From Blastocatellales bacterium (GTDB taxonomy: Bacteria; Acidobacteriota; Blastocatellia; RBC074), in NCBI GenBank assembly GCA_050187295.1, contig JBFWXQ010000016.1, positions 25,944 to 89,943 of the forward strand: a stretch of DNA of 64,000 nucleotides. The letters are read 5' to 3'. Both the position numbers and the translations under genes were made by a program. The notes beneath the pieces were generated by a model. The model made no database searches. It was not told the DNA's origin and worked only from the letters and a program-made list of their open reading frames with translations. Of this stretch, positions 1 through 64,000 are shown one piece after another. How positions within the stretch are numbered: the stretch's first letter is position 1; each line of letters starts with the position of its first letter.

Positions 1-10
1 CATAGCTGAT

Positions 11-1294
11 TTGTTATGGCAGCAGGGTCGTTACAAGGCCGCGATGGAAGAATGGGGAAATGCGCGTAAAGCATACGAAAGAGCGAAGGAAAACAAGGAA
101 GAAATTGCTACTACACCAGAGTTCTACTCTTATTACGGCGGCATAGTAGACGAAAATTTCGGCGAACTGGCGGAAGCGGAAAAAATATATAAGGAAGGTT
201 TGAATCTTGACCCTACCAATCCAGCCATTCTCTTAGGCCTGGTGGATCTTTATCTGGAAATGAGAGATGAGCAGGCCGATTCAAAAACCGAGTCTTACTG
301 GAAGGCTCGCGATGCTTACCAGAAAGCCCTGCGAAAATTGAAAAGCCAGCTGGAAGAGAAAAAGGAGGCGCGCACTTATCTGCAAATCGGGCAATTGCTG
401 ACGACGATGGAGGAATATCCAGCGGCCGAAAGCTATCTGCGAAGCGCGCTTCAGATGGATAAGGGCTCAGTGGAAATCCAGTCCAGCCTGGGCGTTCTTT
501 CAACCAAAAAAAGTGAGTTCAAAGAGGCGGTCAAATATTTTGAGAGCGCATTGCGATCAGACCCGGACAATCTTGCGCTCCGCAGCAATCTGGCTGAAGC
601 CTACCTGAAATCCGGCGTGACGGAAAAAGCCGAAATCGAATACCAAAACATACTGTCAGTCACTAAATCACACGTTGAATCACACATCGGATTGGGCGAG
701 GTTTATATTGCGTTTGCCGAAGCCGGTGATGGTGATATGTTTCCACAGGCCATTCACCATCTGACAACCGGGATCAATGTCGCCAAATCGGGCGAAGGTT
801 CAAAGAGGCTCAGAAAAAAAGAACTGGCGGCAATCTTGTATTCCCGCGGATACGCCAGAGTCAAACTTTTTGAACAGACAAAAATCGGACGCGATGAAAA
901 TTTACTGCGCGAAGCAATCCGGGATTTCAACGAATGTTGCGAGAACGATCCGGATTTTCACAAAGCCCGACGGGCAGTGGAAAAAATCGAAAAGAAGCTC
1001 GATCGTTTCTCGCCTCAAAGACTGACGGAAAAGATAGGGCCATTAATCATTTTCGGCCTCGCTCTGATGGTTTTCATCATCAGTCAAACACTCTTCCTGC
1101 TTTCATTTTTTGGCGTCACCAAACACACCATGGAAGTCGGTTATTATTCCCTGTTTTCTTTTGGCTCCTTGATTTTCATGGTGGCTGGTCTTTATCTGCC
1201 GCAAATCCTGAAATTGAAAGTGGCCGGAATCGAGTTGGAGAAAGGTTCTGTTGACCAGATTTCCACGACGGGAACCATTGGCATCAGGCGATAA
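11..1294 (+). CDS. TPR-repeat protein with two C-terminal transmembrane helices; ORF is open to the window edge, so likely 5'-truncated
   Basis: Repeated 34-aa TPR-like units (AxxYxxAL, LG.VY spacing). C-terminal hydrophobic segments [16 protein letters not shown] and [18 protein letters not shown] start at 11 with no in-frame stop upstream. Confidence 0.55.
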
Positions 1295-1398
1295 GTTGTC
1301 ATTTCAGACAACTGACACTGGTCACTGTCGACGACCTGCGGCATACTCCCTTCACACAAAGTATTCAAAATCCAACTTGGACAGAGGGAACCAGTATT

Positions 1399-2676
1399 GT
1401 GAAGACTATCAGGTCTGCCGCCATCGTCTTGATCGTCCTTATCGCAGTTGCAGCCGTTGCGTCTGCTGGTGAATTAGCAGCCGGAACCGCTCGCGTTGAG
1501 ATTACTCCCCCCGTCGGTTTCCCCATGGGCGGATACGCCGCCCGCCAGGGACCGTCAACAGGCATACACGATCCCTTGTTTGCCACTGTGCTTTTACTGA
1601 AAACCGACGGCGTCAGTGTGGCGATTGTCAGTTGCGATTTACGCTCATTCCCTTCCGAACGAATCGTCAGTTTGGCGCGCGAACGCAAACTGGCTGATCA
1701 CGTATTGATCGCCGTCACTCACAATCACTCAGGCCCCATGACCTGGGAAGACAAAAGCTGGCCATCGCCCGAACGTTCATGGTTTGCCGAAACCGAAGAC
1801 AAAATCCTTGGCGCAATCGAAGAAGCTTCAAGGAAGCTCTTCCCTGCACGCATCGCCGCAGGCTTCGGAGAAATCTATCTCGGCCACAATCGCCGCAAAG
1901 TCGCCGCTGACGGAAAAGTAACGATGTTCTGGCGCAACGCCGAACGCGCGCCGACTTCGCCGATTGATCCAACCGTCGGCGTCATTCGCGTTGATGACGA
2001 AACCGGCAAACCCCGCGCAGTACTGGTCAATTACGCCTGTCACGCCGTAGTTCTGGGACCGGACAATCGGCAGATTTCGGCGGATTACCCCGGCTATTTG
2101 CGTCATCGCATTGAACAGGCATTGCCCGGCACGCTGTGTTTGTTTACGCAAGGCGGAGCGGGCGACATCAATCCTTACCACGACAAACAACCCGTCGCCG
2201 AAAACGGTTTTGGCGAAGCCGAAAAAATGGGCAACGCGTTGGCTGATGAAGCTTTGAAAATTGCCGCCAGGCTGAAACCTGCCGCCAACTCATCTGCAAA
2301 ACTCCAGGCCGTTGCCGAGATCAAAGAGTTCCGCGACCGTTGGGATGCGACGAAAACCGTCAAAGCAGGATTGACGACTTTGATGATCAACCAGAACATC
2401 GCCATCACCACCATGCCGGGCGAGCCGTTCATTGATTTGCAAATCGCCTTGCGTGACAAATCTGAAATCGCCCACACGTTTTTATTCGGCTACACCTACA
2501 GCGCGGGCGGCGAATGGGTCGGTTACGTGCCGACGCTGAAAGCCGCAACCGAAGGCGGTTACGGTGCCGGTTACAACACCCGCATCGAAGTCGGCGCGGG
2601 CGAAGCGATAATTGATCGCCACATCGTCAACCTGTTTACGATGCTGGGCAAACTGAAAAAATCGCCGAGCTTTTAG
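1399..2676 (+). CDS. Neutral/alkaline ceramidase-like secreted hydrolase (paralog 1)
   Basis: Signal peptide; motifs [21 protein letters not shown] and VTHNHSGP are typical of the neutral ceramidase N-terminal domain family. About 425 aa. Confidence 0.6.
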
Positions 2677-2738
2677 TTGGGTACGCAAGCATCATGCTTC
2701 CTGTAATAAAAGCGCGAAGTTTCCTTTGAGAAAAGATT

Positions 2739-4076
2739 ATGCAAAAGACGATTTCATTGTTGATTTTGTTTTGCTCTTTGGCGCTGACCGCGAAGGCGCA
2801 AAACCTTCGCGCCGGAGTTTCGCGCGTGGACATCACGCCACCGCTGGGCGTTGAGATGTGGGGATACTTCGACCGCTCAGGGCCGTCCAACGGCAAGCTT
2901 GACCCGCTGTTTGCGCGTGTGCTGGTGTTGGACGACGGGCGGCAATCGGTCGCCGTCATTACGCTCGATCTGGGGCGCAGCTTCGGCCCTCCGCAAATCG
3001 CGTGGTTGCGCGATAAAGCTCGCCGGCAGCATCAGGTTAAAGACGTGATGCTGATTGCTTCGCACACGCATTCGGGGCCGGTGATTGACGACAGTTACGA
3101 CGACGGCGTGCCCGAATGGGAACAACGCGCGCTGGAAAAAATCACCGACTCAATCGGCGAAGCCGTTTCCAAACTCAAACCCGCTCGCATCGGCGTGGGA
3201 ATGGGACAGGCGACGATTGGTCACAATCGTCGCGTCGTTCAATCAGACGGCTCGGTCAAAATGCTCTGGCGAAACAGCACTGGTCAACAATCCGGAATGA
3301 TTGATCCCACCGTGGGAGTCATTCGCGTTGACGATGCGCAAGGCAATCCGATCGCGATTCTGGTCAATTACGCCTGCCACCCCGTGATTTTTGGGCCGGA
3401 CAATTTGCGTTATTCGGCGGATTATCCAGGCGCGATGGCTCGGCTGGTTGAAGCCAGTTTCGACGGCAAACCAATTTGTTTCTTTCTGCAAGGCGCGCCG
3501 GGCGACATCAACCCGATGATGGATAAAACTCCGCTGGCGGAAAACGCCGACGACATCAAGATTGAGGTCGGCGAACAGCTTGGACGCGAAGTTGCTCGCG
3601 TCGCCAAAACAATCAAGACAGAAACTGCGACGACACCCGAAATCGCCTTCATCAGCGAAGAGCTTGGCTTTCGCAATCGCTGGGATTTGGATTCGATGCG
3701 GCAAATGCTGCAATTAGCTTTTCCGCCTGCGTTGGCCAAACGTTATCAACGATACATTGTGCCGGAAATCGTCACGCCTGTGACGACGCTGGTCATCAAC
3801 AAACAAATCGCGATTGTCGGTTTGGCGGGCGAACCATTCGTCGGATTGCAGTTGTTGTTGAAAGCTCGTTCGCCATTGCCAATGACGTTTATGACCGGTT
3901 ACACGAACGGTTATTACGGTTACTTCCCGACGATCAGCGCGGCGGTATCGGGCGGTTACGGAGCGAATACGCTGGTCACCCGAGTCGAAGTCGGCGCGGG
4001 CGAACGCATGGTTGATCGCGGGCTGATTCACATTTACCGCGTGCTGGGAAAATTGAAAGATAAGCCGGAACAGTAA
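2739..4076 (+). CDS. Neutral/alkaline ceramidase-like secreted hydrolase (paralog 2, tandem duplicate)
   Basis: Collinear with the upstream paralog: VDITPPLGVEMWGY, LDPLFARVLVL, SHTHSGP, NYACHPV, and a GYxxGYYGY C-terminal region. Signal peptide present. Confidence 0.6.
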   Translation: MQKTISLLILFCSLALTAKAQNLRAGVSRVDITPPLGVEMWGYFDRSGPSNGKLDPLFARVLVLDDGRQSVAVITLDLGRSFGPPQIAWLRDKARRQHQVKDVMLIASHTHSGPVIDDSYDDGVPEWEQRALEKITDSIGEAVSKLKPARIGVGMGQATIGHNRRVVQSDGSVKMLWRNSTGQQSGMIDPTVGVIRVDDAQGNPIAILVNYACHPVIFGPDNLRYSADYPGAMARLVEASFDGKPICFFLQGAPGDINPMMDKTPLAENADDIKIEVGEQLGREVARVAKTIKTETATTPEIAFISEELGFRNRWDLDSMRQMLQLAFPPALAKRYQRYIVPEIVTPVTTLVINKQIAIVGLAGEPFVGLQLLLKARSPLPMTFMTGYTNGYYGYFPTISAAVSGGYGANTLVTRVEVGAGERMVDRGLIHIYRVLGKLKDKPEQ

Positions 4077-4133
4077 TTAAGGTAGCGCAATCTGCGAGGT
4101 TGCGCCGGTCTGGCAAAGGGCGAAAGTGACAAC

Positions 4134-4164
4134 AGCGCAATCTCGGCAGATTGCGCTACTTTTT
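4134..4164 (+). terminator. Rho-independent terminator after ceramidase paralog 2
   Basis: Perfect 10-bp stem AGCGCAATCT / AGATTGCGCT with a CGGC loop, followed by ACTTTTT. A second weaker hairpin (GCGCAA...TTGCGC) lies at about 4085-4105. Confidence 0.6.
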
Positions 4165-4178
4165 GCGGAGGAACTGAG

Positions 4179-4997
4179 ATGAAACGATGGAGTTGTGTCG
4201 TGATCGCGTTGATGTTGTTTGCCTGTTTCGTACAAGCGCAAGACCGTGTTGAGCAATGGAAAGGCAAAACCGTCATGGTCTTCACGCCGCACCCGGACGA
4301 CGACGTGTTCGGTTGTGGAGGCACGCTGTCGCTGCTGGCGAAAAACGGCAACAAAATCATCATGGTGATTTATACCAACGACAATAAAGGCTCTTACGAT
4401 CTGGAAATGACCAGCGAGCGGCTCGCCCGCATTCGCAAGGCCGAGCAGGAAGCCGCGATGGAAGTCATAGGCATTCCCAAAGCCAACATCATCTGGATGG
4501 GTTATGACGACGGCGAACTGGAATACGCCGAACCGAAAGCGCTGTGCGGACAGGCGACGAAGCTGATTCGCCAACATCGCCCGGATGTGGTCTTCAGCGT
4601 AGACCCCGGCGAATGGTACGAACGATGGCACAAGAGCGATCATCGCATGGGCGGATTCAACACGGCGGATGCGATTCGCGCGGCTGAATTCCATCTTTAC
4701 TATCCCGAACATCTGCTGGTTGACGGGCTGAAACCGTACAGGGTTCCATTGATGATGTTTTATTACGCCGCCAGCGAAGCCAATTACTGGGTGGACATCA
4801 CAGACGTTGCCGACCAGAAAATCAACGCCATCACCAAACACGTCAGCCAGTTTGAACCTTCGATCAACAAATATCGTCCCGACTGGGATCCGAAAGATTT
4901 GGCGAAGCTGGTGGAATATCTGAAAGGCCGCGCGACGAAAAAAGACGGCAAGGTGGTTGAAGCGTTTCGCCGCGCCACGGGCTTCAATCCGCAATAG
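4179..4997 (+). CDS. PIG-L/LmbE family N-acetylglucosaminyl deacetylase, secreted
   Basis: HPDDD motif (VFTPHPDDDVFGCGGTL) characteristic of the PIG-L family; N-terminal signal peptide; SD GGAGGAA upstream of ATG 4179. Confidence 0.65.
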   Translation: MKRWSCVVIALMLFACFVQAQDRVEQWKGKTVMVFTPHPDDDVFGCGGTLSLLAKNGNKIIMVIYTNDNKGSYDLEMTSERLARIRKAEQEAAMEVIGIPKANIIWMGYDDGELEYAEPKALCGQATKLIRQHRPDVVFSVDPGEWYERWHKSDHRMGGFNTADAIRAAEFHLYYPEHLLVDGLKPYRVPLMMFYYAASEANYWVDITDVADQKINAITKHVSQFEPSINKYRPDWDPKDLAKLVEYLKGRATKKDGKVVEAFRRATGFNPQ

Positions 4998-5014
4998 AAC
5001 TGTGGTTCGCGATG

Positions 5015-5605
5015 TCAGACGAATTCCACGTCGTCATACACTTCACGCAAGGGCAACGTACAACCAATGGAAGGCAGTTTGATAATGGCGGTCAAATCGC
5101 CCGCGTCATTTCGCAGCCATTTGCCGTCAGGCTGGCGCAGATATTGGGTAACGTGCGGAGCGTCCTGCGAGATGATCAGATACTCCATCACCGATGGAAG
5201 CGCCTGGTAAGCTTCGCGTTTTTCCTGGCGATCAAGATGGGCCGTGCCAGGCGACAAAACCTCTACTACCAAAATCGGATTAGTCAGGACATCAAAGCCT
5301 TCCATCTTTTCAAAGACAGGTTTGCCGCAAACGACACTGACATCTGGATAACGATAAGGAGGCAAATCAGGCGTTTTGATCTGCATTTCTCCGGTGTAAG
5401 TGCGACAAGCTTTCTTCTCAAGCTGCTGGCTCAACCTGAAATGCACATTACTACAGATGGTTGCATGCTGGCGGCTGCCGCCGCTCATGCAAAGCACATA
5501 ACCATTCCAATATTCATAACGAGCCTGACCAGCCCGCTCAAGAGCGAAGTATTCCTCCAAGCGGTAATGCGGGCGCGGCAAATCTTTCAGACTGGCAACC
5601 ATCAT
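5015..5605 (-). CDS. Uma2 family (DUF820, PD-(D/E)xK) putative endonuclease
   Basis: Typical Uma2 layout: YEYWNG, VVEVLSP motif, about 196 aa. Confidence 0.6.
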   Translation of the reverse strand: MMVASLKDLPRPHYRLEEYFALERAGQARYEYWNGYVLCMSGGSRQHATICSNVHFRLSQQLEKKACRTYTGEMQIKTPDLPPYRYPDVSVVCGKPVFEKMEGFDVLTNPILVVEVLSPGTAHLDRQEKREAYQALPSVMEYLIISQDAPHVTQYLRQPDGKWLRNDAGDLTAIIKLPSIGCTLPLREVYDDVEFV

Positions 5606-5681
5606 TCACCTCCTGCGTTGAAAAGGAGTGCGATCAAATCCAGAAAAAGTCTATCACACGCTCAATCCGTGCTGACAGACT

Positions 5682-7388
5682 CTATTGCCCGGACGCGCTG
5701 AAAGTCGCTGACAATTCTTTCGCGCGCTTCATTTCCGGCAAATCGGCGTCGGCTTTGGCCCATGCTTTGACGAAGCGGGCGTAGTTTTCTCGCGCTTCGG
5801 CGTCTTTGCCCTGAGCCTGCTGCGATTGCATCAAACCGAAATACGCTCTTCCGCTGCCCGGATCGCGTTCCAGAGCGGCGCGGAAAAACTCTTCAGCTTC
5901 TTTCCAACGTTTGAGTTCAAGGCAGACTTTCCCGGCGACTTCTTCCATCGGCACAGGATAAAGCGGCGGTTCGGAATAACCGAGCTTGATTTCTTCTTCA
6001 ATGGCTTCTTTCAGTTTGGCGATGGCTTCGTCGGCTTTGCCCGCGCGTGCGAGCAGACGAGCCTGCAATTCCAGCGGCGCGACATTCAGCGCGCGAAGCT
6101 GCTGGCGTTGGCGACCGGATTGAGGCGTGTCTTTGGCTTTGCCGAATTTGTCTTTCAGCCAGGCGATTTCGCGTTCCAGAGTTTCCAATTGCGAACGGGC
6201 GGCGGCCAGATCGTTCTTCCCGATCATCGCCACTGCTTGAGCGTAATAGCGCCAGGCTTTGAAAACTTCAAAGACGCTTTCGCCCGGCAGAGATTTGCCG
6301 TCCAGAATCTGATCGAACTTTTCAAACCTGACCAACGCGCGCAGCATTGAAATGCGGCCTTCAAGCGCGGTGCGGGACTTCTCTTCTCCAGGTTTGTTTG
6401 TGGCGTCCAGCAATTCCTGACTGGCGCGAACGGCATCGCGGTAACGCCCCTGATAACCGTAAACCATCGCCAGAAAATGAACATTGTGGCCGTAAGGTCC
6501 TGCGGCGTGATCGGTCGTTTCGTTGTTGTCGCGAATGTAAGCGCGGTCAACTTCGGCTGAACCTTCGAAAGCTTTGGCCGCGTCAGCCCAACGATCAACG
6601 TGAACGTAAGTGTGGCCGGGCATGTGAACCGCGTGACCGACTTTTGGCGCTAGCGTGCCGTAAACATCCGCCGACGGAACGCCGTCAATTGCCCGCTTGC
6701 CTGATTCGGTGGCGTGGATCATGTAATGATGCGCCGCCAGATGATTCGGCGATTTCGCCAGCACCAGTTGCAGCAAAGCGATGGCTTCGACCGATCCTGG
6801 TTTCGGCGTTCCATCGCGTTCGTAACCGGCCATCAAAGCCAGAGCCAGAAACAATTTGGCGTCCAGATCGTCAGGGAAAAATGCTACGACTTTGCGCATG
6901 GCCTGTTGGTACTTGTCGCTGGCGCCAAGAAAGCCATTGTTCTGCACCGTTGTCCGTTCCCCGCCATAACGAGCTTCGACAGCGGCGATATAAAGTTTCT
7001 CGCGCTCGCTGACTTTCTCAGCCAGTTCCTTTGCGCGTTTGATGGCTGCGTCGCGCCGTTCTTCATTCACCGCAGCCATGGCAATTCCCCACTGGGCCAT
7101 GGCGCAATCCGGGTCTAGTTGCGCGGCTCGCTCAAAAGATTTGTCCGCTTCGTAAAACCAGAACGAATGAAGCAAGGCCAGTCCCTGATCGAAGAAAGCC
7201 TGCGCTTCGGTGGATTTGGTCGTCACCTGCATGTGGACTTTGCCGTAACCGTCCATCAGTTTGGCTTGAGCTGTTGCAGCTTTGGTTTTGACCGGCAGAT
7301 GACAAGCGGCGTTGTTGTCCTGTGCCTGAACCACAGACAAGGCTATAAATGAAAAACAACAGGCAATAACAAACGAACGTGATTTCAT
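5682..7388 (-). CDS. Secreted TPR-repeat protein
   Basis: Many TPR-like repeats. Probable true start is ATG at 7388 (MKSRSFVIACCF... signal peptide) with AGGAG 9 nt upstream; the ORF track extends to 7433. Confidence 0.6.
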   Translation of the reverse strand: MKSRSFVIACCFSFIALSVVQAQDNNAACHLPVKTKAATAQAKLMDGYGKVHMQVTTKSTEAQAFFDQGLALLHSFWFYEADKSFERAAQLDPDCAMAQWGIAMAAVNEERRDAAIKRAKELAEKVSEREKLYIAAVEARYGGERTTVQNNGFLGASDKYQQAMRKVVAFFPDDLDAKLFLALALMAGYERDGTPKPGSVEAIALLQLVLAKSPNHLAAHHYMIHATESGKRAIDGVPSADVYGTLAPKVGHAVHMPGHTYVHVDRWADAAKAFEGSAEVDRAYIRDNNETTDHAAGPYGHNVHFLAMVYGYQGRYRDAVRASQELLDATNKPGEEKSRTALEGRISMLRALVRFEKFDQILDGKSLPGESVFEVFKAWRYYAQAVAMIGKNDLAAARSQLETLEREIAWLKDKFGKAKDTPQSGRQRQQLRALNVAPLELQARLLARAGKADEAIAKLKEAIEEEIKLGYSEPPLYPVPMEEVAGKVCLELKRWKEAEEFFRAALERDPGSGRAYFGLMQSQQAQGKDAEARENYARFVKAWAKADADLPEMKRAKELSATFSASGQ

Positions 7389-7413
7389 AACCGGTTTCTC
7401 CTGTATGGTTGAA

Positions 7414-9039
7414 TTACTGCTGCGGAATTTCATCGTGAACGAAGAGAATCAATTCGACACCTGGACGCAGTTTGTATGAGCGCGAACCGATGCGCCATCC
7501 GGGAGCGCCTTCCAGATAAGCTTGCTGATTGACGTTGGCGATGACAATTGGTTGAGTGATGTTCAATGATTCGCCCAGCGGTTTTGGCCAATCACCAATG
7601 TAAGCCGTTCGATCATAATCGCGTAAATACCAGGGCAACGGCCAGTAATCGGGCGAAGCGACGTAAATCCCAGTCTTTTCCTTCGTTGGCAATCCGGCGG
7701 CTTCGCTCTTTATGTCCGCGACCAAACCCAGAATTTCACGATCAGTTTGGGCGTATACATACCCGTACAAACCATCAACATAAGGTTTGAATTCGAGCTT
7801 TTTGCCGAATTCTGCGAAGTACCCGGCTTCGTTGCCATTGTCGTCGTACTTTTCAAAGTTCACTGTCCAGGCCATTCGCCCGCAAGCGATCACCGCCACC
7901 AAAACCAGCGTCAGCCACAGGATTCGCAAGGAAACCGCTGGCAGGAGATGGTAAATCTGCTCTGCCGCATAACCGCAAACCAGCGCCATTGGAATGACAA
8001 AGCTGATCATCAGCCAGGGAGTTTTATAACCGATGATCGAATAGGCCAGCGTCATTCCAAAAGTAAACGCCCCCATAAAAAGCCAGAACCTCGATCCTCG
8101 CCAGATGATTATCAAACCAGCCACGAGCGAGCCAATTAGTAATGGGAGTTCCAGTTTGATCAAGATTCCAAAGTAATACCAGAAAGTTTTGACGTGATCT
8201 TTGCTGCTGCGCTCTTCCGTCCAGTGAGCGATTGATTTGAAGAAATCTGTCACACCTTGCCAATGGCTGAAGAGCGAGGAGTAGAGAAACACGTAAATGA
8301 AAACCAGTATGATGAGCGCCGCAAGCAGATGATCCAGCGAAGGCAGGACGGCAATGGTATCTCGTTTCAGTTCTCTCACTAGCGCCGCCGCAGTTAATTG
8401 ATGCTGTCTTATCAGCGTTCTTGCTGTATCCACAATACCGGCGCAAACAATGGCAAATATCAAAACTGCGAGATTGATGATTGCCGTTTCCTTGGTCGTC
8501 AAAAGCAATCCGACTGAAACCGACGCCAACGCCAGCCAGGTGAATTTCCTGCTTTCAGCATAAAGCCACAGGCCAACCATGATGCCAAGCGTCGCGCATC
8601 CGAAAAGTATTTCGTGAATGAAGTCGCGCGAAAAATAGACCAGACAAGGAGACAAGCCCAGACCAAACGCCGCCACCGGAGTCCCAATCACCCCAAGATG
8701 CCTTCTCCAATACCAGATCAGGGCGATGGTAATCAAACCGAAAATTACCGGCGTCAATCGCAAGGCAAAATCGTTTTCGCCAAATATCCGCACAGCAATC
8801 AATGCGAAGTAATACAGCGAAGGGCCGTGATAATTGGTCGGGTCGTATTTATATTGGCCTGTATGCGAAAGGTTGAGCAGAAAAAAGGAATTTACGCCTT
8901 CGTCGTGATGAAAAGGTTTGATGCCAATTTGATGAAACCTGAACCAGGCGGCAACAATGACGGCAACAACGAATATTGATGCGCAAACGATTTTTCCCGC
9001 GCGAGAGTCAGGTGATTCTATCGCTTTGTCCTCTGACAT
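7414..9039 (-). CDS. Polytopic membrane protein, GT-C (PMT/ArnT/GT39-like) glycosyltransferase-like
   Basis: About 12 predicted TM helices; HHDEGVN resembles the DE motif in the first loop of PMT/ArnT-type transferases; large C-terminal soluble domain. Confidence 0.4.
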   Translation of the reverse strand: MSEDKAIESPDSRAGKIVCASIFVVAVIVAAWFRFHQIGIKPFHHDEGVNSFFLLNLSHTGQYKYDPTNYHGPSLYYFALIAVRIFGENDFALRLTPVIFGLITIALIWYWRRHLGVIGTPVAAFGLGLSPCLVYFSRDFIHEILFGCATLGIMVGLWLYAESRKFTWLALASVSVGLLLTTKETAIINLAVLIFAIVCAGIVDTARTLIRQHQLTAAALVRELKRDTIAVLPSLDHLLAALIILVFIYVFLYSSLFSHWQGVTDFFKSIAHWTEERSSKDHVKTFWYYFGILIKLELPLLIGSLVAGLIIIWRGSRFWLFMGAFTFGMTLAYSIIGYKTPWLMISFVIPMALVCGYAAEQIYHLLPAVSLRILWLTLVLVAVIACGRMAWTVNFEKYDDNGNEAGYFAEFGKKLEFKPYVDGLYGYVYAQTDREILGLVADIKSEAAGLPTKEKTGIYVASPDYWPLPWYLRDYDRTAYIGDWPKPLGESLNITQPIVIANVNQQAYLEGAPGWRIGSRSYKLRPGVELILFVHDEIPQQ

Positions 9040-9206
9040 AAATTCAAAAGTATTGGGAGAGTAGAAGCGTTCTGTTCGAAGCTCAACCTGTGAGCCGACA
9101 AGCAGTCACAGCATTGAATTCCAAATTGCAATCTACACACGCAAAAAGAGGCAGATGATCGAAGACCACCTGCCTCTCAAGTTTTGCGCCTTAGCGCGTG
9201 TTACGT

Positions 9207-11513
9207 TTACCGACGTCTGCGACGAGTTCCTCTTTCGGGAGTAACGTCGCCTACCGTGGATGGAGCCGGGCCTTCGGGATAAACACCGTTGGACGGAACC
9301 AGCCAGATGCGGACTTGCGAGCCGTCTGCGGAGACGCCCAAGTCGCGGACATCAATACGGTTGACGTCAATCGCAGTACCGAGTTTGCCATCGGCCAACC
9401 GGTCGCGAACGTTCTTCGCGCGGTCGAGACTCAAGCTTGCAGGTCTTTCCCTGTCAGCACGGTAGCCGTCAATAACGACCTTCGCGCCAGGGTCAGCCTG
9501 GAGAGCAGGAATGACCTTGCTCTGCAGAATATCCTTACAAGCGTTGTCAACTCGCGAATTGTTACGTCTGAACGTGACGCAATTGTCAATCACACTGGCA
9601 GGCGGTTTGGTCGGTTCGACGACAGGCGGAACCTTAATACTGGTACGCGCCGAGCCACTGGCCGAGCAATTACCAACATCCGAAACTGCCTTGACTGTGA
9701 CTTCGATTGTCGTGCCACCAGTGACACCAGTGGTGTCGAGTGTGGCATTCAGACCGCTGCCGCTGATGGTTCCAGCCGAAGCAGTCCATTCGTAAGTCAC
9801 GTTGCCATAATTGCGACCACCAGTGACGCCATTGGTCGAGAAGTTGACTCTCTCACCGGCGTCAACCGAAGTGGAGCTGACATTTACGTCGAGGTTCGGC
9901 CCGAAGCAAACTGTGAGGGGCGGGCAATTCGTGACTTTGATTGTCTTCGAATCAAAAGCGATACATCCGCAGCCGTCATCTACCTGAACCGTGATTGTGT
10001 AATCGCCCGGAGCCAGACCGGTAGTGTCAAAGACAGTGTTTGCGCCATCGCCAACAATGCGTCCGCCGGTCGTGCTCCACGAATAAACCAAAGCGTCGCC
10101 ATCCGGATCGGAAGCCGTCGCGCGCAGATCAACCTTGTCTCCCGCGCAAACCGTGCTGGCCGATTCGCGAAGCAAATCGTCCGATCCTTTCGCGACATTG
10201 CCAAGCGCCAGTGCCACTGTCGGCGGCTGGTTCGGGAGTAGAGGTTCTTCGCGGTCGTTGACATGGCCGATTGAAACACCGGCAATGAAACCGTTCGGGC
10301 TGAACCGGCTGTCAAGCTCTGAGAACCAGTTCAGATGGCGTTGATAGGCCGCGCTGATCGAAAGCCAACGAGTTGGGAAGACGCGAACGCCACCAACCAG
10401 ATCAACAGGGCTGTTGGTCAACAGGGAGGGTGTGCGTGATCCGACATAGTGTGTTGAGCTGACTTCGGCGATGAGTTGCAGGTATTGACTCAACGGAAAA
10501 TCAACAGCAATACCTGAACGCAACTCATTCGGGACATCCAGCGAACGTTCGCTGCGTCCGAAGCCCTGAATCACTCCACAGCCGGCACAAAGCGGACCAA
10601 GGTTCATATTTTCAGCACGCGGGTCGCCTTTTTTGATGAAGCCGATATTCGTGCTGAGATTGATATATTTATGCAACCGACCATCGAAAGCGGCAATCAC
10701 GCCGTAATCATAATTCCCTGTGCCTCGTCCACGTTCCAAACCTGTGGACAATTCGCGCGTGGTCGGAATCTTAACCAATGGAATCAAGGCGAAGCCAAAC
10801 GGATTCTTGGGTCCAGTGAAACGAATCTTCGCGCCTACCCAGACATCGCCCGTGTGATGATCTGAAAAGCGTGCCAGGAAAGGCGCATTAGGAAGGTAAT
10901 TCGGATTCACATTTGGAGCCAACGCAGGAAGGATGCCTCCGACCGGTGCTCCCAATCCGACATAAACAGCAGTGTCATTGCCGCTCGGACGCGCCACAAA
11001 AGGACCTGAAGCAAAACCGCCAAGCCCTCCTACATTCGGCGCACGGCAGGGCCCCGGGAATCCACCGTTGCCACAGGGATCACCAATTGTGAATGAAGCA
11101 GCGTTCTGCCCAGGAACAATCACCAGACGACCGACAGGCAATGACTTGGTCCTGACATCCGGGAGGTAAAAACCGCTGAGCAATGCTGGACTTCCAACCG
11201 TGACCACACGCTGAGCTTCGAAATTAGCGAAAATTTCCAGATGATCACTAAAACCAATCTGGAAGTTAACCGGATATACCTGCCAGGTTACATCTGCAGG
11301 GTCGCGATGAAAATGATTGGCGAAAAAACCAAAATTGAATTCACCTTTGCGCAAAGTCTGCGCGTCATAGACTGTAAAAAGTCCGGTGCCGCCATTGACC
11401 GTTGGGGCTAGGTTGCGAGGATCATCTGTTGAGCGTGGCGTCTGAGCTTGTGCCGCGACTCCGATGAACAAGAGCGCGAGCGTCAGACCGAGCAATCTTC
11501 TCGCAAAACTCAT
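9207..11513 (-). CDS. Outer-membrane/surface protein: N-terminal beta-rich domain, two PKD-like Ig domains, and an OmpA-like C-terminal peptidoglycan-binding domain
   Basis: Signal peptide [24 protein letters not shown]; strong SD GGAGGAG 6 nt upstream of ATG 11513. PKD-like segments [10 protein letters not shown]...[14 protein letters not shown] and VTYEWTAS...[15 protein letters not shown]-terminal [25 protein letters not shown] resembles an OmpA-family motif. Confidence 0.5.
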
Positions 11514-11902
11514 AATTCTCCTCCTGGAAATGGGTGACATTACGTCTTCTTGTGTTACTTGTTGCGTTACTTGCTAATTCCAGAACGTAGTATAACCGTT
11601 CTTCTCAAAGAACAGCCCTCATTCATTGCGGGAGAGGCCCGTCAGTAAAAGAATCAACTGCGGAGGGCTGACAACTTAAGAGAATGAAGACTGGATAGAA
11701 CTTCGCGCCAGAATCTATACGATAGGGTGCGATGTGTCAATCGCAATCTTGTTATCTTCGCAAAGACTTAACGGCAATTGCCGACCTTAATCAGCAGTTC
11801 AGCAGAGCCTGAAAACAATCCTGCCGGGCATCGAAATTAATCTCTCAACCCCCGTTTAATCTTGCTTTCAGGCTCATCAAAGGCCAGCCATTGGGCTAAT
11901 AA

Positions 11903-13180
11903 TCAGGCGTAAATCCCCCGCACTCGCGTGATGTAAGCCACGCGGTCAATTGCCAGCATATAAGCGGCTATTCGATTATTGACGCCATGACTATCGGCAT
12001 ACTTGGAAACATCATGAAAGCTGGCGACCATAATATCCTGTAGTCGCTCATTAACCATGTCCTCTTTCCAAAAATATCCCATTCTGTCTTGAACCCATTC
12101 AAAGTAGCTGCAGGTTACACCGCCGGCATTTGCCAGAATATCTGGAATGACAAAGACGCCCTTATCTTCAAGCACATTATCTGCAGCGGCGGTCGTCGGC
12201 CCATTTGCGCCTTCGGCCAGAATTTTGCATTTGATTCTGGAGACATTCGTGCTTGTGATTTGATTTTCGGTAGCGGCCGGAAGCAGTACCTCACAATCAA
12301 GCTCGAGCAGTTCGAAGTTCGAAACCGGATCAGCCTCCGGGTATTTCTCGTAAGTTTTGTGCTTCGCCAGATAATTCATCACCTGCGGCACGTCCAAGCC
12401 ATGGGGATTGTAAATGCCGCCATGAATGTCTGAAATGGCAACGACTTTATAGCCGGTCTCATACATCAGCTTAGCCGCAACCCCCCCAACATTACCTGAA
12501 CCTTGAATTACCACCCGAGTGTCTTCCGGGTTCATTTCCAGTTTTTTGACTGCTTCATTAACCGTGAACAACAAGCCACGCCCGGTTGCTTCGCGACGTC
12601 CACGTGACCCAGACAAATCAACCGGTTTTCCTGTAACAACAGCCGTTTCGGTGTGGCGAGCGTGCATCGAATAGGTGTCCATAATCCAGGCCATGGTCTG
12701 CTCATTGGTATTCATGTCCGGCGCAGGAACGTCGCGTTCCGGACCAATGAAATCAATTAATTCGGCAGTATAACGGCGGGTCATCCGTTCCAATTCGGCC
12801 TGCGACATTTGCGAAGGGTCGCAGATGATTCCGCCCTTTGCCCCCCCGAACGGAATATTGACGACCGCGCATTTCCAGGTCATCCAGGCCGCCAGAGCGC
12901 GAACTTCGTCAATCGTCACGTCAGGCGCATACCGAATACCGCCTTTGGCCGGGCCACGCGCAAAATTGTGTTGCACACGATAACCTGTAAAAACCTCTAT
13001 ATGACCATCATCCATGAAAACCGGAATATAAATCGTGATCTCGCGGTTTGGAACGCGAAGGACCTTGTAAAGATCAGGATCGAGATTCAGAAGTTGCGCC
13101 GCGTGATCAAATCGCGACATCATTGATTCAAATGGATTCTCTTCCCTGATAACCCTGACATCATCAACAAGCGCTGCCAT
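11903..13180 (-). CDS. gdhA: Glutamate dehydrogenase (Glu/Leu/Phe/Val dehydrogenase family)
   Basis: [14 protein letters not shown] and FGGAKGGI motifs; NAD(P)-binding GSGNVGG; 425 aa. Confidence 0.85.
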
Positions 13181-13281
13181 TGTTACCTCCTAGTTTGGTG
13201 CTCAGTTCAGAGTCGCGGTCTATGGTTCAGGCTTACTCTTTACCTGTTCAGCCGCGACTTCGTGTTATGTAAAATAATTCG

Positions 13282-13312
13282 GGCGGATGATCTGCCGATC
13301 CCCGCCCTGTTT
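13282..13312 (-). terminator. Bidirectional-type hairpin terminator directly after larE-like gene
   Basis: GGGCGG-N15-CCGCCC stem flanked by an A-tract on one side and a T-tract on the other; immediately downstream of the stop at 13314. Confidence 0.45.
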
Positions 13313-13313
13313 T

Positions 13314-14201
13314 TTATCTATCCGAAGTTTTCAAAGATTCGTTGAGCGCCCCCGTGCGATAACCTTCAAGGTCAAGCGTCACAAACTTGAACCCCAGTTG
13401 TTTGAAGGCGGCGGCGATTCGCCAGGCCATCTCTACGCTCAGAGCTTTCGGCAGTTCATCGGGGGCGATTTCAATCCGAACGACGTCGCCGTGATGGCGA
13501 ACGCGCATTTGCTGAAAACCGAGTGCCCGCAATTTCGATTCGCCGCGTTCAATCACCGAGAGCTTTTCAATGGTCACAGGCATTCCGTATGGAATTCGTG
13601 ACGACAAACAGGCCGACGCCGGACGATCCCAGACAGGCAGACCCGCGCGTTCAGATAACTGGCGAATCTCTGCTTTGGTCAATCCCGCTTCTATCAATGG
13701 GCTGCGCACATTCAACTCCTTCGCGGCCTGTCTTCCTGGACGATAATCCCCAACATCGTCGGCATTATTCCCATCGCAGACGAAGGCAAATCCCCGTTCG
13801 GCGGCAAGCTGGCCAAGTTTCGTAAACAACTCGTGTTTGCAGAAATAGCAGCGATTGACCGGATTGGCCTGGTAGTTTTGATCGTGGATTTCTTCTGTGA
13901 AGATGAATTCGTGCGGAATCGAGAATTGTTCGACGACGCTCAGAGCATCCTGTCGCTGAAAGTCTGGATAGCTGGGGCTTTCGCCAGTTACCGCCAAAGC
14001 CTTATGTCCAAGCTCGGAGGCGGCGGCAAAAGCCAGGTACGCGCTGTCAACGCCTCCAGAATAGGCGACAATTACCGATTCCATCTGGCGCAGCAGGAGT
14101 CGCAGATGTTGCTCTTTTACTTGGAGTTCTTGACTGGGAGTTTTTATTTCGGAAGTTGAAATAATTGAGTTTGATTCTTTTTCCAGATTTGCCACTTGCA
14201 T
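13314..14201 (-). CDS. larE: LarE-family PP-loop ATP pyrophosphatase (ATP-dependent sulfur transferase family, TIGR00268-like)
   Basis: SGGVDS PP-loop motif (VAYSGGVDSAYLAF); size and overall layout match LarE-like proteins. No larA/B/C nearby. Confidence 0.55.
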   Translation of the reverse strand: MQVANLEKESNSIISTSEIKTPSQELQVKEQHLRLLLRQMESVIVAYSGGVDSAYLAFAAASELGHKALAVTGESPSYPDFQRQDALSVVEQFSIPHEFIFTEEIHDQNYQANPVNRCYFCKHELFTKLGQLAAERGFAFVCDGNNADDVGDYRPGRQAAKELNVRSPLIEAGLTKAEIRQLSERAGLPVWDRPASACLSSRIPYGMPVTIEKLSVIERGESKLRALGFQQMRVRHHGDVVRIEIAPDELPKALSVEMAWRIAAAFKQLGFKFVTLDLEGYRTGALNESLKTSDR

Positions 14202-14326
14202 CGCTTAATCAGCTTTCTCTCTTCAGCCTTGCTATGGGCGTCGCAGAGGCACGCGCGGTGTGCACATACTAACTCAGGCCGATTACCGATCTGAACAAAA
14301 ATTTCCGAATCCGGCCATTATTTAAC

Positions 14327-15361
14327 TCAGAAAACCGAATACCCTTTGATACCCATCGGCACCCGATAAACTTTTTGTGTGCTGGCGACGATCATATTGC
14401 CGCCATCATCAAACGCCAACCCGACCAGAGAAGCTCCAGAAACAGCGACTTCGGCCTTATTGCCATCCGGCGTTATTCGAATGATGCCTCTGTGCCCTTT
14501 CAAAGAAGCAGCCACATATAGATTGCCGTCCGTATCAAAAGCCAGACCTTGAGGACGCCCCAGACCGGTGTAAAACTTCGTCACATCGCCCATCGCATTG
14601 ATCCTCACCACACTTTCAAACGAAGAAACTGTCGGTCCAGTTACATACAGATCGCCGTCGGGTCCAAAAGCCAGATGAAAAGCCGCCACACTGGCATCCA
14701 GCGAGGCGAAGGGACGCGATTCGCCAAGTTCGTTGACGCGGAAAATCGTTCCGCTGCGATCACCAACGTAAATGTCTCCTCGCCGGTCGAAAGCTATGCC
14801 GGTGGCCACGCCTAAATCCGAAGCAACGGTTTCCGGTTCGCCGAACGGCGTCACTCTGTATAGCGTTCCGTCATAACGGCTGGTGACGTACAAAACGCCT
14901 TCGCGATTAAAGGCAAGTCCGGTGGGATTGACGATGTCTGAAACGAATGGTGAGACGGAATCGTCTGAGGAGATTTTGTATATCGAAACAGGAACTTTCT
15001 GCCCGCGAGTCCCCGACAAGGTAACGTAAATCCCGCCATCGTCATGATCAATGGCTGGGTTGGCGACGGGATGAAGATTGTCAGCCAGTTTGACGCCGAG
15101 CGAAAATGGAGTCGCCATTGTTCCGTTGACGCTTTCCAATTTCAGATCTTCGCTTTCGACCCCGATTTCGCAATCCGGCACACCAACTATCACGCGATTT
15201 GGCGAGGCGCTGATCAATCTTCCACGCTGATCACCAAACCAGACATGGCAGGAAGAATAATCCGAGGTATCAAATCCTTCGCATGTCAGAATCACTTCCC
15301 CGCCCTCGACTCCAGCGCCAGGCACGGCGCTTTTGATCAGCCCGTTACCGAAATTCGACAT
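14327..15361 (-). CDS. NHL-repeat beta-propeller protein with N-terminal IPT-like segment
   Basis: Repeated G(D/N)(L/I)YV(T/A/G) propeller units (DIYVGD, GDLYVTG, GNLYVAA). Confidence 0.5.
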   Translation of the reverse strand: MSNFGNGLIKSAVPGAGVEGGEVILTCEGFDTSDYSSCHVWFGDQRGRLISASPNRVIVGVPDCEIGVESEDLKLESVNGTMATPFSLGVKLADNLHPVANPAIDHDDGGIYVTLSGTRGQKVPVSIYKISSDDSVSPFVSDIVNPTGLAFNREGVLYVTSRYDGTLYRVTPFGEPETVASDLGVATGIAFDRRGDIYVGDRSGTIFRVNELGESRPFASLDASVAAFHLAFGPDGDLYVTGPTVSSFESVVRINAMGDVTKFYTGLGRPQGLAFDTDGNLYVAASLKGHRGIIRITPDGNKAEVAVSGASLVGLAFDDGGNMIVASTQKVYRVPMGIKGYSVF

Positions 15362-15517
15362 TACTGCTTCTCCATCAAAAATTTAACAGTTCAAAACACT
15401 TTTATTAAGCGAAAAGCCATCATACGCGAGCAGATCAGCCATGTCTACAATGACAATTTTGATGCCGGAGATCTATCGGGCCGCTCGACGAACCTTCCGA
15501 ACTCGTCAAAAACCACG

Positions 15518-16351
15518 CTAGCTCTTTTGTATTCCATCGCCTAAATCAACATCCTTCCATAACCAGATTCCGCCGCGCATACCCAATGTATTACAGACGA
15601 TTTCAATGTCCGGCCCCAGCGTCAGCGACACCTCTTCGGCATTGCCTCCACCCAGATAAAGCTTGTCAAAGTTGGTCAGTGTGCGGAAATGCTCGATAGC
15701 TTTTTCCAAACGACTGTTCCATTCCTTCTTGCTGACCCTCTTGAATGCCTTGTTGCCGAGTTGTTCTTCGTAAGTCTGCCCTTTGCGAAAAGGAATGTGC
15801 GCCAGTTCTATATGCGGAGCCAGATGTCCGTCTTCAAACAGGGCCGAACCTATTCCGGTTCCAAGGGTGATTACCAACTCAACTCCTTCACCCTTGATCG
15901 CTCCCAGGCCTTGCATATCAGCATCATTGATCACCAGAGTTGGTTTCCCCGTCACTTTGGCAATCGCGCTTTGCAAATCGAACCGCTCCCATTCGTCCGA
16001 ACCAAGATTTTTACAGGACAGGGTCACTCCTTTGCGGACGACGCCCGGAAAACCGACAGAAACACGATCAAATTCTGGCAGCTGGGCAATCAACTCTTTC
16101 AGCTTTTCCAGCAAAATTCCCGGCGGACAAGGTTTGGGAGTTTCAACGCGAACCCGTTCGGTGATCATTTCGCCCTGATCGTCCAGCAAACAGGCTTTCA
16201 ATCCCGAACCACCGATGTCAAAAGCCAGCGTTTTGACGCCGCTCGAAAGATGACTTCGAGCGGCGTCAGCGGGCAAAACAACTTCTTTTATTATCTTCTT
16301 CCTGACAGTCTTCTTCGCGCTTTTCTTGGTCTTCTTCCCGGTCGCTGGCAT
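15518..16351 (-). CDS. ROK-family sugar kinase (possibly polyphosphate glucokinase) with Lys-rich N-terminal tail
   Basis: LAFDIGGSGLKACLLD N-terminal ATPase motif; GTGIGSALF; about 250-aa core; basic N-terminal extension MPATGKKTKKSAKKTVRKK. Confidence 0.55.
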   Translation of the reverse strand: MPATGKKTKKSAKKTVRKKIIKEVVLPADAARSHLSSGVKTLAFDIGGSGLKACLLDDQGEMITERVRVETPKPCPPGILLEKLKELIAQLPEFDRVSVGFPGVVRKGVTLSCKNLGSDEWERFDLQSAIAKVTGKPTLVINDADMQGLGAIKGEGVELVITLGTGIGSALFEDGHLAPHIELAHIPFRKGQTYEEQLGNKAFKRVSKKEWNSRLEKAIEHFRTLTNFDKLYLGGGNAEEVSLTLGPDIEIVCNTLGMRGGIWLWKDVDLGDGIQKS

Positions 16352-16475
16352 AGTCTTTAATTCAAAACCTTTCTTACTCGTGATTGAGTTTTATTTTGTT
16401 CGAGTGGGGTTTGTGATTAAATCGCACGCGTCGGATATTACTGAAATCCAAACCTCTTGAGAAGGAGAAGCACAG

Positions 16476-17672
16476 ATGAAGCTGACAACTCACACTACTT
16501 ATCGCCTGGTTGGAACCCTGTTGATCACTCTGATGATCGCCATTGCCATTAAACCGCTGAAGACTTCGGCAAAAGTCGTTGACCCTATGCAGATGGGACC
16601 GTTTCCGGTTGGAGTGACGACAACCGTCTTCGTTGATCACAGCCGCACCGACGCTGCCACAAACGAAGCGCGAACGCTGGTGACGGAAATCTGGTATCCG
16701 GCGTCGGATGATGCGCGCGACTTGCCGAAAACCAAATTCACGGATTTCATCCCCGGAGGTTTGAATCCGCAATTCGAAGCGCTGCTGAAAATGGCTTATA
16801 AAAAATCGGCTGATCAAATCAATGCAGCTTACTGGACCTCAGCCGTTCGTGACGCCCGCGTGCGCGAAGGAAAATTTCCATTGATTGTCTTTTCACACGG
16901 CAACGGCGGTTCGCGATTCCAGAATACTTTCTGGTGCGATTATCTGGCCAGTCACGGTTACATCATCGTTTCCGCCGATCACACCGCCAACGCCCGCGTC
17001 ACCGTCATCAAAGGCAAGCCGATCATTTACCGCAACGATCAGCGCGAAAATTCCGCCGTTGATCGCCCGAAAGACATGAGCTTTTTGCTGGATCAAATGA
17101 CGCTGTGGAACGGCGGAGCCGACAGCCGTTTTTCCGGCAGGCTTGATCTGAGCAAACCCGTTGCCGCCGGAATGTCGTTCGGTTCGATGACTGCAATTCG
17201 CGTCGCCGACGCCGATCCTCGCTTCAAAGCAGTCATAGCCATGTCCGGCGCGCCCGAAGCTCACAACAATCTGACAGTGCCTTCTCTGTACATGCTCGGC
17301 GATGAAGACCGCACCATCGGCCCCAAAGGTAACGCGCGCATTCTGGATGTATTCGCCAAACACCAGCGCGATGGTTTTCTGCTGGAAATGAAAGACGGCG
17401 GGCATTACTCCTTCACGGACATTTTCAAACTCGATAAAAACTTCGGCGACGGAGCCGGCCCCGGCAAACGCGGCGGCGAAGGCGAGCCGTTCACCTACAC
17501 TTCGATGGAAACGACTTACTCGATTATCAATTCCTACAGCATAGCTTTTCTCGGCGCTTACGTTCGCGGAGAGCGTGAATACCTGCCCTTCCTGCAAAAA
17601 AATCACTGGCCGAAGGAATTGAACTGGCAAGCGAAAGGCATGGAACAAAGTCAGTCGGCTGGTGCGAAATAG
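16476..17672 (+). CDS. Secreted alpha/beta hydrolase, PAF-acetylhydrolase-like lipase/esterase family
   Basis: FSHGNGGSRF...YLASHGYIIVSADH resembles the PAF-AH/lipase family; MSFGSM nucleophile elbow; signal peptide; SD GAAGGAGAAG. Confidence 0.5.
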   Translation: MKLTTHTTYRLVGTLLITLMIAIAIKPLKTSAKVVDPMQMGPFPVGVTTTVFVDHSRTDAATNEARTLVTEIWYPASDDARDLPKTKFTDFIPGGLNPQFEALLKMAYKKSADQINAAYWTSAVRDARVREGKFPLIVFSHGNGGSRFQNTFWCDYLASHGYIIVSADHTANARVTVIKGKPIIYRNDQRENSAVDRPKDMSFLLDQMTLWNGGADSRFSGRLDLSKPVAAGMSFGSMTAIRVADADPRFKAVIAMSGAPEAHNNLTVPSLYMLGDEDRTIGPKGNARILDVFAKHQRDGFLLEMKDGGHYSFTDIFKLDKNFGDGAGPGKRGGEGEPFTYTSMETTYSIINSYSIAFLGAYVRGEREYLPFLQKNHWPKELNWQAKGMEQSQSAGAK

Positions 17673-17694
17673 GTCGACGATGAGAGGACAAAAC

Positions 17695-17934
17695 ATGTCA
17701 ACAAAAGTTCCTTCTTACAAACAACAACTCCAAAAGGAGATCAATCAACTGCCGCAGGAATATCTGCCCAATTTGCTGCGATTGGTTCGCGTTTTCCGTG
17801 AAAGCGTCGCCCTGAAGCCAGCGCCTGACAGCTTCAGGCAAGGATGGGCTGAAGCGTTGAATGGCGAAACACAACCAATATCAAAGCTCTGGGATGGAAT
17901 AGATAACGATTGGAGACCAGGTTGCCGTAACTGA
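17695..17934 (+). CDS. Putative antitoxin (DUF2281-like), partner of the downstream RelE/HigB-like toxin
   Basis: Small ORF; LPQEYLPNLLRLVRVFRES resembles DUF2281-type antitoxins. ATG 17695 with SD GAGAGGA; AT-rich relative to the neighbourhood. Confidence 0.35.
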   Translation: MSTKVPSYKQQLQKEINQLPQEYLPNLLRLVRVFRESVALKPAPDSFRQGWAEALNGETQPISKLWDGIDNDWRPGCRN

Positions 17935-17950
17935 TTACACGATCTTCAAA

Positions 17951-18139
17951 GTGCGTGTAAAAAACAGCAACATTCAAAAAGGCAAAAGCTCCAGGTATCG
18001 GATGATTTACTACCTGAAAACCCCATCGAACATTATCCTTGTAACGATTTATTCAAAGCTGGAACAAACAGATATTGCTGCAAAACAGATTCGCCAGATT
18101 TTGAAAGAATTCGAGAATCCGATCCCAGAGGAGGAATAA
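17951..18139 (+). CDS. RelE/HigB-family type II toxin, N-terminally short or degenerate
   Basis: KVRVKNSNIQKGKSSRYRMIYYL...IILVTIYSKLEQTDI matches the conserved RelE/HigB core. Only GTG 17951 is available as a start; the upstream in-frame stretch back to a TAG at ~17900 has no ATG/GTG start (only ATT at ~17909). Confidence 0.5.
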   Translation: MRVKNSNIQKGKSSRYRMIYYLKTPSNIILVTIYSKLEQTDIAAKQIRQILKEFENPIPEEE

Positions 18140-19359
18140 TGCGAAGAAAACTATTCTTAGCCGTTTTGATCTTTTGCGCGCTTAGTCAATCCGCCCGCGT
18201 TCAAGACAAACCGCAATCCAATTCAGCCAGCGAATCTCAGGCGTCTCAACAAGTTCAACCGGCCAAACCCGACCGTTCGCAAACCCAGCCCAAACCGGTC
18301 GAGCGCGCTCTGACGGCGGAACAATTTGCCGCGCTGAGCGAAAAGCTTTCCGAATCCGGCGGTTATTTCGACACTGACAATCTGATCTCCAACGAATCCT
18401 CCTACCTGCACGTGATGGGCAAAATGCGCGCGATGAACGTTTCTGGCGGGGCTTTCATCGGCGTCGGGCCGGATCAAAGCTTCTCTTACATCGCTCAGAT
18501 TCGTCCGAACATAGTTTTTATGACAGACATTCGCAGGGACAATCTGTTGCAGCATTTGCTGTTCAAGGCGCTCTTCGCCCTGTCGCGCAATCGGGTTGAA
18601 TACCTCTGCCTGTTTCTGGGCAAACCCGTCCCATCGGATTTGAAAGCCTGGGATTCGCGCAGCATCAAAGAAATTGCCGCTTACATTGACAAAACTCCGA
18701 AGGAGCAAAAACTTTTTGACAGCGCGCAAACAGCCATTCTGGCAAAGGTGAAAAGCTTCGGACTGAAGCTGGCTGATTCCGAACTTGAAAACATCAAACG
18801 GATTCATCTGGCCTTTTACACCGACGGGCTGGATTTGAAATTCACCAGCAAGGGACGCTCGCCACGATTTTATTACCCGAATTACCGCGACCTGATGCTG
18901 GAAAAGGATTTGAGCGGCAAACAGTGCAATTACCTGGCGAATGAAGACGACTTTCAGTTTTTGAAATCTTTGCAGGAGCGCAATCTGGTCATCCCGGTGG
19001 TGGGAAATCTGGCGGGCCATCAGGCGCTGAAAAGCATCGCGGCTTATCTGAAAGAACGCGGCGAGCGGGTTTCGGCCTTTTACACTTCCAACGTGGAGTT
19101 TTACCTGATGCGCGGATACAGGGGAGACGATTTCGATCAGTTCGCCAAAAACGTTTTGGCTTTGCCGCGCGACGAACGCAGCGTCATCATCCGCAGCTAC
19201 TTCAACGGCACGTGGGGTTATTCGCATCCGCAATCGGTCAGCGGTTATTACAGCACTCAGCTATTGCAAACGATGGATAGCTTCGTCAAAGAATTCGCGG
19301 CGGGCGGTTATGAATCTTATCAAGATTTGATCGGCAAACACTCGTTGGATTTGCGCTGA
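18139..19359 (+). CDS. Secreted hypothetical protein (no family recognised)
   Basis: Signal peptide, then a Q/S/P-rich linker and a 330-aa globular region; start overlaps toxin stop (TAATG). Confidence 0.4.
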   Translation: MRRKLFLAVLIFCALSQSARVQDKPQSNSASESQASQQVQPAKPDRSQTQPKPVERALTAEQFAALSEKLSESGGYFDTDNLISNESSYLHVMGKMRAMNVSGGAFIGVGPDQSFSYIAQIRPNIVFMTDIRRDNLLQHLLFKALFALSRNRVEYLCLFLGKPVPSDLKAWDSRSIKEIAAYIDKTPKEQKLFDSAQTAILAKVKSFGLKLADSELENIKRIHLAFYTDGLDLKFTSKGRSPRFYYPNYRDLMLEKDLSGKQCNYLANEDDFQFLKSLQERNLVIPVVGNLAGHQALKSIAAYLKERGERVSAFYTSNVEFYLMRGYRGDDFDQFAKNVLALPRDERSVIIRSYFNGTWGYSHPQSVSGYYSTQLLQTMDSFVKEFAAGGYESYQDLIGKHSLDLR

Positions 19360-19362
19360 CAA

Positions 19363-20301
19363 TCAACCGGCAAATTCAACCATCGGGAATCCGCGAACGC
19401 CGGGTTTTGCGCGGAAAAGTCCACCGGCCAGAGGTTGTTTGGCCAGTTCTTCGGCGGGCATTCGCGTGCTGGCCGTGGTGATGTAAAGCTCATCCAGATT
19501 CGCTCCGCCAAAACAACAAGAAGTCGGACGAGCGACGGGCAGTTTCACTTCGTCAATGATTTCGCCTTCGCCGGGATTGACGCGGATGACTCGCCAACCA
19601 TCCCACAACGCGATCCACAGCATTCCCTCCTGGTCAATGGTCATGCCGTCGGGCGAACCGCCGCCTTCGGGAATTTCAATCACCAGACGTTCGTTGCCGA
19701 TTTCGCCCGACGCCGCGTCGAAATCGAAAGCGACGACTTCGCTGGTCGGCGAATCAATGTAGAACATTGTCCGGTCGTCCGAACTCCAGGCCAGCCCGTT
19801 TGAAATCCACACATCGTCAAGTTTGCGATGAACGTTCAGATCAGGATCAAGACGGTAAAGAAATCCGTCCGGCTGATCGTGAGCGATGCGGGTTGTTCCA
19901 GCCCACAGCCTGCCGCGCGAATCGCATTTGCCGTCGTTGAATCGGTTTTCAGGCAAATGAGCTTCAGGATCAACCAGCGGCGTCAGCTTTTCGGTTTGCA
20001 GATCGAGGCTGTAAAAACCGTGCTGCAAGGCAAGCACGATGCCGCCGGATTTTCTGCCGACGCAACAACCGATCATCTGGCCGACGTCAATTTTCCGGTC
20101 GTTGCCTGTCGAAGGATCGAAGACGTGAAAAGCACAGCCTTCGATGTCCACCCAGTAAAGCTGCTGTGTTTTTGAATTCCACCAAGGCCCTTCGCCAAGA
20201 AGGACTTTGGCATCGAGTATCAATTCGGCATTTATCATCGTTTTAGATCGGTTTGCAACTTTGTTTACGGAAAGAAAAACCACGGGGGACACAGGGATCA
20301 C
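19363..20301 (-). CDS. SMP-30/gluconolactonase/LRE family protein
   Basis: LGEGPWWN, LYWVDI and DGKCDSRGRLWAGT are hallmark regucalcin/gluconolactonase motifs. Confidence 0.7.
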   Translation of the reverse strand: MIPVSPVVFLSVNKVANRSKTMINAELILDAKVLLGEGPWWNSKTQQLYWVDIEGCAFHVFDPSTGNDRKIDVGQMIGCCVGRKSGGIVLALQHGFYSLDLQTEKLTPLVDPEAHLPENRFNDGKCDSRGRLWAGTTRIAHDQPDGFLYRLDPDLNVHRKLDDVWISNGLAWSSDDRTMFYIDSPTSEVVAFDFDAASGEIGNERLVIEIPEGGGSPDGMTIDQEGMLWIALWDGWRVIRVNPGEGEIIDEVKLPVARPTSCCFGGANLDELYITTASTRMPAEELAKQPLAGGLFRAKPGVRGFPMVEFAG

Positions 20302-20361
20302 GGGGATTAATTAGGGACTGCAAGTTTTTCTTTCCCCGTGTGCCCCGTGCTCCCCGTGGTT
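20268..20361. repeat. Composite repeat: 12-bp perfect inverted repeat GGAAAGAAAAAC/GTTTTTCTTTCC flanking opposed arrays of three 9-bp CACGGGGNN units
   Basis: Left array CACGGGGGA CACAGGGAT CACGGGGAT; right array (reverse) CCACGGGGAG CACGGGGCA CACGGGGAA; between the dacB-like stop and the SMP-30 start. Confidence 0.6.
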
Positions 20362-20438
20362 AATCCCATACAAACAACTGAAATCCGACATAACTTGCCC
20401 ATAAAATCACCCGCTTGCTAACGCGCGCGGTACTGACC

Positions 20439-21767
20439 TTAGCGCGCCGCCAGCAGGCGGCTCTGTGGACGGAACGCAATCTCGCTATCAGGACGATTGG
20501 CCATAGGCATTGCGCCTCCGCATTCGGTCATCAAGCGTTTTAGAAAATCATCTTGCACGCGGCGCAGATGCAGCACGCTGCGGCCTTCGGCCATGTTGTA
20601 AACGGCAAACAGCAAAACTCCGCAGGATCTTGTGTTCATCGCTCCGGCCAGAGCCGCCACGCCGTCGTCAGTGCTGTGCAATGTGCCGGTTTTGGCGACG
20701 ACGCTTCCGGCGAATTGAGGTTCGGAAAATCTTCCAGCCAGCGTGCCGGAATCAAGTCCGGCCACAGGCATGACCGATTCAATCCGCAAACCGTTTGAAT
20801 AAAGCCGATCAATCATCGCGCGCAGAATTCGCACAGTGTCCACAGGGGTCAGCCGGTTCACGTCCAAACCCGAACCGTGCGAAACGTAAACCAGATGGCC
20901 GGGCACGCCGACGCGTTCAATCAGAAAGCGTTGAACGCCCGATGCTCCGCCAACGTGATTGGCCAGCATATCGGCCATTGCGTTGACGCTGTGAGCGTTC
21001 AAATACCGCGCGATGTTCAGCAGCGAATCGGATTCGACGACCAGAATCGTTTGGGCGTGATCGTAATTCGCGTGGCGGTTTTCGTAACGGGTCTGTCCAC
21101 GAAAAACCAATCGCGATTGGCGGCGAAAGACTCCGGCCGAAATATCAGTCTGGGAATTTTCGTTGCAGGTGAAATCGCCGACGACTACCAGACTGCCGTT
21201 GACACGGCGGATTCCCATTCGCCGCAAAGCGTCGCCCGCCTGCCGCGCGTCCTGAATCGAAAACGATGGATCGCCTCCGCTGAACAAAACCAGATCGCCA
21301 TTGAGTTCGCCCGTATGAGGATTGATTTCGCCCGTCACACGAAATTCCGTTCGGAAACGATGACCGGGCCCGAAAGTTTCCAAAGCCGCCAGCGTCGTCG
21401 CCAGCTTGATGACCGAAGCCGGATTGAACATCGCGCTTTCATTGAGCGCGGCGATAGCCTGTCCGCTTGACAATTCTTCGACGTAAATTCCGTGCTGACC
21501 GGGATTGCGACGTTCGATCTGCAATCGTTGCAGGAATTCATCCAAAGCTCGCGGTTCAGGATTTCTGCCGGTTGGATAATTGACCGCGACCGAACCGGCG
21601 GGATTGGCCGGAGCGTTATCGCTGGCTGGTCTTCTGGGTTTGCCGAATTTATCTGTCAGGCCGTAACCGGAATTCGGCGCAAAGGAGTTCGACAGCTTCA
21701 GATCGTGCGTCGGACCGGACGCACAGGCAGTCAACAGCAGCGCGAGGATTAGGGGCGTTCTTTTCAT
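20439..21767 (-). CDS. dacB: D-alanyl-D-alanine carboxypeptidase/endopeptidase, PBP4 (peptidase S13) family lipoprotein
   Basis: SxxK motif NPASVIKL, lipoprotein-type signal LLTAC, about 440 aa. Confidence 0.65.
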   Translation of the reverse strand: MKRTPLILALLLTACASGPTHDLKLSNSFAPNSGYGLTDKFGKPRRPASDNAPANPAGSVAVNYPTGRNPEPRALDEFLQRLQIERRNPGQHGIYVEELSSGQAIAALNESAMFNPASVIKLATTLAALETFGPGHRFRTEFRVTGEINPHTGELNGDLVLFSGGDPSFSIQDARQAGDALRRMGIRRVNGSLVVVGDFTCNENSQTDISAGVFRRQSRLVFRGQTRYENRHANYDHAQTILVVESDSLLNIARYLNAHSVNAMADMLANHVGGASGVQRFLIERVGVPGHLVYVSHGSGLDVNRLTPVDTVRILRAMIDRLYSNGLRIESVMPVAGLDSGTLAGRFSEPQFAGSVVAKTGTLHSTDDGVAALAGAMNTRSCGVLLFAVYNMAEGRSVLHLRRVQDDFLKRLMTECGGAMPMANRPDSEIAFRPQSRLLAAR

Positions 21768-21980
21768 TCTCAGCTTGCCAGTCTTTAGTTTTGGATTTCT
21801 TGTGGTTTGTTTCTCTCGGACGCGGTGGTAAATTAACGGCGCATCGCAATTAAATCAAGCTTTTGATTGTAGTAAGGCGAGCTGCCAGCTTGCCTTAGAA
21901 AATGGCAGTACCGGAATTTCTATGTTTGAAGAGAGGGATTATCCTTTATCGGTCAGGGAAGAAAGTCTTTCCCCTGTCTG

Positions 21981-22017
21981 TTAATGGTTAATGGCTGATG
22001 GTTAATGGCTAATTTCG
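21981..22017 (+). repeat. 37-bp intergenic repeat containing a 7-mer tandem array (GTTAATG GTTAATG GCTGATG GTTAATG GCTAAT)
   Basis: 36-37 nt identical to the reverse complement of 43063-43100; flanking sequence is also similar (tcagggaagaaagtctttcc vs tcaggaggaaagattctttacc). Confidence 0.7.
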
Positions 22018-22107
22018 AGATTGTCGTTCCTCCTTTCATCAAATGTTTACCAATTGAATTACCCGTAGTGCCTAGAAAATGGCAACCAATCCAGAGTAAA
22101 CATCTGC

Positions 22108-22130
22108 GGGGCAAGCTGGCAGCTTGCCCC
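22108..22130. promoter_or_regulatory. 23-nt perfect palindrome GGGGCAAGCTG-G-CAGCTTGCCCC about 30 nt upstream of the M14 peptidase start
   Basis: 11-bp perfect arms; a degenerate copy GGCGAGCTGCCAGCTTGCC lies at 21876-21894; each is adjacent to a direct-repeat box C(C/T)TAGAAAATGGCA (21895-21907 and 22072-22084). Confidence 0.5.
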
Positions 22131-22159
22131 TACAGCTTTCCGCAAGGAGTCGCCCACAA

Positions 22160-24697
22160 ATGCCTTCGCGTTGTCTCAGCTTAATACTCATCATCGTTTT
22201 ATTCGCTTCTCCGATCATCGCGTTCGCTCAATCGGGCAGAACCGGCGCTCAAAGTTCCGTTACAGCTTCGGCGATTCCACCGCCTGAAAGCGTTCTGGGT
22301 TTCAAAATCGGCGAAGACCGCAAGCTGGCCAAATGGGACCAGTTCGTCAGCTATTTCCGCAAACTGTCTGAAACCAGCGACCGCGTCAAACTGGACGTGC
22401 TGGGCAAAACGACGCTCGGAAGACCATTCGTCGCGGCGACGATTTCTTCGGCTGAAAATCTGAACCGGCTGGACGAATTCAAAGAGATTCAGCGCCGTCT
22501 GGCCGATCCGCGATTGCTGGACACTGCCACCGAAGCCGGTATCAAGGATTTGATCCAGGCAGGCCGCACGGTGGTCGTCATCACTTGCAGCATACATTCG
22601 ACCGAAGTCGGCGGCACATTCACGGCAACGGAACTGGCGTATCGTCTGGCTTCTGAAAATTCGCCTGAGGTCAAACAGATTCTGGATAACGTGATTGTCT
22701 TGCTGGTTCCTTCGCTGAATCCTGACGGAACGGACATCGTCGCCGACTGGTATCAGAAAACGCTCGGAACCGCCGCCGAAGGAACTTCGCCGCCGGAGTT
22801 GTATCACCATTACACCGGCCACGACAACAATCGCGACTGGTACGCCTTCACACAGGTTGAAACGCAATTGACCGTCGACAAACTGCTCAACGCGTGGCAT
22901 CCGCAAATTCTGCACGACATTCATCAGATGGGCGGCAACGGCGCGCGAATGTTTGTTCCGCCCTACACAGACCCGTGGGAGCCGAACATTGATCCGGCAT
23001 TGATCGCCGGAGTCAGCGCGCTCGGCACTTCTATGGCTTGGGAATTGACCGCGCAAGGCAAGAGCGGTGTTGTGTTGAACGGGATTTATGATTCGTGGAC
23101 TCCGGCGCGAGCTTACGCGCATTACCACGCCGGTTTGCGCATTTTGTCCGAAACCGCCAGCGCGCGATTGGCCACACCGGTCGAAGTCAATTTCAATCAA
23201 TTGGGCGGCAGATCGGGTTACGATCCGAAAGTGCAATCGTGGAATTTTCCCAAACCCTGGTCGGGAGGCCGTTGGACTATCCGCGACATAATTGATTACC
23301 AAACCGCAGGGGCTTTCGCCCTGCTCAATCACGCGGCGCGTCATCGCGAACTTTACCTGCGGAACTTTTACGAAAGCAGCAAACGCGCCATCGAAGCCAA
23401 AGGTCAGCCTTTCGCTTTCCTGCTGCCGGAACCTGCGCTGCCGAAATCATTGGCCGACGCTTTCAAACGGTTGCAAACCGGATTGAAAAACGTCAGCGGA
23501 ACCGAACAGCAAAAACACGAACAGAGCGAAAGCCTGGTTGACAAAATCAGCAACGAACCATCGTCATCTGATGAGGTCAATTATTACTTCAAAACCGAAG
23601 GCCTGGATCGCCTGCTTTCCGTCCTGCGTCGAGGCGGAGTTGAGGTCGAACGAGCCAGCAATGATTTCACCGCCGACGGAAAAAGCTATCCGGCAGGAAC
23701 GCACATAGTTTTCATGCAACAGCCTTACGGAGCCTTCGCAAAAACCTTGCTCGAAGTTCAACGCTATCCGGATTTGCGCGAATACCCCGGTGGCCCGCCG
23801 CAAAGGCCTTACGACGTGACGGCGCACACCTTGCCGCTGCTGCTGAACGTTCAGGCCGTCGCGGTCAAAAACTCGTTTGAGGTCGAGGCCAAACCGGAGC
23901 CGACAGCGCTGGTCATTCAATCTCGCGTCCGATCCAGCGGCGATACACGCGTGGCAATTTACAAAAACTATCTGGCTTCTATGGATGAAGGATGGACGCG
24001 GTGGATCTTCGATCAATACAAATTCGAGTTCAAATCCTTGTTGCAGGACGAAGCCCGCGCCGGAAACCTGAAAGCCAAATTTGACGCGATCATCATTCCC
24101 GATCAATCAACAGCCGCACTGGTCAACGGTTTGCCCGGCAAAGCACCGGGCGAAGGCAGCGACGACGAAAGCAGAGGGGCTTATCCAGAGCAATACGCCG
24201 GAGGTTTAGGCGAAGCCGGGATCAAGGCTTTGCGCGAATTTGTCGAAGCGGGCGGAACATTGATCACGCTCAACAACGCCTCGAACTTTGCGATTGAGCG
24301 GTTGGGGGTGCCGGTTAAAAATGTCTTGAAAGGCGTTTCTCCGCGTGAATTTTATTGTCCCGGCTCGATCCTGCGGACTGAATTGGATACTGAACTCAAT
24401 CTGAGCTTCGGGCTGGAAAAAGAATCAATCGCCTGGTTTGAAAACAGCCCGGCGTTTGAAGTTACCGATCACCAAAGCGTCAAGGTCATCGCGCGTTATC
24501 CGCAAACGGAAAACCCGCTGCTGAGCGGATGGATTCTGGGTGATAAATTGCTGCGAGGCAAAGCCGCCATGGTCGAAGCGACCATCGGCAAAGGCCGCGT
24601 CATATTGTTCGGCTTCCGCCCGCAATACCGCGCCCAAAGCCTGGCGACATTGCCGCTGTTGTTCAATTCAATGATGACCAGCAAGTCTGAGCAGTGA
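22160..24697 (+). CDS. Secreted M14-family zinc carboxypeptidase-like protein with a large C-terminal extension (possibly GATase1/ThuA-like fold)
   Basis: SD AGGAG upstream of ATG 22160; signal peptide; IHSTEVGG (HxxE zinc motif); C-terminal AIIIPDQS...GGTLITL segment. Confidence 0.5.
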   Translation: MPSRCLSLILIIVLFASPIIAFAQSGRTGAQSSVTASAIPPPESVLGFKIGEDRKLAKWDQFVSYFRKLSETSDRVKLDVLGKTTLGRPFVAATISSAENLNRLDEFKEIQRRLADPRLLDTATEAGIKDLIQAGRTVVVITCSIHSTEVGGTFTATELAYRLASENSPEVKQILDNVIVLLVPSLNPDGTDIVADWYQKTLGTAAEGTSPPELYHHYTGHDNNRDWYAFTQVETQLTVDKLLNAWHPQILHDIHQMGGNGARMFVPPYTDPWEPNIDPALIAGVSALGTSMAWELTAQGKSGVVLNGIYDSWTPARAYAHYHAGLRILSETASARLATPVEVNFNQLGGRSGYDPKVQSWNFPKPWSGGRWTIRDIIDYQTAGAFALLNHAARHRELYLRNFYESSKRAIEAKGQPFAFLLPEPALPKSLADAFKRLQTGLKNVSGTEQQKHEQSESLVDKISNEPSSSDEVNYYFKTEGLDRLLSVLRRGGVEVERASNDFTADGKSYPAGTHIVFMQQPYGAFAKTLLEVQRYPDLREYPGGPPQRPYDVTAHTLPLLLNVQAVAVKNSFEVEAKPEPTALVIQSRVRSSGDTRVAIYKNYLASMDEGWTRWIFDQYKFEFKSLLQDEARAGNLKAKFDAIIIPDQSTAALVNGLPGKAPGEGSDDESRGAYPEQYAGGLGEAGIKALREFVEAGGTLITLNNASNFAIERLGVPVKNVLKGVSPREFYCPGSILRTELDTELNLSFGLEKESIAWFENSPAFEVTDHQSVKVIARYPQTENPLLSGWILGDKLLRGKAAMVEATIGKGRVILFGFRPQYRAQSLATLPLLFNSMMTSKSEQ

Positions 24698-24719
24698 CTG
24701 CCATCCGCCCGTCATAAAA

Positions 24720-25673
24720 TCAACTTCGCGGAAACTGATCCGGGTTGTCGGTAAACACTGCGTCAACTCCCAGCGTGTACAAAAAATGATACATCTCTTC
24801 GCGCACGTCTATGAATTTGCCCGTCGGGCCTGAGCGAAAGGTGTAAGGCGTGACCGTCAAACCTGCCGTGTGCGCCCATTCGACTATCTTTGGTTCGCGT
24901 TCAATTAAAGTTTTGCTGGGGCCAATGCCGTCGGCGAAACCTTTGATCTTCTTCAATCCTTCCGCCGTCAACCATTGTTTTTGCGGATCGCCGCCAATCA
25001 GAAAAGTCAGCGTCAATTTGGTTTTGTGAACATCGCGCAGTTTGCGCAAGCTTTCGGCGCTGAATGATTGAATGATGATCGGCGTTTTCGGATCGGCTCC
25101 AGGCTTGTCCAGCTTGTTCTTTTTCAGCGATTCGACCAACAGTTTTTCCATGTCAAAACCGCGTCGGCCATAAACCTCCGGAGCTTTGGTTTCCGGGTAC
25201 ATTCCTGCTTTGCCGCGAACCAGATCAATTGCCTCCTGCCAGGTGGGAACGCGCTCGCCTTTGAACTTTTCACTCTTCCACGAACCGGCGTCCAACCGTT
25301 TGATTTCGGCCAGGGTGAAATCCGAAACATACCAATGTCTGGCGGGTTGGCTGTTTGAGGGCTGATCTTCGCTGACATCGGCGCGAAACCGATCCGGAAA
25401 AACCTCTTCGACATCGGTTGTGCGTTCCAGCGTCAGGTCGTGCAGGCAAACCAGCACGCCGTCTTTGGTGATTTGCAAATCCTGCTCGACGAAATCGGCT
25501 TTCTGTTCAATGGCCAATCGATAAGCCGCCAGCGTGTGTTCCGGCGCGTATGCAGACGCTCCGCGATGCGCGACCAGAATCTTTTTGCCGGTTTGGGCAA
25601 AAGAACCGGAAAGCGAAAGCAAAAACAAAACTGCGATGTAAAAGCAGGCAAAGTCACGATTGCGTTTGAGCAT
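24720..25673 (-). CDS. Glycerophosphodiester phosphodiesterase (GDPD family), secreted
   Basis: [18 protein letters not shown]...[17 protein letters not shown] are canonical GDPD motifs; signal peptide. Confidence 0.7.
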
Positions 25674-25853
25674 ATTTCTCCCTTTGATTTTTTTGGGAAC
25701 CGGCTACGACAATGAGAAGTCTGGAAAACGGCTGACACTTTAGCTGAAAAATCTTCCAGCAGACAAATTTGCCGCTTGGCGGCGGGAAAGTTTGTGATAT
25801 TGTTTCCGTCTAAACTACAACCTAGCTGAGTAGCGGTAGAAAAGAGCAGTACG

Positions 25854-27425
25854 ATGAATAATGGGATCGTCATTCGGCTTGCAGGCATCGAACAGCCAGC
25901 CACACAAATTTTCCATCAGGATGTCATTACGATTGGCACGGCGCCTGATTGCGACATTATCGTCCATCCAGAAAATGATTCTCTCCCCCCTGAGTCAGTA
26001 TTATTGACCTTGCGTCGCCGCGAGGACGCTTACCGTTTAACGACGGTCGAACCCAGAGCAGGTATAACTCGCGATGGCGAGGCCGTTGCAGTCGGCGAAT
26101 TGGTCGATGACGGCGATACCTTTTATTTTGGCGCAACAGGCATACGCCTGCGTTTCTTTTCCCTGACTGAAACTGAAACGATTACTGAATCGTTGCGATT
26201 GGGCAGCGCAGTTCTGGCCACGGCGCGAACGGCAGAGACAACCGTTGCCGATGCCTCGCGTCGCAGACGAATAATGCCGCGCACGGACGTGGCGCTGGTC
26301 TTCGTCAAACAACTGCTGCGTGAGTTGATCAATGAGATCCCGCGCCGAACCCTTTATGCCATCATCGGCGCCGCAGTATTCATCCTGTTGACCATCATCT
26401 ATTTCAACACGCTAGGTTTTCTGGAAGGCCGCCGCAACAACAAAGCCATTGGAGAACTGAAGGACAGCATCACAGCCATTCGCGGTGAATTTGACAAAAC
26501 CCGCGAAGAATTGAAGCTGGCGCGCGAGCAGCAATTGTTGTTGCAGCAATCCCTGTCATTGCCTGAAACAGTCGTCAACACATATGGGCAGGGCGTTTGC
26601 CTGATATACGGAGTTTACAGCTTTGTTGATCCACGCGTGGGTCGCGAAGTCAGATTCAAGGAACCAAGCGCGGTGGATAATCCCATTGGGCCGGACGGAA
26701 TCATCAATCTGAGCGTTGACGGTAATGGCCGTGTTTATGAAGTCGAATTCATGGGAACCGGTTTTCTGGCTGATAAAGGTTTGATTCTGACCAATCGCCA
26801 CGTCGTCCAAGCCTGGGAAGAAGATGATCTGGCCAGTTTAATTCGCATGCGCGGTTTTCGTCCGAAGCTGAAAGACCTGCTGGCTTATTTTCCACAAACC
26901 TCACAACCATTCTCGCTTCGCCCATTGGAAATAATGCAGGATCAAGATGTGGCTCTTTGCTCGTTTGAACAGGGAGATGCGCCACTGCCGGCATTGCCCT
27001 TGGACGATCAGGGCGAAAGCATAGCCAGCGGCCAACCTGTTGTCTTGCTTGGTTATCCAGCCGGATTGGAAGGGCTTAAAGCGCGCGTGGACAAAATAAG
27101 CCGGTCAGGTTACCTGCGAATGGGCAACGTGCCTTATCGCACCCAATTGAATGAATTGGCGGCAACCAGCAAAATTCGCCCGCAATCCACTCAAGGCCAC
27201 ATCAGCGACGTCAGCCCGCAACTGGTTTACGACGCGCGCACTGATGAAGGCGGCTCCGGTGGCCCTGTCTTCGGCGCCAACGGCAAAGTCATCGGCATCA
27301 ATCAAGCGATTTTGCTCAGCACCCAGGCGACGACCAATTTCGGCGTGCCCATTCGTTACGGCATTGAACTGGTCACCAAACATAAAGAGGCTGCGACCTT
27401 GCCCGCGCCACAAGCAATCAATTAA
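25854..27425 (+). CDS. FHA-domain / single TM / trypsin-like (S1) serine protease
   Basis: N-terminal FHA signature ([13 protein letters not shown]...[15 protein letters not shown]); TM helice [18 protein letters not shown]; coiled coil; C-terminal LTNRHVV (His), DVALC (Asp), GGSGGPV (Ser). Confidence 0.6.
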
Positions 27426-27549
27426 CAACTAATTGATACTTATTCTGCTGGAACATTGCTCTATTGGGGAACTGGTCGTATATTCCACCTGCCATTTTTC
27501 AAATCAGTAAAATCAGTCACAAGCCGTTTTTTGCAGGAGGACATCAGCC

Positions 27550-29853
27550 ATGACCAAACAGCCACAACCACAGTCAGTTTCGGCAGTCGACAGAAAATAT
27601 CTTTCAACAGGATTTAAGCATCTGGATGATTTATTGGGCGGGCCCGGTTTTTTGCGCGAATCAGTTATCTTGGTTCGCGGAGAACCGGGAACAGGAAAGA
27701 CATCACTTGCCTTACAAATCGCCCGAAATGCGATCAAAAACTTTGACCATTATCTTGTCTTCGTCTGTGCGGAAGATAAACCAGAGATTTCATTGAATCA
27801 GATTACCGAATCTTATTGGAACCAAGACTATAAGACTTATTTGGGAAACCAGGATAGATGGCAGGCGCTTGACATAGAGGTTTTAACCGAAAGTTGGAAT
27901 AGCCTGCCCGAGGCTGCCGCCGAAGAAATCAAAAAAGGCAAAAAAACTATCTGGAGCCTTATTGGTTTCGGATCATCGGATGAAGCGACCAAAGAAGATC
28001 TGACCAGGAAAAAACTAAGAGAGTTGGGCCAGGAAGAAATAGACAAAATGAGGATGGAGGATCTTCTAGGTAGTCTGTGGAAGTGGTTTATGCCTGAAAG
28101 GGAAAAACCACTGCTTGTGGTCATTGACAGCCTGAGCGCTCTGATTTACTGGGCACAAAGACACTTCAGGGCATATGACGACAGGTACATGTTGTTGGCC
28201 ATCATCCGTTCTTTTGAAAAAAGATGGGAACAGATGAGAATAAAACCTACGGTTATTTTTACCGCAGAAGATGCCGAAACTATCCATAGCAAAACCGCCG
28301 AAAGCTATATTGCCGATGTGGTCATTCAATTGCAGCGCGAGACAATCACTCACCCAATCCCGATTGCGATGGAAAAATCCGCAGACTGGCAAGAAGACTT
28401 GTTATTTTGCCGTGTGTTAAAAGGCCGTGGATTGCCCACTCAACGCCGATCCTGTTGCTATGAATTTGTTAAAGACCCGGAGAACAAGGAAAAGAACGGC
28501 ATTGATTTTTTTCCAACTTATGCCGCACAAGGGCTGATTTCACTGTTTCATGAAAACCTGCCTCAATTCGAGGTAATTCAGAACCTCAGAAAAGTTGACA
28601 TGCCATCTTCTTATCCGGGGGTTATCGTCCAGGAATTCACTCTATCGGGACTGCAAAGAATGTTTGCGGTGCGCAGGTATGTGAGGAAGATTCCTCCTCG
28701 GCATCCAATGCTGCTATCCCACGTTGATGAATATTGGGTTCAAGTATTGAAAGAAGCCGGCTTGCTTTACCCTATTCCAAGTGAGGCTCTTCGTATTTAC
28801 TCACTGCCTTTATCTGATGATAACCAAGTGATCAAAGAGTTAAGCGAGGCGAAGGCAAAAAGGTATCTTGACGATTCATCTGAGCCAGGCAAAGTCAATT
28901 TTCTGGCAGTGCCGCAAATGGGCAATGTCGGGTTGATGGTTTATCGCAAAGACCTGCTCAGATCCATTGGGATTGAAACGCCGCCGGAAACCTGGGAAGA
29001 ATTGGAAAGTATCGGCCGGGAATTGCAATCTCCGGATTTGCCACACCCTCTTCTGATTGAAACCCAGACCTACGACACATTACTGGTCACCGCGCTGGAA
29101 CTAGGTTGGGGACACGGATCGTTCTGGTCAACTAAGCGGGATGAAGAGAACAAGGAAAGGCTCTTTATCAAACTTGAATCTGACAACGAAGCCTGCTTTG
29201 ACGATTTCGTTGTATCACTAGAAAGATTACGCCGTTGGATTCACGAAGATAAATTTGTTCCGATGCAATCAAGTGTTGACCCGGCCAAACATCCCAAAAC
29301 GGATTGGGTCTTTGCGCGGCATTGGTATTCGACCTGGGTGGATTACCGAACACGACCAAACAAGAAAAAAAGCAGTCTGATGGCCCAAATAAAAGAGAGT
29401 GATGAATTTGGAATCGCGAAAATTCCTATCTCCAAAGAGTATATGAAAAGGCAGAACACCCATTTGCCCAAACACCATTCCAGTTCGGGTGAATGGTATC
29501 TGGTTATTCAGGCCAACTCTGAAAATGTCGAATTGGGAATAGACCTCATCAATAACCTGATGTCTTCACGAAAAGTCACCGAGCGGGCGTTGGCAGGTGT
29601 TGAATTACCTGTTATGGAAAAGTTTTATGAAGCCTATGGATCGGTTTCGTGTTATGGCACAGATAAGACATTTAGCGAAATGCGCCAGATGTTCGCCGCT
29701 GATGCACGCAGCAGAGCGGAATTTGATGATTACAGGAAAGTCGGGCGAGTGCTTTACGGCGTTCTTCAGGCGGTTGTAACAAACCAATCAGTTAACGTCA
29801 GGGAATTGCTGGTCGACGCATTTAGGAGGCTTGATCCTGATTTCAAACCATAG
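27550..29853 (+). CDS. KaiC/RecA-superfamily single-domain ATPase fused to a type-1 extracellular-solute-binding-protein-like domain (no signal peptide)
   Basis: GFKHLDDLLGGPGFLRESVILVRGEPGTGKTSLALQIA (KaiC/RadA-like Walker A) and LLVVIDSLSAL (Walker B). C-terminal half shows SBP_bac_1-like segments (LMVYRKDLLRSIGIETPPETWEELESIGREL; GEWYLVIQANSENVELGIDLINNLMS). SD AGGAGG. The gene is visibly AT-richer with AGA/AGG Arg codons. Confidence 0.5.
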   Translation: MTKQPQPQSVSAVDRKYLSTGFKHLDDLLGGPGFLRESVILVRGEPGTGKTSLALQIARNAIKNFDHYLVFVCAEDKPEISLNQITESYWNQDYKTYLGNQDRWQALDIEVLTESWNSLPEAAAEEIKKGKKTIWSLIGFGSSDEATKEDLTRKKLRELGQEEIDKMRMEDLLGSLWKWFMPEREKPLLVVIDSLSALIYWAQRHFRAYDDRYMLLAIIRSFEKRWEQMRIKPTVIFTAEDAETIHSKTAESYIADVVIQLQRETITHPIPIAMEKSADWQEDLLFCRVLKGRGLPTQRRSCCYEFVKDPENKEKNGIDFFPTYAAQGLISLFHENLPQFEVIQNLRKVDMPSSYPGVIVQEFTLSGLQRMFAVRRYVRKIPPRHPMLLSHVDEYWVQVLKEAGLLYPIPSEALRIYSLPLSDDNQVIKELSEAKAKRYLDDSSEPGKVNFLAVPQMGNVGLMVYRKDLLRSIGIETPPETWEELESIGRELQSPDLPHPLLIETQTYDTLLVTALELGWGHGSFWSTKRDEENKERLFIKLESDNEACFDDFVVSLERLRRWIHEDKFVPMQSSVDPAKHPKTDWVFARHWYSTWVDYRTRPNKKKSSLMAQIKESDEFGIAKIPISKEYMKRQNTHLPKHHSSSGEWYLVIQANSENVELGIDLINNLMSSRKVTERALAGVELPVMEKFYEAYGSVSCYGTDKTFSEMRQMFAADARSRAEFDDYRKVGRVLYGVLQAVVTNQSVNVRELLVDAFRRLDPDFKP

Positions 29854-31096
29854 GAGTACATTTTTGTTTTTTGCTCTTATCCACATCGGCAGAAATTTTT
29901 CTCAATTTCCAGACTCTAAGTAAGTTCGCAGGCGACAAGCCCGCTCGGCTGATTTTCGCCAGCAAATCGAATGGGCGTCGCAGGTAATTCCAGTAAACGC
30001 TTCCCTGTTGCGGTTGGCCGTAAATCTGTTCCAAATGCTCTCGCGAAGTGAAAAGCATGGAAACCAGATTTCCCAGTTTGGCCAATGGATGACGGCCAAA
30101 ATCGAAGTATTCAAACAATCGTGCGGCGTCAATCAAACCTTGCGTTTCTTCTGTCAAGGCAGTTTCCATCAGCAAAGCCATTCGATCGTCGCTGACGGCT
30201 TTGTCCAATTCTTCGAGCGAACTGTCAGCCAGCATTTTCAACATTTGAACGGCCAGCATTGCGGCTCCTCCAAATCCGAATTCCGTCGCTTGCCGGATCA
30301 TCGCTTCGCGCGCTTCGGCTTCGCGGGCAAAAATGAAATACAGATCGGCGGCGGTTCGCAAAATTGCTTTGGTCGTTTGCAGATCAACCAGCGTGTGATG
30401 AACCAGATGAAAAGCCAGATCGGTTGATGAAGGAAGCAGTATGTCGTTTCCTGAAATTGAAACGGTGACAGCTCGATTGCGGATTTCGGCAAAGCTGAAA
30501 TCGCGCGCGCGCCTGGCAAAATGAAAAGCGCGGTGATGAAGTTCCAGGATCAGTCCGTTGGCTCCGCGACGCGGCCAAAGATGGTTGATGTCATTGGCCA
30601 ATCGCTGGCGAGGCCGCGCTGAACGCTTTCCTGGCAAATGATGATACCCAAGCCCGGCGACGATTTGATCAGCCCGTTCAAGCTTTTCCGGCTCAACCAG
30701 CAGGTCAATATCAAGCGCAGCTCGCAATCCGGCCTGCGGATAATATCCGCACAGCATCAATGCCGCGCCTTTCAGCGGAATTGCAGTGATGCCTTCGGCT
30801 TTCAATGCAGCTGTCAATCGCGCAGCTTCGTTGACATAAGCCAGGTGGCGAGCCGCCCACGTCTGGCTGGCATCGCGCAATTGTTCGCGCTGCTGTTCCG
30901 GCAAGGAATTCAGCAACCCGAATTGCGACAGATTGAACCGCAACAGCGAAGCGACGCTGTGAAATTCAGCGCGGCGGATCGTCTCAGGCCAGGCAATCTC
31001 ATCCCGTGAAGCCAGCAGTTGACGCATTCGTTCATCGCTGGCTTCGGTCGGCAGCAACCCGCTCAGCAGCAATTTGTCAGTGTTGGTGAGTATCAC
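29843..31096 (-). CDS. Uncharacterised nucleotidyltransferase family protein (PF14907/NTP_transf_5-like)
   Basis: ALDIDLLVEPEK matches the D-x-D-LLV motif of this family; about 400 aa; 3' end overlaps the KaiC-like gene by 11 nt (convergent). Confidence 0.5.
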   Translation of the reverse strand: MILTNTDKLLLSGLLPTEASDERMRQLLASRDEIAWPETIRRAEFHSVASLLRFNLSQFGLLNSLPEQQREQLRDASQTWAARHLAYVNEAARLTAALKAEGITAIPLKGAALMLCGYYPQAGLRAALDIDLLVEPEKLERADQIVAGLGYHHLPGKRSARPRQRLANDINHLWPRRGANGLILELHHRAFHFARRARDFSFAEIRNRAVTVSISGNDILLPSSTDLAFHLVHHTLVDLQTTKAILRTAADLYFIFAREAEAREAMIRQATEFGFGGAAMLAVQMLKMLADSSLEELDKAVSDDRMALLMETALTEETQGLIDAARLFEYFDFGRHPLAKLGNLVSMLFTSREHLEQIYGQPQQGSVYWNYLRRPFDLLAKISRAGLSPANLLRVWKLRKISADVDKSKKQKCTPMV

Positions 31097-31161
31097 AAAA
31101 GGTGGAGCGCGAACGTCTCAGTCTGCAAACCGGAACGCGGACGTCATCGTCCGCGTTCCGG

Positions 31162-32961
31162 TTAAACCTCAAGTCCGACAGCGCGCATCAATTCCAGCGC
31201 GTTGCTACGTTGGACGACGCCAGAACGCATGCGGTAATCGAAAATCATTTGGCCATTTTCCAGCCGGTCTTCGAAGTGAACGTTTTCGCTGCGATTGCCA
31301 AGCGTATCGGCGATGCGAGTCAAAGCCAGATCGTGAGTAGTGACCAGGCCAATAGCTCCGCGTTCGACCAATCCGCGCACGACAGCTTCGGCGCCGATTC
31401 GCCGGTCGTGCGAGTTTGTCCCGCTCAGAATTTCGTCCAGCAAAAACAGCAACGGCAATTCGCCTTCGGTCAGTTCGACAATCTGTTTCAAGCGAGTGAT
31501 TTCGGCATAAAACCGCGAAGCGCCGGTTTGCAACGAATCCAGAATGTGAATCGAAGCGCCGATGGCCAGCGGCGAAACCCGCAAGCTTCGAGCGCAAACC
31601 GTAGCCCCAGCCAATGCCAAAACCACGTTGATACCGACCGTTCGCATCAGAGTGCTTTTGCCAGACATGTTCGATCCGCTGACAATCAGCAAACGGCGTT
31701 CATCGTCAAGTCTGACATCATTACGAATGCATCGCGATTCCGGCAGCAACGGATGACCCAGGGCTTGACCCTCAAAGCAGGTTTCGTTTTCGACGATTTC
31801 AGGAAAAGGATTTTGCGGACGCTCGAAAGCGAAATTGGCCAGCGCATTCAAGGCTTCGATTTCGCCGACTGCGTCGAGCCATTCGGAAATGTGTGATCCT
31901 GAAATTTGCCGCCAACGCTCAACGCCAAAAGCCACTTGCGCTGGCAACAGCAGCAGGAAAGCTATCGGCGCAAAGAACTGATTTTTCGTCCAGCCCAGAA
32001 CTTCCACCAGACGATGCAATTTGGCTATCTGCCGTGATGGCGGCAATCCTTCGGTATCCAGCCGGGCACGAAGCTGCGCCAGTTTCGGCGAATCAAACGG
32101 CTCGCGTTCCAATCGCTCCAGGATTTCGGCCAGCAAATCCAGATCGCGCACAGGACGCTCGACGGCGGAAATCACTTCCGCCACCTGTTGGCGATACCGG
32201 CCATAAAACAGCAGCAAAAACAAAATCGCGACCAGGGCAGGCAGTCGAAAACCAAAGGCTATCCAACCGGCGACAGTCCCGACTGCCAGCAATCCAGTGA
32301 CAGCCGCAACCGCGGTCAAAACGCCGATTTGCGACAATTGAAAAACAGCTTTGTTTTTCCCCCAGGCTTCGATTTCTTCGGTGTGAACTCCGGTGCGAAC
32401 TTCAGCGCCGAGCAAAGCCAGGTCTTCGCGCAAATCCAACCGCGAGCGCAATTCTTCAACCGCCGATTGACGCAATCGAATTTCTTCGACCGCGGCAGGC
32501 GATTTCAACCATCCGGCCAGCTTCTCTTCGCCAGCTCGCGTTCGCGCGGTCGAAAGCAATTCAAATAACGATCCTTTGCCGAACAAATCCAGGTCTTCGG
32601 CGTAAAGGTGAGCGGCGTCGGCAAACTGTTCGCCTGTTTCGCCCGTTCCGATCCAGTTATCATCCAAACGCGCCAGACCGCGCTCGTAAAATTTCACCGA
32701 CCGGGTCAATCGTTCGACTTCGCCCAGCAGGCCTTGATGCAGAACCATCAGCGCAATGAAAGCGACGATCGGCAACGCAATCCACCACCACGAAATATGA
32801 TCATCGAAAGCCAGCACAGCCATCACGGCGATGACGACAAACAGAATCCGCCGCGCAACCCAGATGTTGCTGCTGCGGCGCAGTTTGGCGGCGAGCATCG
32901 TGCGGCGCTCTTCCAACCTTTGACTATATTCAATTCGAGGATCGTTCAAAAGCTTTTCCAA
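31162..32961 (-). CDS. Membrane-anchored MutS-domain-V (MutS-related) ATPase
   Basis: N-terminal and central TM helices, then a C-terminal MutS ABC-ATPase domain (LLIVSGSNMSGKSTLMRTVGINVVLA, LFLLDEILSGTN, TTHD). Confidence 0.65.
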   Translation of the reverse strand: MEKLLNDPRIEYSQRLEERRTMLAAKLRRSSNIWVARRILFVVIAVMAVLAFDDHISWWWIALPIVAFIALMVLHQGLLGEVERLTRSVKFYERGLARLDDNWIGTGETGEQFADAAHLYAEDLDLFGKGSLFELLSTARTRAGEEKLAGWLKSPAAVEEIRLRQSAVEELRSRLDLREDLALLGAEVRTGVHTEEIEAWGKNKAVFQLSQIGVLTAVAAVTGLLAVGTVAGWIAFGFRLPALVAILFLLLFYGRYRQQVAEVISAVERPVRDLDLLAEILERLEREPFDSPKLAQLRARLDTEGLPPSRQIAKLHRLVEVLGWTKNQFFAPIAFLLLLPAQVAFGVERWRQISGSHISEWLDAVGEIEALNALANFAFERPQNPFPEIVENETCFEGQALGHPLLPESRCIRNDVRLDDERRLLIVSGSNMSGKSTLMRTVGINVVLALAGATVCARSLRVSPLAIGASIHILDSLQTGASRFYAEITRLKQIVELTEGELPLLFLLDEILSGTNSHDRRIGAEAVVRGLVERGAIGLVTTHDLALTRIADTLGNRSENVHFEDRLENGQMIFDYRMRSGVVQRSNALELMRAVGLEV

Positions 32962-32973
32962 AATCTTCTTCCG

Positions 32974-35121
32974 TCATTTCTTCGGCAAGGCAAACGCCAC
33001 GTAACTGCCGCCCGAGGCTGAGCCTTTGCCGCCTCCGCAGGCGATGACGATGAATTGGCGTCCGCCGGCTTCGTACATCGCCGGTGTCGCGTTGCCAGCC
33101 GCGGGCAGTTCTGTTTCCCATAACAATTGTCCGGTCAGTTTATCGAAGACGCGAAACTTTTTGTCGTAATTTGTCGCGGCGATAAAGAACAAACCGTTTT
33201 TGGTGACAATGCCTCCGCCGTAATTTTCGCTGCCGGTGTTTTTCATTCCCTTCGCGGCCAGCGCTGGATATTCGCCGAAAGGAATCTGCCACTTGATTTT
33301 GCCGGAATTCAAATCAATCGCGTTCAGCGTTCCCCACGGCGTGGCGATGGCCGGATAACCTTCGTTGTCCAGAAATTTGTTGTAACCGGTGTGCGTGTAT
33401 TTCAAATCAATCGGGTTCGCGGGCAAATCCACTACTTCTTTCGAAACGACGGTGTCCTTGCCTGACAGTACGTACATGGTAATCGCCTGAATCGCATCGC
33501 CGCCCAATCTGGCAAATCCAGGCATGCGCCCCAGACCATTGCGAATCAAACCACGCAAATCCTGATCGCCCATCTTGCTGGCCAGATTTTTCAACGAAGG
33601 AAATTCCGGCGGCGAACCGCTCATGTCTTTTTGGTGACAGTTGGCGCAATTTGCTTCGTAAAGCGATTTTCCGCTGACCTGTTTGGCTTTGGCGCGCGGA
33701 ACCAGTTGCAGTATCCAGGCCATCTCGTTGGCATTGACGTAAAGCAATCCGGTTTCAGGATCGAAAGCCGCGCCGCCCCATTCTCCGCCGCCATCGTAAC
33801 CAGGAAAGATGATTGTTCCTTCAAAACTCGGCGGTTCAAATTGCCCGTTGCTGCGAATCTTGCGGAATTTGTCGAGCGCGAATTGATGAGCTTCGGGCGT
33901 ACGTTTGGTCAGCATATCTTCGGTCAATCGCTGCCTTGCGAAAGGTTCAGGCAAAGAAGGCAGCGGTTGGGTTTCAGCCAGCTTTTCGCCCTCAACCTCA
34001 GATTGCGGATATTTTCGGTATTCAATCGGGAACAATGGTTTGCCGGTCGCCCGCTCAAACAGATAAACGTGGCCGGATTTGGTGATCTGAGCGATGGCGT
34101 CAATATTGCGCCCGTTTCGTTTGACCGTTACCAATGCAGGGGCTGACGGAAAATCTCGATCCCAGACATCGTGTTTGATCGCCTGAAAATGCCAGATACG
34201 TTTGCCAGTGTTGGCGTCCAGACAAAGCAATGTATTGGCAAACAAATTATCGCCGTGGCGATTCGCTCCGTAAAAATCGAAGGCCGATGAACCGGTCGGA
34301 ACAAAAACCAAACCGCGTTTCTGATCAACAACCAGTCCAGCCCAATTGTTGGCTCCTCCCAAAAAAGAACGCGCATCTTTCGGCCAAGTGTCGGCGCCGA
34401 GTTCGCCCGCAGCCGGAATCGTGCGAAAGCTCCAGCGCAATTTTCCCGTTCGCAAATCGTAAGCGCGAATGTCGCCCGGCGCGGCAGGCAAACCTTCGCT
34501 GACCAGGCTGCCGATGATCAGCATGTCTTTGAACACCACGCCCGGCGTGGTCAGCATCACCGTCAAACCGTCAATCTGCTGGCGTCCCAAATCCTTGCGC
34601 AGATCAATCCAGCCGCCTTCGCCAAAGGATTTGACCGGCTGGCCGTCTTTGGCATCCAGCGCGTACATACGATTGCGATAACCGACGAACAATCGTTTCT
34701 CGTTTCCATCCTGCCAAAAAGTCAGTCCGCGATTGCGCATCTTGCCGAAACCCTTGCGGCCTTCATTCGGATCGAAGCCCCAAATCTCTTTGCCGGTCGA
34801 TGCGTCCAGCGCCACTATCCGCAATTTCGGCGTCGTGGCGTACAGCACTCCATCAACGACAATCGGATTGCACTGCATCTCCGAACCGTCGAATTCATCG
34901 CCACTGTCGTAACGCCAGGCGATTTCCAACCGGCCGACGTTTTCGCGCGTGATCTGAGACAGTTCGGAATAATGAATGTTTTCTTCGCCGCCGCCGAACA
35001 TTCGCCATTCGCGGTATCTGGTCGAAGTCTTACCGCTTTGCGCTTGCGTGCCGTAAACGAAAAAGCCCAAGCCGGCCATCAACGCGACGGCGATTCCAAG
35101 TTTCAATGTTTTCATAAGCAT
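32974..35121 (-). CDS. PQQ-dependent dehydrogenase (eight-bladed propeller, alcohol-dehydrogenase-like) with an internal mono-haem cytochrome c domain
   Basis: C-terminal [12 protein letters not shown]...YVAFALP blade typical of PQQ-ADH; CANCH haem-binding motif; signal peptide. Probable start ATG 35121 (or 35115); the ORF track extends to 35229. Confidence 0.6.
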
Positions 35122-35422
35122 TTTCCGGGAGTTGGGATTGAGTAACGCGTGCAGACTGTAGTGGCGAGAAGTTCGGATTTCAAGGCAGAAAATTTTGTGC
35201 TGCGGCTTTGGAAGCAATTGCCAATTCAACGGGAGACTGCTGATACCTGAAACCCGACTTCTGATTCCCGATGATTCCCAAAAAATCTCTGCGGCATTAG
35301 CCTTTTAAATCGGTTTGCACTTGAATGTACGGTGGACTGTCCAGTCTGCCGATGTCTCGGCCAGCGTGCGACTGCGGCAGGCTAAACAGCCTACCGTACA
35401 CTGATTTGAAATCTGATCTAAG

Positions 35423-35460
35423 TTTCTCAGGTCTCAGGATCGAGGTTTCAGGTTTCAGGA
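35423..35460. repeat. Tandem heptamer array TYTCAGG x5 (CCTGARA on the gene strand), 30 nt after the acyl-CoA dehydrogenase stop
   Basis: tttctcag gtctcag gatcgag gtttcag gtttcag ga; a 16-bp imperfect inverted repeat (35324-35339 / 35387-35402) lies just beyond. Confidence 0.6.
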
Positions 35461-35492
35461 TTTACTTCGCCGAGCTATCAGGTTTTCGACAA

Positions 35493-36662
35493 TCAAAATT
35501 TCATCTGTCTGGCGGCAAGGTCTTTCATTATCTCTTCGGCGCCGCCGCCGATCATGTTCACTTTGACTTCGCGGTAGATGCGTTCGACGCGTTCGCCGCG
35601 CATATAACCCATCCCGCCCAGAATCTGCACCGCTTGATCTGCGCAGAACTGCATCGTTTGCGTGGCCAGATTTTTCAGCATGCAGGTTTGCGCCACCAAC
35701 AGATTCGGATCGCCCGCGCGATTTTCGACCCGCCAGGCCAGGTCTTCCAGCAGCGCGCGCGTTGATTCGATCTTCATCGCCATATCAACCAGCTTGTGGC
35801 GAATGACCTGGCGTTCGATCAGCGGTTGGCCGAAAGTCTTGCGCTGGCGCGCCCAACTGAGAGCGTCTTCAAAACAGACCTTGGCGAATCCGCAAGCTCC
35901 AGCCGCCATTCCCAGACGTTCTGAATTGAAGTTGTGCATGATGATGCGGAAACCCTGATTCTCTTCTCCGATCAAATTGGCAACCGGCACTCGGCAATTT
36001 TCAAAATACAGATGAGCCGTATCCGAAGCCCACCAACCCATTTTCTTGAGCGGCGTTCGGGTAAAGCCCGGCGTATCGAGTTCGATGAGCAACAAGGAAA
36101 CTCCCCCGGCGCTTTTATCGTCCGGATTGGTGCGAACCGCAGTGGTGAAATAATCGCCGCGAATGCCTGAGGTGATGAAGGTCTTTTCGCCGTTGACGAT
36201 GTAATGATCGCCGTGACGAATGGCGGTAGTTTTGATCCCGGCCACGTCCGAACCGCCAGAAGGTTCTGTGATGGCCAAAGCCGAAATCTTCTCCCCGCTC
36301 AGAATTTGCGGCAACACGCGCGCTTTCATCTCCCGGCTTCCGGCTTTCAGAATCGGCGGAGCGCCAATCGAATGCGACATCAACGAAGCCGAAAGGCCTC
36401 CGCTGCCAGCGCGCGCCAGTTCGTCAGAAGCGATGATTGAATAAAAAATGTCCGCCGGAGTTCCGCCGTATTCTTCAGGATAGCCCAATCCCAACAGACC
36501 AATCGCCGCCGCTTTGCGATAAAGCTCGCGCGGAAACTCTTCGGCCTCGTCCCATTCGCCGGCGAACGGAGCGATTTCGCGAGCGACAAACTCCCGCATC
36601 GTCGCGCGAAACTGTTCGTGCTCCGGCGTGTAATAATTCGGATTCGGTTGCAGATTGAGCAT
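35493..36662 (-). CDS. Acyl-CoA dehydrogenase
   Basis: 389 aa; canonical ACAD N-terminal, middle and C-terminal domain motifs (YPEEYGG, GGMGYMRGERVER). Confidence 0.8.
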   Translation of the reverse strand: MLNLQPNPNYYTPEHEQFRATMREFVAREIAPFAGEWDEAEEFPRELYRKAAAIGLLGLGYPEEYGGTPADIFYSIIASDELARAGSGGLSASLMSHSIGAPPILKAGSREMKARVLPQILSGEKISALAITEPSGGSDVAGIKTTAIRHGDHYIVNGEKTFITSGIRGDYFTTAVRTNPDDKSAGGVSLLLIELDTPGFTRTPLKKMGWWASDTAHLYFENCRVPVANLIGEENQGFRIIMHNFNSERLGMAAGACGFAKVCFEDALSWARQRKTFGQPLIERQVIRHKLVDMAMKIESTRALLEDLAWRVENRAGDPNLLVAQTCMLKNLATQTMQFCADQAVQILGGMGYMRGERVERIYREVKVNMIGGGAEEIMKDLAARQMKF

Positions 36663-36766
36663 TATCGAAAGGCTCCGATGTTGGAATAAGCGTCCTACTG
36701 AATGTAGTGGCGCATCGAGAAGTTTTCAAGCGGGTCTGCTCCAAACCATTGAACTGAGCCGATTCA

Positions 36767-37309
36767 ATGCTAATATCCATAACAACCAAAGCATTGAGGT
36801 CAATTGACCGCTTATTTTTGCTGCCACATGGAAAAAAGATGAAATCACCTTCGCAGGAAAAAAACGGTAAGAAAAGCGCAAGCGCTCTGCGCCATCAGCG
36901 TACGTTGATGCCGGATTCCGAACTGCCGCCGGAAGCACAGGAGTTGCGACTGAAATTCCGGGAATGGCATGACAGCTTTCAAACTCGCGCCAAGCGAATG
37001 GCCTTCATTCGCAAACTCTGCCGAAGAATTGCCGAAGCTTATCAGCCGGAAAAGATCATTCTCTTCGGATCGCACGCTTACGGAGAACCAACTCCCGAAT
37101 CGGACGTGGATTTGATGATCGTCATGGATTACGAAGGCAGACCTATTGATCAGATACTGAAAATTCAACGCGATCTGGATTTAGTTACGCCAGTGGATTT
37201 GTTGATTCGCAGACCGAAAGAAGTGAAAGAGCGATTGCAAGACGGCGATATGTTTATCACCGACGTTTTGCAGCGAGGTAAGGTGATGTATGAAAGCGAG
37301 TACGATTGA
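36767..37309 (+). CDS. Minimal nucleotidyltransferase (MNT) antitoxin-like protein; true start probably internal (about 36838 or 36907)
   Basis: KIILFGSHAYGEPTPESDVDLMIV is a Pol-beta-type NTase motif (GS...DxD). Confidence 0.6.
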   Translation: MLISITTKALRSIDRLFLLPHGKKMKSPSQEKNGKKSASALRHQRTLMPDSELPPEAQELRLKFREWHDSFQTRAKRMAFIRKLCRRIAEAYQPEKIILFGSHAYGEPTPESDVDLMIVMDYEGRPIDQILKIQRDLDLVTPVDLLIRRPKEVKERLQDGDMFITDVLQRGKVMYESEYD

Positions 37310-37676
37310 ATGGATAGAAAAAGCCGAAGGCGATTTTGACATGGCATTGCGAGCATACCGCGCCCGCAAACGCCCGAATTACGATGCCGCCTGTTTCCAC
37401 GCCCAACAATGCATTGAAAAATACCTGAAAGCCCGATTGAACGAAGCCGGGATTGTTATCCAGAAAACTCACAATCTGGTTGACCTGTTGAATGACGTTT
37501 TACCCGCCGAGCCAACCTGGGCAACATTGCACATTACGCTCGCAACCTTGACAAAGTACGCTGTCCTTTACCGATACCCAGGCTACGATGCGACCAAGCT
37601 TGAAGCCAAAACTGCCATCAAAGATTGCCGCAATGTTCGTCGAATCATACGCACGGTTTTTGGATTGCCAGTTTGA
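37290..37676 (+). CDS. HEPN-domain protein (toxin partner of the MNT)
   Basis: 128 aa; HAQQCIEKYLKA...KTHNLVDL HEPN-like Rx4-6H region; 20-nt overlap with the MNT gene. Confidence 0.6.
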   Translation: MKASTIEWIEKAEGDFDMALRAYRARKRPNYDAACFHAQQCIEKYLKARLNEAGIVIQKTHNLVDLLNDVLPAEPTWATLHITLATLTKYAVLYRYPGYDATKLEAKTAIKDCRNVRRIIRTVFGLPV

Positions 37677-37714
37677 GACAGCAAGCAAACCATAAGAGAT
37701 AAACTCAATCGAGT

Positions 37715-40700
37715 TCATTCACCATTCACTGCCTTTCGCAAAGTTCGTCCAGCCAGCGCGCCATTGTATTTGCTGTTTTCCACAGACAGTTTGCCGTTGA
37801 CGAAAATGAAGCGCAAGCCTTCGGCTTGTAGCTCCGGCTGGTCGTAAGTCGAACGGTCGGCGATGGTCTTCGGATCGAAGACAACCACATCAGCAAACCA
37901 GCCTTCGGCCAGTTTGCCGCGATTGCGCAGGTGAAAGGTTTCGGCGACTTGCGAACTGCTGGCCTGGATCATTCGCTCCATTGAAATGATTTTGCGGTTC
38001 AAAACGTATTCGCGAATCTTGCGCGGATACGTTCCCCATTTGCGCGGATGACCGCCAGAACCGTCAGAGCCGGTCATCACCCAAGGCTGACCCATGAAAT
38101 TTTCAATGTCGGCTTCGGTCATGTTGAACGAAGTCACTCCGGCGTTTCCGGCTTTGATAATTTCCAGAGCCGTTTCAACCGGCGATTTGCCGCGCGCGCG
38201 AGCGATTTCGTCCAGACGTTTGCCGACCAGATTGCGGTCGGCTCCGCCGCGAATCAACAGAGAGTTCGCGCCGCCGCGTCGTTTCAAATTCACTTCCATT
38301 TCGGCAATCAGCTTCGGACGAATGGCCGGATCGTCAATGCGTTTGAGCATTTCCTGCCTGCCGCCGGCTTCGGCCCAACGAGGCAGCAGCGCTGCGCTCA
38401 ACCCCGTCCCCGAAGCGATGTAAGGATATTGATTGGCCGTGACGTTGACGCCTTCAGCGCGAGCGCGGTTGATCAGCGCAATGGCCTCCCCGCTTTTGCC
38501 CCAGACATCCGCGCCCAGAGCTTTGATGTGAGAGATGTGAACCGGAATGCGGGCTTCGCGTCCGATGCGAATGACCTCCTCAATCGAACCGAGCAGGCCA
38601 ATGGTGTAAGAGCTTTCATCGCGTTGATGCGTGTCGTAAACGCCGCCGAATTCAGCGGCGATTTTGGCCAGTTCGATGACTTCTTCGGTTTTTGAATAAC
38701 TGCCCGGCGCGTAATACAAACCTGTCGAAAGCCCAATCGCGCCTTCGATCATTCCCTGCCGCACCAGAGCTTTCATCTTTTCCAGTTGCTCAGCCGTTGG
38801 CGCAGCATCAACCGATCCCATCACCGCCTGTCGAACCGCGTTGTGACCGACGAAGGAAGCGACGTTTGTGCCGATGCCTTGCGTTTGCAATTGCTGCAAA
38901 GCTTTGCCGAGCGGTATCCGGCTGCGTCCATCGCTGCCGATGAAAACGGTCGTCACTCCCTGAGTCAGAAAGGCCAGATTCGCGTTTCGCTTGGGATCAA
39001 AAAGATCCTCGTCGGCGTGCGTATGCGGATCAATGAAACCGGGAGCGACGATCAAACCTGCGGCGTCAATCACGCGGTCGGCTTGAACGTTCGCGGTTGC
39101 GGCATCGCCGACGAACGTGAGGCGGTCGCCGGTGATGCCGACATCTGCCTTTATTGCCGGACTGCCGGTGCCGTCAATCACACTGCCGCCGCGAATCAGC
39201 GTGTCAACTTTTGCGGTTTTAGGTTTGGCAGTTTTCAGGTGGCGTTCAAAGAAATCAAACGAAGCTTTGTAAATTTTGACCCAATGCCGATGCAGCAAAA
39301 AGTCATGAACTTCGTCGGGGAAGACAATCGTTTCGTGCGGAACATTCTGTTCGCGCAATCGGCGGACAAGATCAACCGTTTGCGAAAAAGCCACGTTGCG
39401 GTCGTCGTCGCCATGAATCAGCAAAACCGGGGAGCGCCATTTTTCAACCGAACTGACCGGCGAAGCTTCAAAGGCGATTTTCACCGCGTCGCGATTGCCG
39501 TATTCGACCCAGTTGGCGTTTGAAAGTCGCACCGACCAATCGTGAACTCCATGCAGATCAACTCCGGCGGCGAACAAGTCCGAATTGCGAGCCAATCCAA
39601 GAGCAGTCAAATACCCACCATAACTGCCTCCCCACAAACCAATGCGAGCCGGATCAATGTCCGCGCGCGAACGCAGGAATTGCGCTCCGGCGACTATGTC
39701 CTGATATTCCGAAGCTCCGCGACCGCCGCCGTTCTTGGCCTGTCGAAAAGCACGACCATAACCAATGCCCAGACGGTAATTGACTGACAAGACGGCGTAA
39801 CCACGGCTCGCCAAAAACTGATTGAAGCCGTAAGCATTGTGGTAGTAGTACCGATTATGCCAACCCAGAAACATCTGCCGCATCGGGCCTCCGTGCATGA
39901 ATATCACCGCAGGCAATTTGTCCGAAGGTTTGGCGTCTTTGGGCAGGAACAATTGCCCGTGAATTTCCTGGCCGTCGGCAGCTTTGAATATGACTTGCTG
40001 TGGTTTTACGAGATTCTTTGCCGAAAATAAGTTTTCGTTCTCAAACCTGAGCTTTAGATTCACTCCGTATGCTTCAGATTCCGGATTAATCTGATTGAAT
40101 GTCGAAATGGAGATTCTACCTGGCGCAAATGCATCGGATTCAAAATAACAGAGTTTGTTCCCGTTGCCTGTAATGGTTGGTTGCCATTGAATGCTTTCAT
40201 CTCTTTGCGGCCCGTTTGGCGTCGCAAGATTGCCAGTAAGCGAGTAGGGCTGGCCGCCCGTAACAGGAGTGCGCCAGAGATGACGACGATCAATGTCTTC
40301 GTGATTTGAAGAGTAAACGACGTAACGACGATTGGGGCTGAAGTTCATTGTTTCAATTTCACTGGCAGTCGGAGAAAGTGCTATTACTTCGCCTCCACTG
40401 GCCGCAATCGAATAGAGCCGCATCCAGCCGTCCATTTCCGAAGCGAAGACCAGCCGATTATCCGCAGCCCATTGCAACAGGTTTTCTCCAGCCATTCGCG
40501 GCGGGCTGTCTTCCGGGCGATTGCCGCTGCGCCAGATTTCTTTGGCGATTCCTGTTCCGGCGTCGGCTACCCAGATCGTCCAGGGATCGGGCGCGTCCTG
40601 CGTCAACGAACGAGGAGCGTTGCCGCGAGCCGGTTGGCGAATGAACGCAATCCGCTTTCCGTCCAAAGACCATCGCGGCGCGGAGTCGCGGTCAACCGAA

Positions 40701-41389
40701 GGCGAGATGTAACGAATCGTCTGTTTTTCAAAATCGTAAACGCCGATGTAGCTGTGAGTGCCGCGCGAACTGTTGAACGCCAGTTGTTTTCCGTCCGGCG
40801 ACCATTGCGGCGTGATGTTGATGCCGCGCGCAACGAAAAGCTGATGAGGTTCGGAACCGGCGGCGATTTCGACAATGCCGATTTGCCGGTTGCGGTTGTA
40901 TACGACGCGGTAATCGGTGGGCGAAACAACCGGAGAATCGCCTTCGGCCAATGTCACTGTGCGACCGCTGGCGACTTCGACGGCCAGAATTTCCTGCTTT
41001 GCGCCTGCTGTGTCGCTGGTTGGATTCGGAACTTCGCCCGCCGAGTTTTCTCCGCCGCCGCGCACAAACACTATCCATTTGCCGTCGTGAGTGAAAACCG
41101 GATCTGTGATTTCCTGCCCGGTGTCTTCGTTGTATTGCGTCAATTGCCGAGCCTTGAAATCAGGCCCGTCCGCAACCCAGATGTTGCGCTTGCCTTCGGC
41201 GTCAAAAACCCAGGCAATGCGCTCGCCAACCGGCGCGGCAATCAGGTCTGAGGGAAAGGGTGAGCTAAGAACCTGTTCAATCGTGAAGCCGCCGCTTTGC
41301 TGAGCAGTCGCGCGAGCGAAGTTAAACCACACAGCGCCAGCGATAAAAGCAACGGCGCAGAACGAAACAAGAATCCGTCTGATCTTCAT
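37715..41389 (-). CDS. Secreted three-module protein: TolB-like WD40 beta-propeller, prolyl-oligopeptidase-family (S9) peptidase, and C-terminal N-acyl-D-amino-acid deacylase/amidohydrolase
   Basis: Signal peptide from ATG 41389; propeller repeats (SPDGK..AF); S9 GGSYGGY nucleophile motif with HGDDD; C-terminal LIRGGSVIDGTG...APGFIDPHTHAD metal-dependent amidohydrolase motif. Confidence 0.6.
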   Translation of the reverse strand: MKIRRILVSFCAVAFIAGAVWFNFARATAQQSGGFTIEQVLSSPFPSDLIAAPVGERIAWVFDAEGKRNIWVADGPDFKARQLTQYNEDTGQEITDPVFTHDGKWIVFVRGGGENSAGEVPNPTSDTAGAKQEILAVEVASGRTVTLAEGDSPVVSPTDYRVVYNRNRQIGIVEIAAGSEPHQLFVARGINITPQWSPDGKQLAFNSSRGTHSYIGVYDFEKQTIRYISPSVDRDSAPRWSLDGKRIAFIRQPARGNAPRSLTQDAPDPWTIWVADAGTGIAKEIWRSGNRPEDSPPRMAGENLLQWAADNRLVFASEMDGWMRLYSIAASGGEVIALSPTASEIETMNFSPNRRYVVYSSNHEDIDRRHLWRTPVTGGQPYSLTGNLATPNGPQRDESIQWQPTITGNGNKLCYFESDAFAPGRISISTFNQINPESEAYGVNLKLRFENENLFSAKNLVKPQQVIFKAADGQEIHGQLFLPKDAKPSDKLPAVIFMHGGPMRQMFLGWHNRYYYHNAYGFNQFLASRGYAVLSVNYRLGIGYGRAFRQAKNGGGRGASEYQDIVAGAQFLRSRADIDPARIGLWGGSYGGYLTALGLARNSDLFAAGVDLHGVHDWSVRLSNANWVEYGNRDAVKIAFEASPVSSVEKWRSPVLLIHGDDDRNVAFSQTVDLVRRLREQNVPHETIVFPDEVHDFLLHRHWVKIYKASFDFFERHLKTAKPKTAKVDTLIRGGSVIDGTGSPAIKADVGITGDRLTFVGDAATANVQADRVIDAAGLIVAPGFIDPHTHADEDLFDPKRNANLAFLTQGVTTVFIGSDGRSRIPLGKALQQLQTQGIGTNVASFVGHNAVRQAVMGSVDAAPTAEQLEKMKALVRQGMIEGAIGLSTGLYYAPGSYSKTEEVIELAKIAAEFGGVYDTHQRDESSYTIGLLGSIEEVIRIGREARIPVHISHIKALGADVWGKSGEAIALINRARAEGVNVTANQYPYIASGTGLSAALLPRWAEAGGRQEMLKRIDDPAIRPKLIAEMEVNLKRRGGANSLLIRGGADRNLVGKRLDEIARARGKSPVETALEIIKAGNAGVTSFNMTEADIENFMGQPWVMTGSDGSGGHPRKWGTYPRKIREYVLNRKIISMERMIQASSSQVAETFHLRNRGKLAEGWFADVVVFDPKTIADRSTYDQPELQAEGLRFIFVNGKLSVENSKYNGALAGRTLRKAVNGE

Positions 41390-41668
41390 AAGCAATTTTC
41401 CGAGTTGATGGTTGATGTTGGTTTGGCGAAACCTGTCCGGCGCGAACGATAATACAGTGGCGCGTGAGTGACAACCGTCAGAAACCGCCGCGATCAGACT
41501 AATGTAGCCAATTCCAAATTTTTCTATTTGAGTTCTGCAAGAAGTTCGCAAAGCCGCCGTTCATCTGTCACCAACTCCGAAATCACTGGCATTAAACACG
41601 TCTGCCGACGAAACCTCATCGGCAGGCTCAGACAACCATTTTAACAAGCGACATCAGGAGGCAAGTTT

Positions 41669-42802
41669 ATGAAAGTCTGCCCGAAGTGTGCTCGCAGCTT
41701 TGCTGAAGGGTTTCAATATTGCCCGCAGGATGCCAACGAGTTGGTCAAATACGATCTGCGCGTTCACCTGAACCGCCAGAGCGAATTTCAATTTTTACTT
41801 CCGTCGGAAACCTTGCTGGTTCGATTGCGGCGGGAACTGTCCTCAGCCTTAATTGAATTCAAACACAACCCGCGAATTTTTCTGGCTGGGTTGCTGCGTG
41901 GCGAAAAGAGCAGCCGCAGGCGCAAACGATTGCTGCAGGCGGGCGTGGCATCGGCTGTGATCGTTTACGGCGCAGTGATGACGGCTGGATTGCTGATCGG
42001 GCTTTTCACTTCTTCGCTGCATTCGATCGAAGCGGGAAAGCCAATTGAAAGGAATATCAGCGACGAACCGATATTCACTATTCCGCTGGTGGCAGCCAAA
42101 ACTGAGAAGACAAACAAGGCCAAAACGAATCAGGGATTGCTCGGCGGCAGTCTGCCAAAGAGGGGGCGTGCTCAAGGTGGCGGCGGTGGCAACGATGAGA
42201 CTCCAGCCAGCAAAGGCGTCAATCCAACGCCATCGTTGTCGCAGCAATTGATGAAACCTGATTTGAGTCCGCCGGAAATTCTCAACCCAAGCTTGGTTGT
42301 CACCCCGACCATTTACGCCGACCCGAAATCATTTTTGAAAGCAACAGGGCCGATCGGCCTTCGCAATGGCCAGACTGAAACACCTTCGCTCGGCAATGGC
42401 CCCGGAACCGGAATCGGCCCCGGCAATGGTCCGGGTTATGGTCCCGGCGAAAACGGAGGCGTTGGCGGCGGCAAGTTCAAACCCGGTGGCGGAGAAACTA
42501 CCGGCACGGGCAATGAAATATTTGCCCAAACTCGCGACCTTCGCCCAACGATCATTTACAAAGAGCGCGCAAAATATACCGAGGAAGCCCGGCAAAACAG
42601 GATTCAGGGAACAGTTGTCCTCAGCCTGATCTTCGGCGCTGATGGTCGCATTCACGACATTCGTCCGGTTCACAATCTGCCTTACGGTTTGACCGAAGCG
42701 GCAATCGAAGCGGCGCAGAAAATCCGCTTCAATCCGGCGCTGCGAGAAGGGCGTCCGGTCAACGTGCGTTCGCAAATCGAATTCAACTTCACGCTTTACT
42801 GA
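41669..42802 (+). CDS. Zinc-ribbon / TM / Gly-Pro-rich / TonB C-terminal domain protein
   Basis: N-terminal CPKC...CPQD zinc ribbon; TM helice VASAVIVYGAVMTAGLLIGLF; GPG-rich linker; C-terminal TonB-C-like RIQGTVVLSLIFGADGRI...REGRPVNV. Confidence 0.55.
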   Translation: MKVCPKCARSFAEGFQYCPQDANELVKYDLRVHLNRQSEFQFLLPSETLLVRLRRELSSALIEFKHNPRIFLAGLLRGEKSSRRRKRLLQAGVASAVIVYGAVMTAGLLIGLFTSSLHSIEAGKPIERNISDEPIFTIPLVAAKTEKTNKAKTNQGLLGGSLPKRGRAQGGGGGNDETPASKGVNPTPSLSQQLMKPDLSPPEILNPSLVVTPTIYADPKSFLKATGPIGLRNGQTETPSLGNGPGTGIGPGNGPGYGPGENGGVGGGKFKPGGGETTGTGNEIFAQTRDLRPTIIYKERAKYTEEARQNRIQGTVVLSLIFGADGRIHDIRPVHNLPYGLTEAAIEAAQKIRFNPALREGRPVNVRSQIEFNFTLY

Positions 42803-43062
42803 GTCGAAAGAAAGCGGCCATTTGAAATTTGATTTTCCTCCACAAACTCCAGTCCCAAAACTTGAAGCCGCCGAGGTCGCCGCAGGCGCCGCGGGCGGAG
42901 AGGAGTTGGACAATGACGGAACGAGGCCGTGCAGGCAACGTTCTTCGGCGTTCTCTGCTTGCGGTGTCTGCGGCGACTTCGGCGGCATTTTTCGGACTAC
43001 GGAGAGAATATCTCAGGAATTTCAACAAGTAATTAAAGCCGTGAGCAAGCAATCACTCAAAT

Positions 43063-43100
43063 CCGAAATTAGCCATTAACCATCAGCCATTAACCATTAT
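43063..43100 (-). repeat. Inverted copy of the 37-bp heptamer-array repeat (matches 21981-22017)
   Basis: Reverse complement ataatggttaatggctgatggttaatggctaatttcgg; together with a degenerate direct copy at 43138-43167 it forms an imperfect 28-bp hairpin between the convergent TonB-C gene and uvrA. Confidence 0.7.
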
Positions 43101-43137
43101 TCGTCAGGAGGAAAGATTCTTTACCTGCCTGATAATT

Positions 43138-43167
43138 GTTAATGGATAATGACTGATGGTTAATTTC
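43138..43167 (+). repeat. Degenerate third copy of the heptamer-array repeat
   Basis: gttaatggataatgactgatggttaatttc, 2-3 mismatches to the consensus. Confidence 0.55.
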
Positions 43168-43193
43168 TTTCTCAATCAGTGAAACCTGAAAAG

Positions 43194-46073
43194 CTACACG
43201 ACCGTTTTCAAAAATCTTCCCGTGTGCGAATTTTTGATTGTGGCGATTTCTTCGGGAGTTCCGACCGCGACGATCTGCCCCCCGCCGACGCCGCCTTCGG
43301 GCCCCAGGTCAATTATCCAGTCGGCGGTTTTGACGACATCCAGATTGTGTTCGATGACCACCAGCGAAGCTCCCGTTTCCAGCAATCGGCGGAACGACGA
43401 AAGCAGTTTATTGATGTCGTCGAAATGCAATCCCGTCGTCGGTTCGTCGAAAATATAAAGCGAGCGGTCACCGGAAGCTTTGGTCAGATACGAAGCCAGT
43501 TTGACGCGCTGGGCTTCGCCGCCCGAAAGCGTCGTCGCCGATTGTCCCAATCGCAAATAACCCAAACCTACATCATCCAGAACTTTCAGCTTGTTGGCGA
43601 TGCGCGGAACCTGGGAAAAGAAAGCGATGGCTTCGCGAACGGTCAACTGCAAAACTTCGTGGATGTTTTTGCCGCGATACTTAACTTCCAGAATCGAATT
43701 TTTGAACCGTCTGCCGTTGCATTCTTCGCAAACCAGCGCGACATCGGCCAGAAACTGCATTTCGATTGTCACCGTGCCGTCGCCTTCGCAAACGTCGCAA
43801 CGTCCGCCCGGCACGTTGAATGAAAAATGGCTTGGGTTGTAATTGTGCGCCTGAGCTTCGCGTGTCGAGGCGAAAGTTTCGCGGATGGCGTCATAGGCTT
43901 TGATGTATGTGACCGGATTCGATCGCGGGGTGCGGCCAATCGGAGATTGATCAACCAGTATGATGTCGTCAACAAATTTGCCGCCTTCCAGACCGGCAAA
44001 ATCGCCGACTTCGCCCGACCAATCACCTCGCTGTTTCTTCAATCCGGCAAACAGACAGTCGTGTACCAGAGTTGATTTGCCCGACCCGCTGACTCCGGTG
44101 ATGCATACCAACTGGCCGAGCGGAATCTGCACGTCAATGTTTTTCAGGTTATTGGCGCGCGCTCCGCGAATGAGGATTTGATGTTTGCCCGGCTGGCGAT
44201 GTTCTTTCGGAACTTTTATCTGAGCTTCGCCGCGCAGGTATTTTCCGGTCAGCGACGATTCGTGTTTCAGCAATCCATCAAATGAGCCTTCGAAAATCAC
44301 CTCGCCGCCCAATTCTCCAGCGCCGGGGCCAATGTCCAGAATGTGATCGGCGGAGCGCATCATTTCGGCTTCGTGTTCGACAACCAGCACCGTGTTGCCG
44401 ATGTCGCGCAGGTTTTCCAACAAGGCGATCAAACGCGCGCTGTCGCGCGGATGCAAGCCTATGCTGGGTTCGTCCAGCACGTACAAGGCTCCGACCAGCG
44501 ATGAACCCAGATGCGTGGCCAGTTGTATTCGCTGAGCTTCGCCGCCGGACAGTGTCGAAGCCAGCCGGTCAAGGCTCAAATAATCCAATCCGACTTCATC
44601 CATAAACCTCAACCGCGAGCGAACCTCTTTCAGCAACCGGTCGGCAATCGCCGCCTGCTCTTCGGTCAGTTTCAGTTCGTCGAAAAACAACCGGGCGTCT
44701 TTGATCGAAAGCCTGACGACTTCAGGCAGATTTTTTCCGCCGACGAAAACATCGCGGGCTTCGGCGCGCAACCGTCCTCCTTTGCAATCAGGGCAGCGCG
44801 CATAGCCGCGATATTTCGACAGCATGACGCGGACATGCAGTTTGTATTTTTTGGTTTCCAGCCAATCGAACAAACCGCGCACGCCGTCAAACCCTTCGCC
44901 GCCTTCGATCACGGCTTGTTGATGTTCAGTCGGCAAAGCGGCGAACGGTTCGGTCATCGAAATGCCTTCGCGTTTGGCGAATTTTTTCAACTCATCGCGC
45001 CACCATTCAAATTGCGGTTTGGTGAACGGTTCAATCGCGCCTTCGGCCAGCGACAATTCGCGGTTGGGAATGACCAGGTTCATGTCCAGACCGATTGTGT
45101 TGCCGAATCCCTGGCAGGTCGGACACGCGCCGAAAGGATTGTTGAAGCTGAAAAGCTGCGGTTCAGGCCACAGGTAATTGATGCCGCAATTCTTGCACTG
45201 AAACTTTTCCGAAAAAGACAACTGGCACGAATTTTCGCCAACGGTTTGAATCACAGCCTGGCCGTGGCCTTCGCGATAACAGATTTCCAGCGAATCAACC
45301 AACCGGGTGACCACATCCGGTTTGACCGCCAGACGATCAACCAGCACGAAAAAGTTATCGAAGCTTTCAGACGTGAAACTGTCCGGAGTTTGCAGTTCGA
45401 TGGTTTCATCCTTCGCCGCGTCGTAAAGCCGCGTGAAACCGCGCTGCATCAAACTCATCAAATGCGCTTTGACGTTGATTTTCGGTTTGGCCGATTTGCG
45501 AGACCGCGATTTTGGTTTGGTATCCTTGCGCTCTCTGCCGGACGGAGCGGCTGCGGTTGCGACCATGGCCTCTTCTGATTCCACAAGCTCTGTCCCCGCA
45601 GCAGCCGGAAACAAAACATAAAATCGCGTGCCTTCGGCCAATCGCAAAACTTCGTCGCCGATTGATTGCGGAGTGTCGCGTTTGACTTGGTTGTGGCATT
45701 GGCGGCAGACGGTCACGCCCACGCGGGCGAAAAGCAATCGCAGGTAATCGTAAATTTCCGTTTGCGTGGCGACGGTCGAGCGCGGATTGCGGGTGGAATT
45801 TTTCTGATTGATGGCGATGGCCGGACAGATGCCGTGAACTTCGTCAACGTCCGGCTTGTCCATTCGCTCCAGAAACTGCCGCGCGTAAGCCGAAAGCGAT
45901 TCAACGTAACGGCGCTGGCCTTCGGCGTAAATGGTGTCAAAAGCCAGCGAAGATTTGCCGCTGCCGCTGACTCCGGTGACGACCGTCAGTTTGTTCAGGG
46001 GAATAGAAAAAGAAATGTTTTTCAGGTTGTTGACGCGCGCGCCGCGCACCGTGATGTTTTCGTGATTCGACAT
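43194..46073 (-). CDS. uvrA: Excinuclease ABC subunit A
   Basis: Two ABC ATPase modules ([28 protein letters not shown]; [13 protein letters not shown]), zinc-finger Cys clusters, LSGGE signatures. True start ATG 46073 with AGGAG 7 nt upstream. Confidence 0.9.
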
Positions 46074-46260
46074 CCAAACTCCTGCTTTACGCTGCCACTG
46101 CTTCACAGTCAGCGCAGGTCAGAAAAAGTGCATAAACAAGAATCGCGAATTTTATCTGACAAACCGAAAGGCTGACAAACGCGCTTGAAAAGCGACCTCA
46201 TTCGGACAAAGACCGGTTTGGCGATGGTCACAATACAAGACTTTTTGTAGTAGACTTGGA

Positions 46261-47277
46261 TTGGGTACAATTTTTGAAACAACGTGGGAACTTATGAAGC
46301 ATTCATCTGAAAACGTCAGCGACTTATATTGCGTCTTTGAGATCATCAAGCCGCGGATCAATACAATGCGTGTCATGCTGGTGGACAATCTGGTCAGCGG
46401 CGAGGAGCAATATTCCGATATTGCCCGACGCGAACCGGATTTTCACGCTGGCAAATGGGTCAGGTTGGAACGGATGATTGCCGGAATGGCAATGGGAAAC
46501 ATAGAAAGCAATGTCCGCAAATTGATTCGCGAGCCTGAAATTCGCACAGTTCACTTGTCAGAACTGAACGAACAGACTGTTCTCGAATTCAACCCCGACG
46601 CCGTTGTTCTGAGCGGCACACTACGCGATTTTGATTTTTATGCGCCGGAGATCATTGAAGGTTTCAATCGGTTTATCCGGCAAACGGGAGTGCCAGTAAT
46701 GGCCATTTGCGGCGGCCATCAACTGGCTGGTCAGGCTTTCGGCGCAAAAATCGTCACACTGGACGACCAGTTGCCGAGCGAAAAACGTAATGGCCGCTTG
46801 ATCGAATACCAATATCGATTCGTCAAGATAACGGACATCAGCGACCCCATCTTTGCCGGAATTGAAAATCGTCCAAGCGCCCGATGGCAGAAGTACACCA
46901 ATCGCCGTCATCTGCTGCGCGTCTGGCAAAACCACGGACTGCAACTCGACCGTTTGCCAGAAGGTTTCAAGCAACTGGCGCGCGGTTATCTGTCCGAATA
47001 TCAGATGATGGTTCGCCGCACGTCCCAACAGTTGATTTACGGCGTGCAATTTCACATCGAAAAATCCTTTCAGGATTGGCAGGCTGACAAGTATTGGGAT
47101 CATCGCAATGAAAGTCGCGATGGGCGGCTGTTGTTCGACAATTTTTTGATCGAATCCTTACGCTTTCGCGGCAAAATGGCCAATTTGGCCAATGACGATG
47201 ATTTCAAACCGGTGGCCAGTACTGCCAAAGCCGGATCATCCTCCGGTTCTTCTGGAATTCCGGCAACGGGGTTCTAA
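46261..47277 (+). CDS. Class I glutamine amidotransferase-like protein
   Basis: MAICGGHQLAGQAFG (Cys nucleophile elbow) and a GATase1-like fold. Real start may be the internal ATG near 46366. Confidence 0.5.
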   Translation: MGTIFETTWELMKHSSENVSDLYCVFEIIKPRINTMRVMLVDNLVSGEEQYSDIARREPDFHAGKWVRLERMIAGMAMGNIESNVRKLIREPEIRTVHLSELNEQTVLEFNPDAVVLSGTLRDFDFYAPEIIEGFNRFIRQTGVPVMAICGGHQLAGQAFGAKIVTLDDQLPSEKRNGRLIEYQYRFVKITDISDPIFAGIENRPSARWQKYTNRRHLLRVWQNHGLQLDRLPEGFKQLARGYLSEYQMMVRRTSQQLIYGVQFHIEKSFQDWQADKYWDHRNESRDGRLLFDNFLIESLRFRGKMANLANDDDFKPVASTAKAGSSSGSSGIPATGF

Positions 47278-47308
47278 ACTCCCATCATTGGTATCGGCCT
47301 GAGGTTTT

Positions 47309-47569
47309 ATGAGTCGGGAAAAAATCAAAATCAGCATTTTACTGTTCGGAGCTTGCCGTGAAGTTGCTGGCGTCAATGAACTGAACTGCGAATTGAATCC
47401 GCCTGCGACCGCAGCCACCGCCTGGGCGGCAATCAAACAACGTTTTGCCGAACTCGGAAGATTCGAAAAATCGGCACTGGTCGCAATCAACGAAGAACAC
47501 GCCCGAATGGATCAAGTCTTGAAAGATGGCGACACACTGGCCATCTTCCCGCCGGTATCCGGAGGTTAG
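47309..47569 (+). CDS. moaD: Molybdopterin synthase sulfur-carrier subunit (MoaD/ThiS fold, C-terminal GG)
   Basis: 86 aa ending ...FPPVSGG; adjacent moaE. Confidence 0.6.
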   Translation: MSREKIKISILLFGACREVAGVNELNCELNPPATAATAWAAIKQRFAELGRFEKSALVAINEEHARMDQVLKDGDTLAIFPPVSGG

Positions 47570-47571
47570 CA

Positions 47572-48282
47572 ATGCTGACATTACTAACTTTATTGATGTT
47601 GTCTGTTTCGCCTGTACTTGAAGTTCAAACCGGCGCGCAACTCGACCCCGCCCAACTCCCTCTGACAGCAGCCACCGCCAATGATTTCGTCCCGAAAGGA
47701 TGGATGATTGAAAACGAAACCATTGGTGATCTGAACAATGACTCGATTCCCGACCTTGCCGTCACTCTGGTTGAGCAGCTACCACCAGGCGCGAAAGAAA
47801 TTGAAGTCACAGGTCCTCCCGAACGGCAGCGCGCTCTTCTCATACTTTTCAAAACTCAGAATGGCAAATTTCAGAGAGTGGCATTGGCGAACAAAGTTTT
47901 GCTCTGCACTCGATGTGGCGGCGCTTTTTTTGGGATGGTTGAAACTCCAACGAATGTTGAAATCAGCAAAGGAGTGATCATCATCAATCAGGAATATGGA
48001 TCGCGGGAACTTGATAAAGAAACATTCCGATTTCGTTACGAACCGGAAACGAAACGCTTCGCCTTTATTGGCGTGGACGTGAACAGCCACGATAGATTGA
48101 CAGGCGAAAACGTAGTTCAAAGCATCAATTTCCTGACCGGATTCAAGCTGACAACCAAAACACGTATTGACGACCGAACAGGTGATGAAAAACGGACATT
48201 GAACAAAGGACAGCGCATACAACGCAGCAAAAAATATATCGAAGATGTAATTGCAGGATATGGTACGCAGGAGAAGATATGA
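47572..48282 (+). CDS. Hypothetical exported protein inserted between moaD and moaE
   Basis: N-terminal hydrophobic signal-like segment; no recognisable family; start 2 nt after moaD stop; stop overlaps moaE start (ATGA); AT-richer than its neighbours. Confidence 0.4.
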   Translation: MLTLLTLLMLSVSPVLEVQTGAQLDPAQLPLTAATANDFVPKGWMIENETIGDLNNDSIPDLAVTLVEQLPPGAKEIEVTGPPERQRALLILFKTQNGKFQRVALANKVLLCTRCGGAFFGMVETPTNVEISKGVIIINQEYGSRELDKETFRFRYEPETKRFAFIGVDVNSHDRLTGENVVQSINFLTGFKLTTKTRIDDRTGDEKRTLNKGQRIQRSKKYIEDVIAGYGTQEKI

Positions 48283-48722
48283 GTCAGGATATTTATGAAA
48301 TCACTCGCGAGCCGATTGACAAAGCAGGATTGGAAAAACGCCTGCTGACTGGCGCAGCCGGAGCAGTTGTCACTTTTGATGGTGTCGTCCGCGACAACAC
48401 AAAAGGCCGGCGCGTTGTCACTCTGCAATACGAAGCTTACGCGCCGATGGCCGTTAAGGAAATGCGCCGAGTTGGCGAAGAAATCCGCCAGAAATGGCCT
48501 GAAATCGAATGTATCGGCATCATCCACCGCTTCGGCGAATTGCAGATTTCCGAATCTTCTGTGGTTATTGTCGTAACTTCGCCACATCGGCGCGTGGCTT
48601 TCGAAGCCTGCCATTATGCTATTGACCGTGTGAAACAGGTTGTGCCGATTTGGAAGAAAGAGATTTTTGAAGACGGCGAGGCCTGGGTTGAAGGTCAAAA
48701 TCCCGAGGGCGTTGTCGCTTAG
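48279..48722 (+). CDS. moaE: Molybdopterin synthase catalytic subunit
   Basis: 147 aa; GAVVTFDGVVRDNTKGRRVVTLQYEAY...VVIVVTSPHRR...AIDRVKQVVPIWKKE is a typical MoaE sequence. Confidence 0.75.
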   Translation: MSQDIYEITREPIDKAGLEKRLLTGAAGAVVTFDGVVRDNTKGRRVVTLQYEAYAPMAVKEMRRVGEEIRQKWPEIECIGIIHRFGELQISESSVVIVVTSPHRRVAFEACHYAIDRVKQVVPIWKKEIFEDGEAWVEGQNPEGVVA

Positions 48723-48941
48723 GCTGTTTCCTGCCAGTCCTCTGTGCCACAAGCTTAACCGTCGTCATCAAGAAATTTTTCGACTTTCCCTCATACTGCT
48801 TCGTCTAAGCTGACGGCGGTGAAAACTGCCAACAAATGAATGCAAAAAGGCCGCTGTCCCGGAAAACAAGCGGTCATAAAATAAATGCCCGATGGGTGAA
48901 AACGAAAAAGCGAAAAGAGGAAGGCGGATCTGATTCAGGTT

Positions 48942-49514
<573 letters not shown>

Positions 49515-49591
49515 AAGCGACCATGGAACCACACGTTCAAACCTTGAATCAGCAAGGAGAAAGTAGCAGTGAGGTAAGGAGGCGTTAAGCC

Positions 49592-50254
49592 ATGAAAAAA
49601 ACTACAGATGAACTCAACCCTCAATTCGAATGCGATCGCAAGGAAGCCCTGGTCGCATATCTTTACGACGAAGCCTCCACAACAGAGCGCGCTTCATTCG
49701 AACGCCATCTGCTCGAATGCGAATCATGCAATTTGGAATTGCAAGCATTCGGGCGCGTGCGCGATGATATGAGCGCTTGGCAAGTTGGATTCGCGCCGCG
49801 CACAGAACTTGTCTTGCCGCGCAGCAAGGTGGAAGCGCTACACAAACTGATTGGACTGTTTCCGGTTTGGGCGCGCGGACTGGCAATGGCTGGAGCAGCG
49901 GCAGCGGTTGTCTTATTTGCGCTGTCAGTTTTTGCCGCCAATGGCATCAGGTCATCCGATGAAGTTGCGCTATCCAAGCAACAGGTCGAAGCGTTGATCA
50001 ACAAAGCCGTTGCCGAAGAGCGCGCCAGTATCGAACAGCGGTACAAGGCAGAATTCGCCAGCTTCAAACAGCAGGTTGCCGCCGATTATCAAACACAATT
50101 GCAAACCATCAACGCCGAGCATCAAACGCGATTGGATGCGGTCAAATCTTCCTTGCGCAACGAGATCAGGAAAGCCAACCGCCAATCCGGATCATACCGT
50201 TCCTTCTTTGCCGTCGAGGGTTATCAACAAGAACCGTGGGGTGACACAAAATGA
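49592..50254 (+). CDS. Anti-sigma factor (zf-HC2 type) with one TM helix and periplasmic coiled coil
   Basis: HLLECESCNLEL zinc-finger motif; TM GLAMAGAAAAVVLFALSVF; SD AGGAGG. Confidence 0.6.
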   Translation: MKKTTDELNPQFECDRKEALVAYLYDEASTTERASFERHLLECESCNLELQAFGRVRDDMSAWQVGFAPRTELVLPRSKVEALHKLIGLFPVWARGLAMAGAAAAVVLFALSVFAANGIRSSDEVALSKQQVEALINKAVAEERASIEQRYKAEFASFKQQVAADYQTQLQTINAEHQTRLDAVKSSLRNEIRKANRQSGSYRSFFAVEGYQQEPWGDTK

Positions 50255-51009
50255 AGACGTTTTCCGGCCTTGCTTATAGATTGGCGCTGGCGGTTGTGCT
50301 GACAGGCCTGCTATCGTTTGCCGCCAACGAAGCCTTTGCACAAGCGCGTCGTCCCGCGAAAGTTCAGCGACAGATTCAAAAGAAACTTGATAAACAAGGC
50401 GCAAAGAAATTGGTGGAAACCAGCGATTCGGCCAGTGTTGATCCCAAACCTTCTGAAACCTCCGTCAAAGATGCTTCACCCCAACCACAAAAACACAGTT
50501 TGGACGGAGTTCGTGAACGTGGAATTCTCGGCGGATTTTTCACGCGGGAAGAAACGCAAATGGTCATTCCGGGATTCGGCAATCCGGCAGCTTTGCTTGT
50601 CCTGCTTCGACAATTGGACTTGACGCCTGCGCAGAAAGAAAGTTTCAAAGCTCTCAGATTCAGCATCGGCAACAAGCTCGCGCGTTTGCAGAATGAAAAG
50701 CGTCAGGCAGAAAATCAGCTTGAAGAAGCCCTTTATGGAGAGCAATTCAATCCTCAACGCGTCGAAGAGCTGGCCGCTAAATCCGCCGATCTGACTTCCG
50801 AAATAATAAAAACTCAGGCGAACATAGAATCTCAGTTCCGGCAAATATTGACGCCGGATCAGTTCTTTGTTTTTCGTTTTCTGATAGGAGAACTGGTGCT
50901 TCCGCAGCGCAGGCTGACTCCGCAACAAATACGACAACAACAATTGCGCAGGCAGGGATTGAATCAGCCTAATCGCCCCAATCAAGTACCGCCTGATTAC
51001 GACCAATAA
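50251..51009 (+). CDS. Periplasmic Spy/CpxP-like (LTxxQ-motif) protein
   Basis: Signal peptide; LTPAQKE and LTPDQ motifs; 4-nt start/stop overlap with the anti-sigma gene. Confidence 0.5.
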   Translation: MKTFSGLAYRLALAVVLTGLLSFAANEAFAQARRPAKVQRQIQKKLDKQGAKKLVETSDSASVDPKPSETSVKDASPQPQKHSLDGVRERGILGGFFTREETQMVIPGFGNPAALLVLLRQLDLTPAQKESFKALRFSIGNKLARLQNEKRQAENQLEEALYGEQFNPQRVEELAAKSADLTSEIIKTQANIESQFRQILTPDQFFVFRFLIGELVLPQRRLTPQQIRQQQLRRQGLNQPNRPNQVPPDYDQ

Positions 51010-51021
51010 GATTGATGAAGG

Positions 51022-51062
51022 GGACCGGTTCAGGCCGGTCCTCTCGGCATTTTCTTTTTTTC
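51022..51062 (+). terminator. Rho-independent terminator after the ECF-sigma operon
   Basis: GGACCGG-ttcagg-CCGGTCC stem followed by a T-rich tract tctcggcattttcttttttt. Confidence 0.5.
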
Positions 51063-51200
51063 AATTCCCATCTCCTCTTCACCCAGCTTGGTCAAAACTT
51101 CACCTTCATCTTATGATTGCGCCGGCTCTGTCGTCCAGCTTTTTCAAAAAACATTCCGCCGCCGGGAACAACAAACAAGCGCTAAAAACTCTCTACCGAC

Positions 51201-52196
51201 TTGAATAAATCTCCAGTGCCGAAAATGACTTTTACCATATGGACAAACGCCAGTTTCAATGAGGAACTGACTGAACGGCTGAATTCAGGTGTTGCGCCGC
51301 ATCGGCTGATTTATGCGTCGCAGATGAACACCTTCAATCTGGCGTCCAGCCCGAATGATCCGCTGCTTGCCGAAGCCGATATTGCCTTCGGTCAACCGGA
51401 TGCCGGCCAGGTCGCGCAGCTTGCCAAATTGAAATGGGTTCATCTTACCAGCGCAGGTTATACCGCTTACGACCGCGACGAAATCAAGGACGCGATGAAA
51501 GCGCGAGGCGCTGCATTGACCAACAGCTCCGGCGTTTATGACGAACCATGCGCGCAGCACACTGTGGCAATGATGCTGGCCCAGGCGCGACAGCTTCCGG
51601 CTTCGGTGCGAACTCAAATTGAAGATCGCGGATGGCCTGCCGCCAAACGGCGCGACGAATCGTTTTTGCTCAATGGGCAAACAGCCTTGATCTTCGGCTT
51701 TGGCGCAATAGCCATCAGGCTTTGTGAATTGCTGGAGCCGTTCAGGATGAATTTGATCGGCGTCCGCCGTCACCCGACAGGTAATGAACCAATACAGATC
51801 ATAGGCGAAAATCAGTTAAGCGATTTTCTGCCCGGAGCTGACCACATCATTAACGTCATGCCCGCCAACGCTTCTACGCTCAGATACTTCGATGCGCGCA
51901 AATTCGGTCTGATCAAACCCGGCGCGCTGTTCTACAACATTGGCCGTGGAGTAACTGTTGATCAGGAAGCATTGCTGGGCGCCTTGCAATCCGGACGGCT
52001 TGGAGCGGCTTATCTGGACGTAACCGACCCTGAACCGTTACCCTCGGATCATCCCTTGTGGACTGCGCCCAACTGTTTCATCACGCCTCATACTGCGGGC
52101 GGACACAATCGCGAAATGGAATGTTTGATTGATCACTTCCTGGAAAATCTCAGGCGATTGGCGGCTGGCGAAGAACTGAAGAACCGAATCATCTGA
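51201..52196 (+). CDS. D-isomer-specific 2-hydroxyacid dehydrogenase family protein
   Basis: NAD-binding GFGAIAIR Rossmann motif; catalytic R/E/H region (GRGVTVD...HTAGG). Confidence 0.7.
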   Translation: MNKSPVPKMTFTIWTNASFNEELTERLNSGVAPHRLIYASQMNTFNLASSPNDPLLAEADIAFGQPDAGQVAQLAKLKWVHLTSAGYTAYDRDEIKDAMKARGAALTNSSGVYDEPCAQHTVAMMLAQARQLPASVRTQIEDRGWPAAKRRDESFLLNGQTALIFGFGAIAIRLCELLEPFRMNLIGVRRHPTGNEPIQIIGENQLSDFLPGADHIINVMPANASTLRYFDARKFGLIKPGALFYNIGRGVTVDQEALLGALQSGRLGAAYLDVTDPEPLPSDHPLWTAPNCFITPHTAGGHNREMECLIDHFLENLRRLAAGEELKNRII

Positions 52197-52201
52197 CACA
52201 G

Positions 52202-53068
52202 GTGCCCAAGCGTTTAACAACCGGTTACCACACAATCCTGCCATCGTACTTAATTCTGCTGGCGCTCCACCTGATCGCTCAACTGCATGGGTTTTCACTC
52301 TCTGCCGGACAGCCAAAAGATTCGCAATCTCTTCCCGCTTCAATCTGGATCGAACCGAACATCGGAATGAAATTCGTTCTGATTCCGGCTGGAAGCTTCA
52401 GAATGGGGACACCTCTGACCGAACCTGAAAGAGAGTCGAATGAAACCCCTCATAAAGTTCGCCTGACACGCGCTTTTTATCTGGGAGCTTACGAAGTTAC
52501 TCAAGGCCAGTGGGAAAAAGTGATGGGCAATAATCCATCACACTTCAATAACTGTGGCTCCGATTGTCCGGTCGAACGCGTCAATTATTACGATGTCCAG
52601 CATTTCATTGAAAAATTGCAAAAGCTCTCAGGCAATTTCAGGTTTCGATTGCCGACCGAAGCCGAATGGGAATATGCCTGCCGAGCCGGAACGAAGACGC
52701 CGTTCAACACAGGAAATAAACTGACCACCAATCAAGCCAATTACAACGGCCGGTTCCCTTACAACCGAAACCCCAAAGGTCAAAATCGAGAGAAAACCCT
52801 GCCGGTCGGCAGTTTTCCGCCGAACGCCTGGGGGCTTTACGACATGCACGGCAATGTCTGGGAATGGTGTCAGGATTGGTTTTGCCCTTACCCGAAGCGC
52901 GCAGTCTTTGATCCGGTTGGAAATTGTCAGACTGAATTGAAAGTCATACGCGGTGGAAGCTGGGCTTTCAACGCCCAAAGCGCACGAAGCGGACTTCGTT
53001 ACACCCACAGACCGCAAGACCTCGGTTACAGCCTGGGCTTTCGCCTGGTTCGTGAAATTGAAAAATAG
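52202..53068 (+). CDS. Formylglycine-generating-enzyme (FGE/SUMF1) family protein with N-terminal membrane/signal segment
   Basis: RVNYYD, GNVWEWCQDW and RGGSWAFNAQSARSGLRYT are FGE-sulfatase family hallmarks. Confidence 0.7.
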   Translation: MPKRLTTGYHTILPSYLILLALHLIAQLHGFSLSAGQPKDSQSLPASIWIEPNIGMKFVLIPAGSFRMGTPLTEPERESNETPHKVRLTRAFYLGAYEVTQGQWEKVMGNNPSHFNNCGSDCPVERVNYYDVQHFIEKLQKLSGNFRFRLPTEAEWEYACRAGTKTPFNTGNKLTTNQANYNGRFPYNRNPKGQNREKTLPVGSFPPNAWGLYDMHGNVWEWCQDWFCPYPKRAVFDPVGNCQTELKVIRGGSWAFNAQSARSGLRYTHRPQDLGYSLGFRLVREIEK

Positions 53069-53137
53069 AAATATTTTTGGGAACTATTCAGCCCGCTCGC
53101 TCCTATCACACATGACAACCTGAAATGACTTCCGGGT

Positions 53138-53761
53138 ATGAAAGCAATCGAAAACTGCAGTGACGAAATACTTTTGAAACGCGCCATGGTCGGGGATGAA
53201 GAGGCTTTCACCCGGCTCTACCGCAATCTTTGCGGCGTTGTTTATCGTTTCGCGCGTCAGATGAGCGGATCGCCTGCATTGGCGGAAGACGTTACACAGG
53301 AAGTTTTTCTGATTCTTTTGCGTAAAGCGCAGCTCTTTGACCCTGACCGTGGATCGCTTTCCACATATTTGCTGCAGATCACGCGAAACGAAATCTTGCG
53401 CCGTCTGGGGCGTGACCGCAACCATGTCGCTTTAGTCGAAAATGATCAGGAAATGGACGTTCCGCCGGACGAAAACCTGATCGTTAAGGGAACGCCGCTC
53501 GGCGCATTGATGCGAAACGAAGAGATTGAACTGGTTCGTCAGGCGGTTTTGGGGCTGCCGATTCATTACCGCGAAGTCGTTGTCCTGTGCGAACTGGAAG
53601 AACTGAGTTACAACGAAGCCGCCGCAATGCTTGATTGCGCGGTTGGCACGGTTCGCTCGCGACTGCATCGCGCGCGCGCTTTGTTGAAACAACGGCTGCA
53701 AATCAGTCAACCGGTAGAATCGGACTCGTTGCGGATAAACCGTGCGGCATTTTTGAGATGA
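53138..53761 (+). CDS. ECF RNA polymerase sigma factor (second copy)
   Basis: Region 2 EDVTQEVFLIL and region 4 ELSYNEAAAMLDCAVGTVRSRL. Confidence 0.75.
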   Translation: MKAIENCSDEILLKRAMVGDEEAFTRLYRNLCGVVYRFARQMSGSPALAEDVTQEVFLILLRKAQLFDPDRGSLSTYLLQITRNEILRRLGRDRNHVALVENDQEMDVPPDENLIVKGTPLGALMRNEEIELVRQAVLGLPIHYREVVVLCELEELSYNEAAAMLDCAVGTVRSRLHRARALLKQRLQISQPVESDSLRINRAAFLR

Positions 53762-53764
53762 GTT

Positions 53765-54535
53765 ATGAACTGTCAGGAATTTGAAACCACCATTGTTGAA
53801 ATTGCGCGAAACCGTCTGATGGACGCTGCAACGCGCGAACAGGGATTGAAACACGCTGAAGTCTGTCAGTCCTGCTTGGCGCTGTTGGAGGAAGAACGTG
53901 TTTTAAGTAACGGTTTGAAAGCGCTTTCCATCGAAACTGGTGCGGAAGAGATTCCCGCTGGAATCGAAAATGCTGTGATGGCGGCATTTCGCCAACGCCA
54001 GGTTATTTCAACCGGTGAATCGGTCAAGTCCTCGGCGTTTATCAATCGCAGGTGGTTGCTGGCGGCGGCAGCGGTTTTATTGATCTCAGGCATTTCATTG
54101 GCGGCCTGGCTGCTGTCCAAACCGCAGCAGGATACCATCGCCATTAATCCAACGCCGAGTCCTATGACCTCGCCGACGCCTGTTTCCATTGAAACAAACC
54201 TCGCTCCGCCACAAGCGAATGAGGAAACTGTTTCGTTGACAATCCGTGATCCGAAACCATCGCCTCGCAGCAAACGATTGCTGAAAGAAAGCGATTACCC
54301 ACAACCGGAACCTTACGGTGACCGGCGCGAAATCGTCACACAGTTTTACCCTATCAATCAGACCAGTGAATTAATTCCATTGGAAGGTGGTCAAATCCTG
54401 CGCGTCAAAATGCCGCGCACGAATCTGGTTCCATTGGGAATCCCCGTCAATCAGGAACGCGTGGATGAAACCGTCCTCGCCGATGTGCTGGTCAGCAACG
54501 ACGGATTGGCTCGCGCCATACGACTGGTTTATTGA
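53765..54535 (+). CDS. Anti-sigma factor (zf-HC2-like) with a single TM helix
   Basis: HAEVCQSCLALLEEE; TM WLLAAAAVLLISGISLAAWLL; immediately follows the sigma gene. Confidence 0.55.
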   Translation: MNCQEFETTIVEIARNRLMDAATREQGLKHAEVCQSCLALLEEERVLSNGLKALSIETGAEEIPAGIENAVMAAFRQRQVISTGESVKSSAFINRRWLLAAAAVLLISGISLAAWLLSKPQQDTIAINPTPSPMTSPTPVSIETNLAPPQANEETVSLTIRDPKPSPRSKRLLKESDYPQPEPYGDRREIVTQFYPINQTSELIPLEGGQILRVKMPRTNLVPLGIPVNQERVDETVLADVLVSNDGLARAIRLVY

Positions 54536-54625
54536 TCCCTATCCGGCGACCGATTGAAACCGGACCAACAAGTTTGCAACTGATCTTCAACAAAACAACT
54601 TCTGAAAGTTAGGAGAGGAATACTT

Positions 54626-55822
54626 ATGAATAGGAAACGACAATTTTTCCTTGCCACACTGTGCAGCTTTGCCTTGCTCGGCAACAATGTTGCCGTCTTT
54701 GCTCAAAGCAAGGAGAAGAAGCAGGAAGCCACCACGCAAAAACACATTTTTATCAATCGCGACGGACAGGTGACGGAAGTCCAGAGCGGCGGCGTATGGA
54801 TTGATGAAACCAGCGGCGGCAATCGTGTGCATTTCGCCACTGCCGATTCCAGCGCGGGTTTTGTGACCAGCACCGGAGGTTCGCCGCAGGTTCAGATAGT
54901 CCAGAACGAATTCCATTTCGACAGCAATGTCGTCAAAGGCGCGCCCTATTCGGCGGATGCCTTGACGGAATTCGTTCAGGTTCTCGGCGATGGCAATCGG
55001 ATTACCCGCACGTCTTCAGCCAAAATATACCGCGACGGCGCCGGACGCACCCGACGAGAACAGGCATTGAAATCTGTCGGCTCCTGGACAGTTACTGGCG
55101 ATAATCAGGTCAGCATTTCGATCAGCGACCCGGTGGCAGGTACACAATACACTTTGAATCCGGCTGCTCGAACGGCAAGCAAAGTCACCGTTCACCGTGT
55201 AACCTCGAAAAGCGGCGGTGATAAAGTCGCCACCTACACCTTCTCCGGCAATTCCTCCAACATCACCGTCAAAGGTGAAAGCAGCGGTGATCAGGTCAAA
55301 TTCGTGACTGACGACAATCGCACATTCATTCTGTCAGGAGACGGCACAGAAAAGGCAATCGCCGAAGTAAAAGCCAAACAGGCTGCAACCGGCGGCGTAG
55401 TTTCAGGAGTCGCGACGACTGCGGGCAATGTCATGGCTTTTTCCAGCGACGCTGAGGTAAACAGGGAATCTCTGGGCACGCAGATGATTGAAGGCGTGAT
55501 GGCCGAGGGCACCCGCGTTACTTTCACAATTCCGGCGGGCAAAATTGGCAACGCAGCGCCTATCGTGACGGTAAACGAACGTTGGTATTCGCCCGAATTG
55601 CAGGCTGTCGTCATGAGCAAAAACAGCGACCCGCGCTCAGGCGAAACCACATATCGATTGATCAACATCAATCGCAGCGAACCTGATCCGTCGCTTTTCC
55701 AGGTTCCATCCGATTACACGATCAAAGAAAACAGCTTCAACTTCACCGGCAAGCCGGAAGATTTGATCAGGATGAAAAAGATTGAAGGTGAATTGAAAGC
55801 CAAAAAACCAAACGACAATTAA
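54626..55822 (+). CDS. Secreted hypothetical protein (beta-rich, T/S/G-rich) downstream of the ECF module
   Basis: Signal peptide MNRKRQFFLATLCSFALLGNNVAVFA; no recognised family. Confidence 0.4.
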   Translation: MNRKRQFFLATLCSFALLGNNVAVFAQSKEKKQEATTQKHIFINRDGQVTEVQSGGVWIDETSGGNRVHFATADSSAGFVTSTGGSPQVQIVQNEFHFDSNVVKGAPYSADALTEFVQVLGDGNRITRTSSAKIYRDGAGRTRREQALKSVGSWTVTGDNQVSISISDPVAGTQYTLNPAARTASKVTVHRVTSKSGGDKVATYTFSGNSSNITVKGESSGDQVKFVTDDNRTFILSGDGTEKAIAEVKAKQAATGGVVSGVATTAGNVMAFSSDAEVNRESLGTQMIEGVMAEGTRVTFTIPAGKIGNAAPIVTVNERWYSPELQAVVMSKNSDPRSGETTYRLININRSEPDPSLFQVPSDYTIKENSFNFTGKPEDLIRMKKIEGELKAKKPNDN

Positions 55823-55845
55823 CTCGACTTACACACGCCTAAAAA

Positions 55846-55895
55846 AGTAAAGAGGAGGGCAGCATTAATGCTGCCCTCCTCTTTACTTTTGGTTT
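55846..55895. terminator. Strong bidirectional hairpin terminator (21-bp perfect stem) between convergent genes
   Basis: AGTAAAGAGGAGGGCAGCATT / AATGCTGCCCTCCTCTTTACT flanked by AAAAAA and TTTTGGTTT. Confidence 0.8.
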
Positions 55896-55952
55896 CGTAT
55901 CCAGTTGTCGGAGTTTTTGTTTGGATTCCTGTTGTCTGACGGTGTCTGACGG

Positions 55953-56627
55953 TTATGGCTTCTGGAAGATCAGAAAATACATGTTCTTCCCATACTCGGC
56001 ATCGTAAAACCCTGGCCTGCTTTCTTTGAAAATGAACCCCTGTCGGGTTATCTCTCCACGCACCAGATCAGCCGGGATGACGTGCAACCGGTGATACTCT
56101 GTTCTTGGTCTGTCCGCAGGTCCTTCGCCGTCAATCAATCCAAGCCGCCCACCTGACTTCATCGCGCGAAAAACCGCCTTCATGATTCGGTCGTAATCAC
56201 GGAATTCGTGATAGGCATCCACTATCAATACAGTGTCCAATCCATCCGGCAAATGAGGATCATCCGCTTCGCTTAAAACCGTTTCCACCTGTTTCAGGTT
56301 TTCGCGTTCTTTCCTCGCCTGAACTTTATTGATGGCTGCTTCGTCAACATCCACGGCGTGAACCTTTCCTTCACTGCCTACGCGTGCAGCCAGGCGAAAG
56401 GTGAAATAGCCGGAGCCACAACCTATGTCTGCAACGCGCTGCCCCGACTTAATTGCCAAAGCGTCGAAAACCTCGGCGGGTCTTTGCCACTCATCACGCT
56501 TTCGATCGCGATCGGATTCCTGCGGCATTCCCCTGACCGCAGCGTTTTGCCAATCCAACAGGCAGACCCCGATCAAAGAAATCATCATCAAATGCAGCTT
56601 ATGTGACTTCATTTCGTAACTCCTCAC
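55953..56627 (-). CDS. Class I SAM-dependent methyltransferase with N-terminal signal-peptide-like segment
   Basis: VADIGCGSGYFTFRLA (motif I), LDTVLIVDAYHEF; hydrophobic N-terminus MKSHKLHLMMISLIGVCLL. Confidence 0.6.
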   Translation of the reverse strand: MRSYEMKSHKLHLMMISLIGVCLLDWQNAAVRGMPQESDRDRKRDEWQRPAEVFDALAIKSGQRVADIGCGSGYFTFRLAARVGSEGKVHAVDVDEAAINKVQARKERENLKQVETVLSEADDPHLPDGLDTVLIVDAYHEFRDYDRIMKAVFRAMKSGGRLGLIDGEGPADRPRTEYHRLHVIPADLVRGEITRQGFIFKESRPGFYDAEYGKNMYFLIFQKP

Positions 56628-57241
56628 ATATGGATGAACGGTTGAGTTTCCTGTGCTTTGGGCAGAGCCTTCTCAATAGCCTCTCGCAGTTGATTGTTTA
56701 ATGCCATCGGGTCAACAACCAACAGCGTGTGGAAAAAGGCGATCTTGCCCGTCGGATCAATAACGCAATACGTCGGCACTCCCCAGATGCCGTAGTTGCT
56801 GGCAACGGCCTCGTCACCAATCAGAAACATTGATTCCATCTGATGGTCCTTCAGAAAAGATTTCGGGTTGAACTCCGGTCCTGGCCAGATGCTGACGGTA
56901 AAAAAACGCACGGGCTTGTTTTGATACTCTCGCGCAAGCTGGTCAAATTGCGGCATCAGTTTCCGGCAAGGCCCGCACCAGTTAGCCCAGAAATCCAGCA
57001 CGATGACGTTACCGCGCAATGCCGAAAGTTTGATGGTCTCCCCTTCGATGGTTTTCAATTGCCAATCCGGCGCAACAGATCCAATGACAATTTCATCGTG
57101 GCGAGGTTCAGAACCGGGCCGCTGACCAAAAGCCGTGTGCTGCCATTGCAACGCGCAAACACTCAGCAACAAGATTCCGACCGCCCTGTAAGCTGGCATT
57201 GTGGCCTCCTCGTAAAAAATGGTTATGGCTGATTGTCTCAA
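56624..57241 (-). CDS. TlpA/ResA-like thiol-disulfide oxidoreductase (thioredoxin fold), secreted
   Basis: WANWCGPCRK CxxC motif; signal peptide. Confidence 0.7.
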   Translation of the reverse strand: MRQSAITIFYEEATMPAYRAVGILLLSVCALQWQHTAFGQRPGSEPRHDEIVIGSVAPDWQLKTIEGETIKLSALRGNVIVLDFWANWCGPCRKLMPQFDQLAREYQNKPVRFFTVSIWPGPEFNPKSFLKDHQMESMFLIGDEAVASNYGIWGVPTYCVIDPTGKIAFFHTLLVVDPMALNNQLREAIEKALPKAQETQPFIHM

Positions 57242-58819
57242 TCATCTGCTCACGCGTTTGAACGAGAAGGAAGGAAATATCGGCTTCGTGCCGTCAGGCA
57301 TTCTGAAATCCACACCACCGAACCTCATCTTGCCGGTCAGCGCCTGACCTTCCAGTTTCCCTTCGTAGAGGATCACTCCACGTGGTCGCATACCGTTCAT
57401 ATAACCAAATGTCAGACCGGTTGGAGTGATTTGCAGATACTCGACACTGCGGATGCGGAGCGAAGCGGGTGCTTTGGCATTTTCGACCTCGGCTACGACG
57501 CGCCCTTCCACAATCTTGATACGCAATGTCATCTGATCAATAACAGGCTCGCCCGGATTTCTCACTTCGTCACCGACCCATTCACCAAGATAGGCACGCG
57601 CTTCTTCAGGTGTGGGAAATGGCGTTGCCAGTAATCCTTCCACTGTTTCAGTCGGAGGCGGACGCCTTTCGACTTCGGCTATCTGCTTTAGCAAATTAGA
57701 GATGTCTGCCGGTGCTCCATAACCGGAAACGAGCCTATTGTAAGCTTCGCGCGCCGCCGCGCCGCGACCTTCCATCAACAGATCTTCCACGACCGTCCTG
57801 ATCAGTTTGCGCGGTGGAATGACATCCGCACCCAACGCCAAGCTAATTGTTGAGTAATACGGCAGAATGCTGGTCGTGGGCGTCACAGGCGCGGCATACA
57901 TTGAATAGTCACTGAACGCCTCGCGCAGCCCCAGATACATGCTGATCATCCCCAGCGATTCGTGCGATTCCTTTGATTTCATCTGCTCACGGTAAAGCTT
58001 CCATGAAGCAGGCGCAGCGGCAACGAGTGATTTCCACGCATCTTCAGACCAGCCGAAGCGCGCTTCCAGCGACATATAACGCAACGGCGCAGGCAACGCC
58101 CTGGCGCGTTCGATCAGTTTTTTTGCCAGCCAGTTTTCGCTGAGGTTGATGGGCGCGTCTATGGCGATGACGGCACGATACGCTGTGCGCGTGGCTGCGG
58201 CCCAGGTCACCAGAATGCCTCCGGAGGAATGCCCGATGAATGTGCGCGGCGCGCTGCCGCGAAACTGTCGATCAATGGCGGGCAGCAGTTCCTTTTCAAT
58301 GAAATCCAGAAACAGGTCGCCGCCTTCGTTCAGGCTGCTGCCGCTGACCGAAAGACCGGGCGGTGTCAGGTCATGCACACGCTCACGAAATGAACCGGTG
58401 TTTTCGATGGCCACGATGACAGATTCGGGGATCAGGCCGTTGCGACTGAGTTCATCGCTCACAGCCATGATTTGCGACACATTCGCTTCGCCGTCAAGCA
58501 CGATGGTGACGGGATAACGTCGCTCGATCGCGCTGTGCGCATAAGAAGATGGCAGCGCAATGTTGATCCGTCGCGTATGTTTAAGAATCGCAGAGGCGAT
58601 CTGATACGCCCGGACGTTGCTGCCGCGCGGAACCGGAACAGCGCGATCCGACTCAGCAACCAATGAAGGCAATTGTTGCGCCTGCGTTGGTTGAACGAAT
58701 GCCGAAACGATGGCAACCAGACAGAGCCCTGCCCACAACACGTATTTTTGCGTGCTCATTTGTTCTCCTTTTCCGTTTAGCTTGCTTTGAGGTTGGAATA
58801 GGCGCGTTATTTTCCGCAC
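57242..58819 (-). CDS. Secreted alpha/beta hydrolase (putative esterase family) with C-terminal extra domain
   Basis: GHSSGG nucleophile elbow; signal peptide; about 525 aa. Confidence 0.55.
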   Translation of the reverse strand: MRKITRLFQPQSKLNGKGEQMSTQKYVLWAGLCLVAIVSAFVQPTQAQQLPSLVAESDRAVPVPRGSNVRAYQIASAILKHTRRINIALPSSYAHSAIERRYPVTIVLDGEANVSQIMAVSDELSRNGLIPESVIVAIENTGSFRERVHDLTPPGLSVSGSSLNEGGDLFLDFIEKELLPAIDRQFRGSAPRTFIGHSSGGILVTWAAATRTAYRAVIAIDAPINLSENWLAKKLIERARALPAPLRYMSLEARFGWSEDAWKSLVAAAPASWKLYREQMKSKESHESLGMISMYLGLREAFSDYSMYAAPVTPTTSILPYYSTISLALGADVIPPRKLIRTVVEDLLMEGRGAAAREAYNRLVSGYGAPADISNLLKQIAEVERRPPPTETVEGLLATPFPTPEEARAYLGEWVGDEVRNPGEPVIDQMTLRIKIVEGRVVAEVENAKAPASLRIRSVEYLQITPTGLTFGYMNGMRPRGVILYEGKLEGQALTGKMRFGGVDFRMPDGTKPIFPSFSFKRVSR

Positions 58820-59601
58820 CAGGCATTGAGTTTCTTTTCCAATGCCTCGCGCCTGCTGCGAGTCAGTTTCAGTTCAGTGCCATTGGCCAAAAGCACCAGC
58901 GATTCGCCGTTAAACAGCGACTGAATTTCTTTGACGCGATCAAGATTGACGATTGTCGAACGATGAATTCGCGCAAAGCGTTCAGGATCGAGAGCGTTTT
59001 CCAGTTCGGTCATCGTTTGCCTGACCAGATGCGCTTTGCCGCCGCTGTGCAATCGGACGTAATAATCATAGGCCTCGATCCAATCAATCTCTTCGGTTTT
59101 CAGAAATATCACCCGCCCGGTGGTTTTGACCATCAAACGCGTCAAATACCGAGGAGCTTCTGGTTGGCGCGAACCGATCAATGTCAGAAGCTTCTTTCCA
59201 AGTTCGCTGGCATCCTGTTGTTCGATTTGCTGTTTCGCCTGCGTCAATGCCTTCTGAAAACGTTCGTCGCTGAACGGTTTCAGCAGGTAATCCAGCGCGC
59301 TGACTTCGAACGCGCGCAGCGCGTATTGATCATATGCCGTAACGAAGATAATCGCCGGCAAGGGCTTTCCTGATAATTCCTCCAGCACATCAAAACCATT
59401 CAGTTCCGGCATCTGCACGTCCAGAAAAACAAGGTCGGGTTCCAGAGCGCGAATGCTGCTGACGGCTTCCTTTCCGTTTCCGCATTCCCTGATCAGTTCG
59501 ATTTCCGAATCATCCTTGAGCAAAGCACGCAGGTTGCGCCGGGCTGGCGGTTCATCATCCACAATGATCACCCTGATCTTTTTGCCGTTTGCCTTCATCA
59601 T
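58807..59601 (-). CDS. LytTR-family response regulator
   Basis: Receiver domain (IVDDE...DLVFLDVQMPELNG) plus C-terminal LytTR DNA-binding domain. Confidence 0.8.
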   Translation of the reverse strand: MMKANGKKIRVIIVDDEPPARRNLRALLKDDSEIELIRECGNGKEAVSSIRALEPDLVFLDVQMPELNGFDVLEELSGKPLPAIIFVTAYDQYALRAFEVSALDYLLKPFSDERFQKALTQAKQQIEQQDASELGKKLLTLIGSRQPEAPRYLTRLMVKTTGRVIFLKTEEIDWIEAYDYYVRLHSGGKAHLVRQTMTELENALDPERFARIHRSTIVNLDRVKEIQSLFNGESLVLLANGTELKLTRSRREALEKKLNAWCGK

Positions 59602-60785
59602 TGTTTTGACGCATCCGCCGGAACTTGCAACGGTATGGACAAAAAAGCTTCAACACCGCCGGATGCTTGGTTGCGGATTTCGAGTTTGAAATCCGCTCCA
59701 AACAATTGCCGCAATCGGGCCAGTGTGTTTGCCAGTCCAAGACCTTGCCCGGTCTCCATTTGCCAATCATCCGGCAATCCGGCGCCATCGTCGCAAATTC
59801 GCAGTTCCAATCGTCCATCGCTGCGTTTCGCTGACAGCGAAAGCAAGCCGGGAGCAGCACGGCTGGCCAAACCATGCCGAATGGCATTTTCGACCAACGG
59901 CTGCGTAATCAGATTCGGCACCAACGCGTCCAAAACTTGAGGCTCGGCCTCGATACGAGTCCGTAACCGATCTGAAAAGCGCATCTGCTGAAGCTTCAGG
60001 TAAAGTTCCAGCCAGTCGAGTTCTTCGCTCAAACGCACTTCCTGCCTGCCGGAATTGTCCAGCGTCTGTCGCAGCAATTCGCTTAAACCGACCAGCATCT
60101 GCACTGCTGCGGCATTGTCGTTATCGCGCACCAAACCTGTGATGCCATTCAATGTGTTGAACAGAAAATGCGGATGCAACTGCATCTTCAACATCTGCAA
60201 TTGCGCCTGCGCCAGTTGAGTTTCCAATTGTGATGCGCGCAATTCACGTTCGCGGGATTGCCGGTAATATTCAATCGCAGTGCCGATGCCCAGAATCAGA
60301 GCGTAAAACAAAGCGCAAAACGGCAAATCGCGCAACCACCAATACATCAGCCGCAGATTAAATTGCGGCGTCGGCGTCGAAATCGCCCCTTCCACAATCA
60401 ACCACATCACCGCTATGACCATCGCGGCGTGCAACACGCACAACGCGGCTATGGCCAGCAGGTGAACAGACAACGACCGCCAGAGAGCGCTACGTTCAAG
60501 CGGAAACCGCCGCCTCAACCATAAAACCACTGGGGCCAGCGCCATCCACGCCAGCCAGGCGGCCAGTTGTGAGAGGAAAATACGGCTGACAGCGCTCAAC
60601 ATTCCCGGCGGCGGGGCCGTACGCCGCAGAGGCGACAATTCAATGAACGGCGCCCCGGCAGAAAACACTCCGACTGCCAGCCAGAACAGAAAAAGCAACA
60701 CCCATATCACCCGTTTCCACCGTTTGAAACCGGCGTTGACAGGTTCGTCAGCCGCATTGTTCTTCTGTTGCCAGATTTCAGTCAT
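59598..60785 (-). CDS. LytS-type sensor histidine kinase (His_kinase PF06580 type) with 5-6 TM helices
   Basis: HPHFLFNTLNGITGLV histidine-containing motif; HATPase region (ENAIRHG...DDGAG...GLGL). Confidence 0.75.
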   Translation of the reverse strand: MTEIWQQKNNAADEPVNAGFKRWKRVIWVLLFLFWLAVGVFSAGAPFIELSPLRRTAPPPGMLSAVSRIFLSQLAAWLAWMALAPVVLWLRRRFPLERSALWRSLSVHLLAIAALCVLHAAMVIAVMWLIVEGAISTPTPQFNLRLMYWWLRDLPFCALFYALILGIGTAIEYYRQSRERELRASQLETQLAQAQLQMLKMQLHPHFLFNTLNGITGLVRDNDNAAAVQMLVGLSELLRQTLDNSGRQEVRLSEELDWLELYLKLQQMRFSDRLRTRIEAEPQVLDALVPNLITQPLVENAIRHGLASRAAPGLLSLSAKRSDGRLELRICDDGAGLPDDWQMETGQGLGLANTLARLRQLFGADFKLEIRNQASGGVEAFLSIPLQVPADASKQ

Positions 60786-60888
60786 TCCAGTTTTATTCTC
60801 AAACTGAATAACAACCCGATTTCATCGCAGGGAGTTTTGAATTGATTGCGAAAGAAATGCTACACGGTATTTGCCTGGCGGAGGATAC

Positions 60889-60920
60889 TTTTGCAGCGAT
60901 TTGAACAATTTTTGCAGCGA
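60889..60920 (-). promoter_or_regulatory. Two 11-bp direct repeats TTTTGCAGCGA spaced exactly 21 bp apart, about 105-135 bp upstream of the lytS-like start: candidate LytTR binding site
   Basis: Perfect repeats at 60889-60899 and 60910-60920; the two-helical-turn spacing matches known LytTR (AgrA-type) operator architecture. Confidence 0.45.
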
Positions 60921-61099
60921 AATGCTTCTGAGACGGGTTAAACCATTGAGAACAGAAGAATCACGGGAAAACCTAAGAAAAAAGGTTCCCCGTGTCCACT
61001 GGTTAATTTTGCCGTCTCAATGTCGCCTGCTCTGATTTAGGGTCAGGCAAGTTGCTTATTGCATTCGTAAGGGTTGAGCCTGTTTGGCAATGTGGTGAT

Positions 61100-62239
61100 T
61101 CAGTTGGTCGAAAGCAGGATTGAATTGATTTGGTCGGCAATTGTAGTAACTGCAACTCCATCCAGATTACACATAATCGCCACAATCAATCCTTTTTCAG
61201 GAATCATTTCCAACAGCGTCGAAGTCCCCGCCTGTCCGCCAGTATGCCGGACCAGTTTCAGCCCGGCAATTTCCGCGACATCCCAACCCAGACCATATCC
61301 GGTTGTTTTTCCGTCGCGTGTTTTTTGTTCGGTCCACATCTGTTCCAACGAATTCTTGCCGAGCAGTTTTTTCGTATTAACGGCGGCAGCAAATCTGACC
61401 AGATCGGCAGGAGTCGCCAGCAAGCCGCCGCCCGGAACCTTCATGCTGGTGTCATGCAGAGAAGCGTTGTAGATTTCATCCACCTTCATATGAAGCCTCT
61501 CTTCCCGGGACATGCGATCGTAACGTTGCTGGCTCAACTTCGTATAACCGCGAGCGCGATGCGGAATTATCAATCGCTGATTGTCTAATTCCGTGTTCTT
61601 CATCTCGGCTGGTTTGAACAAATGCTCGGTCACGTAATCTTCGTAACTTGCGCCCGACGCGCCCTCAATGGCGCAACCCAGCACACTGTATCCAAAAGTC
61701 GTGTACACATATTTTTGACCTGGCCGTAATAGCAATGGATCGTCCTTGAAAATTGACAATGACGAGGTAACTGATGGGAAGAATTTTGTGCCATTGTCTT
61801 CGCCGGGTTTGTAATGACGAACTCCGCCCAGATGACCCAGCAATTGCCTTGCAGTAACAGTCCATTGTTTTTGAGGAAAAGCCTGGCAGTATTTCTGTAT
61901 CGGAGCATCAAGATGGAGTTTCCCCTGTTCGGCCAATTGCATAACGCCGACTGCTGTAATGGCTTTGGCTATCGAAGCCGTTCGAAAAGCCGTCGTGGCA
62001 TTGGCAGGAACCTTATTTTCCAGATCGGCCAGACCGAATCCCTGTTCATAACGGAGTTGGTTGTCGATGGCGATGGCGATCGACAGCGCAGGGATTTTCT
62101 GCTTTGCCATCTCTGTTTTAATGATCGTATGAATTTTGCTCAGTTTGTCCGGCGAAAAGCCTGATCCGTTTTTCGTCGTCGCGGAAACCGTCAGCACCAA
62201 GATTAAGACCAGACCGTCAACGATGATCCGTTTGTTCAT
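61100..62239 (-). CDS. Secreted serine hydrolase of the beta-lactamase/PBP (class C-like) family
   Basis: S-x-x-K motif FRTASIAKAI; signal peptide; about 380 aa. Confidence 0.6.
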   Translation of the reverse strand: MNKRIIVDGLVLILVLTVSATTKNGSGFSPDKLSKIHTIIKTEMAKQKIPALSIAIAIDNQLRYEQGFGLADLENKVPANATTAFRTASIAKAITAVGVMQLAEQGKLHLDAPIQKYCQAFPQKQWTVTARQLLGHLGGVRHYKPGEDNGTKFFPSVTSSLSIFKDDPLLLRPGQKYVYTTFGYSVLGCAIEGASGASYEDYVTEHLFKPAEMKNTELDNQRLIIPHRARGYTKLSQQRYDRMSREERLHMKVDEIYNASLHDTSMKVPGGGLLATPADLVRFAAAVNTKKLLGKNSLEQMWTEQKTRDGKTTGYGLGWDVAEIAGLKLVRHTGGQAGTSTLLEMIPEKGLIVAIMCNLDGVAVTTIADQINSILLSTN

Positions 62240-62501
62240 TACTCAATCCCCTTTCCCACAAAAGAGACTCATTTTCAATTCGCGTATGATACCAATTCAC
62301 TCGAGATTTGTTTGAGGAAATTCAGATGGCCGGCAGTTTCCATAACGAGGCTGACCGATGGAAAGTTCGGTTGGCGGCTGATCATTTTTCCATTTGATTC
62401 AAATTCGATTCGTGACTCGATTATCGGGCTGAGTTAATCACAAATCGGGGAAGCCTCTCCATTTTTCTTCAAATTCGTTTTCGCAGGCAGATTTCCTTTG
62501 G

Positions 62502-63440
62502 TTAAAGCCCGCCAGAGCCGGATTGTAACAAATCGTAAAGACGCTCAGTGTCCTCGCGGCGACAAAGTTCTGTTCCGGGCGTCATAACAGCCGCGGCGCC
62601 GGCGGCAACTCCCAGGCAGACGGCTTGGCGCAAGGATTGGCCGCGCGCCAACCCAAGCACTATGCCAGCAACCATACTGTCTCCCGCTCCAATCTTGCTG
62701 ATGATTGGCACAATCGGAGATCGCACTCGTTCACGCTCGTCTTTGGTCACAAATAAAACGCCGGAAGTTCCCAGTGAAAGCACCACACCCTGACAATAAC
62801 CCTTCTCAATCAGGTCCAGCGCGGCGGTTTCCTGCGAAGGTTCATCATCAAGTGGCACTCCGGATAAATCACTCAATTCCCTCAGATTCGGTTTGAGAAG
62901 AAAAACCTGCGCCCGGGCGGCTTCTCGTAACGCATCGCCCGAAGTATCAACCACCAGCCGAGCTCCCATTTGTTGGGCCAGTTTGGCGACTCGAGCATAA
63001 AAATCCGCCGGAACTCCGGGCGGCAAACTTCCGCTGGCGACAATGTAATCAGGTCTGGGTTCAATTGCCGACAACGCATCAAGGCACTGTTGCCATTCCG
63101 CAGGTATCAGTTCAGGCCCGGGCAGATTGAACCGATATTGCAACCCGGTCGCCTCCTCCAGAACTGCGAAACTTTCACGAGTCCATCCCTTAATCGCCAC
63201 CGCCCTGTGCGCAATGCCCTCCTGATCCAGCAGACTTTGCAAAATCTGTCCGTTCGGCCCGCCGCAACTATACATAGCCAGAGAATCACCGCCGAGCTTT
63301 TTGATTGCCCGCGAAACATTCAACCCACCCCCGCCGGGATCCAGCCTCGGCGAATGACATCGTAACTTTCGCTCGGAAACAACCTGGTTGACCTTAGCGC
63401 TTTTATCAACCGTCGGATTCATTGTCAGAGTCACAATCAT
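62502..63440 (-). CDS. PfkB-family sugar kinase (1-phosphofructokinase/tagatose-6-P kinase type)
   Basis: N-terminal TLTMNPTVDK, GGGGLNVS, and C-terminal IGAGDSMVAGIVLGLARG. Confidence 0.7.
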   Translation of the reverse strand: MIVTLTMNPTVDKSAKVNQVVSERKLRCHSPRLDPGGGGLNVSRAIKKLGGDSLAMYSCGGPNGQILQSLLDQEGIAHRAVAIKGWTRESFAVLEEATGLQYRFNLPGPELIPAEWQQCLDALSAIEPRPDYIVASGSLPPGVPADFYARVAKLAQQMGARLVVDTSGDALREAARAQVFLLKPNLRELSDLSGVPLDDEPSQETAALDLIEKGYCQGVVLSLGTSGVLFVTKDERERVRSPIVPIISKIGAGDSMVAGIVLGLARGQSLRQAVCLGVAAGAAAVMTPGTELCRREDTERLYDLLQSGSGGL

Positions 63441-63906
63441 TTATGGAATCTCCCCATGCTTTCCAATGCGAAAATATCTGTAGAATTTTCCGCTAAATCA
63501 AGGGCAGTAGCGAGGCACAGTCCCCCTTATCACACGACAGGCTTTTCAGACTGCGTGCTTTCACCCATTCTGCTGTGAAGTTTCACTTCCATCGCAATCA
63601 TCTTGCGTAGATATGTCCCACCATTGAGGACAATTGCCACGCTTTAAATACTCTCGGGCCAACCGGTTTAGAACTCTATGTTTCGATAAATCAACTTCTT
63701 GCCCCGGGGAATGCCTCAAGTATCGAATAAACGGTTCTGCGGATCCCGCTTGACGCTGACTTTATCCGACACCGGCTAATCAGGCACATGCGTTGCAACA
63801 ATTGTGCAGAGAGAGTCGAATTAGAGAATTGACAACAACAAAACACATTGATTTGAACGAGAGCCTTGTTCACTGCCGCCTGAGGCAAGAAAGGGGGGAA
63901 CAGACG

Positions 63907-64000
63907 ATGAAAGTACTGATGACCACGGATGGATCAGCAGAGACATTGGCGGCTTTGAGGACAGCCAGCCGCTTGTTACGCAAAAAAGATTGTGAGGTGA
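63907..64000 (+). CDS. Partial ORF, possibly universal-stress-protein-like (truncated by window end)
   Basis: MKVLMTTDGSAETLAAL... resembles a UspA N-terminus; only 31 codons visible. Confidence 0.25.
   Translation, partial: MKVLMTTDGSAETLAALRTASRLLRKKDCEV

Follow-up and report, generated by a model that had tools for sequence, protein, structure and literature searches.

The 37-bp repeat that occurs twice, in opposite orientations, in the window (the whole stretch of 64,000 nucleotides that was analysed) is the core of a larger palindromic, non-coding element of about 164-193 bp, which is present at both sites. The most convincing explanation, held with high confidence, is that the 37-mer is part of a non-coding MITE moved in trans by a DDE transposase, and that the two sites are two insertions of it, one in the divergent S13/M14 peptidase intergenic region (region 1) and the other between the convergent TonB_C and uvrA genes (region 2). 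The element is a new MITE family of an already known kind of element.

The repeated element and its architecture

The 37-mer (TTAATGGTTAATGGCTGATGGTTAATGGCTAATTTCG) lies on the + strand and its reverse complement on the - strand with one mismatch, so that the duplication described by the sequence-only reading is confirmed (36/37 identical), although the inverted copy starts at 43064 and not at 43063. No match to the 37-mer was found in 100 dinucleotide-preserving shuffles, chance thus being expected to provide none. At both sites, Tandem Repeats Finder detects period-7 arrays, of 4.9 and 4.6 units, and also a period of 14 at 100%. The similar flanks reported in that reading had been, if anything, understated, as the inverted similarity extends over 80 nt at 79% (21938-22017 against 43064-43143) and the whole-element profile covers both sites. 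The pairing of a degenerate direct copy at 43138-43167 with the inverted copy was likewise reproduced (25-nt arms, 92%), RNA structure prediction folding 43065-43167 into a hairpin of 103 nt (-47.1 kcal/mol, z = -5.8), and the gene setting, divergent at region 1 and convergent at region 2, was also correct. The size of the unit has to be revised, as the segment that is repeated measures 164-193 bp across nine copies rather than 37 bp. No Rfam family was matched at the gathering score and the permissive matches (E<=10) were far below threshold; a known RNA family or ribozyme, despite the hammerhead-like CUGAUG and GAAA motifs, was rejected, as nothing credible was found in Rfam at either setting.

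A degenerate 21-mer from the array, scanned against one genome per species, gave nine loci, of which seven fall on different contigs of a single MAG, CAYRQB01. An element profile, built from the MAG copies sharing the array, the stem-loop, the opposite array and the outer sequence, finds exactly two copies in the window, at 21905-22071 (+) and 43192-43012 (-), and an eighth copy in CAYRQB01 that is devoid of the exact 21-mer (L006:5646-5807). At least eight copies are therefore present on seven contigs of this MAG, plus a remnant at the site orthologous to region 2. The outcome that the sequence-only reading would have taken as a sign of chance duplication, namely no other copies and no conservation in relatives, is clearly not what was found. 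The TonB protein of CAYRQB01 is 88.8% identical to that of the window and the TonB-uvrA synteny is conserved; it is therefore a close relative of the window genome. This assembly (GCA_964426025.1; L001-L009, L211) bears the title 'uncultured Heliomicrobium sp.', which names a genus of Firmicutes; this label looks wrong because of the TonB identity, the gene order and the MITE family that it has in common with a Blastocatellales genome.

Each copy is laid out as a terminal inverted repeat, a spacer, (CCATTAA)n, a central stem-loop, (TTAATGG)n, a second spacer and a terminal inverted repeat, the outer sequence in the MAG copies taking about 40-55 nt per side and ending in the inverted termini. 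The consensus of the left half is GGCRCTACCGGAATTTCTATGG..GGAATTA-(GCCATTA)3-6-TCGGTCAGGG..CCCTGTCTG, and the right half continues after CCCTGTCTG with TTAATGGTTAATGGCTGATGGTTAATGGCTAATT..TTCATCA..ATTGAATTnCCGGTAGYGCC. The terminal inverted repeat (GGCRCTACCGGAATTTC / GAATTnCCGGTAGYGCC in consensus) is imperfect and badly kept in subfamily 2, and the CAGGG/CCCTG stem of the central stem-loop is found in 9/9 copies. Two subfamilies can be recognised: subfamily 1 comprises region 1 of the window and six MAG copies (65-87% pairwise), and subfamily 2 comprises region 2 and L006b (69% identical), copy L001 being an outlier. In the region-1 element, the left heptamer array is mostly deleted. The contigs carrying the window genes in five independent short-read assemblies break exactly inside the arrays, as expected for a multi-copy repeat. 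The coordinates of the parts and of the neighbouring genes are collected in Table 1.

Table 1. Positions in the window of the two element copies, of their parts and of the flanking genes
Feature	Position	Strand	Remarks
S13 peptidase gene (dacB-like)	20439-21767	-	divergent from M14
Left target-site duplication, region 1, TAGAAAAT	21896-21903	.	matching 8-mer on both sides; single TACAAAAT in L046
Region-1 element, 169 bp, subfamily 1	21904-22072	+	profile positions 2-189; bounds from empty site
Left terminal inverted repeat, GGCAGTACCGGAATTTC	21904-21920	+	15/20 to reverse complement of right end
Central stem-loop, GGTCAGGG...CCCTGTCTG	21951-21980	+	CAGGG/CCCTG stem
Right-arm heptamer array (the 37-mer)	21981-22017	+	family's most conserved segment
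Right terminal inverted repeat, GAATTACCCGTAGTGCC	22056-22072	+	empty-site comparison and copy alignment
Right target-site duplication, TAGAAAAT	22073-22080	.	empty-site comparison
M14 peptidase gene	22124-24697	+	divergent from S13
TonB_C gene	41669-42802	+	convergent with uvrA
Region-2 element, about 191 bp, subfamily 2, ends approximate	43008-43198	-	profile positions 7-185 (43192-43012)
Conserved right-type heptamer array, region 2	43064-43100	-	inverted 37-mer; 36/37 to L212 ortholog
Central stem-loop, region 2	43101-43137	-	92% conserved against L212
Degenerate left-type heptamer array, region 2	43138-43167	-	hairpin partner of 43064-43100
uvrA	43194-46106	-	convergent with TonB_C

Insertion at region 1 and evidence for mobility

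The region-1 insertion is recent and polymorphic between lineages. The closest non-identical relative (L046, S13 peptidase 90% identical) has the same intergenic region with the element absent, reading ...GCTTGCCT-TACAAAAT-GAAAACC..., compared to ...GCTTGCCT-TAGAAAAT-[169 bp]-TAGAAAAT-GGCAACC... in the filled site of the window; the perfect 8-bp duplication and the uninterrupted site in the sister lineage thus identify region 1 as a recent transposition. Regarding all nine copies, the 8-mers abutting the two ends agree at 8/8 positions in three (TAGAAAAT, GATTTGAA and GGTTTGGA) and at 7/8 in one, and when left and right flanks from different copies were paired as a control, 8/8 was reached in 1/72. 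The targets of insertion are A/T-rich. At region 2, there is no recognisable target duplication, nor a clean empty site, as L048 is without the element but the alignment fails beyond it, its 109-nt tail being unalignable with the window.

Compared with the criteria for prokaryotic MITEs (PMC11602168), the size lies within the range of 50-800 bp and the duplication of 8 bp within that of 2-10 bp, while the terminal repeats, for which at least 10-15 bp is asked, are present in imperfect form (15/20 in region 1). The copies are dispersed, with two in the 64-kb window and at least eight in the related MAG, and the element is non-autonomous, no ORF being found inside it. From the suggestion of a REP/MITE-like family, the MITE half is then upheld by the terminal inverted repeats, the 8-bp duplications, the empty site and the copies in a related genome. 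In mechanistic terms, a DDE transposase acting in trans would cut its targets, rich in A/T, with a stagger of 8 bp. Carriage of the element by viruses found no match in the viral contigs.

The same divergent promoter region holds two copies of a 19-bp palindrome (GGCGAGCTGCCAGCTTGCC / GGCAAGCTGGCAGCTTGCC), at 21876-21894 and 22110-22128, which are also present in the empty-site relative and are candidate operator sites; the MITE insertion pushed them 177 bp further apart.

The older copy at the 3' end of uvrA

The region-2 copy is an older insertion, common to a lineage that is 24% diverged at neutral sites. The same element is found in the same place in L212-L214 (TonB 88% identical), and between the window and this lineage, TonB and uvrA are 24% diverged at four-fold degenerate sites. 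The divergence is 20% in the outer parts of the element, which is indistinguishable from neutral, compared to 7% in the palindromic core (P = 4e-6) and 3% in the 37-mer (36/37 against the L212 ortholog, P = 5e-4). From the seven core substitutions in all, a small sample, five are at unpaired positions, which make up 26% of the core, and the two in the stem keep the pairing on the uvrA-sense strand (U.G->C-G and A-U->G.U) and break it on the other strand, each in one lineage.

The element directly follows the uvrA stop, and its orientation puts the hairpin in the uvrA transcript, with predicted folds of -62.0 and -59.7 kcal/mol in the two lineages. The evidence that this copy was kept after its insertion is good. 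Neutral drift in the outer arms together with a conserved hairpin core fits a later use as a 3' hairpin of uvrA, which is the simplest reading, and the odds seem evenly balanced that the host has retained this copy as such, either as a terminator or as a stabiliser of the mRNA. In E. coli, individual REP copies can act as mRNA 3' stabilisers or terminators. A scan for canonical terminators gave nothing at region 2, where a G+C-rich stem followed by a U run is not seen, the tail after the 3' arm having 30-53% U and not a clean U run; the two terminator-like sites at region 1 correspond to the small central stem and are not above shuffles.

The last bases of the element overlap the uvrA stop codon (43194-43196), and as this codon sits at the element junction, it is possible that the stop was provided or displaced by the insertion region (window 43194-43200). 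The C-terminus of UvrA in the window, L211 and L212 (..VV*/..VL*) is two codons shorter than in L048 (..VLQL*; L048:6861-6889).

In the MAG contig L211, the outer arms are present at the region-2 site and the whole core is swapped for another palindromic element of 184 nt. This second element (L211:6400-6583, with the ends GTAACTGCTCAGCC...GGCCTGAGTAGTTAC) is dispersed, its termini also occurring at L003:578 and L048:6972, and in CAYRQB01 it replaces precisely the heptamer-array core of region 2, with no visible target duplication.

Other features were observed around this junction and elsewhere in the window. A separate, very stable hairpin of about 120 nt, in which about 36 pairs follow one another without interruption (-95.5 kcal/mol, z = -10.7), is followed by AUUUUU and occupies 42867-42986, between the TonB_C gene and the element; it is 92% conserved in three lineages and probably represents the terminator of the TonB gene or a further palindromic element. 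The possibility of a small ORF in the space separating the TonB gene from the element was rejected, since the substitutions are without codon-position pattern and the stretch is the giant hairpin. In a relative with 85% UvrA identity, uvrA and the TonB gene are separated by an ECF sigma factor gene and the two genes after it (L049:7084-9336); a similar trio is found in the window about 10 kb away, at 53138-55822, so that the uvrA-TonB junction has been rearranged in this lineage. A perfect 48-bp palindrome between convergent genes (55843-55890, 24-nt arms without spacer, AAAAGTAAAGAGGAGGGCAGCATT/AATGCTGCCCTCCTCTTTACTTTT) is likely a bidirectional terminator. Upstream of an acyl-CoA dehydrogenase gene, an imperfect intergenic period-7 array (35425-35459, TCTCAGG/TTTCAGG, about 5 units) is unrelated in sequence to the TTAATGG array. 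At 36767-37676, adjacent nucleotidyltransferase (Polbeta/NTP_transf_2) and HEPN genes have the usual layout of MNT-HEPN toxin-antitoxin systems, the orthologous place in L211 being occupied by a XisH/XisI pair.

Probable relation to ISL3-family transposases

The 8-bp duplication and the CCGGAATTTCT block near the tip resemble the ends of ISL3-family elements, as the literature confirms. ISPst2/CLJ-ISL3 has the inverted repeats GGGTATCCGGAATTTCTGGTTGAT (IRL) and GGGTATACGGATTTAATGGTTGAT (IRR) and 8-bp target duplications such as TTTTTAAA and CAAAAAAG (PMC7643977, PMC6305408). Two traits expected of an ISL3 derivative are found: the duplication has the length given for ISL3 (PMC6305408, PMC11448079), and the termini match, as the left terminal inverted repeat of region 1 shares CCGGAATTTCT with the ISPst2 IRL at equal offset. 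When the MITE ends were aligned to the ISPst2 IRL, anchored at the end, the best score was 12, compared to 5 at the 99.9th percentile of the null, and the similarity to end B of ISPpu12 is weak. In addition, the inner half of the ISPst2/CLJ-ISL3 inverted repeats, TAATGGTTGAT, consists of the heptamer of the arrays, and in the ISPpu12 copy used for comparison (plasmid pWW0, L216:34397-37768, 3,372 bp), all four TGGTTGAT octamers (0.24 expected) are at most 100 bp from an end, where each end has two of them directed inward.

Consequently to these likenesses, the cognate enzyme probably belongs to the ISL3 family, and would most likely be of the ISPst2/ISPpu12 type. The association with a transposase, which the sequence-only reading had proposed to look for, was not found, with none among the 47 window ORFs and no tblastn match to a cognate enzyme in the 423 kb examined; solo termini bracketing an ORF were also absent in 394 kb. 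Because of this, the ISL3 assignment is drawn from the similarity of the ends and the length of the duplication. The termini are imperfect and less conserved than the array, which would be unusual if they were the main recognition site.

Conservation of the heptamer array

It is unusual, though not unprecedented, that the internal reiterated motifs, and not the termini, are the most conserved part of the element. Within subfamily 1, the right-arm array has a mean pairwise identity of 97%, compared to 72% for the left terminus, 57% for the right terminus, 61% for the left array, 69% for the central stem-loop and 46-62% for the spacers. As 7/9 aligned copies were recovered through the exact array 21-mer, which inflates the apparent conservation of the array, and L006b is the sole unbiased copy, the correction consisted of scoring the unforced positions and of the orthologous comparison at region 2; array positions outside the constraint of the search pattern are still 93-94% identical. 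Between the two window copies, 33/34 positions agree inside the array and 42% outside it (P about 1e-11). Constraint acts on one side only, with the left array varying in sequence and in unit number (3-6). A long hairpin can form in 8/9 copies, and no compensatory covariation is seen among them, with a compensatory change in 1/34 pairs; a selected RNA fold across the copies was thus rejected.

A reiterated binding-site array, as the sequence-only reading had put forward, is plausible for the heptamer part only, with the array seen as a reiterated motif for transposase recognition. In the Emigrant MITE, binding of the Lemi1 transposase to internal reiterated motifs, on top of its binding to the termini, was shown experimentally (PMC1636448). 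Tentatively, the heptamer arrays could be the amplified inner recognition half (TTAATGGTTGAT) of an ISL3-type terminal repeat, a putative motif; they would have arisen by tandem amplification of this half, which would explain why the array outdoes the termini in conservation among copies. More doubtful still, the array rather than the termini might be the key cis-acting module, loading several transposase or host-factor molecules, with the hairpin kept by hosts, since a stable and strand-specific hairpin would be readily kept as a 3' structure of an mRNA, as at uvrA.

The main alternative to the recognition-motif reading is that array conservation has no function and results from ectopic gene conversion among copies, or from very recent descent from a single master copy. 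No other exact stretch common to many copies is as long, which makes the array the best substrate for conversion, and concerted evolution would agree with a hairpin without covariation and is favoured by the ascertainment bias of the 21-mer search. However, recent descent cannot explain 33/34 between subfamilies that are 42% identical elsewhere, nor 36/37 between orthologous copies at 24% neutral divergence, and a conversion tract limited to about 35 bp, with diverged sequence on either side, would be unusually short, making this explanation improbable.

Alternative readings of the repeat

Immobile arrays at two loci, to which a DNA- or RNA-binding protein of the host attaches, would account for an array that has diverged far less than neutral sites at the orthologous region-2 locus and is better conserved than the element termini, and heptamer arrays have been proposed as binding sites for proteins such as cold-shock proteins (PMC4679880). 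Nevertheless, the array invariably comes as part of one larger unit that has inverted termini and target duplications, the sister lineage lacks it in the orthologous promoter region, the genes flanking the different insertion sites are unrelated, and L211 keeps its genes with the whole core swapped for another element. Fixed regulatory sites are therefore very unlikely.

The REP half of the REP/MITE-like proposal, in which inverted doublets are spread by a single-copy RAYT through a single-strand, IS200/IS605-like mechanism, is less probable again, to the point of being hard to sustain. Movement of the IS200/IS605 type leaves no target-site duplication. REP and REPIN elements move without such duplications, which are present here at 8 bp along with one clean empty site, so that a REP-like reading is unsupported. 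The long hairpin, the two inverted conserved blocks with a spacer and the extragenic location do resemble the REPIN layout (PMC3116915), as does the GTAG tetranucleotide in the right terminus. However, both REPs are conserved in REPINs, whereas only one block is strongly conserved here (right array 97% against 61% for the left), the compensatory changes common in REPINs (PMC3116915) are absent, and no Y1 transposase is found among the window ORFs.

Two independent matching heptamer microsatellites, arisen by chance duplication or slippage, are practically ruled out although heptamer arrays are common, (GGTTAAT)3 is about as frequent as composition-matched scrambles in viral contigs and the array 21-mer also occurs in unrelated phyla, as zero matches are expected in the window, the homology spans about 170-190 bp, past the arrays and with shared termini, and the composite unit is found at at least eight further loci in the related genome.

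Comparison with known elements and heptamer arrays

A close counterpart is the ISL3-type MITE of Microcystis aeruginosa PCC 7806 (187 nt, 8-nt repeats; PMC11448079), which is likewise non-coding and multicopy, with a stem-loop, ISL3-like inverted termini and 8-nt direct repeats. Its termini are GGCTCTTCG, whereas those described here are of the ISPst2/ISPpu12 type (..CCGGAATTTCT..), and it differs from the present family in the acidobacterial host of the latter and in the interior of inverted tandem heptamer arrays that forms its most conserved part. With ISPst2/CLJ-ISL3/ISPpu12 (PMC7643977, PMC6305408), the element shares the GG tip, CCGGAATTTCT at the same offset, the 8-bp A/T-rich duplications and a TAATGGTTGAT / TGGTTGAT motif reiterated near the ends. 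However, those are autonomous elements of 3-3.4 kb that encode a transposase and passenger genes and carry a spaced pair of motif copies at each end, compared to no genes and 3-6 contiguous motif units per arm in the MITE.

Emigrant/Lemi1 from Arabidopsis (PMC1636448), with internal motifs related to its terminal repeats, serves as a working model for the arrays, but it is a eukaryotic pogo/Tc1-like system with a TA target, and binding was established by experiment there and is deduced here. REPINs/BIMEs (PMC3116915) are alike in being extragenic and hairpin-forming with inverted conserved blocks, and differ in being moved by RAYTs without target duplications and in having both blocks conserved with compensatory changes. 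The TAACTGA arrays of Beggiatoaceae, Cyanobacteria and Bacteroidetes (PMC4679880) also consist of intergenic 7-nt units, with stops in all frames and in distant phyla; they are direct arrays that stand alone, in many cases a short distance before a start codon. The arrays described here differ by forming an inverted pair inside a transposable unit and by their unit sequence. Cyanobacterial STRR are likewise intergenic tandem 7-nt arrays.

Arrays with the 21-mer were found in Nitrospirae, Armatimonadetes and about 15 independent metagenome loci, at a GC of 0.30-0.64, often as hairpins of array, loop and inverted array, a cross-phylum spread resembling that of the TAACTGA arrays of MacGregor (PMC4679880). 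In viral contigs, (GGTTAAT)3 occurs at 14 loci, its same-composition scrambles at 30 and 10, and (TAACTGA)3 at 107, and only 2/29 GGTTAAT-type arrays are near ISL3-like tips. By these scramble controls and the scarcity of such tips, a cross-phylum heptamer system was rejected and the arrays were treated as generic microsatellites; that some GGTTAAT-type hairpin arrays of other phyla are relics of elements like the present MITE is speculative, and the 2/29 does not support it. The literature search gave no match to the TTAATGG array sequence. Among the arrays observed elsewhere, a tRNA gene is followed immediately on its 3' side by a hairpin of GGATAAT/GGCTGAT/GGTTAAT and their complements in orthologous metagenome loci (L028, L029, L039 and L043) of an unrelated organism with a GC of about 0.57, and similar hairpins of array, loop and inverted array are also found in MAGs of Armatimonadetes (L005) and Nitrospirae (L002). 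In low-GC metagenome contigs (0.40-0.43), runs of over 25 GGTTAAT units in tandem stand at the contig ends (L024:1-190 and L037:2780-2863), followed in L024 by four GAGGGCG heptamers.

Significance

The general understanding of MITEs is unchanged by these results. They provide a well-delimited MITE family for the Blastocatellia, a soil lineage that is abundant but nearly uncultured and for which few descriptions of mobile DNA exist and, in practical terms, an element that causes breaks at foreseeable positions in short-read assemblies of these genomes. The two insertions form a dated pair, one recent and polymorphic between lineages and the other old and conserved, and both are in regulatory DNA, one separating the two 19-bp palindromes of a divergent promoter and the other at the 3' end of uvrA. 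A testable idea is also suggested, that ISL3-family transposases recognise a reiterated GGTTGAT-type motif. The region-2 copy is a clean case, occurring in nature, of neutral decay in the outer arms of a selfish element alongside conservation of its hairpin core.

Follow-up and report, generated by a model that had tools for sequence, protein, structure and literature searches.

A rare bacterial protein family joins a KaiC-like ATPase to a maltose-binding-protein-like domain in the cytoplasm

MalE-type receptors act outside the cell together with ABC transporters, and KaiC-type ATPases act inside the cell as slow switches or timers. One gene in the window, by which we mean the whole 64,000-nucleotide stretch of Blastocatellales DNA analyzed here, encodes both in one polypeptide. 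Is this fusion real, and what would a solute-binding protein (SBP) fold do for an ATPase in the cytoplasm? A protein identical to the gene product is present at NCBI (MGE0884538.1, from a Blastocatellales metagenome-assembled genome), where it is labeled "extracellular solute-binding protein."

An earlier note, made from the sequence of this DNA, had reported the open reading frame (ORF), the Shine-Dalgarno-like hexamer in front of it, and three stretches of motifs: GFKHLDDLLGG...GEPGTGKT (residues 21 to 51), LLVVIDSL, and YRKDLL...PPETWEELE (residues 465 to 486). All of these are present (Table 1). Its reading of the protein as KaiC plus SBP was borne out by a Pfam scan, in which both domains scored above the curated cut-offs. 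The note had worried that the ORF might be a frameshift fusion of two genes, but the gene is intact, and its conservation extends over the full length of 29 compact, 4 sigma-fused, and 62 long relatives; these 95 full-length relatives are the basis of all the conservation counts given below. Also as the note had claimed, there is no signal peptide, and the SBP-like domain is cytoplasmic. Hydropathy analysis of 20 family members found no signal peptide, lipobox, or transmembrane (TM) segment (the maximum Kyte-Doolittle value of any 19-mer was ≤1.65), the maxima always fell on the core strands of the ATPase or on other buried segments, and the N terminus of the protein is the ATPase domain. The statement that no characterized family has this architecture held as well: neither a name nor a paper for a KaiC-SBP family was found in profile databases or in the literature on KaiC plus SBP and on KaiC-like architectures. 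Thus, the gene is a real, conserved, uncharacterized fusion of a KaiC-type ATPase to a maltose-binding-protein-like domain in the cytoplasm, a new architecture assembled from known parts. Searches for promoters and terminators near the gene gave results at chance level only, and the window contained no Rfam or tRNA features.

Table 1. Features of the gene and its product. Positions are those of the window; residues are those of the protein; counts refer to the 95 full-length relatives.
Feature	Position	Strand	Basis
Shine-Dalgarno-like AGGAGG, 9 nt before the ATG	27535..27540	+	Read from the sequence
CDS, 767 aa plus stop, KaiC-like ATPase fused to SBP fold	27550..29853	+	ORF list; full-length homologs
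Single KaiC/RecA-type ATPase domain, residues 14-322	27589..28515	+	Pfam PF06745; PDB KaiC matches; hhalign
Walker A, GEPGTGKT, residues 44-51	27679..27702	+	K50 in 95/95, T51 in 94/95
E75, catalytic-Glu position after strand 2 (KaiC "EE" position)	27772..27774	+	E in 88/95, D in 4/95; aligned with "E" of KaiC CI/CII
Variable, mostly helical, charged insert, residues 95-185	27832..28104	+	Low conservation, low pLDDT, varying length
Walker B, LLVVIDSL, residues 188-195, with D193	28111..28134	+	D193 in 95/95; aligned to KaiC "VVIDS"
S252 in "ESYIAD," candidate autophosphorylation site	28303..28305	+	S in 94/95; hhalign pairs "eSYiAD" with CII "vSYLAD"
KGRG (K291, R293), Lys/Arg-finger strand (K-x-R-G of KaiC)	28420..28431	+	K in 92/95, R in 91/95; aligned to CI "KyRG" and CII "KKR"
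Linker-less junction GIDFFPTYAAQGLISLFHENLPQF, last KaiC strand to first SBP strand plus E335-N336	28498..28569	+	Family alignment; DSSP strands of the model
Complete MalE/TMBP-type (SBP_bac_1) two-lobe solute-binding fold, residues 323-767, cytoplasmic	28516..29850	+	
N459, position of a sugar-binding acidic residue (D118 of T. thermophilus alpha-glycoside-binding protein)	28924..28926	+	Alignment to 6j9w
YRKDLL...PPETWEELE, classic SBP_bac_1 N-lobe/hinge motif	28942..29007	+	Aligned to MalE3 "YYRKDLLEKYG...PRTWDEL"
W649 in GEW, position of W287 (mutated by the 6j9w depositors), presumed sugar-stacking Trp	29494..29496	+	W in 95/95
R722 in RSRA, position of R356 of the alpha-glycoside-binding protein	29713..29715	+	Aligned to "AVSRP"; R in 93/95

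The N-terminal part of the protein is a single ATPase domain. Its match to PF06745 scored 58 bits (cut-off, 26.6 bits; E value, 1.2e-15), and hhalign aligned it with both domains of circadian KaiC, with CI at 99.86% (229 columns) and with CII at 99.91% (218 columns). These alignments covered Walker A, Walker B, "TAE," "SYIAD," and "KGRG"; the best match in the PDB was 8zn5 (E value, 1e-16). The catalytic residues are intact and conserved (Table 1), and E240 is conserved in 93 of the relatives. The domain would probably hydrolyze ATP and assemble as a hexameric ring, as predicted from the conserved Arg finger on the strand that builds the active sites between subunits.

The near-invariant Ser, S252, aligns with a conserved serine of CII and may be the equivalent of S431 of S. 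elongatus; for the KaiC-type autokinase suggested in the note, it would be a candidate site. The residue that follows it is Tyr or Phe, unlike the Thr of the S431/T432 pair. The window protein further differs from circadian KaiC in having one KaiC domain where the clock protein has the CI-CII tandem, and with the equivalog models for the circadian protein (NF006799 / TIGR02655) it scored 63.2 bits against a cut-off of 408 and 31.4 bits against a cut-off of 546. There is no kaiA or kaiB nearby (the KaiA and KaiB Pfam families were found neither among the immediate neighbors scanned in the window nor among the called genes of homologous loci), and nothing points to an oscillator. Among the NCBIfam subfamilies there was no match above the cut-off.

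KaiC-like ATPases have reportedly been proposed as signaling hubs, and signaling roles have been proposed for single-domain proteins such as PH0186. The single-domain proteins of the KaiC/RadA/RecA clade (for example, the archaeal PH0186/PH0284, SSO2452, and ArlH/FlaH) share with the window protein one RecA-type domain and the motifs GxxxLDxxLGG, GxPGxGKT, hhhhDS, "TAE...SYIADxVI," and K-x-R-G; a profile search of the PDB matched PH0186, SSO2452, and PH0284. In contrast to them, the window protein, which is bacterial, adds a variable 90-residue helical insert between the Walker motifs and, uniquely, a 445-residue MalE-type domain joined straight to the last strand. Mean column conservation in the insert was 0.24, versus about 0.6 elsewhere, and its length varies across the family alignment. 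In the predicted structure (pTM = 0.64), pLDDT was 41 to 66 across residues 121 to 170.

The C-terminal part matched the SBP_bac_1 profile (PF01547) and has the two-lobe fold of class II periplasmic-binding proteins. The closest structures are noncatalytic transport receptors with ordinary sugar-binding geometry; identity to the sugar receptors T. maritima MalE3, T. litoralis TMBP, T. thermophilus alpha-glycoside-binding protein, and A. tumefaciens SmoF is 13% to 19%. Unlike the SBP_bac_1 receptors, the window protein lacks an export signal, is not accompanied by genes for a permease or ATPase partner, and has its binding fold covalently joined to an ATPase. Three cleft positions can be compared with D118, W287, and R356 of the T. 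thermophilus protein, which are taken to be ligand residues on the strength of the titles of PDB entries for the depositors' mutants (the number of W287 is taken from the printed alignment). At the first of these, the family sequence "qManvG" aligns with "FFTDAG" of wild-type 6j9w and with "FFTAAG" of the D118A mutant, 6jai. The Asn found there, N459, is kept in 33 of 33 compact and sigma-fused forms but in only 41 of 62 long forms (74/95 overall), and is thus less conserved in the latter. Five residues of the cleft, W649, R590, W592, D393, and W396, are invariant in all 95 relatives. The putative sugar-subgroup residues of the cleft are conserved, and ligand binding itself is predicted.

The two halves of the protein are about equally conserved (majority fraction, 0.58 to 0.63), and the family has invariant motifs of its own, FARHWYSTW, GEWYL, and SENVELGIDLINNL. 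The halves meet without a linker: the DSSP strands of the model at the junction are residues 317 to 320 and 328 to 333, and E335 and N336 are each conserved in 94 of the 95 relatives. The hypothesis, raised in the note, that the SBP domain would gate the ATPase gains support from this junction and from the conservation of the cleft.

The family is rare, with 173 representatives among 1.84 billion, nearly all of them metagenomic and from the Acidobacteriota and Planctomycetota. A scan of reference genomes yielded, among the matches listed, ordinary KaiC/RecA loci only, and the generic P-loop pattern dominated. The long forms, of which there are more than 60, carry 100 to 600 additional residues inside the SBP half, and no Pfam domains were found in these inserts. 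A separate lineage (P0046, P0048, and P0061; MCE5240997.1, likewise labeled "extracellular solute-binding protein" at NCBI) has a double-domain KaiC (Pfam E value, 1e-97) followed by SBP_bac_1 (E values, 1e-22 to 1e-27) and is just 21% to 23% identical to the window protein. As in the window protein, the sugar-type SBP directly follows KaiC and no signal peptide is implied; unlike the window protein, these forms have the canonical CI-CII tandem and a more typical SBP. They, too, are uncharacterized. Because this lineage independently joins a canonical double-domain KaiC to SBP_bac_1, it is probably a separate fusion event, and the pairing would have arisen more than once. Another apparent architecture, "SBP + HATPase_c" (P0027), was dropped; the contig comes from a long-read assembly, is fragmented, and has many genes that are broken.

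Four clusters at 50% identity (P0018, P0019, P0121, and P0122) have a complete extracytoplasmic function (ECF) sigma factor at the N terminus and are 43% identical to the window protein over the full length. In these four subfamilies the C-terminal extension of the sigma factor is the KaiC-SBP module. TIGR02937 is matched over positions 1 to 165 of 165 in P0019, and the other three match almost the whole of it. The fusion is limited to these 4 of about 95 full-length representatives; the sigma-2 and sigma-4 domains were found in no others and are absent from the window protein. This arrangement resembles that of groups such as ECF41 and ECF42, in which a fused C-terminal domain takes the place of a separate anti-sigma factor. 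To our knowledge, the known C-terminal extensions of ECF sigma factors are SnoaL-like or TPR domains, not ATPases, and in the literature searched, neither a KaiC-type ATPase nor an SBP fold was described as such an extension.

There was no conserved operon partner. An all-versus-all comparison of the ORFs at 12 loci gave only the synteny between the window and one other locus (L001) and a small membrane protein that occurs sporadically. Neither in the window nor at 10 other loci does an ABC permease or ATPase gene lie beside the gene, and there are no carbohydrate-metabolism neighbors at the loci of the compact family. Two candidates were rejected as general partners. An upstream FHA-TM-trypsin protease, considered as a phospho-dependent partner, is a neighbor only in the window and in a close relative; a DUF6082-like protein with two TM segments is adjacent at 2 of about 10 independent loci and absent from the window.

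We propose that the gene product is a ligand-gated KaiC-like signaling ATPase, that is, a metabolite switch made of one protein, and we give this reading a probability of about 0.5. The cytoplasmic single-domain P-loop ATPase would probably form a ring whose subunits share active sites, and the MalE-type flytrap would close on a small, carbohydrate-like cytoplasmic ligand. Because there is no linker and the nearly invariant E335-N336, on the first SBP strand, comes right after the last ATPase strand, closure could be transmitted rigidly to the ring. ATP turnover would then change, possibly with autophosphorylation of the near-invariant S252, and the state so reached would determine whether a downstream partner is bound. 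As an ECF sigma factor is the one partner to which the evidence points, the output is probably transcriptional. For the window protein, which stands alone, we infer the oligomeric state, the ligand class, the coupling of the domains, the phosphorylation, and the output partner. A more general and quite tentative idea is that the whole family consists of metabolite-gated KaiC switches in which the flytrap sets the ATPase or phospho-state of the ring and the ring holds or releases an ECF sigma factor, fused in certain lineages and separate in the rest, as an "hourglass" or integrator that a metabolite, instead of KaiA/KaiB, would entrain. On this idea, the family would also provide the first MalE-type SBP known to act inside the cell as an allosteric sensor for a P-loop ATPase.

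Other explanations have to be weighed, two of which concern the gene itself. The protein could be an artifact, with two genes fused by a frameshift or in the assembly, or it could be an exported transporter SBP as NCBI named it, and besides that name, two homologs that occur as split genes could be cited in its favor. However, the missing half of each split copy is the adjacent gene on the contig (the ORFs abut in L006 and overlap in L007), and the contig of another fragmented copy, L028, is visibly broken up throughout. With the fusion present in many independent assemblies, which together supply 95 full-length representatives, always with an invariant junction, with no export or membrane segment and no adjacent transporter genes, and with an N-terminal ATP-dependent domain that could not function extracellularly, an artifact is effectively refuted. 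Composition raises the other explanation, recent acquisition from an AT-rich donor, with a presence incidental to host biology. The gene has the lowest GC content of the 43 ORFs in the window (0.454; z = -3.0), its GC3 is 0.473 (z = -2.4), the AGA/AGG share of its Arg codons is 0.50 versus a mean of 0.14 (z = +4.0), and the composition changes sharply at both ends of the gene. The earlier note had taken this as foreign codon usage. The gene is indeed an AT-rich outlier in GC content and Arg codons, but its use of AAA for Lys (0.75 versus 0.70) is not distinctive, and its neighbors, at about 53% GC, are not the GC-rich genes that had been described. Nor did horizontal acquisition, the cause suggested there, agree with the homologs. 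At six homologous loci in hosts of 48% to 67% GC, the gene is in each case 5 to 11.5 GC points below its host, and the GC content of the homologs, from 0.364 to 0.616, tracks that of the host, which would not be expected of repeated transfers from one pool. An ortholog with 67% identity lies between the same neighbors, 70% to 80% identical, in L001 and L002 and has the same deficit (GC, 0.436 versus 0.539). In the window, the gene is not flanked by mobile-element genes, and no copies of family members were found on plasmids or phages. Because the deficit recurs at six loci, the syntenic ortholog shares it, and plasmid or phage copies were not found, the AT shift is an old, maintained property; AT-richness is a persistent trait of the family and not a sign of recent transfer. 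We regard acquisition of this kind as highly improbable.

The remaining two explanations concern function. In a conflict- or defense-type sensor NTPase, the SBP would recognize an invader- or stress-derived molecule and the ATPase would be the switch or effector, encoded by a mobile accessory gene. The low GC content at all six loci and the rare AGA/AGG codons would fit such a gene, as would its sparse, patchy distribution and its evolution, which is faster than that of its syntenic neighbors (67% versus 70% to 80% identity). The persistent AT shift and the patchy distribution are, indeed, not explained by a housekeeping regulatory role. Toxin-antitoxin or insertion sequence genes surround several loci: L001 has HEPN/MNT and PIN, L025 has an rve transposase, and in L026 the double-KaiC variant has VapB/PIN next to it. 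The best matches in PADLOC-DB v2 were to mad8 (22.5 bits, residues 37 to 198), Nhi (21.1 bits), and AbiO (20.9 bits), but scores of 21 to 22 bits are weak, Nhi and AbiO cover only the Walker A region (residues 37 to 92), and all the matches lie in the ATPase domain; there was no significant match to a PADLOC-DB v2 defense model beyond the P-loop. No effector domain (nuclease, TIR, pore, or protease) is fused or consistently adjacent, no plasmid or phage copies were found, synteny is stable between two diverged genomes, and the ECF-sigma fusions indicate transcriptional regulation. We therefore consider a defense role unlikely. Just as unlikely, in our judgment, is that the SBP half is not a sensor but a substrate-holding or catalytic module or a scaffold. 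The protein would then be a machine that uses ATP to act on a carbohydrate or glycoconjugate, or its flytrap would mediate protein-protein contacts. RecA-type rings are typically motors, and some enzymes, cyclohexadienyl dehydratase and THI5-type proteins among them, are built on the SBP fold. Since SBP folds have been recruited as enzymes or scaffolds, the conservation of the cleft, which with its five invariant residues and E335 and N336 resembles that of an enzyme active site, is no proof of signal sensing; the extra residues of the long forms, moreover, lie in this same half. On the other hand, the closest structures are all noncatalytic, carbohydrate-metabolism genes are not neighbors at the compact-family loci, the characterized ATPases of the KaiC clade are slow switches rather than translocases, and fusion to an ECF sigma factor suits regulation better.

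The ligand-gated signaling ATPase that we favor would be built from textbook modules that come from opposite sides of the membrane, KaiC and MalE, fused with intact residues across about 95 representatives. The fusion, its probable second origin, and its occasional use as an ECF-sigma extension together suggest a compact route by which bacteria would turn the concentration of a cytoplasmic metabolite into a transcriptional decision that depends on ATP and may integrate over time. If this is true, the family would provide a new type of input for KaiC-like signaling beyond cyanobacteria and archaea and a new class of regulator for ECF sigma factors; as a natural MBP-ATPase allosteric pair, it would be of interest in biosensor design. 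Whatever its function, the name automatically assigned to the protein by NCBI is incorrect and will be carried over to new genomes.

The window is unremarkable chromosomal DNA from a metagenome-assembled acidobacterial (Blastocatellales) genome, and the gene studied here encodes a 767-aa protein identical to NCBI MGE0884538.1 (162-kb contig; [quoted passage not shown]). The Pfam scores of KaiC (PF06745; 58 bits, cut-off 26.6) and SBP_bac_1 (PF01547; 35.7 bits, cut-off 26) both exceed their thresholds, so the two-domain architecture proposed in an earlier note stands. The motifs quoted there are all in place (GFKHLDDLLGG...GEPGTGKT at residues 21-51, LLVVIDSL at 188-195, and YRKDLL...PPETWEELE at 465-486), and the Shine-Dalgarno sequence was found as well. 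Over residues 18-94 the top PDB sequence matches were to KaiC, and over residues 451-532 to two sugar receptors, MalE3 and TMBP; a family profile widened these regions to residues ∼14-260 and ∼450-760, respectively. We compared the ATPase domain with the tandem KaiC halves, CI and CII, using separate alignments of each half from 60 double-domain KaiC homologues. Profile-profile alignment gave 99.86% probability over 229 columns for CI and 99.91% over 218 columns for CII. The aligned columns take in both Walker motifs (A and B), the catalytic Glu, and the "TAE" and "KGRG" strands along with "SYIAD".

None of 20 family members examined had a signal peptide or transmembrane (TM) segment, which agrees with the earlier claim of a cytoplasmic SBP-like domain. 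Because the N-terminal domain is ATP dependent, the whole window protein must, to judge from its sequence, be cytoplasmic, and the NCBI product name is thus a misnomer. The misannotation is systematic: MGE0884538.1, MBN1796833.1, and MCE5240997.1 were all auto-named "extracellular solute-binding protein" although each begins with an ATPase and lacks an export signal. Driven by the SBP_bac_1 match, it covers both the KaiC-SBP family and the double-KaiC variant described below.

The alignments indicate that the gene is a genuine KaiC-SBP fusion, not the frameshift product that the earlier note had considered. No linker separates the last KaiC strand (GIxFFP) from the first SBP strand (GLVSLFxEN), and this junction is kept family-wide. 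The apparent half-proteins P0022 and P0026 come from split copies, with the other half encoded by an adjacent or overlapping ORF. Across 1.84 billion cluster representatives, an exhaustive profile search recovered 173 proteins at E ≤ 1e-30. Among the matches listed were 29 compact full-length forms (685-835 aa), 4 sigma-fused forms (∼1000-1035 aa), and 62 long forms (840-1380 aa), whose SBP half contains an insert in which no Pfam domain was found.

Conservation among 95 full-length representatives suggests that the ATPase and SBP halves both look functional. Mean conservation is equal in the two halves (0.58-0.63), and further family-specific invariant positions are E335/N336 right after the junction, D393/W396, and R590/W592. 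A helical 90-residue insert of the ATPase domain (residues 95-185) is variable (conservation 0.24) and has low model confidence. The K-x-R-G strand of KaiC, source of the Lys/Arg finger for the neighbouring subunit, pairs with K291 and R293. The conserved Ser of CII "vSYLAD" pairs in the profile-profile alignment with S252, which would correspond to S431 of S. elongatus KaiC (…SHIS431T432ITD…). In the SBP half, N459, W649, and R722 align with D118, W287, and R356 of the T. thermophilus alpha-glycoside-binding protein, three of the four residues mutated by its depositors (PDB entry titles); the numbering was fixed by the printed alignments of wild-type 6j9w ("FFTDAG") and D118A mutant 6jai ("FFTAAG").

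Features of the window, of the window protein (counts among 95 representatives), and of homologous loci (L numbers)
Feature	Location	Strand	Remark
AGGAGG	27535-27540	+	9 nt before ATG, read from sequence
KaiC-SBP CDS	27550..29853	+	ORF list
FHA-TM-trypsin-like protease	25854..27425	+	523 aa, directly upstream
NTP_transf_5 (PF14907) nucleotidyltransferase	29843..31096	-	downstream, convergent
MutS-like ATPase	31162..32961	-	599 aa
Low-GC ORF	11..1294	+	GC 0.474; AGA/AGG 0.30
Low-GC ORF	7414..9039	-	GC 0.489; AGA/AGG 0.35
Low-GC ORF	47572..48282	+	GC 0.464
Peptidase-amidohydrolase fusion	37715..41551	-	1278 aa
Walker A	K50		95/95
Catalytic-Glu position	E75		88/95, D in 4 more
Walker B	D193		95/95
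"TAE" strand	E240		93/95
Candidate phospho-site	S252		94/95
K-x-R-G strand	K291 / R293		92/95 and 91/95
Cleft, D118 position	N459		74/95; 33/33 in compact and sigma-fused forms
Cleft, W287 position	W649		95/95
Cleft, R356 position	R722		93/95
ECF sigma-KaiC-SBP fusion	L024 2930..6022		P0018, P0019, P0121, P0122 group
Double-KaiC-SBP gene	L026 and L027 8001..10637		P0046/P0061/P0048 family
Two-TM/coiled-coil protein	L003 4928..5377, L004 2356..2805, L005 298..765	+	∼150 aa
HEPN/MNT-containing flank	L001 9378..13671		syntenic with window ∼29843..33000

Four 50%-identity clusters (P0018, P0019, P0121, and P0122) carry a complete N-terminal ECF sigma factor joined to a KaiC-SBP module, and are 43% identical to the window protein across its full length. 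The NCBIfam model TIGR02937 is covered at positions 1-165 of 165 in P0019 and nearly entirely in the other three; among subfamilies, three of the four clusters match TIGR02989 (Planctomycetes/Verrucomicrobia type) best. C-terminal extensions are known to regulate the ECF sigma factors that carry them, and so the fusions give a Rosetta-stone hint that the KaiC-SBP module may regulate a sigma factor. No published description of KaiC-SBP as such an extension was found. The double-KaiC variant (P0046, P0061, and P0048; ∼877 aa) combines a canonical double-domain KaiC (Pfam E 1e-97) with a strong full-length SBP_bac_1 (E 1e-22 to 1e-27). Because it is only 21-23% identical to the window-protein family, the pairing of KaiC and SBP probably arose more than once. 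At L026, GH2 and pectate-lyase-like genes lie beside the variant gene, whose start is overlapped for 4 nt by an unannotated 128-aa ORF.

As the earlier note supposed, the KaiC-SBP combination belongs to no characterised family that we could find: we found it assigned in neither NCBIfam, Pfam architectures, nor PADLOC, and came upon no paper on it. Its parts are known, as is the general idea that KaiC-like ATPases serve as signalling hubs and the SBP fold acts as a sensor, and we therefore rate it a new architecture, probably with a new mode of input, rather than a system new in kind.

The upstream protease, an unusual protein, starts with an FHA-like domain (Yop-YscD_cpl), which is followed by a hydrophobic segment (residues ∼165-185), and ends in a serine protease of trypsin type (Trypsin_2). 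Its L001 counterpart is syntenic and 80% identical, and it is not beside other family members; in PADLOC, the protein weakly resembles the protease portion of RT-Protease_XI. The 3′ ends of the KaiC-SBP and NTP_transf_5 genes overlap by 11 bp, with no terminator-like site found between them; AT-poor composition reaches ∼400 bp into the 3′ end of the latter. The MutS-like protein, encoded next, has only MutS_III and MutS_V, with an N-terminal hydrophobic region (residues ∼20-75) and without mismatch-binding domain I; its scores against MutS2 and KamC reactivase ATPase models were below cut-off. The same gene arrangement surrounds the P0003 orthologue (67% identical) in L001 and L002, and the neighbours in the remaining homologous loci are unrelated. 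In L001, the NTP_transf_5 and MutS-like genes are separated by an inserted HEPN and MNT (NTP_transf_2) pair, and a PIN-domain gene lies past the MutS-like gene. The window has neither, and the flank looks like a hotspot for toxin-antitoxin insertion.

No linked ABC-transporter genes, kaiA, kaiB, or consistent effector gene were found in the window or homologous loci. An all-against-all comparison (ORFs ≥60 aa within 4 kb of the family gene, 12 loci) gave no recurrent partner bar one protein with two N-terminal TM helices, a coiled-coil tail, and a weak DUF6082 match. It lies beside the family gene in two independent contexts (downstream in L003/L004, upstream in L005), in two versions 31% identical, and has no homologue in the window or other compared loci.

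In composition, the KaiC-SBP gene stands apart from the rest of the window, with the lowest GC (0.454, versus 0.526 ± 0.024 for the other 42 ORFs; z = −3.0), a GC3 of 0.473 (mean 0.572; z = −2.4), and an AGA/AGG share of Arg codons of 0.50 (mean 0.14; z = +4.0). The AT-rich composition and AGA/AGG usage described earlier hold, but the AAA share of Lys codons (0.75 versus 0.70) is not distinctive. The horizontal acquisition that they were said to indicate is not supported by comparison with homologues. GC deficits versus flanks occurred at all homologous loci examined (−0.103, −0.100, −0.115, −0.051, −0.068, and −0.099), in hosts of 48-67% GC, and family-gene GC follows host GC (0.364 to 0.616). 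The deficit is also seen in the syntenic orthologue, which is itself somewhat more diverged (67% identity) than its neighbours (70-80%). The AT shift is therefore, on these comparisons, an old, maintained family trait, and recent acquisition in this genome is very improbable. The shift could reflect codon usage for low expression, regulation of the xenogeneic-silencing type, or ancient transfers that recurred and were partly ameliorated.

In our main reading, to which we give a probability of about 0.5, the protein is a KaiC-like ATPase of the cytoplasm that probably forms rings. A carbohydrate-like ligand would bind the fused flytrap and set the state of the ring, and this state would be passed to a transcriptional (ECF sigma) output, at least in some lineages. 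The comparisons show the architecture, the cellular location, the conserved catalytic and cleft residues, and the existence of sigma fusions; the oligomer, ligand class, coupling, phosphorylation of S252, and partner of the stand-alone protein are here what we infer. The AT shift, the patchy distribution, evolution faster than that of the neighbours, and surroundings rich in TA/IS genes would also suit a defence or conflict sensor NTPase. However, there is no effector, PADLOC matches are all confined to the ATPase domain, and mobile-element carriage is lacking (no family member on 72,556 plasmids or in 50,697 phage records), and we consider such a sensor unlikely. We also doubt that the SBP half has a substrate-handling or enzymatic role. 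Beside the conserved junction and the lack of export signals, an artefact or a truly exported SBP is scarcely credible.

Three other low-GC ORFs of the window, two of them with raised AGA/AGG, may be further accessory genes in a region otherwise of 52-55% GC. The window also encodes a large fusion of PD40 beta-propeller repeats, prolyl-oligopeptidase (Peptidase_S9), and C-terminal Amidohydro_3.

Follow-up and report, generated by a model that had tools for sequence, protein, structure and literature searches.

The stretch of DNA analysed here, called the window, comprises 64,000 nucleotides from a Blastocatellales bacterium (contig JBFWXQ010000016.1) and carries on its minus strand a single unbroken open reading frame (37715..41551), which opens at an upstream TTG in the open reading frame listing of the window. 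Read from the ATG at 41389, the likely start codon, it yields 1224 amino acids and a stop (3675 nucleotides, stop codon at 37715-37717). A recorded 1224-amino-acid product from an NCBI metagenome-assembled genome of the Blastocatellales (P0001) is 100% identical to the window protein and shares its start. A sigma-70-like promoter match within the TTG-extended reading frame might be taken in favour of the same ATG but is only a hint, as such matches are no more numerous than expected from shuffling. The initial annotation had located the gene at 37715-41389, which was correct, but its length of 1243 amino acids was a miscount. At NCBI, the protein is named only 'prolyl oligopeptidase family serine peptidase'. 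The features of the locus are as follows.

41446..41474, minus strand: sigma-70-like promoter match, about 57 nucleotides upstream of the ATG (motif match)
37715..41389, minus strand: whole gene, 1224 codons and stop (open reading frame, translation, P0001)
41303..41389, minus strand: signal-peptide-like N-terminus, residues 1-29 (MKIRR, hydrophobic core, A27-T28-A29, then Q30)
40040..41296, minus strand: N-terminal beta-propeller of the S9 peptidase, residues ~32-450, with PD40 repeats (Pfam, AF2)
39236..40039, minus strand: S9 alpha/beta-hydrolase catalytic domain, residues ~451-718 (Peptidase_S9, Pfam)
39611-39631, minus strand: GGSYGGY, residues 587-593, GxSxGG nucleophile elbow (translation)
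39623-39625, minus strand: Ser589, predicted nucleophile of the S9 triad, invariant in 57 orthologs
39401-39403, minus strand: Asp663 in HGDDDRNV, S9 triad, invariant in 57 orthologs
39305-39307, minus strand: His695 in EVHDF, S9 triad, invariant in 57 orthologs
39209..39235, minus strand: inter-module linker KTAKPKTAK, nine Lys/Pro-type residues 719-727 (AF2 coil, sequence)
37718..39208, minus strand: D-aminoacylase-like amidohydrolase module, residues 728-1224 (Pfam, PRK09061, 1M7J alignment, Foldseek)
39017-39025, minus strand: His789/His791 (HxH), aligned to His67/His69 of Alcaligenes faecalis D-aminoacylase (AfDam)
38930-38932, minus strand: Asp820, aligned to Cys96 of AfDam
38627-38629, minus strand: His921, aligned to His220 of AfDam
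38522-38530, minus strand: His954 and Lys956, aligned to His250 and Lys252 of AfDam
38426-38428, minus strand: Tyr988, the conserved Tyr of the YPY motif (NQYPY)
38063-38065, minus strand: Asp1109, catalytic Asp, aligned to Asp366 of AfDam
38042-38044, minus strand: Arg1116, aligned to Arg377 of AfDam

The N-terminus (MKIRRILVSFCAVAFIAGAVWFNFARATA, followed by QQ) combines a basic n-region, a hydrophobic core and an A-x-A site, with a 12-residue Kyte-Doolittle mean of 2.8, and no lipobox was found in residues 1-29 of the window protein. By this hydrophobicity heuristic and by sequence, it is signal-peptide-like, as had been proposed initially, and comparable N-termini were detected in 107 of 115 full-length fusion orthologs and also in standalone relatives. 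The fusion protein is thus probably exported, to the periplasm or farther out in a diderm host.

Domain boundaries were obtained by the HMM scan that the initial annotation had suggested: Pfam places PD40 (E 1e-19) and DPPIV_N (residues 308-387) in the propeller, followed by Peptidase_S9 at residues 524-719 (E 5e-43) and Amidohydro_3 at residues 772-1201 (E 2e-18). The propeller region (~45-450) is all-beta in the AF2 model, with about 30 beta strands and pLDDT mostly 85-95. A TolB-like propeller had been counted as a third, separate module; a PD40 propeller is present, but such a propeller normally makes up the N-terminal half of S9 peptidases, and the protein is therefore a two-module fusion. 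A TolB identity was rejected, as TIGR02800, with a cutoff of 343 bits, scores 83 and covers only about 100 residues.

The GGSYGGY nucleophile motif noticed initially was confirmed at its place within the Peptidase_S9 match, and an HGGP motif is also present. The module shows a Ser-Asp-His triad in the order of family S9, in which we take Asp663 to be the triad Asp by analogy with Asp708 of DPP4, together with the GxSxGG elbow and a gating-type propeller, all three being family criteria. Foldseek alignments to whole S9 enzymes span 715-805 columns, with TM scores of 0.59-0.73 to bacterial DPP IV, S9 carboxypeptidase and acylaminoacyl peptidase. The first module would be a complete S9 serine peptidase, in which the propeller would gate the alpha/beta-hydrolase with Ser589, Asp663 and His695. 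Given gate and triad, its expected substrates are short peptides, not folded proteins.

The second module matches PRK09061 over the full model length and, in a sequence search of the PDB, A. faecalis D-aminoacylase with E values of 1e-81 to 2e-83. Like those of the Pfam matches, these values lie well outside anything chance would give. Its fold is that of the D-aminoacylases, a beta-sandwich and a (beta/alpha)8 barrel with an inserted alpha/beta domain, and Foldseek TM scores are 0.84-0.86 to 1M7J, 9G5M, 3GIP and 9KB1 (0.85 to 1M7J). In the module, this inserted domain exceeds that of AfDam by about 35 residues and carries an invariant PRWAE.GG motif. The HxH pair, two further His ligands and the catalytic Asp all align to residues of 1M7J and are invariant in 57 orthologs, and the same comparisons show conservation of the alpha-carboxylate set Lys956, Tyr988 and Arg1116. 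Equivalents of these three residues bind a carboxylate-mimicking sulfate in PpOngB (PMC12017989), and their roles in binding the alpha-carboxylate of the substrate have also been described elsewhere (PMC12149444). As the set is retained, cleavage of an acyl or aminoacyl group from a free-carboxylate amino acid is expected, and by this analogy N-acyl-(D)-amino acids or Xaa-(D)-Xaa dipeptides should be the substrates.

However, the Cys ligand of the Cys-His-His beta metal site is absent from the module, and Asp820, invariant in the fusion family, stands in its place. This Cys (Cys96 in AfDam) is the defining feature of subtype V (PMC12017989, PMC12149444). The full D-aminoacylase-like module noted initially is thus confirmed as such, but by this one ligand it is not a canonical member of subtype V. 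In 70 of the 150 nearest 50%-identity representatives of the module the position is Cys, and in about 60 it is Asp. The second module would be a Cys-less metal amidohydrolase of the D-aminoacylase fold, built around the HxH pair, Asp820, His921, His954 and the catalytic Asp1109. A dihydroorotase-type module, named initially as the finding that would overturn a D-aminoacylase, did not emerge from the model search: dihydroorotase, hydantoinase and allantoinase models match about 45-150 residues with 35-51 bits against cutoffs of 279-728, those for dihydroorotase extend no farther than the initial ~70-100 module residues, and the bridging position is Asp and not a carboxylated Lys.

Searching for orthologous fusions, also suggested initially, showed that of the 120 best database relatives, which come from independent assemblies and are 55-88% identical, 119 have both the GGSYGG and the DPHTH motif, and 115 are at least 1100 amino acids long. 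All catalytic and ligand residues of both modules are invariant in the 57 aligned orthologs (59-90% identity), and the modules share one frame in seven species-representative genomes (L001-L007). The two catalytic modules noted in one polypeptide thus belong to a genuine, conserved fusion, and we are highly confident that it is real, that both active sites are intact and that the modules fold as described. The S9 fusion is restricted to one shallow family of the Blastocatellia and forms a single 50%-identity cluster (P0106). Its gene is inherited vertically, with the gene order GATase-UvrA-gene-PQQ dehydrogenase-MutS retained at 55% identity.

In related bacteria, each half is also encoded as an exported protein of its own. 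In Pyrinomonadaceae, the two halves are separate, unlinked genes with 60-62% identity (L008, L009, L056). The complementary module is missing from the surrounding ~6 kb in 71 of 80 S9 orthologs and in about 75 of 80 orthologs of the standalone amidohydrolase. Coupling of the two activities is hence not obligatory. Links to S9 by operon or fusion nevertheless recur in Gemmatimonadales and Acidobacteriaceae. Two loci (L020, L084) hold an S9-S9-amidohydrolase operon, with an amidohydrolase 57-58% identical to the window module and, as read in L020, the Asp ligand; in another (L064), an ortholog of the window S9 module (46% identical) has an S13-amidohydrolase fusion 70 nucleotides upstream.

About 30 of the 150 nearest 50%-identity representatives of the amidohydrolase module are multi-domain. 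Their partners are Beta-lactamase/S12-type domains (8, including P0131, P0154, P0169, P0175, P0215, P0253, P0267), Peptidase_M14 (3; P0132, P0146, P0155), penicillin amidase (2; P0152, P0162), Beta-lactamase2, Peptidase_S13 (P0232, as also in L064), formamidase, CN-hydrolase, Asp/Glu racemase, a second amidohydrolase and nucleoside hydrolase. Recurrent fusion or clustering of the clade with DD-peptidase-type S12/S13 domains, M14, penicillin amidase and Asp/Glu racemase lends indirect support to a link to D-amino-acid or N-acyl peptides, and the amide-hydrolase partners of the clade favour, without proving, a two-step breakdown of such peptides.

These observations suggest an exported bifunctional hydrolase of Blastocatellia, for which we infer export, substrates, stereospecificity and sequential action. 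The fusion would have arisen by joining two enzymes that are autonomous and exported in related bacteria. Debris from the environment or from cell walls would supply oligopeptides for trimming by the peptidase, after which the amidohydrolase would finish the small N-blocked or D-residue products left by ordinary peptidases, resulting in free amino acids for uptake. We give this reading, S9 trimming followed by a D-acylase-type step, a somewhat better than even chance.

A possible but rather unlikely alternative is that the modules are exported enzymes acting independently on unrelated substrates, the fusion merely securing their co-expression and co-export. Both halves are autonomous and unlinked in the Pyrinomonadaceae, most standalone orthologs are not neighbours, and the clade fuses with many unrelated partners, including nucleoside hydrolase. 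The linker, a coil that joins the last S9 helix to the first amidohydrolase strand in the AF2 model, is short and flexible and tolerates insertions of 100-140 amino acids in seven orthologs; the whole-protein model has a mean pLDDT of 83 and a pTM of 0.60. With such insertions and a pTM of only 0.60, a fixed interface or channel is without support. On the other hand, fusion and invariant active sites are kept across the whole family down to 55% identity, the partners in the clade are mostly peptide or amide hydrolases and not random domains, and the recurring operon and fusion links to S9 also argue for a joint function.

The S9 module might alternatively be an acylaminoacyl peptidase that frees N-acyl-amino acids from N-blocked peptides for deacylation by the amidohydrolase. 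This would be a narrower version of the sequential reading and would parallel, in bacteria, the mammalian acylpeptide hydrolase and aminoacylase route. The GGSYGG and HGGP motifs of the S9 module resemble those of the S9C acylaminoacyl peptidases in MEROPS, the highest target-normalised TM score among the S9 matches (0.73) belongs to 5L8S, and the amidohydrolase retains a carboxylate site suited to N-acyl-amino acids. However, the solved S9 enzymes closest by sequence are DPP IVs (5YP1, E 4e-34, and 2ECF), the best NCBIfam model is Dpp5, with NCBIfam matches lying far below their cutoffs, and the structural neighbours include the S9 carboxypeptidase 8WT1, so that this assignment appears unlikely. 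The Glu-Glu N-terminus anchor region of DPP IV could not be aligned with the S9 module of the window. Candidate sub-types for this module are aminopeptidase, dipeptidyl peptidase, carboxypeptidase, acylaminoacyl peptidase and endopeptidase.

It is still less probable that the C-terminal module is an enzyme for some other N-acylated carboxylate, for example an oxidised amino sugar, the case in OngB, or for a beta-lactam-derived or xenobiotic amide. OngB is a D-aminoacylase fold switched to GlcNAc1A (PMC12017989), the Cys-to-Asp change and the longer inserted domain with PRWAE.GG mark a distinct clade, beta-lactamase-fold and penicillin-amidase domains are among its partners, and a review raises the question whether Cys-less enzymes carry other activities (PMC12149444). 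Nevertheless, in structure alignment the module shares 34-35% identity with AfDam but only 26% with OngB, D-acylase activity is proven for Cys-less enzymes of the family (PMC12149444), and the fusion partner here is a peptidase. An assembly or annotation artefact, two adjacent genes joined by a sequencing error or in a chimeric contig, could be suspected as the source is a metagenome-assembled genome, but is effectively refuted by the same continuous open reading frame in more than 115 independent protein clusters (NCBI, JGI, ENA, Logan), including contigs of 3.3 and 9.5 Mb, and by the shared frame in the seven representative genomes.

The D-amino acids and N-blocked peptides that soil receives from cell walls and secondary metabolites amount to a nitrogen pool of considerable size and slow turnover, and Blastocatellia are oligotrophs common in soil. 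A concrete, testable recycling route for this pool would be provided by an oligopeptidase that is conserved, exported and joined to a D-acylase-type amidase. As S9 and D-aminoacylase-type enzymes are both well-known families, the finding is useful rather than surprising. The partners in the clade (DD-peptidase-type, M14 and penicillin amidase) point to an unstudied group of two-step peptide-degrading enzymes, and the Asp variant of the D-aminoacylase metal site is uncharacterised. Both bear on D-amino-acid biocatalysis as well as on enzyme annotation, the latter because the present NCBI name covers the peptidase only.

A broader idea, which we consider doubtful, is that the exported Asp-ligand clade may be a distinct metal-centre subtype serving as the terminal step in D-peptide disassembly and repeatedly welded to upstream peptidases (S9 in Blastocatellia; S12, S13, M14 and Ntn-acylase elsewhere). 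The D-peptides in question would be peptidoglycan stem peptides, non-ribosomal peptides and lipopeptides in an extracellular or periplasmic setting. If this held, the S9 fusion would be a dedicated, possibly channelling, D-peptide recycling machine of abundant soil Acidobacteria, and the fusions of the clade would be two-step enzymes for degrading 'necromass peptides'.

Among known systems, AfDam of A. faecalis DA1 (1M7J, 1RJP), KleDacyl (9G5M) and the N-acyl-D-Glu deacylase Bb3285 (3GIP) have the three-part fold in common with the second module. AfDam additionally shares the HxH pair, His220, His250, Asp366, Lys252, the YPY Tyr and Arg377, whereas its Cys96, a bridging and beta-site ligand, is replaced by Asp820, and identity is limited to the level given above. 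AfDam begins at the beta-sandwich without a leader, in contrast to the exported, peptidase-fused module of the window. [quoted passage not shown] The missing Cys is the only likeness from which membership of the window module in this cluster might be proposed, and Cluster B enzymes are single-domain, whereas the window protein is a two-module fusion. Gox1177 and Sco4986 reportedly also hydrolyse L-Xaa-D-Xaa dipeptides, a finding attributed to Cummings et al. 2009. The GlcNAc1A de-N-acetylase PpOngB (9KB1) shares the fold and the carboxylate-binding Lys/Tyr/Ser/Arg set, but it retains the Cys-His-His site and is cytoplasmic and single-domain.

For the S9 module, the best characterised relatives are the DPP IVs of Pseudoxanthomonas/Stenotrophomonas (5YP1, 2ECF), 8WT1, and the enzymes of D. 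radiodurans (5YZM) and Sporosarcina (5L8S), which have the propeller and alpha/beta-hydrolase, the triad order and GxSxGG in common with it but are only 16-21% identical in structure alignment. DPP IV has GWSYGG where the window protein has GGSYGG, and the N-terminal half of the propeller is PD40-type and cannot be aligned to DPP IV by sequence, the alignment beginning at residue 302. The other fusions of the clade likewise combine an amide-bond hydrolase with a D-aminoacylase-like module that is exported and 37-57% identical and in many cases carries the Asp ligand, but with different partner domains, S9 being found only in the one Blastocatellia family. In mammals, acylpeptide hydrolase (APEH, S9C) and then aminoacylase-1 form a two-enzyme route for N-acetylated peptides. 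It resembles the proposed sequence in that an S9 enzyme releases a small N-blocked product which a metal-dependent deacylase hydrolyses; the mammalian enzymes, however, are separate cytosolic proteins, and aminoacylase-1 is an L-specific member of the M20 family, outside the amidohydrolase superfamily.

The gene at 37715-41389 (minus strand) encodes an exported-type S9 peptidase fused to a D-aminoacylase-like amidohydrolase (AH) in one polypeptide, and this fusion was confirmed by the reading frame as well as by Pfam, NCBIfam and PDB sequence matches. It lies in a single uninterrupted open reading frame (37715..41551, minus strand), whose first codon is an upstream TTG. The coordinates proposed in the initial annotation hold, running from an internal ATG to the stop, but they give 1224 codons plus stop, and the length of 1243 aa quoted with them was a miscount. 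The ATG start is supported because a database entry, 'MAG: prolyl oligopeptidase family serine peptidase [Blastocatellales bacterium]' (P0001), is identical to the same 1224-aa product. A weak sigma-70-like match lies 57 nt upstream of the ATG, within the TTG extension, and such matches were no more numerous than expected by chance. The protein begins with MKIRRILVSFCAVAFIAGAVWFNFARATA/QQ, a basic n-region followed by a hydrophobic core and an A-x-A site, without a lipobox; by this heuristic of hydrophobicity and sequence, the signal peptide claimed earlier is present as a signal-peptide-like N-terminus.

Features of the fusion protein
N-terminal part: PD40 repeats (Pfam)
Residues 308-387: DPPIV_N (Pfam)
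Residues 524-719: Peptidase_S9 (Pfam, E 5e-43)
Residues 587-593, window 39611-39631, minus strand: GGSYGGY, the S9 nucleophile motif noted initially, within Peptidase_S9
Residues 719-727: inter-module coil KTAKPKTAK (AF2 model)
Residues 772-1201: Amidohydro_3 (Pfam, E 2e-18)

Among PDB sequences, the C-terminal 510 residues matched Alcaligenes faecalis D-aminoacylase (AfDam; E 2e-83), and the N-terminal part matched bacterial DPP IV and other S9 enzymes (E 1e-34 and weaker). The NCBIfam amidohydrolase model PRK09061 gave a full-length match. The suggested HMM check for another subfamily such as dihydroorotase was run, and a dihydroorotase, hydantoinase or allantoinase identity was ruled out, as these models gave short partial matches far under their cutoffs. 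The TolB-like propeller, first described as a module of its own, is the PD40-type propeller of the S9 peptidase; the TolB model, with a cutoff of 343 bits, scored 83, which rules out a separate TolB module. Standalone S9 orthologs of ~690-730 aa carry propeller and catalytic domain in a single unit, and the fusion protein is made of two modules, not three.

An AF2 model built on a 57-sequence alignment (mean pLDDT 83.3) predicts an all-beta propeller region, an alpha/beta-hydrolase, the coil, and then a beta-sandwich, a (beta/alpha)8 barrel and an inserted alpha/beta domain. In Foldseek comparisons with the PDB, the C-terminal module reached TM 0.84-0.86 to AfDam (1M7J), Klebsiella D-acylase (9G5M), an N-acyl-D-Glu deacylase (3GIP) and the GlcNAc1A de-N-acetylase PpOngB (9KB1). 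The N-terminal module reached TM 0.59-0.73 to DPP IV (5YP1, 2ECF), an S9 carboxypeptidase (8WT1), the D. radiodurans S9 peptidase 5YZM and 5L8S, an acylaminoacyl peptidase that gave the best value of 0.73. No solved PDB chain spanning both modules was among the Foldseek matches, and the pTM of 0.60 lends no support to a fixed inter-module interface in the predicted structure.

The best 120 protein-search matches (55-100% identity) came from NCBI, JGI, ENA and Logan assemblies, and 115 had at least 1100 aa. The proposed search for orthologous fusions was thereby carried out, and 119 of the 120 contain GGSYGG and DPHTH together. Contigs of 3.3 and 9.5 Mb are among those bearing the orthologs, and in seven species-representative genomes (L001-L007) the modules share a reading frame, separated by 12-45 nt as judged from tblastn ends. 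An assembly artefact is ruled out with near certainty, as more than 115 independent clusters contain the reading frame and the seven genomes have both modules in a single frame. Across 57 aligned full-length orthologs, which share 59-90% identity with the window protein, the peptidase residues Ser589, Asp661-663 and His695 and the AH residues His789, His791, Asp820, His921, His954, Lys956, Tyr988, Asp1109 and Arg1116 are invariant, which argues that both catalytic centres are under purifying selection. Clustering at 50% reduces the entire family to one representative (P0106); it is single and shallow and, by source labels, essentially belongs to Blastocatellia/Acidobacteriota. Genes of 47-63% identity also occur in MAGs labelled 'uncultured Heliobacteriaceae' or 'Eubacteriales' ('binchicken' co-assemblies; L002, L017, L031, L032, L038, L068), where they adjoin Acidobacteria-like relatives, and these labels look unreliable.

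The order GATase-UvrA-gene-PQQ dehydrogenase-MutS is common to the window and L082, a locus with a 55%-identical ortholog, and this synteny therefore indicates vertical inheritance of the fusion gene. No conserved operon partner was found at the orthologous loci compared, only chromosomal synteny and a recurring divergent TonB_C gene, seen in the window, L001 and L083 and at none of the other orthologous loci. A TonB-dependent receptor lies ~2 kb upstream in L081, another relative's locus.

Neighbouring genes in the window
32974-35229, minus strand: PQQ-dependent alcohol/glucose dehydrogenase with C-terminal cytochrome c domain (quinohaemoprotein type), syntenic with the fusion gene in L082
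36767-37676, plus strand: nucleotidyltransferase (Polbeta/NTP_transf_2, 180 aa) and HEPN protein (128 aa) with a 20-nt overlap, convergent with the fusion gene
41669-42802, plus strand: 377-aa protein with zinc-ribbon-like N-terminus, Gly/Pro-rich middle and C-terminal TonB_C, divergent from the fusion gene

The nucleotidyltransferase and HEPN genes look like an MNT-HEPN toxin-antitoxin pair. They are missing from the syntenic region of L082 and so were probably inserted locally, between the fusion gene and those for acyl-CoA dehydrogenase and PQQ dehydrogenase. Farther away, a 767-aa reading frame (27550-29853, plus strand) combines an N-terminal KaiC/RecA-like ATPase match with an SBP_bac_1 (extracellular solute-binding protein) match, which is unusual.

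Several observations argue against an obligatory coupling of the two modules. At 71 of 80 loci with S9 orthologs, an AH of this kind was absent within ~6 kb. S9 adjacency was not found as a conserved trait at 80 metagenomic loci with standalone AH orthologs: one (L084) has an S9 operon, three more a nearby opposite-strand S9 gene, several have beta-lactamase-family or S13 genes at 1.5-4 kb, and in one, M14 lies immediately upstream. In Pyrinomonadaceae (loci L008, L009, L056) the halves are separate, unlinked genes of 60-62% identity. Within the family, 113 orthologs keep an inter-module spacing of 85-106 residues, and seven have linker insertions of 100-140 aa. In P0091 (L083, 9182-9541), P0084, P0088, P0095 and P0100, the insertion lies in frame and exactly at the S9-AH linker; its peptide looks low-complexity and 'translated-repeat'-like (…LKAPRGRHTAAQGSALG…TQGVALGYPIAPSWG…). 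The inserted DNA, with an internal inverted repeat whose 47-nt arms are 79% identical, suggests that the linker tolerates a small palindromic mobile element; no further copies were found in the loci examined, where only its own inverted repeat matched.

Both modules read as autonomous predicted enzymes, and the fusion most likely reflects that they take consecutive steps in a single catabolic task, rather than structural integration into one machine. Set against the same unlinked halves and the same conserved fusion, two independent activities that are only co-localised are a tentative alternative with a lesser chance of being correct.

In the S9 module, the catalytic triad and the GxSxGG elbow are intact, and its HGGP and GGSYGG motifs resemble those of S9C enzymes (MEROPS motifs). 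By sequence the module matches DPP IV and Dpp5 best, far under curated cutoffs, and identity in structural alignments is only 16-21%. With an acylaminoacyl peptidase as best structural match and DPP IV and Dpp5 as best sequence matches, a strict acylaminoacyl-peptidase plus deacylase route, a sub-case of the consecutive steps, is rather unlikely. Standing alone, the S9 module has orthologs of 46-60% identity across a broad range of taxa: Pyrinomonadaceae, Terriglobia, Bryobacteraceae, Gemmatimonadota, Verrucomicrobia, KSB1 and Aminicenantes.

For the AH module, a residue-level alignment to AfDam (1M7J) gave the following correspondences.

AfDam residues and their counterparts in the window protein
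His67/His69: His789/His791
Cys96: Asp820 (…FIGSDGRS…)
His220: His921
His250: His954
Lys252: Lys956
Tyr283 (YPY motif): Tyr988
Asp366: Asp1109
Arg377: Arg1116

The Cys-His-His site of subtype V, as found in AfDam, BbDam and PpOngB, is defined by Cys96 as a ligand (PMC12017989; PMC12149444). The D-aminoacylase assignment of the initial annotation therefore stands for the fold and the aligned residues, but not for this ligand, which is replaced by Asp820, invariant across the fusion family in the 57-ortholog alignment. Among the 150 nearest 50%-identity AH representatives, the position is Cys in 70, Asp in ~60 and Glu or Gly in a few, which makes the Asp form, as judged from these sequences, a large natural sister group. 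The 'cluster B' D-acylases (Gox1177, Microbacterium natoriense and several Streptomyces enzymes) do without the bridging cysteine but have proven N-acyl-D-amino-acid deacylase activity, and the question of other natural activities has been raised for them (PMC12149444). By its missing Cys, the window module fits that description. In PpOngB, a conserved Lys/Tyr/Arg set binds the carboxylate of the substrate or a sulfate that mimics it (PMC12017989). Since this set is kept, a substrate with a free alpha-carboxylate and an N-acyl or N-aminoacyl group is expected by analogy; a non-amino-acid substrate, as in OngB, is improbable despite the similar fold. Compared with AfDam, the inserted domain is ~35 residues longer, and it contains a PRWAE.GG motif invariant in the 57 orthologs. 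Cummings et al. reportedly found in 2009 that members of this amidohydrolase family also cleave L-Xaa-D-Xaa dipeptides.

Other observations favour a functional coupling. About 30 of the 150 nearest AH representatives are multi-domain, and among those scanned the partners are overwhelmingly other amide-bond hydrolases.

Fusion partners of the AH in database relatives
Beta-lactamase/S12-type PF00144: P0131, P0154, P0169, P0175, P0215, P0253, P0267, P0258
Beta-lactamase2: P0177
Peptidase_S13: P0232
Peptidase_M14: P0132, P0146, P0155
Penicillin amidase: P0152, P0162
Formamidase: P0123
CN-hydrolase: P0262
Second amidohydrolase: P0121, P0158, P0180
Asp/Glu racemase: P0181
Nucleoside hydrolase: P0167 (one case)

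The S12, S13 and M14 families include D-Ala-D-Ala carboxypeptidases, D-aminopeptidases and murein-peptide amidases, and these partners are consistent with a D-amino-acid or cell-wall-peptide theme. In P0258 (1991 aa), the D-aminoacylase-like AH is accompanied by PD40 propeller repeats, a second Amidohydro_1 domain and Beta-lactamase PF00144. Gene orders at three loci also favour coupling. In an operon of L020 (Gemmatimonadales; 2554-9378), a beta-lactamase-family gene and two tandem PD40-S9 genes are followed after 34 nt by a standalone, signal-peptide-bearing AH with the Asp ligand, 57% identical to the window module, and L084 (metagenome locus; 1875-7512) has the same S9-S9-AH order. In L064 (Acidobacteriaceae MAG; 4396-9834), a 1071-aa fusion of Peptidase_S13 (D-Ala-D-Ala carboxypeptidase 3) and Amidohydro_3 lies 70 nt upstream of a 717-aa, 46%-identical ortholog of the window S9 module; in the AH of that fusion the HxH motif is gone (FIDMLGQ), and Glu takes the place of Cys96.

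Both the S9 and the D-aminoacylase-like families are well known, and the fusion protein is already in public databases under automatic names, JGI giving both COGs and NCBI naming the peptidase only. A literature search combining D-aminoacylase, prolyl oligopeptidase and fusion found no description of it, and nothing connecting Blastocatellia with D-acylases. The fusion is a bifunctional architecture, uncharacterised and limited to one lineage, that uses the D-aminoacylase fold in its Cys-less (Asp) form. The most useful lead is the recurrent joining of this AH clade to DD-peptidase-type and other amidases, which makes the recycling of D-amino-acid peptides in soil, and by whom, directly testable with few recombinant enzymes.

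In the proposed sequence of steps, the fusion protein would be exported by Sec, and its propeller-gated S9 module would cut short peptides. The AH module would then hydrolyse small products bearing a free carboxylate, either N-acyl-amino acids or dipeptides and probably with D-residues among them. Such products resist ordinary peptidases, and the free amino acids released would be taken up. The mammalian pair of acylpeptide hydrolase and aminoacylase-1 follows a parallel logic, but the deacylase of the fusion protein is unrelated to aminoacylase-1.

Follow-up and report, generated by a model that had tools for sequence, protein, structure and literature searches.

A LytS/LytTR-type gene cluster in an acidobacterium with three predicted exported enzymes, one of them a SAM-type methyltransferase

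In the AlgZ(FimS)/AlgR, LytS/LytR and BtsS/BtsR systems, a kinase with a PF06580 H-box and an HATPase_c domain is encoded alongside a receiver-LytTR regulator, the two genes overlapping, and the kinase and regulator described here are arranged likewise. The known binding sites of LytTR regulators are pairs of direct repeats spaced by roughly two turns of the DNA helix. As far as is known, the small-molecule class I methyltransferases TehB, GtmA/TmtA, RebM/MitM and 3dh0 are cytosolic. The siderophore esterases IroE, PfeE and Cee are periplasmic enzymes, and the pneumococcal Etrx thioredoxins serve surface protein repair. Methyltransferase effectors of pathogens work inside the host cell, where SAM is present; SAM is known only from inside the cell and is not known to occur in the bacterial periplasm. 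MddH, a UbiE-family protein of only ~200 aa, is a precedent for methylation of H2S and methanethiol by such a small enzyme; it has no signal peptide and was located in the cytosol (PMC11445057).

We analyzed a 64-kb stretch of DNA, hereafter the window. The host is an acidobacterium from soil. Five co-directional ORFs on the minus strand encode a LytS-like kinase, a LytTR regulator, an IroE-like esterase, a TlpA/ResA-like thioredoxin and a class I methyltransferase (Table 1); ORF positions and Pfam assignments agree with the gene set and domains given in a preliminary description. The overlapping or abutting boundaries reported there hold for the kinase and regulator genes, the sole overlapping pair in the operon (4 nt, ATGA), but not for the other junctions, which are operon-like gaps of 47 nt (regulator-esterase), 42 nt (esterase-thioredoxin) and 11 nt (thioredoxin-methyltransferase). 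The mechanically called ORFs overlap because they begin at upstream GTG or TTG codons. The ATG starts of the three enzyme genes were picked by their AGGAG/GAGGAG ribosome-binding sites, and the separately made annotation of a public contig encoding an identical methyltransferase agrees with all three product lengths.

Table 1. Features of the five-gene cluster, in window coordinates.
Feature	Position	Strand	Details
Bidirectional intrinsic terminator	55843..55890	.	common to the convergent plus-strand operon and the five-gene operon
Class I SAM-type methyltransferase	55953..56612	-	219 aa, ATG at 56612; Methyltransf_31 2e-18, UbiE 1e-16
Exported TlpA/ResA-like thioredoxin	56624..57199	-	191 aa, ATG at 57199; AhpC-TSA 7e-22, Redoxin, Thioredoxin
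Exported IroE-like alpha/beta esterase	57242..58759	-	505 aa, ATG at 58759; PF00756 9e-15
Esterase C-terminal beta-domain	57245-57649	-	~135 aa
Response regulator	58807..59601	-	Response_reg 1e-25, LytTR 6e-25
Sensor histidine kinase, LytS/AlgZ type	59598..60785	-	Pfam PF06580 His_kinase 6e-26, HATPase_c
Putative LytTR-type regulator box	60888..60923	-	two 11-bp direct repeats (TCGCTGCAAAA), 21-bp period

A direct-repeat box, which occurs a single time in the window, lies about 100 nt 5′ of the kinase start and resembles the known sites of LytTR regulators in consisting of paired direct repeats, at this presumed site 21 bp apart. With a position weight matrix trained on 13 other loci, the window being left out, the box scored 31.6, compared with 13.6 for the runner-up site in the 64-kb window and a maximum of 19.5 over 100 randomized windows. 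The box is found 5′ of the kinase gene in loci L001/3, L010-12, L014, L017, L021, L023-24, L027-29 and L035, weakly in L019, and also in the independent loci L060/62/63, which served for validation of the matrix; across ~17 related loci it occupies an equivalent position, once per locus and always 5′ of the kinase gene. We presume that this region is the promoter region of an autoregulated operon; a scan of 55500-61500 found no sigma-70-like promoter. At the other end, the stem (22 bp), energy (-44.6 kcal/mol, z = -9.9) and flanking runs of the hairpin at 55845-55888 (U6 on the minus-strand transcript, T-rich on the plus strand) confirm the strong bidirectional terminator noted earlier, and the hairpin is unique within the window. 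The five genes very probably form a single transcript, as had been proposed; this one-unit reading is supported by the single conserved box 5′ of the kinase gene, the short gaps, the one terminator and the recurrence of the gene set in many genomes.

As read from its sequence, the kinase has four predicted transmembrane helices (residues about 26-44, 66-89, 104-130 and 150-170) joined by short loops, lacks a periplasmic domain, and continues with the PF06580 H-box HPHFLFN and HATPase_c. AlgZ/FimS is alike in having four such helices without a periplasmic domain, whereas LytS and BtsS carry a 5TMR_LYT or GAF domain, neither of which was matched in the window's kinase in a Pfam search. The best NCBIfam match of the regulator is BtsR (176.6 bits, under the 246-bit cut-off), and it scores under the cut-off of LytR as well. 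The association of LytTR systems with toxins, peptides or murein hydrolases, raised in the preliminary description, turned out to be uninformative here, since the kinase is of the four-helix LytS/AlgZ type and not an AgrC/ComD-type peptide sensor; no peptide, toxin or murein hydrolase gene is among the operon's genes.

The esterase has a predicted signal peptide (MSTQKYVLWAGLCLVAIVSAFVQPTQA↓QQ) and a catalytic domain with a GHSSGG nucleophile elbow (Ser178) and His266; the Ser and His are invariant in 16 homologues, some at 30% identity. Its nearest solved structure is 3gff, an 'IroE-like serine hydrolase' (7.5e-23), and the structural matches after it are all siderophore esterases (fungal IroE-like/SidJ-type, BES, ferric enterobactin esterase and EstB). 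The C-terminal beta-domain has no Pfam match and is homologous to the beta-domain of methyltransferase fusions (hhalign 95.9%, E 6e-9). The thioredoxin carries a WCGPC active site and a predicted signal peptide (MPAYRAVGILLLSVCALQWQHTAFG↓Q), and matches ResA (4.7e-23) and TlpA (5e-18), both under curated cut-offs; among solved structures it lies closest to 3kcm, to 2yp6 and 4hqz (both titled 'thioredoxin family protein' and presumably pneumococcal Etrx proteins), to ResA and to TlpA.

The methyltransferase begins with an export-type segment (MKSHK, LHLMMISLIGVCLL, then DWQNAAVRG). It further has RDEWQRP, the motif of its family, DIGCGSG as motif I, and three acidic residues (D88, D118 and D132). 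The AlphaFold model of residues 29-219 (pLDDT 97, pTM 0.92) has 3dh0 as its best Foldseek match (TM 0.80), and the structures near it are those of small-molecule methyltransferases, among them GtmA, TmtA and TehB, which act on thiols or chalcogens; as these are generic class I enzymes, they do not fix the substrate class. Across 71 sequences reaching down to 33% identity, motif I (DxGxGxG) and the acidic residues show little or no variation, and a Tyr-His pair and Arg/His residues that look like an active site are conserved too. The SAM-binding motifs are intact, and the modeled fold is that of a canonical small-molecule methyltransferase.

Export-type N-terminal segments had been described on all three downstream proteins, and we find them on each. 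An exported methyltransferase is odd because its usual methyl donor, SAM, is known only inside the cell. This oddity, already pointed out in the preliminary description, is strengthened by fusions behind a single signal peptide, which join the methyltransferase to thioredoxin (P0084), to esterase and beta-domain (L021, L028, L029) or to the beta-domain (L006, L023, L032, P0002 and others), and by lipobox signals in Rhodothermales and gammaproteobacterial relatives. A hydrophobic N-terminus is present in 110 of 137 complete family representatives (~80%; 50% clustering), and among 20 aligned homologues the character of this segment, rather than its sequence, is conserved. In the window's copy the predicted cleavage site, NAA↓V or VRG↓M, departs from the canonical pattern, although ALA↓V or TAA↓V is found in close homologues and AFA↓QQ in Vicinamibacteria relatives. 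An RRxhh pattern in only 8 representatives argues against Tat export. Whether the segment is a cleavable signal or a transmembrane anchor, the methyltransferase domain would lie outside the cytoplasm and the oddity would stay. These features make it highly likely that the methyltransferase is truly exported.

Of 31 Blastocatellia loci, each representing a species, 20 have a kinase and/or regulator gene directly upstream of the methyltransferase gene and on the same strand; the esterase is present in 20 loci and the thioredoxin in 8, with the order shuffled. Further examples of the cassette with different flanks were also found, and in L008, L018, L026 and L034 the same enzymes come with a second kinase/regulator lineage, divergent at 37-48% identity. 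At least six loci having sufficient upstream sequence encode the methyltransferase without kinase or regulator. Many loci do without the esterase and many without the thioredoxin, and some lack the two-component genes, so the enzymes need not always cooperate. The exported methyltransferase family comprises hundreds to thousands of clusters, and its wider membership includes rhodanese-methyltransferase and thioredoxin-methyltransferase fusions, which hint at a link to sulfur; in three loci that were examined, an in-frame TGA falls at the active site of the rhodanese. The rhodanese-fusion relatives are only 33-38% identical, so a link to sulfur may not hold for the window's clade.

Starting from the observed gene order, domains, box, cassette recurrence, fusions, family export signals and intact SAM-type fold and motifs, we propose an inducible periplasmic small-molecule module. 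The membrane-embedded kinase, having no periplasmic domain, would sense a membrane-associated cue and phosphorylate the LytTR regulator, which would bind the direct repeat of 21-bp period 5′ of the kinase gene and drive one transcript across the five genes to the hairpin terminator. The Sec pathway would export the three downstream products, which may jointly process a single small molecule, probably a hydrophobic one: the esterase would open an ester, lactone or thioester, the thioredoxin would reduce a disulfide or keep a thiol reduced, and the methyltransferase would cap the freed nucleophile, with a thiol or other chalcogen favored and a hydroxyl or carboxyl as alternatives. The ~130-aa beta-domain, on the esterase here and on the methyltransferase in relatives, could be a shared ligand-binding module. 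Taken as a whole, the proposal that an autoregulated two-component operon supplies the periplasm with three enzymes for small-molecule processing is about evenly balanced; joint action of the enzymes on one substrate is likely, the idea that they detoxify or process a small molecule is plausible at somewhat below even, and thiol/chalcogen methylation is a tentative suggestion. Several absences count against the proposal: the mature methyltransferase has no conserved cysteine, the cluster and its surroundings contain neither a SAM exporter nor another donor system, and no substrate-defining gene (transporter, biosynthetic gene or receptor) is linked to it.

Alternatively, the exported domain may retain the methyltransferase fold without carrying out SAM-dependent methyl transfer outside the cell; it may serve as a ligand-binding domain or scaffold, or work with another donor or by other chemistry. 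No periplasmic SAM pool is known, and class I folds have been recruited to other reactions (the cyclase SpnF is among the Foldseek neighbors), but conservation of motif I, the SAM-holding acidic residues, the Tyr-His pair and the Arg/His residues across the 71 sequences is unexpected for a mere scaffold, and we consider this explanation unlikely.

Another reading is periplasmic siderophore processing: the esterase would hydrolyze an imported ferri-siderophore with ester linkages (catecholate or hydroxamate), the thioredoxin would help to release the iron by reduction, and the methyltransferase would add O-methyl groups to the catechol or hydroxamate fragments. This would suit the periplasmic location of IroE, PfeE and Cee and the fact that every solved relative of the esterase beyond 3gff is a siderophore esterase. 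However, 3gff itself is only an uncharacterized 'IroE-like' protein, loci L001-3 keep kinase, regulator, thioredoxin and methyltransferase without the esterase, and the methyltransferase is UbiE/Methyltransf_11-like and does not belong to the family of cation-dependent catechol O-methyltransferases. The operon is placed under a two-component system whose sensor is embedded in the membrane, and neither a TonB-dependent receptor nor a siderophore transporter nor Fur-type control was seen in the cluster or in those related loci whose gene tables were read, which makes this reading quite improbable.

We judge equally improbable a role in envelope protein maintenance or modification, in which the methyltransferase would act on periplasmic or outer-membrane proteins (isoaspartate repair, Glu/Lys methylation), the thioredoxin would repair oxidized cysteines or feed methionine sulfoxide reductase, and the esterase would strip methyl esters. 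The resemblance of the thioredoxin to 2yp6 and 4hqz, the presumed Etrx proteins, fits this role, as does a PCMT match of the methyltransferase (3.9e-8), although this weak match is limited to the generic SAM-binding half and lies ten orders of magnitude below those to small-molecule families. A precedent exists in Anaplasma, where outer-membrane protein methylation was reported and proposed to be periplasmic (PMC4636158). Still, the structural neighbors are small-molecule enzymes, the cluster has no msr gene, the beta-domain and IroE-like esterase suit small ligands better, and the same periplasmic SAM problem arises. Finally, a cytoplasmic methyltransferase with no export signal or a downstream start, its co-location being incidental, is already disfavored and very improbable: the non-canonical c-region, the internal Met (residue 29) of the window's copy and the Arg after the predicted cleavage site in many homologues would allow it, but the ribosome-binding site precedes the upstream ATG, the MK.HK and hydrophobic stretch are conserved while the internal Met is not, fusions put the domain behind thioredoxin, esterase or rhodanese with one N-terminal signal, and the lipoboxes of distant relatives are processed only after export.

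Compared with known systems, the periplasmic module that we favor combines familiar parts in a new setting. No described regulon of AlgZ/AlgR, LytS/LytR or BtsS/BtsR resembles esterase plus thioredoxin plus methyltransferase. The esterase shares the PF00756 fold, GxSxG serine, conserved histidine and export signal of IroE-like siderophore esterases (3gff, PfeE, BesA, fungal SidJ/EstB), but adds a C-terminal beta-domain outside Pfam families, is not linked to siderophore uptake genes, and has relatives fused to the methyltransferase in one polypeptide (L021, L028). Similarly, the thioredoxin has the fold, WCGPC and N-terminal export segment of TlpA, ResA and Etrx, whereas it falls under every curated family cut-off, is not linked to cytochrome c maturation, copper-center assembly or msr genes, and has relatives fused to a methyltransferase domain (P0084, P0155, P0245). 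The methyltransferase shares its fold (TM 0.66-0.80) and UbiE/Methyltransf_11-type motifs with 3dh0 (Aquifex, uncharacterized), MddH, TehB, GtmA/TmtA and RebM/MitM; its family differs from these small-molecule enzymes in Sec or lipoprotein signals, extracytoplasmic fusion partners and a specific N-terminal R-D-x-W-Q-[RK] motif, and no characterized member was found in the literature searched. The secreted methyltransferases of pathogens and METTL9 likewise leave the cytoplasm of the producing cell. METTL9, however, is a mammalian protein, and, unlike the pathogen effectors, the lipoprotein forms and the thioredoxin and rhodanese partners of this family point to the bacterium's own envelope.

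The preliminary description placed a histidine kinase, a response regulator, an esterase, a thioredoxin and a methyltransferase in one minus-strand set. This arrangement is borne out, as five ORFs fill 55953-60785 and each assignment was confirmed by Pfam. The strong bidirectional terminator that it placed at the end of the operon was also recovered, as a hairpin with a perfectly paired stem of 22 bp (-44.6 kcal/mol, z = -9.9) that is unique within the window and is followed by U6 on the minus-strand transcript and by a T-rich run on the plus strand. Its claim that the gene boundaries overlap or abut held for the kinase and regulator genes, which overlap by 4 nt (ATGA), and not for the others, which are separated by gaps of 47, 42 and 11 nt; the mechanically called ORFs overlap because they begin at upstream GTG or TTG codons. 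The ATG codons of the three downstream genes each have AGGAG or GAGGAG 6-8 nt ahead and give proteins of 505 (esterase), 191 (thioredoxin) and 219 aa (methyltransferase), and genes called independently on a public contig with an identical methyltransferase have products of these three lengths as well. No sigma-70 consensus promoter was found in a scan of the operon region (55500-61500), and the window contains no tRNA or Rfam families and no paralogues of the five operon genes. A role in anti-phage defence was considered and rejected, the sole match being a generic methyltransferase-domain match to mad2.

Features of the window and of related loci (coordinates without a locus name are window positions; a slash marks the cleavage position)
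Feature	Position	Strand	Remarks
Five operon ORFs	55953-60785	-	
Kinase gene	59598-60785	-	
Regulator gene	58807-59601	-	
Esterase gene, ATG	58759	-	N-terminus MSTQKYVLWAGLCLVAIVSAFVQPTQA/QQ, read as canonical signal
Thioredoxin gene, ATG	57199	-	N-terminus MPAYRAVGILLLSVCALQWQHTAFG/Q, n/h/c regions on inspection, read as canonical
Methyltransferase gene, ATG	56612	-	N-terminus MKSHK-LHLMMISLIGVCLL-DWQNAAVRG, less canonical c-region
Putative regulator box	60888-60923	-	ATTTCGCTGCAAAAATTGTTCAAATCGCTGCAAAAG
Terminator hairpin	55845-55888		
FGE-sulfatase-domain protein	52202-53068	+	convergent set
ECF sigma factor	53138-53761	+	convergent set
Probable anti-sigma factor	53765-54535	+	convergent set; one TM segment
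398-aa secreted protein	54626-55822	+	convergent set; no confident domain
PF00144 gene and hairpin	60966-62239	-	
Weak terminator-like hairpin	60966-60991		
767-aa ORF	27550-29853		
Low-GC stretch	28001-30000		
L063 box	L063:1411-1446		
L063 IS605 OrfB/TnpB-type gene	L063:1513-2673		opposite strand
L063 kinase gene	L063:2796-		
L034 thioredoxin-methyltransferase join	L034:3550-4248		
L035 kinase half and methyltransferase gene	L035:1146-2385		
Rhodanese fusion with TGA	L064:1139-2233		
Rhodanese fusion with TGA	L066:168-1211		
Rhodanese fusion with TGA	L067:657-1724		

The same hairpin also ends a convergent set of plus-strand genes (52202-55822). On the other side of the operon, upstream of the kinase gene and in the same orientation, is a gene of the beta-lactamase family (PF00144) whose product has a signal-like N-terminus. 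Between it and the kinase gene stand a terminator-like hairpin, which is weak, and a ~310-nt spacer holding the regulator box, and it is probably a separate unit. Elsewhere in the window, one stretch covering the 3′ part of a 767-aa ORF has a GC content of 0.458, compared with ~0.51-0.55 in the remainder.

The kinase is identified by PF06580 (His_kinase, 6.3e-26; 90.9 bits vs a cut-off of 25.2) and HATPase_c (33.3 bits vs 26.4), and the product of the adjoining gene by Response_reg (1.2e-25) and LytTR (6.1e-25), with BtsR and LytR matches only below threshold in NCBIfam. About 100 nt upstream of the kinase start we found a box in which an 11-bp direct repeat occurs twice with a period of 21 bp, its consensus being TTCACnGCAnAA, 9-10 nt, TTCGCnACAAA. 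The same arrangement lies upstream of the kinase gene in about 17 related loci, and it is present in every related locus with the same kinase/regulator lineage and available upstream sequence. A position weight matrix (PWM) built without the window sequence scored the window site at 31.6, compared with 13.6 for the runner-up in the 128 kb of scanned strand and a maximum of 19.5 over 100 randomised windows; independent loci scored 42.9 (L060 and L062) and 49.0 (L063). There is one box per locus, and none ahead of the esterase, thioredoxin or methyltransferase genes. Conservation of this sort amounts to a phylogenetic footprint such as a LytTR regulator would be expected to leave, and the box is a putative binding site. 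The box, the short gaps and the single terminator together argue for one autoregulated transcript of the five genes, as a prediction from sequence. In L063 an insertion, an IS605 gene between the box and the kinase gene, cuts the operon off from the site presumed to control it.

Close relatives of the methyltransferase number 790, and those with a source name are from Blastocatellia or other Acidobacteriota. Scanning one genome per species gave 51 loci, 31 of them close (>=57% identity). A kinase and/or regulator gene lies directly upstream of the methyltransferase gene on the same strand in 20 of these 31; 20 encode the esterase or a second type of esterase (30% identity), and eight the thioredoxin. 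Several gene orders were seen, and those given here all start with the kinase and regulator genes; the commonest continues with the esterase and methyltransferase genes. The window and L034 have esterase-thioredoxin-methyltransferase, L060 and L063 thioredoxin-esterase-methyltransferase, L014 thioredoxin-methyltransferase-esterase and L026 methyltransferase-esterase. The genes flanking the cassette vary from locus to locus. In L008, L018, L026 and L034 the same enzymes occur with a second kinase/regulator lineage (37-48% identity), and the matrix scan found the box missing from these four loci. The methyltransferase gene stands alone in at least six loci having enough upstream sequence. A link to PadR was rejected, as neither the PadR regulator adjoining the lone methyltransferase gene of L004 nor the adjacent 52-aa ORF, to which no function is assigned, is a recurrent neighbour.

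Some of the metagenome-assembled genomes (L010, L011, L017, L027, L031 and L032) are titled 'Heliomicrobium sp.' or 'Heliobacteriaceae', which are Firmicutes names. L010, L011, L017 and L027 have the same box as the window, with methyltransferases 60-76% and kinases and regulators 65-77% identical to those of the window; L031 has the regulator and no box, and L032 the methyltransferase only. These organism labels look wrong. Two further loci carry what look like products of deletions. In L034 the reading frame passes from the N-terminal half of a thioredoxin into the methyltransferase at residue ~90, and L035 has the N-terminal half of a kinase abutting the methyltransferase gene.

Export signals were read by inspection of n-, h- and c-regions. 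In the methyltransferase the h-region has 14 residues, which is too short for a typical membrane anchor, and close homologues have ALA/V, TAA/V or ATA/T at the cleavage position of the window protein; we infer that the signal is cleaved. Across the family, this segment varies in sequence and keeps its character, as signal peptides do, and the mature part is ~70% identical. When 1.84 billion cluster representatives were searched with a profile, 298 matched at E < 1e-30 and 6310 at E < 1e-10; the family extends across Acidobacteriota, Rhodothermales and Gammaproteobacteria. A strongly hydrophobic N-terminal segment, in many cases with an AxA site, is present in 110 of the 137 complete sequences among the best 150. 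Vicinamibacteria relatives have AFA/QQ sites, and Rhodothermales and gammaproteobacterial relatives (34-38% identity) have lipoboxes (LAAC, ATGC, LSAC and AGAC). Lipobox processing occurs only after export. The predicted signal peptide thus appears to be a family rule and not an accident of annotation, and export is predicted. Export through the Tat pathway, by which a folded protein could leave loaded with SAM, is not a general explanation, since an RRxhh pattern occurs in only 8 of ~137 representatives and 6 of 120 close homologues.

The methyltransferase domain has features that suggest a competent enzyme. It matches Methyltransf_31, UbiE and Methyltransf_25/11/12 in Pfam, and ArsM- and MenG-type models of NCBIfam only below threshold. 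An AlphaFold model of the mature domain reached pLDDT 97 and pTM 0.92 with a 71-sequence alignment, which was used in place of a shallow one (20 sequences, ~70% identity) that gave an unusable pLDDT of 57. The model shows a Rossmann-like seven-strand fold, as in class I methyltransferases. Foldseek returned over 1400 methyltransferase chains at E <= 1e-3, the best being 3dh0 (TM 0.80, 25% identity), an uncharacterised Aquifex SAM methyltransferase. Next come the small-molecule enzymes MitM, RebM, TleD, UbiG, Rv2258c, the thiol methyltransferases GtmA and TmtA, and TehB; another neighbour is 3ocj from Bordetella, deposited as 'possible exported protein'. TM scores against TehB, TmtA and GtmA are 0.66-0.69, and the Pfam match to TehB (9.4e-8; 32 bits vs a cut-off of 20.4) covers the SAM-binding part only. 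In the 71 sequences, down to 33% identity, D62, G64 and G68 of motif I are invariant and G66 and D88 are at least 90% conserved, the family-specific R39, Q43, Y134-H135, R170 and H177 being likewise invariant or nearly so. The protein looks like a methyltransferase with a working active site and a predicted general base, with no indication of the acceptor. The lack of a conserved cysteine in the mature protein argues against ArsM-type chemistry.

In the esterase, an alpha/beta hydrolase (PF00756, 9e-15), the catalytic Ser178 (GHSSGG) and His266 are invariant in 16 homologues, even in the 30%-identical second type. Its nearest solved structure is 3gff, an 'IroE-like serine hydrolase' (7.5e-23), with siderophore esterases next. 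The thioredoxin contains WCGPC and matches AhpC-TSA, Redoxin and Thioredoxin in Pfam. Its nearest structures are 3kcm, the 'thioredoxin family protein' entries 2yp6 and 4hqz, which we take to be the pneumococcal Etrx proteins, ResA, StoA and TlpA, all of them known as extracytoplasmic reductants.

Among relatives, the methyltransferase domain is found C-terminal to one of several partners, in a single polypeptide with one N-terminal signal peptide. A TlpA-like thioredoxin is the partner in P0084 and in L001-3, where the locus order is kinase-regulator-fusion. The complete esterase with its C-terminal beta-domain is fused to the methyltransferase in L021 and L028, the other esterase type in L029, and the ~130-aa beta-domain alone in P0002, P0007, P0021, P0056, P0073 and P0087 and in L006, L023 and L032. 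The beta-domain of these fusions is homologous to the C-terminal domain of the window esterase (hhalign 95.9%, E 6e-9). The homology was seen only by profile-profile comparison, BLASTP between the two domains giving no match, and neither matches any Pfam family. A GxW-type motif gives the impression of a lipocalin-like fold, and the domain behaves as a module that could serve either esterase or methyltransferase. In the wider family, rhodanese is fused on either side of the methyltransferase (P0133, P0177, P0188, P0180, P0189, P0209, P0235, P0240 and P0261), and other partners are TlpA-like thioredoxins (P0127, P0155 and P0245), a DUF1223/Omp28-like domain with CPPC (P0168), DUF2911 (P0174) and a second methyltransferase domain. 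Family members are thus repeatedly joined to domains typical of the periplasm. The fusions to thioredoxin, esterase or beta-domain indicate that the enzymes occupy one compartment and probably share a substrate. The neighbourhood of one distant rhodanese-methyltransferase relative was uninformative. A separate group of exported representatives of 694-840 aa (P0154, P0157, P0162, P0175, P0184, P0187, P0204, P0214, P0246, P0250 and P0264) has a tandem layout, in which a ~160-aa domain with the motif SLIHLGSLDSFDIT…ENFGGEYTALQWF, without a Pfam match in the example of P0175, precedes each of two methyltransferase domains.

Among the six fusions with a C-terminal rhodanese, five end at 'YC[SD]', the point at which YCSCP stands in full-length relatives. 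Where the stop was read, in L064, L066 and L067, it is a TGA at the rhodanese active-site position, after which the frame runs through ~45 conserved rhodanese codons (…ALIGGYEEW…) to a second stop. As judged from these reading frames, the domains are probably selenocysteine rhodaneses fused to an exported methyltransferase. A short GC-rich hairpin ~16 nt after the TGA recurs by eye in all three. A SECIS element is not established, since the SECIS-like fold after the TGA of L064 was not better than shuffles in a fold test.

We propose that a membrane-borne cue would activate the kinase, and that the phosphorylated regulator would bind the repeat and increase transcription of the kinase and regulator genes as well as of the three enzyme genes. 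Once exported, the enzymes would work one after another on a single small molecule, probably a hydrophobic one, held by the beta-domain: the esterase would hydrolyse an ester, lactone or thioester, the thioredoxin would reduce a disulfide or protect a thiol, and the methyltransferase would cap the freed nucleophile. The first choice of nucleophile would be sulfur or selenium, because the partners include thioredoxin and a rhodanese that likely contains selenocysteine. The predicted regulation, export and cooperation of the enzymes are well supported by comparative evidence; the chemistry of the module we infer, and it calls for a methyl donor outside the cytoplasm.

Bacterial SAM methylation is treated as a cytoplasmic reaction. 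The literature searched contained no report of a bacterial periplasmic SAM-dependent methyltransferase, nor the phrase 'periplasmic methyltransferase', and what it offered on exported or secreted bacterial methyltransferases was limited to effectors that act on a host, one mammalian enzyme and one tentative case in Anaplasma. The mammalian METTL9 was presented in a 2025 preprint as the first secreted methyltransferase, and in the Anaplasma study (PMC4636158) methylation in the periplasm is only speculation, the enzyme in question lacking a signal peptide. We suggest tentatively, as a possibility we would stop short of calling probable, that the operon is the regulated version of a large, uncharacterised family of class I methyltransferases that genuinely work outside the cytoplasm, together with thiol/selenol redox partners, namely TlpA-like thioredoxin and a rhodanese that may contain selenocysteine. 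If this is true, methyl transfer would occur in the bacterial periplasm and would need SAM export or a yet-unrecognised methyl donor, and the family could represent an unrecognised sulfur/selenium methylation or xenobiotic-capping route in soil and marine bacteria. There is a real chance that the operon points to chemistry not yet recognised in this compartment. Were the family active there, periplasmic cofactor supply would have to be rethought, and an enzymatic route so far overlooked may exist for volatile sulfur/selenium cycling or for detoxification in the envelope. For experiments, the Blastocatellia cassette provides a handle, with a defined box, a kinase/regulator pair and three enzymes whose fusions in relatives suggest joint action.

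Every part of the operon belongs recognisably to a known superfamily or is related to one below threshold, and the combination of kinase and regulator with the three enzymes has not been described before. MddH is a small UbiE-family enzyme that methylates H2S and methanethiol; it is cytosolic and has no signal peptide (PMC11445057), whereas the family described here has predicted Sec or lipoprotein signals. The window esterase shares PF00756 and the GxSxG serine and histidine with IroE-like siderophore esterases but not their genomic link to siderophore uptake, as no receptor or transporter was found either in the operon and its flanks or in those related loci that were examined. Similarly, the thioredoxin shares the fold and CxxC of TlpA and ResA but falls below the NCBIfam equivalog cut-offs of both (ResA 82 bits vs 170; TlpA 65.7 vs 230) and has no linkage to cytochrome c or copper-centre maturation, the cluster containing no ccm, res or sco genes. 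The kinase has four predicted TM helices with short loops between them, no periplasmic domain as read from its sequence, and no Pfam match to 5TMR_LYT (PF07694) or GAF. This layout is closer to AlgZ/FimS than to the 5TM LytS-type sensor and, by analogy with AlgZ/FimS, the kinase probably senses within the membrane.
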